This document shows, one piece after another, positions 1 to 24,000 of a stretch of DNA of 24,000 nt (position 1 is the stretch's first letter; each line of letters starts with the position of its first letter). The DNA is taken from positions 7,888 to 31,887 of the forward strand of contig JBGUEO010000014.1 of the NCBI GenBank assembly GCA_041821315.1, in the 5' to 3' direction. Both the position numbers and the translations under genes were made by a program. The notes below the pieces were generated by a model, which saw nothing but the letters and a program-made list of their open reading frames with translations, searched no databases and was not told where the DNA came from. The DNA comes from Velocimicrobium sp. (GTDB taxonomy: Bacteria > Bacillota > Clostridia > Lachnospirales > Lachnospiraceae).

Positions 1-177
1 ATTGACTCATTAGTTGAACATGTTGTTAAAGGGGCAGATGAAGATAATTCACAGGCACGTTTAATGCGTTACTTTGAAAACTTAAATGAATTAGACCGCG
101 ACAAGTGTATTACAATTGTACAAACACTTTTAGAAGATCGCGAAATGAGTCAGCATAAAAAGAGTCGAAAGTTATAA
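1..177 (+). CDS. 3' end of an unidentified protein-coding gene (5' end outside window)
   Basis: Frame 1 is open from base 1 to TAA at 175-177 (...RLMRYFENLNELDRDKCITIVQTLLEDREMSQHKKSRKL*). A perfect-stem terminator follows 60 nt later. No family recognisable by eye. Confidence 0.45.
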   Translation: MDSLVEHVVKGADEDNSQARLMRYFENLNELDRDKCITIVQTLLEDREMSQHKKSRKL

Positions 178-236
178 TCTAAGGTGTACCAATTTTAAGT
201 TTCGCTAACTGTTTCAACTTATTTTTTGAAGCCGCA

Positions 237-278
237 AATAACAAAAATCGAGTGACAAATCACTCGATTTTTGTTATT
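237..278. terminator. Bidirectional intrinsic terminator between convergent genes
   Basis: Perfect 19-bp stem AATAACAAAAATCGAGTGA (237-255) / TCACTCGATTTTTGTTATT (260-278) with loop CAAA. The A/T runs at the stem ends give a U-tract on either strand. It lies between the + gene ending at 177 and the - gene ending at 294. Confidence 0.7.
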
Positions 279-293
279 CATTCTAATGTCTAC

Positions 294-1226
294 TTATTTT
301 GATTTTACATAAGGTTTACCATTTGCAGCAGGAACTCTTGCTTTCCCAACAAAGAGAATCAATGCAATAATTGTAACAACATAAGGAATCATAGAGATTA
401 AGTTAGGAGATATCACATTTCCCGAACCCAAAAGTACTTTTAATCCACTACAAAATCCAAATAGTAGACAAGCATACATCGCTCCTTGTGGTCTGAATTT
501 TCCAAAGATTACGGCGGCAATTGCAATAAACCCTTGACCTACAATAACAATTGGCTTAAACTGATTTACCGTTGCTAACGTAACATATGCACCACCAAGT
601 CCAGCTAAAAATCCAGATAAAACAACACTGATATAACGAACACGGAATACATTAATCCCTAACGTATCACATGCGGTTGGATGCTCTCCAACTGCGCGGA
701 GTCTCATACCAAATCTTGTTTTATAGAAAACAAACCACACTACAAATACAAGTGCAAAAACTAAATAGGCAACCGAATATACATTTAATACGTTCTTCCA
801 AAATGTACCCGCTTTGAAGACACCATCAAATAGCTTTGGTAATTTCCAAGTACTATCAATTGCCGGTGTGTCCGATGAATTAAATAACATCTTTGCTAAG
901 AAAACAGCAATACCTGGTGCTAAGAAGTTAATTGCAGTACCAGAAATTGTTTGATCGGCTCCCAATGATACACATGCTATTGCATGAAGCAATCCAAATA
1001 AAGCCCCAGCTAAGCCTCCACATAGAAAAGCAAACCATCCATTGTGTGAATAATATGCAACGACTGCCCCAGTAAAAGCACCAATTGTCATCATACCTTC
1101 AATACCAATGTTAATTACACCACTTCGCTCCGAAAAACATGACCCCAATGCTGCAAATAAAAGCGGAGGTGTTGCAATTAAAGTTGCATTAATAATTAAT
1201 CCTAAGTTACTGATTATAGCATCCAT
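294..1226 (-). CDS. ABC transporter permease, BMP/nucleoside uptake type (NupQ/YufQ-like)
   Basis: 310-aa polytopic hydrophobic protein. It is the last gene of a lipoprotein-ATPase-permease-permease operon and starts 3 nt after the upstream permease stop. Confidence 0.85.
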   Translation of the reverse strand: MDAIISNLGLIINATLIATPPLLFAALGSCFSERSGVINIGIEGMMTIGAFTGAVVAYYSHNGWFAFLCGGLAGALFGLLHAIACVSLGADQTISGTAINFLAPGIAVFLAKMLFNSSDTPAIDSTWKLPKLFDGVFKAGTFWKNVLNVYSVAYLVFALVFVVWFVFYKTRFGMRLRAVGEHPTACDTLGINVFRVRYISVVLSGFLAGLGGAYVTLATVNQFKPIVIVGQGFIAIAAVIFGKFRPQGAMYACLLFGFCSGLKVLLGSGNVISPNLISMIPYVVTIIALILFVGKARVPAANGKPYVKSK

Positions 1227-1228
1227 GA

Positions 1229-2296
1229 TTATTTAACCTCCTTTTTTAAGCTTTTTTTAGCAAACAATCCTTTGAATACATGAGAAATTGCAATAAAGAA
1301 TACAATACAACCCATGATAATTTCTACAATTTCCGATGGTGCGCCAATAAGATTTAATTTCGACCCACCATATTTCATAGCTCCATAGAATAAACCTGCA
1401 AAGATACAGCCGATTGGATTCGATCCTCCAATCAATGCCACTGTAATTCCCTGGAATCCATATCCTTCTTGCGCAGAAAATTGGCTGATTCTCATCGACA
1501 TTCCCATAAGCTGCATAGCACCACCAAGTCCTGCCAGTGCACCTGAAATAGCCATAGCCATCATCACCGCACGATTTGCACTAATTCCACCATACTCTGC
1601 TGCATTTTTATTAAATCCAACTGCCCGCAATTGATATCCAAGCGTTGTTTTGTTTATAATAAAATAAATAAGCGCTGCTGCAAGAATTGCAATAAATATT
1701 CCCCAGTTAACATTTGGACCAAATACTTTGGAATCCAAAAAAGGAAGTGTGATTTTTGCAGAATCAAGAACATCTTTTGTTGCTTCTCCGCCACCTTCTT
1801 TGTGAATAATCGCAAAGTTCATCATATAATTGGATAAATAAAATGCTATCCAGTTAAACATAATCATAGATAAAACTTCATTAATTCCCCATTTTACTTT
1901 TAAATAAGCAACAATAATTCCCCAAATTGCTCCTGCTGCCATTGCAACAAGAAAACACAAAAGGATATGAAGTGGTTTTGGAATATCCACCAAAATACCT
2001 ACTATACAAGCGGCTATACTTCCGACAACAAACTGTCCTTCTGCACCAATATTAAATACGCCCGTACGGAATGAAAATGCAACCGATAATCCAGTAAATA
2101 TTAGCGGTGTTGCATATACGACAGACCAAATCATGAATTTAGGTCTGCTAAATACTCCAGAAAACAAACTCTTATACGCTTGGATCGGGCTAATTTTGGC
2201 AATCATTAACATAATTGCTCCAACAGCGAAGCCAATGACAATCGCGAGAAGTGTAAAAAATATAGTACTGTCACGCAACGATTTCTTCTTATTCAT
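1229..2296 (-). CDS. ABC transporter permease, BMP/nucleoside uptake type (NupP/YufP-like)
   Basis: 355-aa polytopic membrane protein. Its start overlaps the ATPase gene end by 8 nt. The operon context matches B. subtilis nupNOPQ gene order. Confidence 0.85.
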   Translation of the reverse strand: MNKKKSLRDSTIFFTLLAIVIGFAVGAIMLMIAKISPIQAYKSLFSGVFSRPKFMIWSVVYATPLIFTGLSVAFSFRTGVFNIGAEGQFVVGSIAACIVGILVDIPKPLHILLCFLVAMAAGAIWGIIVAYLKVKWGINEVLSMIMFNWIAFYLSNYMMNFAIIHKEGGGEATKDVLDSAKITLPFLDSKVFGPNVNWGIFIAILAAALIYFIINKTTLGYQLRAVGFNKNAAEYGGISANRAVMMAMAISGALAGLGGAMQLMGMSMRISQFSAQEGYGFQGITVALIGGSNPIGCIFAGLFYGAMKYGGSKLNLIGAPSEIVEIIMGCIVFFIAISHVFKGLFAKKSLKKEVK

Positions 2297-3836
2297 TTTT
2301 TACACCTCCGCCTGCCATCAATAGTCCTAATGTATTTTCATCTGCTTCTTTACCGTTTACTTCTCCAACGATTTTTCCATCATAGATTACATTGATACGA
2401 TCTGATAAGCTCATAATTTCATCCAATTCAAACGATACTAAAAGCACTGCTTTGTTCTTATTTCTTTGATCTACAATATACTTGTGTACGAACTCAATTG
2501 CACCAACATCTAAACCACGCGTAGGGTTTACTGCAATTAACAAATCTTTATCATTTGTTACCTCACGGGCAATAATAACCTTTTGCTGGTTACCACCAGA
2601 GAGCTGCCCTGCAAATTTATTTTCACAATCATTGGGGCGAACATCAAATTTCTCAATTAACTTATTTGTAAATTCAGAAATAGCACCCTTTTTTAAAACT
2701 CCATTTTTTGAAAATTCTGGTTCTCCAAAATTTTGGAGAATCATATTTTCTGCAACTGTAAAATCTAATATAAGACCATGTTTTTGCCTGTCTTCTGGAA
2801 TACTCGATACCCCTTTTTTAAACACTGTGCGAGGAGATGCATTAAAAATATCTTCGCCGTTGATCATAACTTGACCTGAATCTGCCTTTTTTAGACCAGT
2901 CAGCATTTCAACAAGTTCAGATTGCCCATTTCCATCGATTCCAGCAATTCCAACAATTTCTCCTTTTCGAACATGGATATTGAAGCCCTTTAAAATTTCA
3001 ATGCCACGATAATCTTTTCCATGGAGATCATTCACCACAAGAACATTTTCTCCTGGCTTCAACTCTTTCTTATCAACAACAAATTCCACATTACGTCCAA
3101 CCATCATAGAAGCTAATTCATTTTCATTTACATCATCTACATCAACCGTATCTATATATTTCCCCCTGCGAATGATTGTACAAAAATCCGCTGAGGCTTT
3201 GATCTCTTTTAGCTTATGAGTAATTAGTATTACAGTCTTACCATCTCTTGTTAAGTTTCCAATAATTTCAATTAGCTCTTCAATCTCTTGTGGCGTTAAA
3301 GAAGCTGTCGGCTCGTCTAGAATAAGAATATCCGCACCACGATAAAGTACCTTAAGAATTTCTACTCTCTGTTGCATACCTACCGAAATATCTTCTACTT
3401 TTGCATCTACGTCAACTTGCAAATTGTAACGCTCGGAGATTGCCTTTACCTCTTCCCGCGCTTTTTTCAAATCTACAGTAAGGCCTTTTTTGGGTTCCAT
3501 ACCAAGGATAATATTTTCAGTTACTGAAAATGGTTGTACTAACATAAAATGTTGATGTACCATACCAATCCCTAGCTCAATTGCCAATTTAGGCGAATCA
3601 ATTTCTACTTTTTTTCCCCCTACCAAAATATCCCCTGAAGTTGGACGATATAAACCATACAATACATTCATTAATGTACTTTTTCCAGCACCATTTTCAC
3701 CTAAAATAGCATGTACTTCCCCTTTATGTACGGTTAAGTTAACGCCGTCGTTAGCAACAAAAGTACCAAATTTCTTTACAATGTCTTTCATTTGGATCAC
3801 AACTGTATCCATGTCAACATTTCTCTGCTTTTCCAA
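2289..3836 (-). CDS. ABC transporter ATP-binding protein with two fused cassettes (NupO/YufO-like)
   Basis: Cassette 1 has Walker A GENGAGKST, signature-like SVGMQQRVE and Walker B ILILDEPT. Cassette 2 has GIDGNGQSE, LSGGNQQKV and LLIAVNPTRGLD. Start placed at TTG 3836, 7 nt after AGGAGG (3843-3850 region). The alternative ATG at 3812 has no SD. The 544-aa track ORF (to 3923) is an in-frame non-coding extension. Confidence 0.85.
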   Translation of the reverse strand: MEKQRNVDMDTVVIQMKDIVKKFGTFVANDGVNLTVHKGEVHAILGENGAGKSTLMNVLYGLYRPTSGDILVGGKKVEIDSPKLAIELGIGMVHQHFMLVQPFSVTENIILGMEPKKGLTVDLKKAREEVKAISERYNLQVDVDAKVEDISVGMQQRVEILKVLYRGADILILDEPTASLTPQEIEELIEIIGNLTRDGKTVILITHKLKEIKASADFCTIIRRGKYIDTVDVDDVNENELASMMVGRNVEFVVDKKELKPGENVLVVNDLHGKDYRGIEILKGFNIHVRKGEIVGIAGIDGNGQSELVEMLTGLKKADSGQVMINGEDIFNASPRTVFKKGVSSIPEDRQKHGLILDFTVAENMILQNFGEPEFSKNGVLKKGAISEFTNKLIEKFDVRPNDCENKFAGQLSGGNQQKVIIAREVTNDKDLLIAVNPTRGLDVGAIEFVHKYIVDQRNKNKAVLLVSFELDEIMSLSDRINVIYDGKIVGEVNGKEADENTLGLLMAGGGVKNE

Positions 3837-4140
3837 AGGTTCTCCTCCTTTTGTTATTATATAATTATTATATCTGCAAATCCATAGGATTCTAGATACT
3901 CCTTTAAAGACTCCCTCTATCATTTGTAATCGTTTTTTTCAAACTCATAGATTCTGTTACTGTCAAATACTTTCGACAAGCCTTCTAGAAGATCTAAACC
4001 TTCGAGCAGTGAATCTGCTTTTTACGACATTGCAGCTATTTTCTCGTGTTATTCACTCATCCCATCGTAATATTACGAATACCTTCTTTTATTTGATTAA
4101 GTAATTTTTCTCATGTTGGAAGCTCCAACATAAGAAAAAC

Positions 4141-4200
4141 CACTCAAAAATGGGAGGACGTCTCGAATCCGTTATATATCCATGTTTTCGAAACATCCTC
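4141..4200 (-). terminator. Putative intrinsic terminator/attenuator after the lipoprotein gene
   Basis: 14-bp stem 4154-4167 / 4187-4200. The two imperfect positions are G-U wobbles only in the minus-strand RNA. It is followed on that strand by CCAUUUUUG (A-run 4146-4150 on +). Confidence 0.45.
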
Positions 4201-4234
4201 ACCTACTTTTATTACATTACGTTCTTCCTAACAA

Positions 4235-5347
4235 TTAGTCTAATTCGTATGCATCGCCATATTTAGCTTCAAACTCATCTTTTGTTGCAGGAACTACGAT
4301 TTCACCAGCAATAACCTTATCTTTTGCTTCATTAACTGCGGTAAGTACTTCTGGAGATAAAAGATCTGTTGTAGGAGCGATATCTACACCACCGATTGTT
4401 AAATCATAAGTCTTAACACCAGCTGTAACCGTTCCATCAATCATTTCCTGAGCCATATCATAACAAGCATTATCAACTCTCTTCATTGCTGAAGTAATAA
4501 CTGTTTCAGGAGCTAATACGCTCTGATCACTATCAACACCAATTGCTTTAACTCCGTTTTCTTTACATCCTTCAATTACACCAATACCTGTACCGCCAGC
4601 AGCATGGAAGATAACATCTGCACCATTTGTAATCATCGATGTAGCAGCAGATTTACCACCAGCTGTATCACCAAAGCTATTTGCATTGTATTGAAGAATT
4701 TTAGCTTTTGGATTTGCATCAAGAACCCCTGCAAGATAGCCATAACCAAATTTGTTCATTGTTTCACTTGCCATACCAAGTACAAAACCTACTGTATTGC
4801 TTTCTGTTGTCAATCCAGCAACAAGTCCTACTAAATAAGAAGCTTGTTCTTGAGCAAACATTAAGCATGTTACATTTGGTAAATCGATAGAAGCATCATC
4901 GATAATAGCAAACTTCTGATCTGTATAAGATTCAGCTGCTGCTTTTGTGGCATCTGCTAACATATATCCAACACAGATAATCAAATCACAATCATCATCA
5001 ACAAGTGTTTCGATGTTTGGAGTATAATCTGCATCTGTTTTTGATTCCAAATATTTTGCTTCGATTCCAAGTTCAACCTGTGCTTTTTGAAGTCCTTCCC
5101 ATGATGACTGGTTAAAAGAACCATCGTTTACACCACCAACGTCAGTAACCATACCAATTTTAATATCAGCTGGATTTACTGCATTTGCATCCTCAGCAGG
5201 TGCTTCCGTTTCTTCAGCAGGTGCTGCTGTTTCTTCAGTAGTAGCTGCCCCATTGGATTCTTCTGTTGTATCTTTAGATCCACATGCTACTAATGATGAC
5301 ATTGCCAATACGGCTGCCATGGTGAGTGCTAAAACTCTTTTTTTCAT
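4235..5347 (-). CDS. BMP-family ABC substrate-binding lipoprotein (NupN/PnrA/Med-like, nucleoside binding)
   Basis: Signal peptide with lipobox MKKRVLALTMAAVLAMSSLVAC|GS. Ala/Glu/Thr/Pro-rich linker. Hallmark GMVTDVGGVNDGSFNQSSWEGL. AAAGGAGGA SD upstream. Confidence 0.9.
   Translation of the reverse strand: MKKRVLALTMAAVLAMSSLVACGSKDTTEESNGAATTEETAAPAEETEAPAEDANAVNPADIKIGMVTDVGGVNDGSFNQSSWEGLQKAQVELGIEAKYLESKTDADYTPNIETLVDDDCDLIICVGYMLADATKAAAESYTDQKFAIIDDASIDLPNVTCLMFAQEQASYLVGLVAGLTTESNTVGFVLGMASETMNKFGYGYLAGVLDANPKAKILQYNANSFGDTAGGKSAATSMITNGADVIFHAAGGTGIGVIEGCKENGVKAIGVDSDQSVLAPETVITSAMKRVDNACYDMAQEMIDGTVTAGVKTYDLTIGGVDIAPTTDLLSPEVLTAVNEAKDKVIAGEIVVPATKDEFEAKYGDAYELD
5191..5253. repeat. 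Imperfect 21-nt tandem repeat (about 3 units) inside the lipoprotein linker
   Basis: Units at 5191-5211, 5212-5232 (18/21 identical) and a more diverged 5233-5253. They encode the repeated E-E-T-x-A-P-A linker after the lipobox. Confidence 0.6.
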
Positions 5348-5404
5348 AATTAATTTCCTCCTTTTATTTGCTTTGCCCTATTCTCTGAATAGGAAGTAGT
5401 TATG

Positions 5405-5433
5405 ATAATAGCACAAACTGTTGAAAAAAACAA
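5405..5433 (-). promoter_or_regulatory. Candidate sigma-A promoter for the nucleoside ABC operon
   Basis: On the minus strand: TTGTTT (5433-5428), 17-nt spacer, then TGcTATTAT extended -10 (TATTAT = 5410-5405). It lies about 55 nt upstream of the lipoprotein start. Sequence-only prediction. Confidence 0.35.
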
Positions 5434-5513
5434 TACCTCGTGTCCTGTTTTTAGTGCATTTTACATGATTTTGAAACTTTTTTAACCACACGATATAAAA
5501 ACGAAATGCTTAC

Positions 5514-8072
5514 TCAATTCATGTAACTTATATAGATATTTCCCGCATTTTCAAACATTGTTTTTGCTTTTGAAAGTCCAATTGTTGTACTTCCTGCCAT
5601 TGGATCAAAGTAACTAACACTTGATTCATCATAACCTGTAATTACAATGGCATTGTTATCGTTTTTCATAGCAATAACAAGACTTCCATTACTTACCATA
5701 TACAAAACCTCATCTAAGGTACATCCCGTTAAATTAATCGGATCCTCCAATGATTTTTCCAACGTATCATAAATCGATGTTTTTCCTCTTGAAAGTTCGT
5801 TTGCCTTGGCTGATATTTGATTATGTTGTAAGACCATGTAAAGACAGGCTCCCACGCTATCCACTCCGTCTCCCGTCATCGTTTCTTTTATCTGCCCGAT
5901 TGTTTTACGATTGAATTTTCCACTTCGTTCAAATACCAAACGATTCTCCCAATTTACCACGATTCCCATCTGTTCATCAGCAAGTATAATAGCATCCGAA
6001 GCCTCAGAAAAAGCACCTTCAATTCCTCCAAATGCATATACATAGTATTTTTCATTGATTATTTTTTCTTGCGGTAGATGCAGTGTTGTATCTTCTGACA
6101 AAATTGCATTTAGTGTTGTCTTCACTTTTGGCTTTTTTTCCATTACAAATCCATCTGGCAGTGAAAGATACGCTTCCGTAAGCATAAGTTTTGGTGCTCT
6201 TGTTTTCACACTAATAATTGGTGTTTGTAGCTCTCCTTGTGTCAAAATACTATCATCGGAAATATTTGCATAGGTACCATCCACTTTTTTTACCCGGTAT
6301 AGCTTAATAATGTTTCCGCTCATTTCAGAGTCGACGATATATGCATTTTTTTGCTGATAGGTCTTTACTATATTGCCTTTCATGTCAGTTATCTCAATGT
6401 TATATGCAGGTGTATATACTTTTCCTTCTGTTGTCTCTTTTATATCATCTTCTTTTACATAACCAAAAATAACGTTAGATGCAATGCTGCCAAAAATACG
6501 AACAATTTCTCCTTCTTTTGCCGAAATTTTTTTCTGTTTTTCCGTTTCTAAATCCATAATGTGAAGCGTCTTTGCATCATCTTTATCAATCCACGCAATC
6601 CCATGACTTTCTTTCATAACGGTAAAGCTATTCTTATTGGCAGAATTAACTATGGTTTTTAACTTTTTAGATGAAATATTATAGGAATATACACAATCCT
6701 GTATTGTGAAGTAAAATACTCCTTTTTGACTGACATAGCTAAAATCGCTCATATCTTCTTTTAACATCTGATATGTTGTTTCTAGTGGAATATATACCAA
6801 CTCTTTAATACGATTGGTATCCGCACTGTAATGATACAAAACAAGTGCGACCTTTCCTTCATAGTCTCCTCGATTCATATATCCATATACTATAAAATCC
6901 ATATTCCCGCCATCATCCATACTAAGTATTTGAATATCATGCTGGTCGTAATCATCTCGAAGATAGTCCTCCCCTTGATTACGAAATGAAAATACTCGAA
7001 TTGCCCTATTTTCCGGCAAATTGTAATACCATAATTCTCCACCATGAACAAATGAGACTTTACCATTTTCTGCACTTGTTATAATCTGCATATTCTTTTC
7101 ATTTGTAACACCAATTTTAAATTCACTCTTTGCAAGACTTGTTAGATCAATGTCAAATAACGATTCCATTGTTCTTTCATAATTTAACAAATAAATTCGG
7201 TTCGCCGTATAACGAATGCGATAAAATTCTTTTACATCATAAACTTCCGTTCCAGAATCATTTTTCAGCTGCACAAAATATTCTAGCTGAATGGAAGCAA
7301 TCTCAACGTTAAATTCTTTGATTGTTGGCACTATTTCTGTTAACACTTTTGGTTGAAGCTCTCCCCAAGAGAACATATCAAAACTCGAATGAATGGTTAC
7401 TTTAGCAAAATCATTATCCGCTTCGGAACCATCACTCTCCAAATACATAGTAAGATCTTTCGCCTTTTCTTTGTCTAAACTCTTTTCATGAAATTCCTCA
7501 ACAAAATCCATCTTTTTTTGCAAATAATCGTCCGTCTCATAATATTTAATTCTTGTGTAATAATTTATCTTTCGGCTTTCATCTGTAATAACTGTGATTT
7601 TCATTGCATACTCGGTACTTGTCTCGAGTGTGGCTTCTAGTTTTATCCGCGTTGATTTTCCATTATCCGTAACATCCAATGCACTAATTGTACCAGAATC
7701 TAAAAGCTCATTGTTCTTCAATGTACGAATTTCATATTTTATCTTTTTAATAACCGTTTCATTCTCTGCAAATTCAACCGTCATCTCTTTTTCTTGATTG
7801 ATTGGTGTAATCGCCTCACGAATTACATTTGCATCTATATTACTACTGTATCCATGCAAGCGGTTTAAGGTATAGCCATCCACCACTACATACATCAACG
7901 GAAAGGTTGCATCCTCCATTTCAACCGTTTTTTCTAATGTAATCTGTTCTTCTTTTATATTTTTACTCATAAAAAACAAAGCTAAAATAAAAATTGTAAA
8001 TAATATAACTGTTTTATAAATATGTTTTTGCATTCCCTCACATATGCTCCTATCTTTTTTCAACATATACAT
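5514..8072 (-). CDS. Large membrane-anchored protein of unknown function
   Basis: 852-aa uninterrupted ORF with one N-terminal hydrophobic anchor (TVILFTIFILALFF). The body is beta-rich and looks extracytoplasmic. The C-terminal ~120 aa faintly resemble a papain-fold C39-like domain. Start uncertain (ATG 8072, or ATG 8033 = MQKHIYK...). Confidence 0.75.
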   Translation of the reverse strand: MYMLKKDRSICEGMQKHIYKTVILFTIFILALFFMSKNIKEEQITLEKTVEMEDATFPLMYVVVDGYTLNRLHGYSSNIDANVIREAITPINQEKEMTVEFAENETVIKKIKYEIRTLKNNELLDSGTISALDVTDNGKSTRIKLEATLETSTEYAMKITVITDESRKINYYTRIKYYETDDYLQKKMDFVEEFHEKSLDKEKAKDLTMYLESDGSEADNDFAKVTIHSSFDMFSWGELQPKVLTEIVPTIKEFNVEIASIQLEYFVQLKNDSGTEVYDVKEFYRIRYTANRIYLLNYERTMESLFDIDLTSLAKSEFKIGVTNEKNMQIITSAENGKVSFVHGGELWYYNLPENRAIRVFSFRNQGEDYLRDDYDQHDIQILSMDDGGNMDFIVYGYMNRGDYEGKVALVLYHYSADTNRIKELVYIPLETTYQMLKEDMSDFSYVSQKGVFYFTIQDCVYSYNISSKKLKTIVNSANKNSFTVMKESHGIAWIDKDDAKTLHIMDLETEKQKKISAKEGEIVRIFGSIASNVIFGYVKEDDIKETTEGKVYTPAYNIEITDMKGNIVKTYQQKNAYIVDSEMSGNIIKLYRVKKVDGTYANISDDSILTQGELQTPIISVKTRAPKLMLTEAYLSLPDGFVMEKKPKVKTTLNAILSEDTTLHLPQEKIINEKYYVYAFGGIEGAFSEASDAIILADEQMGIVVNWENRLVFERSGKFNRKTIGQIKETMTGDGVDSVGACLYMVLQHNQISAKANELSRGKTSIYDTLEKSLEDPINLTGCTLDEVLYMVSNGSLVIAMKNDNNAIVITGYDESSVSYFDPMAGSTTIGLSKAKTMFENAGNIYISYMN

Positions 8073-8230
8073 TCCAATGAAAAGAAGGCTGTTATAAATT
8101 TTGAAGATTCTTTATCCACCGTAATCTCTTCCTATTTTAGTATTGTAACATAGGCAATCCATAGAAATAAAGTGTCATTTATGTTTTTCTTTCATATATT
8201 AATTATAAATGAATCATTATGGGAGTTTTT

Positions 8231-8740
8231 ATGAGAAATGATGACATACCAAACTATCCGTTCTATGGATATGATAATGCAGAAGAACTAGACCGGGACG
8301 TAGACTATATAAAAGGAATCTATCCCCAAACGGTTCGCAAGTTATTAAAAGAAATTGAAGTTGAATGTGACAAATTAGAGTATGATGGAAGCGTTATGTT
8401 TGATCAAATACCAGATACCGTTTCGCTCGGTAAACTAGTTGATACCATCTATGTTCGTGTCGCAGACCAGACATTTGCTCCGCTTAAAACAGAGTGTATT
8501 CGTCCTCCTTACCATCCTTGCTCCGGAAGAAATTGTTCACCTCCTCCTTATCCTCCTTACCCTTACCCTCCTCATCCTTGTGGTCCAAACCGCCCTTGTC
8601 CTCCGGTTCCTAGACCACCTAGACCGGATTATGATAACAATGGAAGCCCGGATTGGATGAGAAACCTCATTTCCGTTCTTTTATATAATGAGATGATTCA
8701 CCGCAGAAGACGATATCGCAGCAGAAAACAGTGGATTTAG
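8231..8740 (+). CDS. Pro/Cys-rich protein of unknown function with conserved-looking N- and C-terminal segments
   Basis: ORF open from 8219. ATG 8231 follows GGGAG by 5 nt. The central stretch RPPYHPCSGRNCSPPPYPPYPYPPHPCGPNRPCPPVPRPPRP is flanked by YPQTVRKLLKEIEVECDKLEYDGSVMFDQIPD and a basic tail LLYNEMIHRRRRYRSRKQWI. I have seen this N/C-terminal pattern in hypothetical proteins of Clostridia (recollection, not searched). Confidence 0.65.
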   Translation: MRNDDIPNYPFYGYDNAEELDRDVDYIKGIYPQTVRKLLKEIEVECDKLEYDGSVMFDQIPDTVSLGKLVDTIYVRVADQTFAPLKTECIRPPYHPCSGRNCSPPPYPPYPYPPHPCGPNRPCPPVPRPPRPDYDNNGSPDWMRNLISVLLYNEMIHRRRRYRSRKQWI

Positions 8741-9156
8741 TAATCCTTATTGTAAATTGGAGTCGCTAAAATTAAAACTGTTTCATTTGTAATTTCATTA
8801 TAATAATAGACAAGATTGAGATTAATCGGCTCTAAATCCACCTTAATATAGGTGTCATACTTCTTACTATAGGCATAGATCGTATACAATTCGGGTGTTT
8901 TAATTTCCTCTACAATAGTTGCATCATAGTTATTTAAGCATTTATATGCAATCTTATCTTTTTGCTTGACAGTAAGTTTTCCCTCAAATGTTTGAGTAAG
9001 TAAAATCGTTGTTTCTTCTGGAACGCATGTCCTTGTTGAAGTTTCCTCCAATAAGAACAACTGCCCTACATTGTTTACAACTGTTCCGCTCCATAAAACA
9101 AGTAAAACCATCAAGTAATATTTGATTTTCTTGTGTTGCATAATATATTGACGCAT
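8737..9156 (-). CDS. Small signal-anchored/secreted hypothetical protein
   Basis: Start placed at ATG 9156 (MRQYIMQHKKIKYYLMVLLVLWSG...), 5 nt after GGGAGG (9162-9167 on +). The track ORF extends to 9222 without an SD. Its stop codon overlaps the stop of the convergent 8231-8740 gene. Confidence 0.6.
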   Translation of the reverse strand: MRQYIMQHKKIKYYLMVLLVLWSGTVVNNVGQLFLLEETSTRTCVPEETTILLTQTFEGKLTVKQKDKIAYKCLNNYDATIVEEIKTPELYTIYAYSKKYDTYIKVDLEPINLNLVYYYNEITNETVLILATPIYNKDY

Positions 9157-9298
9157 AGAAACCTCCCATTCCAGAATATACTTTTCTAAAGTATTTCCAG
9201 AATGAGAGGTTTCATACTTCATCCTATATTCAAACTATTCGCTTATTGCTTTTACACATGATTTGCAATACAATCAGAGTATAGAAGGAGGCTTTTAG

Positions 9299-9775
9299 AT
9301 GTATTGTCCAAACTGTAAGCAAACATATGTGGATGGAATTACCACTTGCACCGATTGCGGTGAACCATTGATTGAGATCCCAGACAAAGAAGTAGCTTAT
9401 GAAGAAGTAACCGCTATGGATGCCGTCAAATTAATCTCCGTTGACAACACAATTAACGCGGAACTTGTATTAAATTTACTTCGAAATAATGACATCCCTT
9501 GCTATGCCAAAGATAATGGAATCGGTGGCTATATGAATATTTATATGGGATATTCAATTTTTGGAAAAGAAATCTATGTGGACAAATCAGATTTTGCTCA
9601 TGCAACAGAGGTTCTTGCCATTTTAGAGACTAACGAAGATGATATCACACTGGAGGAAGAGCCATACGATTCACAAAGCTCCAGCACTCCTTCAAACCGC
9701 TTATCTGCAAGACTGATACTCTTTTTTTGGATTGCAGTGATACTCCTTTTTGCAATTTTAAATAAAAATTTCTAG
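9299..9775 (+). CDS. Zinc-ribbon plus DUF2007-like protein with C-terminal membrane anchor
   Basis: GAAGGAGG SD. N-terminal CPNC...CTDC zinc ribbon. The middle region has the pattern of the putative signal-transducing DUF2007 fold (LISVDNTINAELVLNLLRNNDIPCYAKD...IYVDKSDFAHATEVL). C-terminal hydrophobic helix LILFFWIAVILLFAIL. Confidence 0.7.
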   Translation: MYCPNCKQTYVDGITTCTDCGEPLIEIPDKEVAYEEVTAMDAVKLISVDNTINAELVLNLLRNNDIPCYAKDNGIGGYMNIYMGYSIFGKEIYVDKSDFAHATEVLAILETNEDDITLEEEPYDSQSSSTPSNRLSARLILFFWIAVILLFAILNKNF

Positions 9776-9848
9776 TTTCTAAAACTACAGGTAATATGGT
9801 TTATCCTTGGAAATACATTTAATTAGTCTCATTCGTATCCTATGTTTC

Positions 9849-11516
9849 TTACAATTTAAAAATGCTAATGGCCTCCACTAATTCATCTGATAAAGTTCTC
9901 AATACCGTAATTTCTGATCTAATATCATTCACTGCTGCGGTCAACTGTGCGGTTGATGCAGATGTCTCTTCTGTACTTGCCGCATTCTCTTCTGAAATTG
10001 CACTTAAATTAGTGATAATATCCACAACTGTTATTCTAGACTCATTTAAGCTCTTTGTGATATCCGCTATTTCTTTTATTTGGTCAGTAGAATGATTAAT
10101 TCCATAATATACTTCCTTGAAACTGTCCTTTGTCCTATTTAAATGTGAATTCTGTACCTCAATCGTTTCTTTAACAGCATGCATCGTCTCTACTGCCTTA
10201 TTGGAATTATCAATCAAGGTATGTATTACATTACCGATTTCTTTTGCTGACTTTCCAGATTGCTCTGCCAATTTTTTAATTTGGTCAGCAACAACTGCAA
10301 ATCCTTTCCCAGATTCTCCTGCTCTCGCTGCTTCAATCGAAGCATTCAATGATAATAAATTCGTCTCATTAGCGATTGAAGTTATGATATTTGCAGCTTC
10401 CTGGATCTTTAGTGCAAAATCATTCGTTTCATTTGTCTGTTGATAGATTGTATCAATTTCTAACTTTGTCTTTTCATTAATAACGTTTAACTCATCTAAT
10501 GTATTCATGGCAACCGTACCTGATTCAATCATTTTATCTGAATTTATATGGAGCTGCTGTATTGCATTCGAAGTATTTTCAATATTTTCACCCATAATAA
10601 TGGTCTCTCTCGAAGCTTCCTCTGTTGACTGCGCCTGTGATGTAGCTCCAAGTGCCACCTCTTCCACTGCCTTTTCGATGCCATCTGTTGTTGTCGCTGT
10701 TTCCTCCGAAACCTGTTCAAGTTCTTCTGATGCCCCTAACAAAGAGGATGCCGTTTGATTTACCCCTGAAATAATATTTTTAAGAGAATCCTTTAGATGC
10801 AACGTTGCATTTGCTATATCACCAATTTCATCTTTTCTTAAGATATCTTTTTTATCTTGTTCAATACTTAATTCACCTTCCGATATCCTTTTTAAGACTT
10901 CTACATTTCTTGACATTGTCTTTGTAATACTTTGTATAATCATACTTTCAAATATAATCGTTATCAAAACAATTACAATTATACCAATAGCAATTTTAAA
11001 TACAATACTAATATATGTATCCTGCACTACTTTTTGTGGATTTGCCGCAACAAAAATACCTGTAACGTTCTCAGAGCCATTCCCTTTTATTGGAATATAA
11101 TAAGCATAATAGTCTTCTCCCTCAACAACAACTTCATCAAAATATTCTTTACCTTGATTTAAGACTGTATTAGCGACTTCTTCTGGTGCTTTTGTTCCTA
11201 CAACACGAGTACCTTTCTCATCTTTGATTGTTGAAGCAATTCTTTCATCTCCTTCAAAAATTGATATATGAACTCCACCATTGTCATATATTGTATCAAT
11301 AACATGGTTAATCTCATCATTATTTGTACTTCCAGCATTCACAACTTCTTCTTGTTCATATGCTTCTTCTCCTGCATAAGCAGCAACTTTTAACTGATTC
11401 TTAATTTGATCTTGAACACTTTGTTTCACTTCAATTCCAGTAATTATAATTGCGGTTACTCCTATTACAATTGCAGGTCCTAATACCATTGATAATATTT
11501 TTCCTCTAAACTTCAA
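9849..11516 (-). CDS. Methyl-accepting chemotaxis protein with single Cache-type sensor domain
   Basis: TM1, a ~150-aa extracytoplasmic Cache-like region ([42 protein letters not shown]), TM2, HAMP, and the canonical signalling hairpin [38 protein letters not shown] start at 11516, 7 nt after AGAGGA. Confidence 0.9.
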
Positions 11517-11627
11517 TTCTAATTCCTCTTTTTCTGTTTTTTATATTTACTGCATCCAAATAGTACTTTTAATCCTATATAAAATATTGTTAATTTTTTC
11601 AATGTTCAAACATGTTTGAGCTACCTA

Positions 11628-12749
11628 CTAGAAAGCTTCTTTTGATAATTGCAGTTTTTCTTCCGTATAATCCGCATATTTTAAAGCGATTTTACGAAAA
11701 TCCTCATTTATTTCTAAAAATGCATCTACTATCTCAGGATCAAAATGTGCTCCTCGCTCTTCCAAAATAATTTGGACGGCCTTTTTATGACTAAATGGTG
11801 GCTTATAAACACGTTTACTTATAAGGGCATCATATACATCTGCTATAGCCATAATTCTTCCAGACAATGGAATATTCTCTCCCGATATCCCCTCTGGATA
11901 TCCTGTGCCATCCCATTTTTCCTGATGATATCTTGATAATTCCATGGCATATTTCAAAAATGAATTCCTTCCCAATTTCTTGGATGCTGTACTAAGTGCC
12001 GAATATCCAATTATTGCATGCATTTTCATCTCTTCAAATTCTTCCTCTGTCAACTTACCATGTTTTAATAGAATGTCATCCCTTATTCCTATTTTTCCAA
12101 TATCATGTAATGGTGCTGATTTATAAAGAAAACTAATTACCTCATCATTGAGTTCATTTGTATACTTGGGATTATCTCTAAGTTTTTCGGCTAAAATTTT
12201 TACATAATTCTTCGTCCGCTTAATATGACCTCCTGTTTCAGGATCCCTATATTCTGCCAAGCAAGCCATTGCTTCTATCGTTGTTTCCTGCGTTAGAGTG
12301 AGTTCTTTTGTTCGTTCGCTTACCTTTTCTTCAAGCGTTTCATTTTGCATTGCTAACTCATTTTGAGCAAGTTGAAGGGATAGGTGTGTCTGTACTCTTG
12401 CTTTCACCTCAAGGATTTCAAATGGCTTAGTTATGTAATCTACTGCCCCCACTTCAAACCCTTTCGTTTTACTCTCAATATCAGTCATTGCAGTTAAAAA
12501 AATCACAGGTATATCTTCCGTGTTTTCATTTGATTTTAATTTTTCACATACCTCATAACCACTCATTCCCGGCATCATAATATCCAATAAAATAATGTCA
12601 GGCTTTTCAATATCTATAGCCTCTAAGGCTGATTCCCCATCCATAGCTACCGATAATTCATAATCATCTCCAAGTGCATCAACTAGAATATCCACATTGG
12701 CTTCCGTATCATCCACAATTAGGACCGTAGATTCTGCAAGACTTTTCAT
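11628..12749 (-). CDS. Response regulator with HD-GYP (RpfG-type, putative c-di-GMP phosphodiesterase) output domain
   Basis: REC motifs (LIVDD, phospho-acceptor in ILLDIMMPGMSG, FLTA, KPF), then HD-GYP motifs HDIGK and YHQEKWDGTGYP. The preferred start ATG 12749 forms an ATGA overlap with the kinase stop (12746-12748). The alternative ATG is at 12758. Confidence 0.9.
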   Translation of the reverse strand: MKSLAESTVLIVDDTEANVDILVDALGDDYELSVAMDGESALEAIDIEKPDIILLDIMMPGMSGYEVCEKLKSNENTEDIPVIFLTAMTDIESKTKGFEVGAVDYITKPFEILEVKARVQTHLSLQLAQNELAMQNETLEEKVSERTKELTLTQETTIEAMACLAEYRDPETGGHIKRTKNYVKILAEKLRDNPKYTNELNDEVISFLYKSAPLHDIGKIGIRDDILLKHGKLTEEEFEEMKMHAIIGYSALSTASKKLGRNSFLKYAMELSRYHQEKWDGTGYPEGISGENIPLSGRIMAIADVYDALISKRVYKPPFSHKKAVQIILEERGAHFDPEIVDAFLEINEDFRKIALKYADYTEEKLQLSKEAF

Positions 12750-15466
12750 GAGTCGCATTCCCCCCCTAGTTTCTTTAGTAATTCATCCAATAGCTCAAGT
12801 GCTTCTTTAAATTTATACTTTGTTATCAATTTATCCAAATCCTCAGCATCCTTGTGTAAGTTTAGTGGCCAAATTAGCTCTCGATAACTACTTAACATTT
12901 CTGTACATTTCTTCGGCTTTCTGGTTTTGACAAATGGTCTAATAATCTTGAGTTGTGATATTAATGCATCTGTAGAAGATTCCTCCCCTGATTTTACAGT
13001 TATTACCTCATCAGCAGGCAAAATCTTTTCTATTTTATTGCGCATAATATTCAATGTTTTACCCACATCAATCGTATATTCTTTAATAATATCTTCTGCT
13101 TGCTTCTCTTTTATTGCCTCTTCGAGAACAGCAGCTTTTCTCAGTATCTCCACTGCTCCGATATTTCCAGAGACTCCTTTAAGCGTATGTGCCAAACGCT
13201 GCGCTGTATCATAATCACAGGCATCAAATGCGTGATTAATCTCATCTGTAAAATTCTTCTGCTGCTCTACGTATTTTCTTAATAATTTAATATATGAATT
13301 TTGTTTTCCAAGCACCCTTCTCATTCCTGACTCCACATCAAGTCCGTCTATGTCAATATCCAACTTTTTTTCCAATTTCACTTCTTTTGTCCGTTTACCA
13401 TAACCAGCTTCGGCATCCACCTTATGTCTTTGAGGTATCCATTTAGACAATATCAAAAATAATTGTTCAGGATCGATAGGCTTAGCAATATGATCGTTCA
13501 TACCTGACTCTAGACATAACTGTCTATCCTTCTCCATTGCATTGGCTGTCATAGCAATAATCGGAAGTTTTGCATACTCCTGACTACTTCTGATTCTTCT
13601 TGTAGCCTCAAGACCATCCATTACTGGCATCTGCATATCCATCAATATAATATCATATTTTTTCTCACTTACTTTTTCCAAAGCAATTGCTCCATTATCA
13701 GCTATATCCGTTTGAAATTCACCTTCTTCAAGTAATTCCATTGCCACCTGCTGATTCAAATCATTATCTTCAACCAAAAGGATGTTTGCGCCCCTAATGC
13801 CAGCAATTATTGAAGTGATTTTCATTGTGTCTGTAATCATGTTAGAATTTTTATCCCTGCTTATTTCTCCTCCACATACTCTAATGACAGACTCATATAA
13901 TACCATAGGATTAACTGGTTTTACCAAAACCAAATCAATACCTGCCTTATCTGCTTCATGAAAAATTTCTTCTCGTCCATAGCCTGTAACCATAATGCAA
14001 CGTGGTCTATCATGTATATCCAGTGATATAATCTTCGTATAAGCTTCAATACCATTCATTTCTGGCATCTGCATGTCCATGAATATAATTTCATAAAAAT
14101 CATTTCTATGTCCAGCATCTATAGTCATCTCTACCGCTTTCTGCCCACTCTCCGCTTTATCAACACGCAAAGACATTGCAGTCAGCATATCCGCAAGAAT
14201 ATTTCTTGCTTGCTCATTATCATCAACAACAAGTACCCTTCGACCTACAATATTGATATCGCTTGCCACTACATCCTCTATCTTACTTCCAGCCTTTAAC
14301 ATAACTGTAAACCAAAACGTACTACCTTTACCATATTCGGAATCTACTCCTACTTCACCACCCATAAGATTAGCCAATCGTTTTGATATGGCAAGTCCAA
14401 GCCCTGTTCCTCCGTATTTTCTTGTCGTAGATGTATCAGCCTGCTGAAATGATTGGAATAGTCTATCCTTCTGCTCGTCGGTAAGACCGATCCCAGTATC
14501 TTTTACTTCAAACCGAATGAAATAGTTTTCCTCTTCGCGACTTATCATTTTGATTCGTACAATGATTTCACCTTTTTCTGTAAACTTAACTGCATTATTC
14601 GCATAATTAATTAATATTTGAGACAGTCTGAGTTGATCCCCATATAAGCAATACGATATCTCAGAATCCACATCAAATACTAACTCCAACCCTTTTTCTC
14701 GACATTTATCACCAATAAGATCCGATAAATTTTCAAGAACTCTCCTAAGATTAAACTCAGTGTACTCAATATCAAGCTTTCCTGCCTCAATTTTAGAAAA
14801 ATCCAGAATATCATTGATAACTCCAAGTAAGTGTTGACTTGATCTGTGTATCTTATCAATGTAATCTTTCTGTTTGTTTGTAAGATTAGTTTTCTGGATA
14901 AGATATGTCATCCCCATAATTGCATTCATCGGTGTTCTAATTTCATGACTCATATTTGCAAGAAAATCAGATTTAACTTTTGCAGCTTCTTCCGCAATAT
15001 TTTTTGCTATTAAAAGCTCTTTATTCTTTTCTGCAATTTCTTCCATCAATTCTTCTCTTGACTTTTGCAACAAGTCTTGACTAACTTCTTCTATCAATCC
15101 TTTACTGTATTGATCCGGTATCTGCTCAAAATACTTTTTCAGACTTATGTAATACCTGCTATCCTGCTTTTTGTCTATCTTAACTTCATCAAAAAAACCT
15201 TCTGTTAACTCGCAATTCAACGTTTCCTCTTTACATCCAATGCTTATGATGATACTTTTTCCTATACTGTCTTCGCATATTTGTAATCCAACTGTAGCAT
15301 TTTCTTTCTCTTTGGTCACCCTTCTTAATAGATCAGAAAGAAGTGCCTCAATTCTTGTGGAAGTAATTACAGAAAACCCCAGTTTAATCAGAGCTAAACG
15401 AATTTTCTTTCTTACTTTAACGATGGAATTACTATCTGTTATTATTAAGCATCCTAGATCTGTCAT
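12746..15466 (-). CDS. Cytoplasmic hybrid sensor histidine kinase (N-domain / coiled coil / HisKA / HATPase_c / REC / REC / HPt)
   Basis: No TM segments. H-box FLANMSHEIRTPMN. N/G boxes (DTGIGL, GGTGLGLAISKRL). Two receivers (VLVVDDNE...FMDMQMPEMNG; ILLVEDND...ILMDMQMPVMDG...AMTANA). HPt motif AHTLKGVSGNIGA. GAGG SD 8 nt upstream. Confidence 0.9.
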   Translation of the reverse strand: MTDLGCLIITDSNSIVKVRKKIRLALIKLGFSVITSTRIEALLSDLLRRVTKEKENATVGLQICEDSIGKSIIISIGCKEETLNCELTEGFFDEVKIDKKQDSRYYISLKKYFEQIPDQYSKGLIEEVSQDLLQKSREELMEEIAEKNKELLIAKNIAEEAAKVKSDFLANMSHEIRTPMNAIMGMTYLIQKTNLTNKQKDYIDKIHRSSQHLLGVINDILDFSKIEAGKLDIEYTEFNLRRVLENLSDLIGDKCREKGLELVFDVDSEISYCLYGDQLRLSQILINYANNAVKFTEKGEIIVRIKMISREEENYFIRFEVKDTGIGLTDEQKDRLFQSFQQADTSTTRKYGGTGLGLAISKRLANLMGGEVGVDSEYGKGSTFWFTVMLKAGSKIEDVVASDINIVGRRVLVVDDNEQARNILADMLTAMSLRVDKAESGQKAVEMTIDAGHRNDFYEIIFMDMQMPEMNGIEAYTKIISLDIHDRPRCIMVTGYGREEIFHEADKAGIDLVLVKPVNPMVLYESVIRVCGGEISRDKNSNMITDTMKITSIIAGIRGANILLVEDNDLNQQVAMELLEEGEFQTDIADNGAIALEKVSEKKYDIILMDMQMPVMDGLEATRRIRSSQEYAKLPIIAMTANAMEKDRQLCLESGMNDHIAKPIDPEQLFLILSKWIPQRHKVDAEAGYGKRTKEVKLEKKLDIDIDGLDVESGMRRVLGKQNSYIKLLRKYVEQQKNFTDEINHAFDACDYDTAQRLAHTLKGVSGNIGAVEILRKAAVLEEAIKEKQAEDIIKEYTIDVGKTLNIMRNKIEKILPADEVITVKSGEESSTDALISQLKIIRPFVKTRKPKKCTEMLSSYRELIWPLNLHKDAEDLDKLITKYKFKEALELLDELLKKLGGECDS

Positions 15467-15488
15467 CTATATAACCTCACTTATACAG

Positions 15489-16076
15489 CTATTTTAAATA
15501 CTTATATGCAATACATGCGGCGTCATCATTACCTCGTGCAAACCTACTCATAATTTCTTTGGTGATTACTTCTGCACACTCCTTAAAAAGTCCCGCACAT
15601 TCTAACTCATCAAAGTGTTCGCGAATACCATCCGTATGTAATAGTATTGTATCTCCAGGTACTAACTCTGCCTCCTGAACCACCGGCCTAATATTCCCAT
15701 ATCCTACAATTCCATCACGTGAAACCAGCCTAATATTTCTATGTCCAAATATTCGAACTGTAATATTTCCTACCGCTGTGTACTGAATTCGTCCTGAATT
15801 ATTGTCAATTATACACAAAGCGGCTACTGCGCCTCTAGTTCCCATCAGTTGTGTATGAAGACCATTCATAATGGTAAATAGATCATTATGATGATTCTTC
15901 TCCAGATATTCTTCAGCTATTATACCTACCTGCCTCGCTTCTGATCCATGACCTAGAACATCAATCATGGCAAGAAAACACTTATCCCCATCATCAAAGA
16001 TTTTCCCGCAATCACCACACTCAGACATTACACGCAACATTGGATATATTAGCAATGCGTAATCTGCTTTATTCAT
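15489..16076 (-). CDS. RsbX-like PP2C/SpoIIE-family feedback phosphatase
   Basis: 195 aa, the size of B. subtilis RsbX. Shares its landmark motifs CGD, (I/A)D(V/G)LGHG, RGA, VGN, HTDG and DD near the C-terminus. Its start overlaps the RsbT-like gene by 8 nt. Confidence 0.8.
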   Translation of the reverse strand: MNKADYALLIYPMLRVMSECGDCGKIFDDGDKCFLAMIDVLGHGSEARQVGIIAEEYLEKNHHNDLFTIMNGLHTQLMGTRGAVAALCIIDNNSGRIQYTAVGNITVRIFGHRNIRLVSRDGIVGYGNIRPVVQEAELVPGDTILLHTDGIREHFDELECAGLFKECAEVITKEIMSRFARGNDDAACIAYKYLK

Positions 16077-16536
16077 TAATTCTCCATTTCCTAGCTAAAA
16101 TACGAGTTCCTCTTCCATAAATTGATTCAATAAAAAACTCATCCATAATTCGTTTCACAGTAGGCAGACCTTGACCTAAGCTATTAGGCGTAGTACTATA
16201 TTGCTCCTTCATAGCTAAATCAATATCTGCTATCCCCGGTCCAAAATCACATGCAAGCAACTCAATTCCCACTACATTACTATCCGTTTTTTGTATAATA
16301 TTAATCTCCATTTTGCCTTTGCCCGCATAGCGTAAAATATTGGTTGCTAGTTCTGAAGCAGCTACAGCTACCATGAATTCATCATTATTTCGAAACTTGG
16401 CATTTGTAGCCATACTACGCACAGAATAGATAACTAGTTCATTATCATTTGCCTGATATAGCTCAATAACTTTTTTATCAATCACATGTCCTATGTTACC
16501 TGACACAATCGTAAAATCAGCATTTTTAACACTCAT
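16069..16536 (-). CDS. RsbT-like GHKL serine/threonine kinase (anti-sigma-regulatory-factor type)
   Basis: 155 aa with N-box SELATNILRYA, G1 DFGPGIADID and G2 GQGLPTVKRIMDEF. It overlaps the STAS gene by 11 nt. Good GAAGGA SD. Confidence 0.85.
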   Translation of the reverse strand: MSVKNADFTIVSGNIGHVIDKKVIELYQANDNELVIYSVRSMATNAKFRNNDEFMVAVAASELATNILRYAGKGKMEINIIQKTDSNVVGIELLACDFGPGIADIDLAMKEQYSTTPNSLGQGLPTVKRIMDEFFIESIYGRGTRILARKWRINE

Positions 16537-16915
16537 GTTTATATCCTTCTTTTAATATTGCAAGTGCATGTTCAAGGTTTAGAGCTGCCTGTATTTGACT
16601 ATCATCAATGGCAATATTTAAATCAATTAACGCACAGATCACCCCTGGCTTAAGTCCTGCCCATATAACTTTAATTCCCATTAAGTTCAAAGCTCTAGAA
16701 ACATTCTTAAATGCAGTAAATGCATATGTATCCAACACACCTATTACTGAAAAATCCAACACTGCTCCAGACAAATCCAGAGCATCGACTTTATCCATAA
16801 TTCTATTAATAAGTGTTCTAACCTCATCATCTGACATTTCACCTGGAATCGTAGCTATCAAGCAATGATTAATTTCTGTAATCGACGTACTGAATTCAAT
16901 TTCAGTCTCTTTCAT
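16526..16915 (-). CDS. RsbS-like single-domain STAS protein
   Basis: 129 aa and colinear with B. subtilis RsbS. The phosphorylatable position is Thr in VLDFSVIGVLDTYAF (RsbS has IDLTSVDMIDSF), followed by LMGIKVIWAGLKPGV. Confidence 0.85.
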   Translation of the reverse strand: MKETEIEFSTSITEINHCLIATIPGEMSDDEVRTLINRIMDKVDALDLSGAVLDFSVIGVLDTYAFTAFKNVSRALNLMGIKVIWAGLKPGVICALIDLNIAIDDSQIQAALNLEHALAILKEGYKHEC

Positions 16916-16928
16916 AAATATAACATCC

Positions 16929-17738
16929 TTACTTATTTAGTTTATTCACTTCGATATTTAATATTGCAAAAGCTTCAGATAATGCATCGCTCAGTGTTGA
17001 TCTTGTCCGAATTGTTTCCATATTAATTCCAAGTTGTAATATCGTCTGTGCCACAGCCGGTGATATTCCTGAGATGATACATTCGCACCCCATTAATTTC
17101 GTTGCCTTTGTTATTTTAATCAAATGATTGGCAACTGCTGTATCAACCGCTGCAACTCCATGAATATCCAATATAATGACTTTAGAATATGTTTCCTCAA
17201 TTTTATTTAGCATGCTTTCCATCATATGCTGTGCTCTCATTGAATCAACTACGCCAACCACTGGTTGTACCAAAACCCCTTCCCAAAGTTTAATCGTTGG
17301 AGTGGACATCTGTCGTATCGTATTGCTCTGTTCACGCAGTCTTTCCTCATAACGTACCTGTTCGGTAATGTCTAAAATATATTCTAACCCACCAATAATC
17401 TCATCGTTATCATCTTTTAATGGTACTGCATGATATTCAATTGGTATTTTGTTATTCCCAATTGTGATTTCATTACGCGCAGAAAAGGATTTTTTATTCT
17501 CAAGGGCTTTTTTTACATAACAGTTATCAGAACCACAATGAAGAAAGTTAAACACCTCAAAACATTTCTTACCAACAATATCATCCAACTCTTTGTTCCA
17601 AAGCTTTGTTCCTGCTTCGTTGATGTACATAATCTCCAAATCCTTATTAACAGCCATAACTGGGTTTGGGATTTGATTCAGTATTTGATCTCTTAGTTTT
17701 GAATCTGCTATAACTGTTTCTTTTTCATTTGCTTTCAT
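16929..17738 (-). CDS. RsbR-like stressosome sensor: N-terminal PAS domain plus C-terminal STAS domain
   Basis: The C-terminal 120 aa align by eye with the RsbR C-terminus (STPTIKLWEGVLVQPVVGVVDSMRAQ...ILDIHGVAAVDTAVANHL...LMGCECIISGISPAVAQTILQLGI). The N-terminal 130 aa have a PAS pattern (PNPVMAVNKDLEIMYINEAG...DITEQ). AGGAGG SD 5 nt upstream. Confidence 0.85.
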   Translation of the reverse strand: MKANEKETVIADSKLRDQILNQIPNPVMAVNKDLEIMYINEAGTKLWNKELDDIVGKKCFEVFNFLHCGSDNCYVKKALENKKSFSARNEITIGNNKIPIEYHAVPLKDDNDEIIGGLEYILDITEQVRYEERLREQSNTIRQMSTPTIKLWEGVLVQPVVGVVDSMRAQHMMESMLNKIEETYSKVIILDIHGVAAVDTAVANHLIKITKATKLMGCECIISGISPAVAQTILQLGINMETIRTRSTLSDALSEAFAILNIEVNKLNK

Positions 17739-18067
17739 ACAGACCTCCTATAATATACTTCTTTTATCTTTTTACTATATCAAAACAGAACCGCTCCTGT
17801 TATGCTATCATTTGGCATGTTACTCAAATAATATAGCCTATAACATCTATATTTTCACCAAATTATTAATGGTAATCTTCACGATTCATAATGCTAAGTT
17901 CATGCATCTCTCTATTTTATGCATATAGATTTTATGATAACAGATAAATTTATAAGTACAATGGAACAATTGTTACTGTTTAGGATTAAGTTCCAATAAA
18001 ATAGGCATTAAGAAAGTCCCCCTCTCACTAGATAAATGATGCCTTTCATTTTTGGTATGTTCTACTA

Positions 18068-19000
18068 CTAATCTATATTATATTTTCTTTTAAATTCATT
18101 TACCAGATTACTTGGTACTCTATAATCACTACTCAACACCTGAAACATTTCATATTTTGATAAATAATAAATATCTCGAGGTTTGTATCGGATAAGCGAT
18201 GCATAAAGTGCTTTTAAAAACCACGATACACCCTCATCCTTCAACCCTTTTTGATAATGTGCATAAGCTAAATAAAAAAGTCCATGATGCCCGAGCTCAT
18301 AAGAACTCATCTCAATTTGATATTGATTAAGCTTACATCCTTCCTCAATTACCTTATCTAATTCACCTAAGAGATAATGCAACGTGATTTCACTAATTTT
18401 GACTGCAATTACAACTTGGGCATTCTTTTCAACATTCTGTTTATTAGCGATTATTTCACTCGCTGCTAAAACCGCATATTGGGCATTATCTAAATCCATT
18501 ATCATTTGATAACACGTCGATAATAGAATATAAAATCTTGCAAAACAAATACTCTTCGAGTATTTGGATTCAACATTTTGTATTTTATTCTTTATCTCCT
18601 TTATTGCCTCGCAACATCTTCCCTCTTTTAATGTCATATATGCAATTCTATTGTGGTCTATTTCATAAACCCATGGCTTTCTATGAAAATCTGGCAATAG
18701 AAACGCTTTATCTGTTGCCTCTTGCAATGCATCCATATCATTTTCAATTCTATATTTATTAAATCGGCCTATAATTTCCTCGACCTCAATTGGATTGATA
18801 CAGTCAAGATACTCATAATATTTAAATAAATCAACTCCCATTCTATCTCCAAATGCTCTGGATACTTCAACAGAAGGTGTTCTCGTCCCCTTTTCAATCA
18901 AGTAAACATATTTTTCTGAACAAATATTTTCTGATAACTCTTTACGACTTATCCCCATTTTATTGCGATATTCTTTAATTATATTACCAATATAAGCCAT
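18068..19000 (-). CDS. XRE-family HTH regulator with TPR-like C-terminal domain (PlcR/RNPP-like)
   Basis: The N-terminal HTH IKEYRNKMGISRKELSENICSEKYVYLIEKGTRTPSVEV resembles PlcR (LSENICHQSEVSRIESG). The remaining ~240 aa are helical-repeat-like. GGAGAGAAGG SD. Confidence 0.8.
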   Translation of the reverse strand: MAYIGNIIKEYRNKMGISRKELSENICSEKYVYLIEKGTRTPSVEVSRAFGDRMGVDLFKYYEYLDCINPIEVEEIIGRFNKYRIENDMDALQEATDKAFLLPDFHRKPWVYEIDHNRIAYMTLKEGRCCEAIKEIKNKIQNVESKYSKSICFARFYILLSTCYQMIMDLDNAQYAVLAASEIIANKQNVEKNAQVVIAVKISEITLHYLLGELDKVIEEGCKLNQYQIEMSSYELGHHGLFYLAYAHYQKGLKDEGVSWFLKALYASLIRYKPRDIYYLSKYEMFQVLSSDYRVPSNLVNEFKRKYNID

Positions 19001-19343
19001 CCTTCTCTCCTTCTGGATAATGCAATCAATCCATCACAAAATCTTTCTTTCCCATATACTCTGTTAATATTGCACCTATCAAAAATTTACTTAAAATTAA
19101 ACTAAGTACTATTACCAAAATTAATACTCTGATTCCTTTTTCTTTCTTATTTTCAATAGAGAATACTATGATTTATTATATACTATAGTTCTAAAATTTT
19201 TCTAAAACCTGCTATTCTTCTATATTCTTTGTATCACATTTGACAAACATTAAGAATTCCTCCATTATAATGTTTACAAATTAATTTTTTGATGATATTC
19301 TATGCAAGAAAGTATGTGTTAATATGGATGAGGTAAGTTATAA

Positions 19344-20621
19344 ATGAATAAAAACGAAAGTCAAAAAAGTAGTCTTGATTACTATAAATCAATTTTTTTA
19401 GATAATGCAGTTGAATGTGCCTGGGTATACTCTTTAACCGATAAATGTTTTAAATATATCAGTCCATCTGTCTTTAATCTTCGTGGATTTACAGTAGAAG
19501 AGGCAATGAACGAATCTCTTGAAGATTCTTTAACTCCTGAATCATTACAAAAAATCAAAAACTCTGGACTAAAAAGATATCCTCGCTTTATATCTGGAGA
19601 CCGTAGCGAAGAAATTGTTTCTGATATAAGTGAATATGAACAATACTGTAAGGATGGTTCTACAAAGATCATTGAGATTTCTACCAGACTGATTTATAGT
19701 GAAACTACTAACAGTATTGATGTCTTTGGAATTTCTAGAGATATCACAATACGAATACAATACGAAAATGAATTACTAGAAAAATTACGTGAGAAAACAG
19801 AATTACTAGAAAATCGAAAACCTCTCCTTCAAAATGAATTGTTAAATGTCCGTATTTACTTTTTTGATAAGTTTCTAGTATTCGGTGTTAATCAATCAGA
19901 ACCTTTACACTGGCATACATTTAAAAATGAAGAATTATTTGTTTTCTTTCTTTCTCAAGATAGCTCATCAATAAGCAAAGATTTAATATTAGATAATTTA
20001 TGGCCAGATATAGATGCTGAAAAAGCAATTACCTATCTACATAATACTTTATGCTCCATGAAAAAAGATTTAAAAAGTATTGGGATTGATTTCCAAACAA
20101 GATTCAAGAACAATCATTATTTTTTTGAATTTCCAGAATACTATTCTGACATCCAGCATTTTTCCAAAATTATTGAAAACACAGTGTTACCATTTGATAG
20201 TGTAGATGAACACTCAGTCGATTATTTCGAGCAAATATTAAAACTATATACTGGTGATTACCTCCATGTAAATGGCTATTTATGGTCTTTGGCTACTAGC
20301 ACAAAATTAAGTAAACAATTCAAATCTGCTGCTTTGGCATTATCAAGATTTTATTTTTTTAAACATGACTATAGTTCAACAAAAAGAGTTTTATTAAGCA
20401 TTTTAAAAATTGATAATTATGATGAATCTATACATGAATTACTTTTAAAAGTCTATTTACAAGATAACGACTATTCTGCTTTTTTAAATCATTATACAGA
20501 ATTAGAACTTTTTTTATTTTCTGAATGTAATTCGAAGCCCCAAAATTCCATTCAATCTTTGTATAATAACTTCTATTTTGATGCAAAACAATGTACCGAA
20601 AAAGAAGAAGCGCATTTTTAA
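19344..20621 (+). CDS. PAS-SARP fusion regulator (PAS / OmpR-type winged helix / BTAD)
   Basis: N-terminal PAS pattern (aa ~10-135, ending ISRDIT). Then the SARP winged-helix pattern (EELFVFFLSQDSSSISKDLILDNLWPDIDAEKAITYLHNTLCSMKKDL). Then a BTAD/TPR-like tail (LYTGDYL...ESIHELLLKVYLQDNDYSAFLNHY). Confidence 0.75.
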   Translation: MNKNESQKSSLDYYKSIFLDNAVECAWVYSLTDKCFKYISPSVFNLRGFTVEEAMNESLEDSLTPESLQKIKNSGLKRYPRFISGDRSEEIVSDISEYEQYCKDGSTKIIEISTRLIYSETTNSIDVFGISRDITIRIQYENELLEKLREKTELLENRKPLLQNELLNVRIYFFDKFLVFGVNQSEPLHWHTFKNEELFVFFLSQDSSSISKDLILDNLWPDIDAEKAITYLHNTLCSMKKDLKSIGIDFQTRFKNNHYFFEFPEYYSDIQHFSKIIENTVLPFDSVDEHSVDYFEQILKLYTGDYLHVNGYLWSLATSTKLSKQFKSAALALSRFYFFKHDYSSTKRVLLSILKIDNYDESIHELLLKVYLQDNDYSAFLNHYTELELFLFSECNSKPQNSIQSLYNNFYFDAKQCTEKEEAHF

Positions 20622-20685
20622 TTTTTCATTCTGGGTTACCTAGACAAATAATTTAAATAGCTTACGAACAAATTCCACTATAAGC

Positions 20686-20740
20686 AAAAATAAGCTTATT
20701 CAATATCATCATAATGAGATAATTGAATAAGCTTATTTTT
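20686..20740. terminator. Perfect 19-bp inverted repeat (terminator-like hairpin or element boundary)
   Basis: AAAAATAAGCTTATTCAAT (20686-20704) / ATTGAATAAGCTTATTTTT (20722-20740) with a 17-nt loop. It lies 65 nt after the PAS-SARP stop and 24 nt before the transposase-like remnant. The A5/T5 ends give U-tracts on both strands. Confidence 0.55.
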
Positions 20741-20763
20741 ATATTTAAGTTCCTATATTGTAA

Positions 20764-20979
20764 ATGACTAATAAAAGTTTGGATTATGATAAAATCCATG
20801 ATTTTGTCATTCAGTGTCGAAAAAGCGGACTGTCTGATAAACAATGGTGTATTGATAATGATATTTTTCCGAGCACTTTCTATTCTTGAATTCGCAAGTT
20901 GCAAAACCATACATATTACGATTATACAACTGACAAAAATTTTTTCACACTACCTTTGGTTAAATTAAAATTTAATTAA
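20764..20979 (+). pseudogene. Remnant of a transposase-accessory HTH protein (IS66 Orf1/TnpA-like) with an in-frame TGA
   Basis: A frame not reported in the ORF track reads MTNKSLDYDKIHDFVIQCRKSGLSDKQWCIDNDIFPSTFYS*IRKLQNHTYYDYTTDKNFFTLPLVKLKFN*. This matches the pattern I recall for the first ORF of IS66-type elements (SGLS..WC....I....FYYW.RKL......F..LP). TGA at 20887-20889 sits where Trp (TGG) is expected. No SD, and no further IS genes follow. Confidence 0.45.
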
Positions 20980-20995
20980 AAAGACGGCCGAACAG

Positions 20996-21712
20996 CTACT
21001 CCAATTTATTTAAAGAAACTATTTTTTCTTCGTTATCAAAAGAAATATCAATAATCCCTCGTTCCAAATGTTCCAGCATTAGTTCCTTGGCTACCTTTCC
21101 ATTATGTTTTTTTATTACGTCTAACAATAATGTATGATAATAAATACCACTGTAATACCCCAAAGTAAGATTCATAATTTTATATGTCTCTTTCTTTTTA
21201 TCTAATAGATCAGACATAACGTTTATTAATACCGGATTATGCGTTTCAAGACTAAGAGCCATATGAAACTTTATATCCATTTCTACAAATCTTTCACTAT
21301 CATCTTTGCAATCCTGCATCTCTTGCAAATATTCTGTTAATTTATCAATTAATTCCTGTGATGCATCTGGTACAACCTTTGCACAAATCGCAGGTTCTAT
21401 CATACATCTAAATTCAAGCATTGCCTTAATATCATCAAGGCAATCTGATGTACTATACCTGTCACTTCCTGCCCCAAACGCATTAAGATCACAGTTTTTA
21501 ACAAAGCTCCCTTTTCCATGTACACTTTCCAAAATATCTAGTGCGACAAATTGCTGAATAGCACTACGAACCGATACCCTGCTTACGTTTAATTCTCTGC
21601 AAAGTTCATTCTCACTAGGAATTTTTTCTCCCAGTTTCCAGTTCCCCTGTTGTATATTTTTTTTAATATAATAAACCACTTTACTTGTTACCTTGCCTTT
21701 TGTATCCATCAT
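20996..21712 (-). CDS. GntR-family transcriptional regulator (FadR/FCD subfamily)
   Basis: N-terminal wHTH GEKIPSENELCRELNVSRVSVRSAIQQFVALDILESVHGKGSFV. The helical C-terminal FCD-like domain has His residues (FHMALS...HN). Confidence 0.85.
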   Translation of the reverse strand: MMDTKGKVTSKVVYYIKKNIQQGNWKLGEKIPSENELCRELNVSRVSVRSAIQQFVALDILESVHGKGSFVKNCDLNAFGAGSDRYSTSDCLDDIKAMLEFRCMIEPAICAKVVPDASQELIDKLTEYLQEMQDCKDDSERFVEMDIKFHMALSLETHNPVLINVMSDLLDKKKETYKIMNLTLGYYSGIYYHTLLLDVIKKHNGKVAKELMLEHLERGIIDISFDNEEKIVSLNKLE

Positions 21713-21783
21713 GTCCCCCCATTTTACTTTACAACTATCTTTCTATCTATGGTTTTCTTTTTCCTAAGTATGAAACTAGTAAT

Positions 21784-21942
21784 TTATTCTAAATCAGACG
21801 GTTCTAAAATAATCTTTAGCATACCATCCTCTTTTGTTCGAAGCCGTTCAAATGCCTTTGCACCATCTTTCAAAGGTACTTTATTGTTTATAAACAATGT
21901 CATATCAATATTTGTGCCTTCATAGCACCCCTCCAAATGAAA
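21784..21942 (-). pseudogene. C-terminal remnant of a Zn-dependent (MDR) alcohol/polyol dehydrogenase gene
   Basis: An open 52-codon stretch directly after the dgoD stop reads FHLEGCYEGTNIDMTLFINNKVPLKDGAKAFERLRTKEDGMLKIILEPSDLE*. This is the typical last ~45 aa of sorbitol/threonine-dehydrogenase-type enzymes (ID...lI.h.fpL....kAFe......iKv.i.p). The ~300 upstream codons are missing. Confidence 0.5.
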
Positions 21943-21954
21943 TCAACCAATTTT

Positions 21955-23103
21955 TTACCACTCTGCAAAAGAGCCATCGGTATGTCTCCAAATGGGGTTT
22001 TTCCACCTATGAGGTAAAATTCCTTCTTCCTCAACTAACCTCTCATTCACTTCAACTCCAAGCCCTGGCCTTACTGGCAAATTAATATATCCATCCTGAA
22101 AACTAAAATCCTCCGGATTTAGCACATAATCCAATACACCCTTCTCTTGATTATAATGAATTCCCATACTTTGTTCCTGAATAATAGCATTATAACAAGT
22201 TGCATCTAAATTCAAACATGCTGCAAGAGCAATTGGCCCCAGTGGGCAATGCGGAGCTAACGCTATATCATGTGCTTCAGCCATTGATGCAATCTTCTTA
22301 CACTCTGTCAGTCCCCCCGCGTGAGACAAATCTGGCTGAATAATATCTACGCCTCCCATTTGAAATAATCTTTTGTATTCAAATTTAGTGTAAACTCGCT
22401 CACCAGTTGCAATCGGGATATTACATGCTGCCGCAATTTCTGGAAAATACTCCATATTATCACATAATACAGGTTCCTCCAAAAACATTGGATCAAATTC
22501 TTCCAGCTTTTTTGCCACTATTTTTGCCATTGGTTTATGTACCCGTCCATGAAAATCAATTGCAATTCCAAAATCTTTTCCGCACATCTCACGTACTGAT
22601 GCCACACGATCTAAAAGCATACTAATTTTATCATAACTATCTAAGAACTGCAATTCATCCGTACCATTCATCTTAATTGCCTGAAACCCCTTCTGCTTTT
22701 TTTCAAGAGCTAAGCGTCCAACATCAGAAGGTCTGTCACCGCCAATCCAACTATATACCTTCATTTTATTTCTGCAAGATCCACCCATCAGTTGCCATAC
22801 AGGTGTATTAAAATATTTCCCTTTAATATCCCAAAGTGCTTGATCAATCCCCGAGATGGCACTCATCATAATGCCACCACCACGGTAAAATCCACCACGA
22901 TATAGCACAGTCCATATATCTTCAATCTGCATAGGATCTTTACCAATCAGATATTCTTCCATTTCTTTAATACAGGCACAGACCGTTTCCACCCGTCCTT
23001 CCAAAACAGGTTCTCCCCAGCCTTCATATCCATTATCTGTTATAATTTTTACAAATGCCCACCGTGGTCTTACAATCCAAGTCTTAATCTGTCTTATCTT
23101 CAT
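21955..23103 (-). CDS. dgoD: D-galactonate dehydratase (enolase superfamily)
   Basis: 382 aa, colinear and highly similar over its full length to E. coli DgoD as I recall it (MKI..I......PRW.F.KI.TD.G..GWGEPV.EGR...SAI.GIDQALWDIKGK....PVWQLMGG...PDLSHAGG.TEC.KIA.MAEA.D..LAPHCPLGPIALAACL...WRNP.WRH.D.S.AEW). AAAGGAG SD. Confidence 0.92.
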   Translation of the reverse strand: MKIRQIKTWIVRPRWAFVKIITDNGYEGWGEPVLEGRVETVCACIKEMEEYLIGKDPMQIEDIWTVLYRGGFYRGGGIMMSAISGIDQALWDIKGKYFNTPVWQLMGGSCRNKMKVYSWIGGDRPSDVGRLALEKKQKGFQAIKMNGTDELQFLDSYDKISMLLDRVASVREMCGKDFGIAIDFHGRVHKPMAKIVAKKLEEFDPMFLEEPVLCDNMEYFPEIAAACNIPIATGERVYTKFEYKRLFQMGGVDIIQPDLSHAGGLTECKKIASMAEAHDIALAPHCPLGPIALAACLNLDATCYNAIIQEQSMGIHYNQEKGVLDYVLNPEDFSFQDGYINLPVRPGLGVEVNERLVEEEGILPHRWKNPIWRHTDGSFAEW

Positions 23104-23430
23104 CCATAAGCTCCTTTAGCCTGTTCAATTTTTAATAAAATTGATTTTATTTGTTCTGAACAGCCTTGCCAGTCACATTCTTTAACTAATTCCTTTGGAT
23201 ACAAACTGCTGGGAATAGTTTCATGAACAGAAGGGGCTAATAAAAAACACTCGCATCTTTTCCAAACGGCTAAACCAAGACACATTGTGTCCACGTTTAG
23301 CCAAACCAATTGCAGTGTTACTCTTTGCACCTGCCACTTTCATATGATATTTAGATACATAACGCAGCGGATTATTGGAATCTGGAAGAAATGCCGTCAT
23401 TGTTTCACCTATAGTAATTACATAATTCAT
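23100..23430 (-). pseudogene. Degraded PfkB-family sugar-acid kinase (KDG/2-keto-3-deoxy-gluconate or -galactonate kinase type)
   Basis: The first ~55 codons (MNYVITIGETMTAFLPDSNNPLRYVSKYHMKVAGAKSNTAIGLAKRGHNVSWFSRL) match the PfkB kinase N-terminus, with intact GGAAGG SD and ATG. The reading frame breaks near 23270. Only 331 nt are present, versus roughly 1 kb for an intact kinase. The 3' piece keeps an ATGA overlap with dgoD. Confidence 0.55.
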
Positions 23431-23447
23431 ACTATATTGCCTTCCAT

Positions 23448-24000
23448 CTATGGTGTCTGTAATGCGCCATCACGATTTCTAGTCTGTGTCCATGTTGTCA
23501 CCGTATTTTTACATGGATATTTTTTTGCTTCTTTTTCATCTAACTCAACGCCGAGCCCTGGCTTGTTATTTGCATAAACAAATCCATCATTACCATACTC
23601 TGGAAGTCCCGGGAATACCTCTAATAATACACCTTGCGTATTATTCAACTTCTGAATAACAAAATTGGGAGGTTCAATACCACTCCATTCCTGTAAGCCA
23701 AGATTTTGAGCTGCCAAATCAATATGTATATTAGCCGCATGCGCTAATGGACTCATATCACCTGGTCCATGCCAACAAATTCTGACACCATACTGTTCGC
23801 AAAACATCTGCAATTTGCGAGCTGGTGTAATTCCCCCGATTTGGCTCAAATGAACCCGAATATAATCAATGCTTCTGTTTTCTATTAATTTCTTATACTC
23901 TGCTGGGTTATTGAAAAGTTCACCCTGACTTAACGGTGTTACACTTGTCTGTTTAATTTTATCAAGCCATTCAACCTGCTCTAATGGAACTACATCTTCC
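23448..24000 (-). CDS. Enolase-superfamily dehydratase, ManD/RspA (D-mannonate dehydratase-like) family, 3' part (5' end outside window)
   Basis: The frame is open from the window edge (codons start at 23999): EDVVPLEQVEWLDKIKQTSVTPLSQGELFNNPAEYKKLIENRSIDYIRVHLSQIGGITPARKLQMFCEQYGVRICWHGPGDMSPLAHAANIHIDLAAQNLGLQEW...PGLGVELDEKEAKKYP. This is the characteristic RspA/ManD C-terminal half. The M at 23849 in the ORF track is an internal TTG (Leu). Confidence 0.85.
   Translation of the reverse strand, partial: EDVVPLEQVEWLDKIKQTSVTPLSQGELFNNPAEYKKLIENRSIDYIRVHLSQIGGITPARKLQMFCEQYGVRICWHGPGDMSPLAHAANIHIDLAAQNLGLQEWSGIEPPNFVIQKLNNTQGVLLEVFPGLPEYGNDGFVYANNKPGLGVELDEKEAKKYPCKNTVTTWTQTRNRDGALQTP

What the first reader, a model, noticed from the sequence alone, without database searches (positions are those of the whole stretch)
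9849..17738. Stressosome-type RsbR-RsbS-RsbT-RsbX module wired to a hybrid histidine kinase, an HD-GYP response regulator and an MCP instead of sigma-B
Six genes are packed head-to-tail on the minus strand, with the following junctions:
- RsbR-like to RsbS-like: 13-nt gap.
- RsbS-like to RsbT-like: 11-nt overlap.
- RsbT-like to RsbX-like: 8-nt overlap.
- RsbX-like to hybrid kinase: 22-nt gap.
- Kinase to REC-HD-GYP regulator: ATGA stop/start overlap at 12746-12749.
A Cache-type MCP follows 111 bp later. The four Rsb-like proteins carry the diagnostic motifs of the B. subtilis stressosome proteins. These are the STAS phospho-acceptor Thr in both STAS proteins, the GHKL N/G1/G2 boxes in the kinase, and the RsbX CGD/DxLGHG/HTDG set. 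In the canonical system RsbT leaves the stressosome to activate RsbU and ultimately sigma-B via RsbV/RsbW. None of RsbU, RsbV, RsbW or a sigma factor is in the window. The next genes are instead a soluble multi-step phosphorelay kinase and a c-di-GMP-type phosphodiesterase regulator. To my knowledge, comparative genomics has noted RsbRST modules with non-sigma outputs (two-component or c-di-GMP enzymes, for example in Vibrio and Moorella). A PAS-sensing stressosome feeding HK -> REC-REC-HPt -> REC-HD-GYP next to a chemoreceptor is, as far as I know, uncharacterised. It would link a supramolecular stress hub to second-messenger and motility control in an anaerobe.
Basis: partly seen in the sequence, partly recalled or inferred. 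Interest (0 to 1): 0.8.

Follow-up and report, generated by a model that had tools for sequence, protein, structure and literature searches.

The report
Stressosome module wired to c-di-GMP phosphorelay
This is a real stress-sensing "stressosome" gene cluster that feeds a histidine-kinase relay and a c-di-GMP-degrading enzyme instead of a sigma factor. That layout is already known from Vibrio, but the kinase starts with an undescribed dead copy of the stressosome's own kinase, which probably links the two halves.

Summary
Seven head-to-tail minus-strand genes encode PAS-STAS RsbR, RsbS, RsbT, RsbX, a soluble hybrid kinase (HisKA-HATPase-REC-REC-Hpt), a REC-HD-GYP regulator and an sCache chemoreceptor. 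All stated junctions and motifs hold.

The novelty claim is overstated. This is the "Vibrio-type" stressosome locus (rsbRSTX + VvD1 hybrid kinase + VvD2 REC-HD), described since 2005. In V. vulnificus it has a cryo-EM structure, shown co-transcription and a motility defect in the D1 mutant. The window, from a Velocimicrobium MAG, differs mainly in its sensor, a Cys-rich PAS domain instead of a globin.

The order R-S-T-X-output recurs in at least 82 loci from many phyla. The chemoreceptor is not a conserved part (12 of 82).

One new point emerged. Kinase residues 1-118 have no Pfam or NCBIfam match. They fold like RsbW/SpoIIAB and are profile-homologous to RsbT, but lack the ATP-binding N, G1 and G2 motifs. 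This domain follows rsbX in 72 of 73 loci. It is fused to kinases, PP2C phosphatases or cyclases, and is weakly detectable in VvD1. I infer that it receives the stressosome signal, doing the job RsbU_N does elsewhere. Its binding partner is untested.

The parts
16929..17738 (-). RsbR-like co-antagonist, 269 aa. PAS sensor at residues 16-129 (nt 17352-17693). STAS domain at residues 141-253 (nt 16980-17318). Phospho-acceptor positions are S166 and T200. The PAS domain carries the motif C59-x8-H67-C68-x4-C73.
   Evidence: Pfam PAS_4 at 2.5e-14 and STAS at 5.3e-15. The STAS domain matches V. vulnificus RsbR 7o0i_B at E 3.4e-47 and Listeria RsbR at about 1e-26. The three Cys are 98-100% conserved and His67 80% conserved in 82 loci.
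16526..16915 (-). RsbS-like single-STAS scaffold, 129 aa. T63 sits at the B. subtilis S59 position.
   Evidence: Pfam STAS at 4.1e-07. Best PDB matches are RsbS 6jhk (4e-13), 6qcm and 7o0i_a.
16069..16536 (-). RsbT-like GHKL Ser/Thr switch kinase, 155 aa, with intact N (N66), G1 (D97xGxG101) and G2 (G121xG123) boxes.
   Evidence: Pfam HATPase_c_2 and NCBIfam spIIAB at 7.8e-12. SpoIIAB structures match at about 3e-4. Invariant columns come from the 20-sequence alignment A3 and motif positions.
15489..16076 (-). RsbX-like single-domain PP2C feedback phosphatase, 195 aa.
   Evidence: Pfam SpoIIE at 5.9e-11. Best PDB match is Moorella MtX 3zt9 at E 3.2e-23, then B. subtilis RsbX 3w40 at 7.7e-06.
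15113..15466 (-). 'NDOM', kinase residues 1-118. It is an unannotated domain with an RsbT/RsbW-like fold and no ATP-binding motifs (a pseudokinase). It carries a conserved basic patch at R19 and K21 on helix 1. I propose it is the stressosome-coupling domain.
   Evidence: No Pfam or NCBIfam hit. AF2 model pLDDT 87, pTM 0.81. Foldseek top hits are RsbW 6m36/6m37, SpoIIAB, UsfX and SiaB. hhalign against the RsbT family gives 91.7% probability and E 7.9e-7, with a deletion over G1-lid-G2. It lies directly after rsbX in 72 of 73 loci.
15017..15112 (-). Conserved helical linker, kinase residues 119-150, with the motif (P)SREELMxEIxxKNxEL leading into the DHp helix.
   Evidence: Alignment A1 consensus. 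AF2 helices at 122-133 and 137-149. The same motif appears in VvD1 as PSRDELMSELKAKNQE.
12746..15016 (-). Catalytic and phosphorelay part of the soluble hybrid kinase: HisKA (H174), HATPase_c, REC1 (D464), REC2 (D610), Hpt (H760), and about 110 unassigned C-terminal residues.
   Evidence: Pfam. Partial NCBIfam matches to BarA, TorS and LuxQ, all below cut-offs. Motif positions. No TM segment.
11628..12749 (-). REC-HD-GYP response regulator (D56; H215D; HQEKWDGTG283YP). It is a predicted c-di-GMP phosphodiesterase.
   Evidence: Pfam Response_reg at 3.5e-27 and HD_5 at 4.6e-29. Partial NCBIfam NosR-family c-di-GMP PDE match at 1.6e-48. Sequence, start codon.
9849..11516 (-). Chemoreceptor with two TM segments and an sCache_3_3 sensor. 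It is adjacent, but not a conserved part of the module.
   Evidence: Pfam sCache_3_3 at 4.2e-24 and MCPsignal at 5.5e-34. TM segments at 5-34 and 163-199. An MCP is present in only 12 of 82 related loci.

Best explanation
The locus is a Vibrio-type stressosome signalling operon in a Clostridia MAG (Velocimicrobium).

Inferred from homology:
- RsbR (Cys-rich PAS sensor plus STAS) and RsbS build a STAS-domain core that holds the RsbT kinase.
- A signal sensed by the PAS domain changes RsbT-dependent phosphorylation of RsbS T63 and RsbR S166/T200.
- RsbX resets those sites.

My inference on the coupling step:
- Output does not go through RsbU to sigma-B. It goes to the hybrid kinase encoded 22 nt downstream.
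- The kinase receives the signal through its first 118 residues. This is a degenerate RsbT/RsbW-like pseudokinase domain that can no longer bind ATP.
- A conserved SREELM helical linker connects that domain to the DHp helix. It would work in the manner described for RsbU_N plus its coiled-coil linker.
- The binding partner is either released RsbT or the STAS core itself. It is not determined.

Inferred from domain logic:
- The kinase autophosphorylates on H174 and relays the phosphate through D464/D610 and Hpt H760 to D56 of the REC-HD-GYP regulator.
- The regulator then hydrolyses c-di-GMP. Motility and biofilm behaviour would be the expected consequences, as suggested for V. vulnificus.

The neighbouring chemoreceptor is probably a separate unit.
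For: Domains and motifs are confirmed. The RsbR STAS domain is 54% identical to V. vulnificus RsbR over the aligned fragment. It matches cryo-EM entry 7o0i at E 3e-47.

The same architecture is present in V. vulnificus L086. Published VvD1 and VvrsbX primers hit L086 with one mismatch each.

Synteny:
- 395 species-level genomes encode this RsbR type.
- Of 82 non-redundant loci, 74 have RsbX.
- In 72 of the 73 loci with sequence beyond rsbX, an NDOM-bearing ORF comes immediately after it.
- No NDOM occurs anywhere else in the 20-kb loci.
- 60 NDOM proteins carry a kinase core.
- 30 of 52 kinases with downstream sequence are followed by REC-HD-GYP.

NDOM is fused to other outputs as well: PAS-adenylate/guanylate cyclase and PAS-PP2C. 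That is the behaviour expected of a portable coupling domain.

NDOM fold and homology: AF2 pLDDT 87. Every Foldseek hit at E<=0.01 (ranks 1-16) is a partner-switching GHKL kinase. hhalign against RsbT gives E 7.9e-7, with G1-lid-G2 deleted and no N-box Asn.

NDOM is always N-terminal in 796 representative proteins. Two further members checked also follow rsbX. VvD1 residues 6-138 match the NDOM profile at 27.8 bits.

Literature: the V. vulnificus locus is co-transcribed (PMC10436020). Its D1 deletion lowers motility and fleQ expression (PMC10014275). No RsbU_N was detected in VvD1 (PMC9237108). The coiled-coil linker model comes from PMC12143880.
Against: - Nothing here is experimental for this organism.
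- The NDOM-VvD1 match is weak and owes much to the linker motif.
- Foldseek E-values are moderate, about 1e-4, with query-normalised TM about 0.55.
- The AF2 alignment has only 35 sequences.
- Heinz et al. report failing to detect a VvRsbT-VvD1 interaction (PMC9237108). That argues against simple RsbT docking.
- The ATP lid, which contacts STAS in SpoIIAB-type complexes (my recollection of those structures), is deleted in NDOM. Canonical STAS binding is therefore not assured either.
- Only 30 of 52 kinases have an adjacent HD-GYP regulator, so the c-di-GMP output is common but not obligatory.
- HD-GYP activity and specificity are not shown.
- The mirror-tree test could not separate RsbT from RsbS as the partner.
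Confidence: 0.6

Rival explanations
1. RsbT does not dock on the kinase. Instead it transiently phosphorylates it on Ser/Thr, as Heinz et al. proposed for VvD1. NDOM would then be only a dimerisation cap or an unrelated sensor.
For: PMC9237108 proposes this after failing to detect a VvRsbT-VvD1 complex. NDOM has conserved Ser/Thr positions: S14, T37 and S43 in alignment A1.
Against: The substrates of RsbT-type kinases that I know of are STAS domains. NDOM has the kinase fold, not the STAS fold. The strict position after rsbX, and the fusion to three unrelated output enzymes, fit a docking or receiver module better than a substrate site.
Confidence: 0.15
2. The four Rsb-like proteins act as a small soluble partner-switching set, not as a large icosahedral stressosome. 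The kinase would be regulated by 1:1 STAS-kinase exchanges.
For: Assembly cannot be read from sequence. RsbS is the most divergent component, with a mean pairwise distance of 0.68. Variant operons exist with extra STAS genes and a STAS-kinase fusion (L088).
Against: The RsbR STAS domain is very highly conserved, with 75% mean column identity in A2 including V. vulnificus. Its closest solved relatives are all stressosome cores: 7o0i, 6qcm and 7b0u.
Confidence: 0.15
3. The chemoreceptor is an integral output or input of the module, so the stressosome directly controls chemotaxis.
For: The MCP lies 111 nt downstream on the same strand, and no terminator-like site was found. MCPs also flank the module in Clostridium FP2 (L001), L016, L085, L049 and V. 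vulnificus L086, which also has a nearby CheV.
Against: Only 12 of 82 loci have any MCP within +-10 kb. The MCP sensor types differ between loci: sCache, 4HB and PAS. Their position and strand vary. A promoter-like site (11718-11689, minus strand) lies just upstream of the MCP gene, inside the 3' end of the regulator gene.
Confidence: 0.12
4. The stressosome genes and the two-component genes are neighbours by chance and are functionally unrelated.
For: None beyond the lack of experiments.
Against: An NDOM-bearing ORF directly follows rsbX in 72 of 73 loci with downstream sequence, across Clostridia, Desulfobacterota, Spirochaetes, Ignavibacteria, Fibrobacteres, Victivallales and Bacteroidales. 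The junctions here overlap or are tight. Co-transcription is shown in V. vulnificus (PMC10436020).
Confidence: 0.02

Closest known systems
Vibrio vulnificus / V. brasiliensis stressosome locus (rsbR-rsbS-rsbT-rsbX-VvD1-VvD2; PDB 7o0i; PMC9237108, PMC10014275, PMC10436020, PMC4976288)
   Same: The gene order R-S-T-X is the same, followed by a hybrid kinase (HisKA-HATPase-REC-REC-Hpt) and a REC-HD-type regulator. There is no RsbU_N and no sigma-B branch in the locus. The RsbR STAS domain is 54% identical. The N-terminal NDOM and the SRxELM linker are present in both kinases.
   Different: The RsbR sensor here is a Cys-rich PAS domain, not a haem globin. The kinase here lacks the PAS domain that VvD1 carries between NDOM and HisKA, although many Clostridia homologues have it. 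The host is a low-GC Clostridia MAG rather than a gamma-proteobacterium.
Moorella thermoacetica MtR-MtS-MtT-MtX-MtG (Quin et al. 2012, as cited in PMC4976288 and PMC12143880)
   Same: It is a stressosome module in an anaerobic Firmicute with a c-di-GMP output. The RsbX here is closest to MtX 3zt9 (E 3e-23).
   Different: In Moorella the output is a single RsbU_N-GAF-GGDEF cyclase controlled by RsbT. Here the output is an NDOM-hybrid kinase plus an HD-GYP phosphodiesterase, and no RsbU_N is present.
Bacillus subtilis / Listeria monocytogenes stressosome to RsbU to RsbV/RsbW to sigma-B
   Same: The RsbR/RsbS STAS core, RsbT kinase and RsbX phosphatase are shared, with conserved phospho-acceptor positions.
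   Different: In this locus rsbX directly follows rsbT. No RsbU, RsbV, RsbW or sigma factor is present in the window. The RsbR N-terminus is a PAS domain rather than a non-haem globin.
RsbU_N-coupled outputs (RsbU; proteobacterial RsbU_N-histidine kinases; PMC12143880, PMC9237108)
   Same: An N-terminal partner-binding domain is joined to a dimeric effector by a helical linker. The same domain is swapped between kinase, PP2C and cyclase outputs.
   Different: RsbU_N is a four-helix bundle. NDOM is an alpha/beta GHKL-like fold homologous to RsbT itself. The two are analogous, not homologous.
RsbW / SpoIIAB / UsfX / SiaB partner-switching GHKL kinases (closest folds to NDOM)
   Same: NDOM shares their beta-alpha-alpha-beta-beta...beta-beta topology and the helix-2 'SE' motif.
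   Different: NDOM lacks the N-box Asn, the G1 and G2 boxes and the ATP lid. It is fused to the N-terminus of an effector rather than free-standing.

Membership tests
Stressosome RsbR-RsbS-RsbT(-RsbX) module | RsbR: a variable N-terminal sensor plus a C-terminal STAS domain, with Ser/Thr at the B. subtilis T171 and T205 positions | tested here: met
   PAS + STAS. S166 and T200 align to Listeria T175 and T209. Both are invariant in A2, which includes V. vulnificus.
Stressosome RsbR-RsbS-RsbT(-RsbX) module | RsbS: a single STAS domain with a phospho-acceptor at the S59 position | tested here: met
   Best PDB hits are RsbS 6jhk and 6qcm. T63 aligns with the acceptor Ser.
Stressosome RsbR-RsbS-RsbT(-RsbX) module | RsbT: a small GHKL Ser/Thr kinase with intact N, G1 and G2 boxes | tested here: met
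   HATPase_c_2. N66, D97xGxG101 and G121xG123 are invariant in A3.
Stressosome RsbR-RsbS-RsbT(-RsbX) module | RsbX: a single-domain PP2C phosphatase | tested here: met
   SpoIIE. MtX 3zt9 matches at 3e-23 and RsbX 3w40 at 8e-6.
Stressosome RsbR-RsbS-RsbT(-RsbX) module | Assembly of RsbR and RsbS into a pseudo-icosahedral core that sequesters RsbT | not testable with these tools
   Inferred only from the E 3e-47 similarity to the cryo-EM structure 7o0i.
Vibrio-type stressosome locus (RSTX + D1 + D2) | rsbX directly after rsbT, followed by a hybrid histidine kinase and then a REC-HD regulator | tested here: met
   The layout is identical in V. vulnificus L086. The kinase follows in 60 related loci, and REC-HD-GYP follows 30 of 52 kinases.
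Vibrio-type stressosome locus (RSTX + D1 + D2) | A globin-coupled (haem) sensor at the RsbR N-terminus | tested here: not met
   The N-terminus is PAS_4/PAS_9 with a C-x8-HC-x4-C motif. Protoglobin PF11563 appears only in the Vibrio-like hits.
Vibrio-type stressosome locus (RSTX + D1 + D2) | A c-di-GMP and motility phenotype of the output module | not testable with these tools
   Shown only for V. vulnificus delta-D1 (PMC10014275).
Sigma-B general stress pathway (RsbU/RsbV/RsbW/SigB) | An RsbU_N-PP2C, an RsbV-RsbW pair and a sigma factor in the locus | tested here: not met
   None is found among the ORFs of at least 80 aa in the window. The rest of the genome cannot be searched.
RsbU_N-coupled stressosome outputs | An RsbU_N four-helix domain at the N-terminus of the output protein | tested here: not met
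   There is no RsbU_N hit even at E<=10. The AF2 model is alpha/beta, not a helical bundle.
GHKL partner-switching kinase (applied to NDOM) | A Bergerat-type fold like RsbW, SpoIIAB and RsbT | tested here: met
   Every Foldseek hit at E<=0.01 (ranks 1-16) is from this family, with target-normalised TM up to 0.79. hhalign against RsbT gives 91.7% probability.
GHKL partner-switching kinase (applied to NDOM) | ATP-binding N-box Asn, G1 DxGxG and G2 GxG motifs | tested here: not met
   The N-box position is variable, and the G1-lid-G2 segment is an approximately 20-residue deletion. NDOM is therefore a pseudokinase, not a family member in the catalytic sense.
HD-GYP c-di-GMP phosphodiesterase | An HD_5 domain with HD and GYP motifs behind a receiver with the acceptor Asp | tested here: met
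   HD_5 at 4.6e-29. H215D, HQEKWDGTG283YP and D56 are present. Activity was not tested.
YtvA/LOV blue-light RsbR paralogue | A LOV core with the flavin-binding Cys motif (NCRFLQ), scoring above the NCBIfam cut-off | tested here: not met
   YtvA_fam scores 98.6 bits against a cut-off of 250. No NCRFLQ motif is in the sequence.

The most novel reading that the evidence does not exclude
The N-terminal pseudo-RsbT domain (NDOM) is a decoy that docks the effector enzyme itself on the STAS surface of the stressosome. It would either compete with RsbT or read the phosphorylation marks RsbT writes. In this reading the stressosome sequesters and releases its output kinase, phosphatase or cyclase directly, rather than only releasing RsbT. 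That would be a new partner-switching logic. It would also explain why no RsbT-VvD1 interaction was found in Vibrio.
Probability: 0.25. Interest if true: 0.8.

Novelty: new member of a known kind. Interest (0 to 1): 0.5.

Why it matters
The locus itself adds a Clostridia member with a PAS sensor to the already described Vibrio-type stressosome family, whose output is a two-component system acting on c-di-GMP.

The more useful result concerns an open question stated in the V. vulnificus literature: how the stressosome talks to its kinase when no RsbU_N domain is present. The answer may be a conserved, unannotated domain derived from RsbT. It sits at the N-terminus of the output protein in every one of the 72 loci where an NDOM ORF follows rsbX. 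That yields direct experiments in an existing genetic system, namely NDOM deletions, R19/K21 mutants and binding assays.

The conserved Cys/His motif in the PAS sensor also suggests a redox or metal input in anaerobes, parallel to the O2-sensing globin of Vibrio.

Tried and rejected
I used the RsbR STAS alignment A2 instead.
- Promoter and terminator scan: uninformative, with 57 promoter-like sites against 46.7+-6.5 expected and no terminators. It neither supports nor refutes a single transcript.
- Mirror-tree and partial correlation over 59 loci. NDOM tracks RsbX (0.80), RsbS (0.79) and RsbT (0.75) far better than the kinase core of its own protein (0.52). This is confounded by evolutionary rate, saturation and adjacency, and it does not identify the partner.
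- LOV/YtvA reading of RsbR: rejected.
- Weak Pfam hits on the N-terminus (DAGAT, DUF5823, YLATT; E 0.06-0.1): rejected as noise. PF24896 and PF09582, listed for homologues, map to REC1 and HATPase rather than the N-terminus.
- One published primer, read as its reverse complement, did not match L086 at one mismatch or fewer. Two others matched with one mismatch each.
- Pane-Farre 2005 could not be read because it is not held.
- A second AF2 job was not used. The tool returns no coordinates or PAE, so a fused-chain interface test could not be evaluated.

Full report
**1. Observation**

The window has seven consecutive minus-strand ORFs at exactly the stated coordinates. The junctions are a 13-nt gap, an 11-nt overlap, an 8-nt overlap, a 22-nt gap, an ATGA stop/start overlap and a 111-nt gap. 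The regulator gene could start at 12758 or at 12749.

Pfam supports every assignment above gathering thresholds:
- PAS_4/PAS_9 + STAS
- STAS
- HATPase_c_2
- SpoIIE
- HisKA + HATPase_c + two Response_reg + Hpt
- Response_reg + HD_5
- sCache_3_3 + MCPsignal

Comparison with solved structures gives the specific family for each Rsb protein.
- The RsbR STAS domain matches V. vulnificus stressosome RsbR (7o0i_B, E 3.4e-47) and Listeria RsbR.
- RsbS matches B. subtilis and Listeria RsbS.
- RsbT matches SpoIIAB-type kinases.
- RsbX matches Moorella MtX (3zt9, 3e-23) and B. subtilis RsbX.

Acceptor and catalytic residues are in place:
- RsbR: S166 and T200.
- RsbS: T63.
- RsbT: N66, D97xGxG101 and G121xG123.
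- RsbX: CGD, DVLGHG and HTDG.
- Kinase: H174, D464, D610 and H760.
- Regulator: D56, HD215 and GYP285.

All proteins except the chemoreceptor lack TM segments. The other ORFs in the window are a Bmp-type ABC transporter, regulators (GntR, XRE, PAS-BTAD), an enolase-superfamily enzyme and proteins with no match. None is a sigma factor or RsbU/V/W. The kinase is 100% identical to a protein NCBI labels as a Velocimicrobium sp. MAG.

**2. The arrangement is conserved, not chance**

Full-length kinase homologues from Clostridium sp. FP2, two metagenome contigs and a deltaproteobacterial MAG all sit directly after PAS-STAS / STAS / HATPase_c_2 / SpoIIE genes.

I scanned one genome per species with an alignment of the RsbR STAS domain. 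It found 395 genomes, and I analysed the best 80 loci. ORFs in those loci were compared with the window proteins.
- 82 loci are non-redundant, and 74 of them have RsbX.
- 60 have a kinase of this type right after it.
- 30 of 52 kinases with downstream sequence are followed by REC-HD-GYP.
- Only 12 loci have any MCP within +-10 kb.

The taxa include Clostridia, Desulfobacterota, Spirochaetes, Ignavibacteria, Fibrobacteres, Victivallales, Bacteroidales and a Thermotogae MAG.

**3. It is the known Vibrio-type system**

The literature describes the V. vulnificus locus as rsbR-rsbS-rsbT-rsbX plus a downstream module. That module is VvD1-VvD2, a two-component system thought to degrade c-di-GMP (PMC10014275, PMC9237108, both citing Pane-Farre 2005 and 2017).

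I retrieved that locus as L086, using the RsbR fragment shown in the PDB alignment. Published CMCP6 primers for VvD1 and VvrsbX match it with one mismatch each. VvD1 is a 1063-aa PAS-HisKA-HATPase-REC-REC-Hpt protein. VvD2 is a 378-aa REC-HD_5 protein. A PAS-type MCP lies divergently upstream and a CheV is nearby.

In Vibrio the stressosome structure is solved. All junctions are co-transcribed (PMC10436020). Deleting D1 halves the motility zone and lowers fleQ expression (PMC10014275).

What differs here is the host and the RsbR sensor, which is a PAS domain rather than a globin.

**4. What the PAS sensor looks like**

It is not a LOV domain. YtvA_fam scores 98.6 bits against a 250-bit cut-off, and there is no NCRFLQ motif.

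Across 82 loci, C59, C68 and C73 are 98-100% conserved and H67 is 80% conserved. Many sequences have a fourth Cys next to C73. I infer a metal, Fe-S or thiol-redox site. That would parallel the O2-sensing haem of the Vibrio RsbR, but I could not test it.

**5. An undescribed domain at the start of the kinase**

Pfam and NCBIfam leave kinase residues 1 to about 140 unassigned. About half of the 120 best kinase homologues share this segment. An alignment of 35 sequences (A1) shows three conserved features:
- an N-terminal MxxLG;
- a basic ARKKxR helix, with R19 and K21 nearly invariant;
- ATRIExxxSE, FFD, and then a linker motif (P)SREELMxEIxxKNxEL.

AlphaFold2 gives a confident model (pLDDT 87, pTM 0.81) with the order beta-alpha-alpha-beta-beta-beta-beta, followed by two linker helices. 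Against the PDB, every Foldseek hit at E<=0.01 (ranks 1-16) is a partner-switching GHKL kinase: RsbW (6m36, 6m37), SpoIIAB (1tid, 1th8, 1l0o), UsfX and SiaB.

A profile-profile comparison with 20 RsbT proteins from these operons gives 91.7% probability and E 7.9e-7 over 99 columns. There is a gap of roughly 20 residues exactly where RsbT has G1 (DxGPGI), the lid and G2 (SLGLGLP). There is no conserved Asn at the N-box. The domain, which I call NDOM, is therefore a degenerate RsbT/RsbW-like pseudokinase.

**6. NDOM tracks the stressosome, not the kinase**

- In 72 of the 73 loci with sequence beyond rsbX, the next ORF begins with NDOM. NDOM occurs nowhere else in the 20-kb loci.
- In 12 of those 72 loci no kinase core was detected on the NDOM ORF. 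Some of these ORFs are cut by a contig end. The five I scanned against Pfam are NDOM-PAS-adenylate/guanylate cyclase (2) and NDOM-PAS-PP2C (3).
- An exhaustive profile search of 1.84 billion representative proteins found 796 members (314 at E<=1e-10). In the 150 best listed, the match starts within about 36 residues of the N-terminus, except in P0241, which has tandem NDOM copies.
- Two further members that I looked up also follow rsbX.
- VvD1 residues 6-138 match the NDOM profile at 27.8 bits. They include R19 and R21 and the linker PSRDELMSELKAKNQE.

Heinz et al. state that no RsbU_N is detectable in VvD1 and that they could not show a VvRsbT-VvD1 interaction. NDOM is a candidate for the missing coupling element. 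I found no paper in the held library describing it. That is absence of evidence within that library only.

**7. Mechanism**

The first three steps below are inferred from homology and domain logic. None is shown for this organism.
- The stressosome part works as in the studied systems.
- The phosphorelay runs H174 to D464/D610 to H760 to the regulator's D56.
- The HD-GYP domain hydrolyses c-di-GMP.

The coupling step is my inference from conserved position, fusion pattern and fold, by analogy with the RsbU_N plus coiled-coil linker model (PMC12143880). NDOM plus the SREELM linker would receive the stressosome signal and set kinase activity.

The partner is undetermined. I put RsbT docking at roughly 0.35-0.4. 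Direct docking on the STAS core, or on phospho-STAS, gets about 0.25, favoured by the negative RsbT-D1 result and the basic patch. The rest goes to other options. The mirror-tree analysis did not discriminate between them.

**8. Verdict**

The module is a new member of the Vibrio-type stressosome family, with a PAS sensor and a Clostridia host. The chemoreceptor is probably incidental. The added value is the NDOM pseudokinase domain and the Cys-rich PAS motif, both of which are directly testable.

Noticed in passing
window 17352-17693 (-), RsbR residues 59-73: The PAS sensor carries the motif C59-x8-H67-C68-x4-C73. The three Cys are 98-100% conserved and the His 80% conserved across 82 loci from many phyla, often with a fourth Cys next to C73. 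This suggests a metal, Fe-S or redox-sensing PAS domain.
   Followed up: partly
window 5514-8072 (-): This 852-aa ORF has one N-terminal TM segment (residues 16-40) and no Pfam or NCBIfam match. The neighbouring 173-aa ORF at 8219-8740 (+) also has no match.
   Followed up: partly
L088 2059-6931 (MAG GCA_029262255.1): A variant operon: STAS, STAS, a STAS-HATPase_c_2 fusion (RsbS-RsbT-like), SpoIIE, a kinase with two tandem NDOM copies, then REC and KaiB.
   Followed up: no
L021 and L024 (Acetobacterium tundrae, A. paludosum): No rsbX was detected. The NDOM-kinase follows rsbT directly, and REC-HD-GYP still follows the kinase.
   Followed up: no
L065 (Spirochaetaceae MAG): This is the only locus of the 73 in which no NDOM-bearing ORF follows rsbX. 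RsbS was not detected there either.
   Followed up: no
L038, L042, L063, L073, L078: In Desulfovibrionaceae-like and other proteobacterial loci, NDOM is fused to PAS-adenylate/guanylate cyclase or PAS-PP2C (SpoIIE) outputs instead of a kinase.
   Followed up: partly
L086 7870-9429 (-) and 3666-4649 (+), V. vulnificus: A PAS-MCP lies divergently next to rsbR and a CheV lies 5 kb away. In Clostridium FP2 (L001) an MCP follows the kinase, and REC-HisKA plus REC-AraC genes precede rsbR.
   Followed up: partly
window 19000-21000: An AT-rich stretch (27.5% GC against about 35% elsewhere) holds a PAS+BTAD regulator (19344-20621, +) and an 82-aa ORF with no match.
   Followed up: no
window 12746-13090 (-), kinase residues about 795-906: About 110 residues after the Hpt domain have no domain assignment.
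   Followed up: no
P0058, P0076, P0111 (Nitrospirota 'Magnetobacterium'-type kinases): These kinases share the same overall architecture. Their divergent N-terminal ~130 residues also end in an SRDELF linker motif. phmmer with the window NDOM did not detect this segment. It may be a distant NDOM.
   Followed up: no
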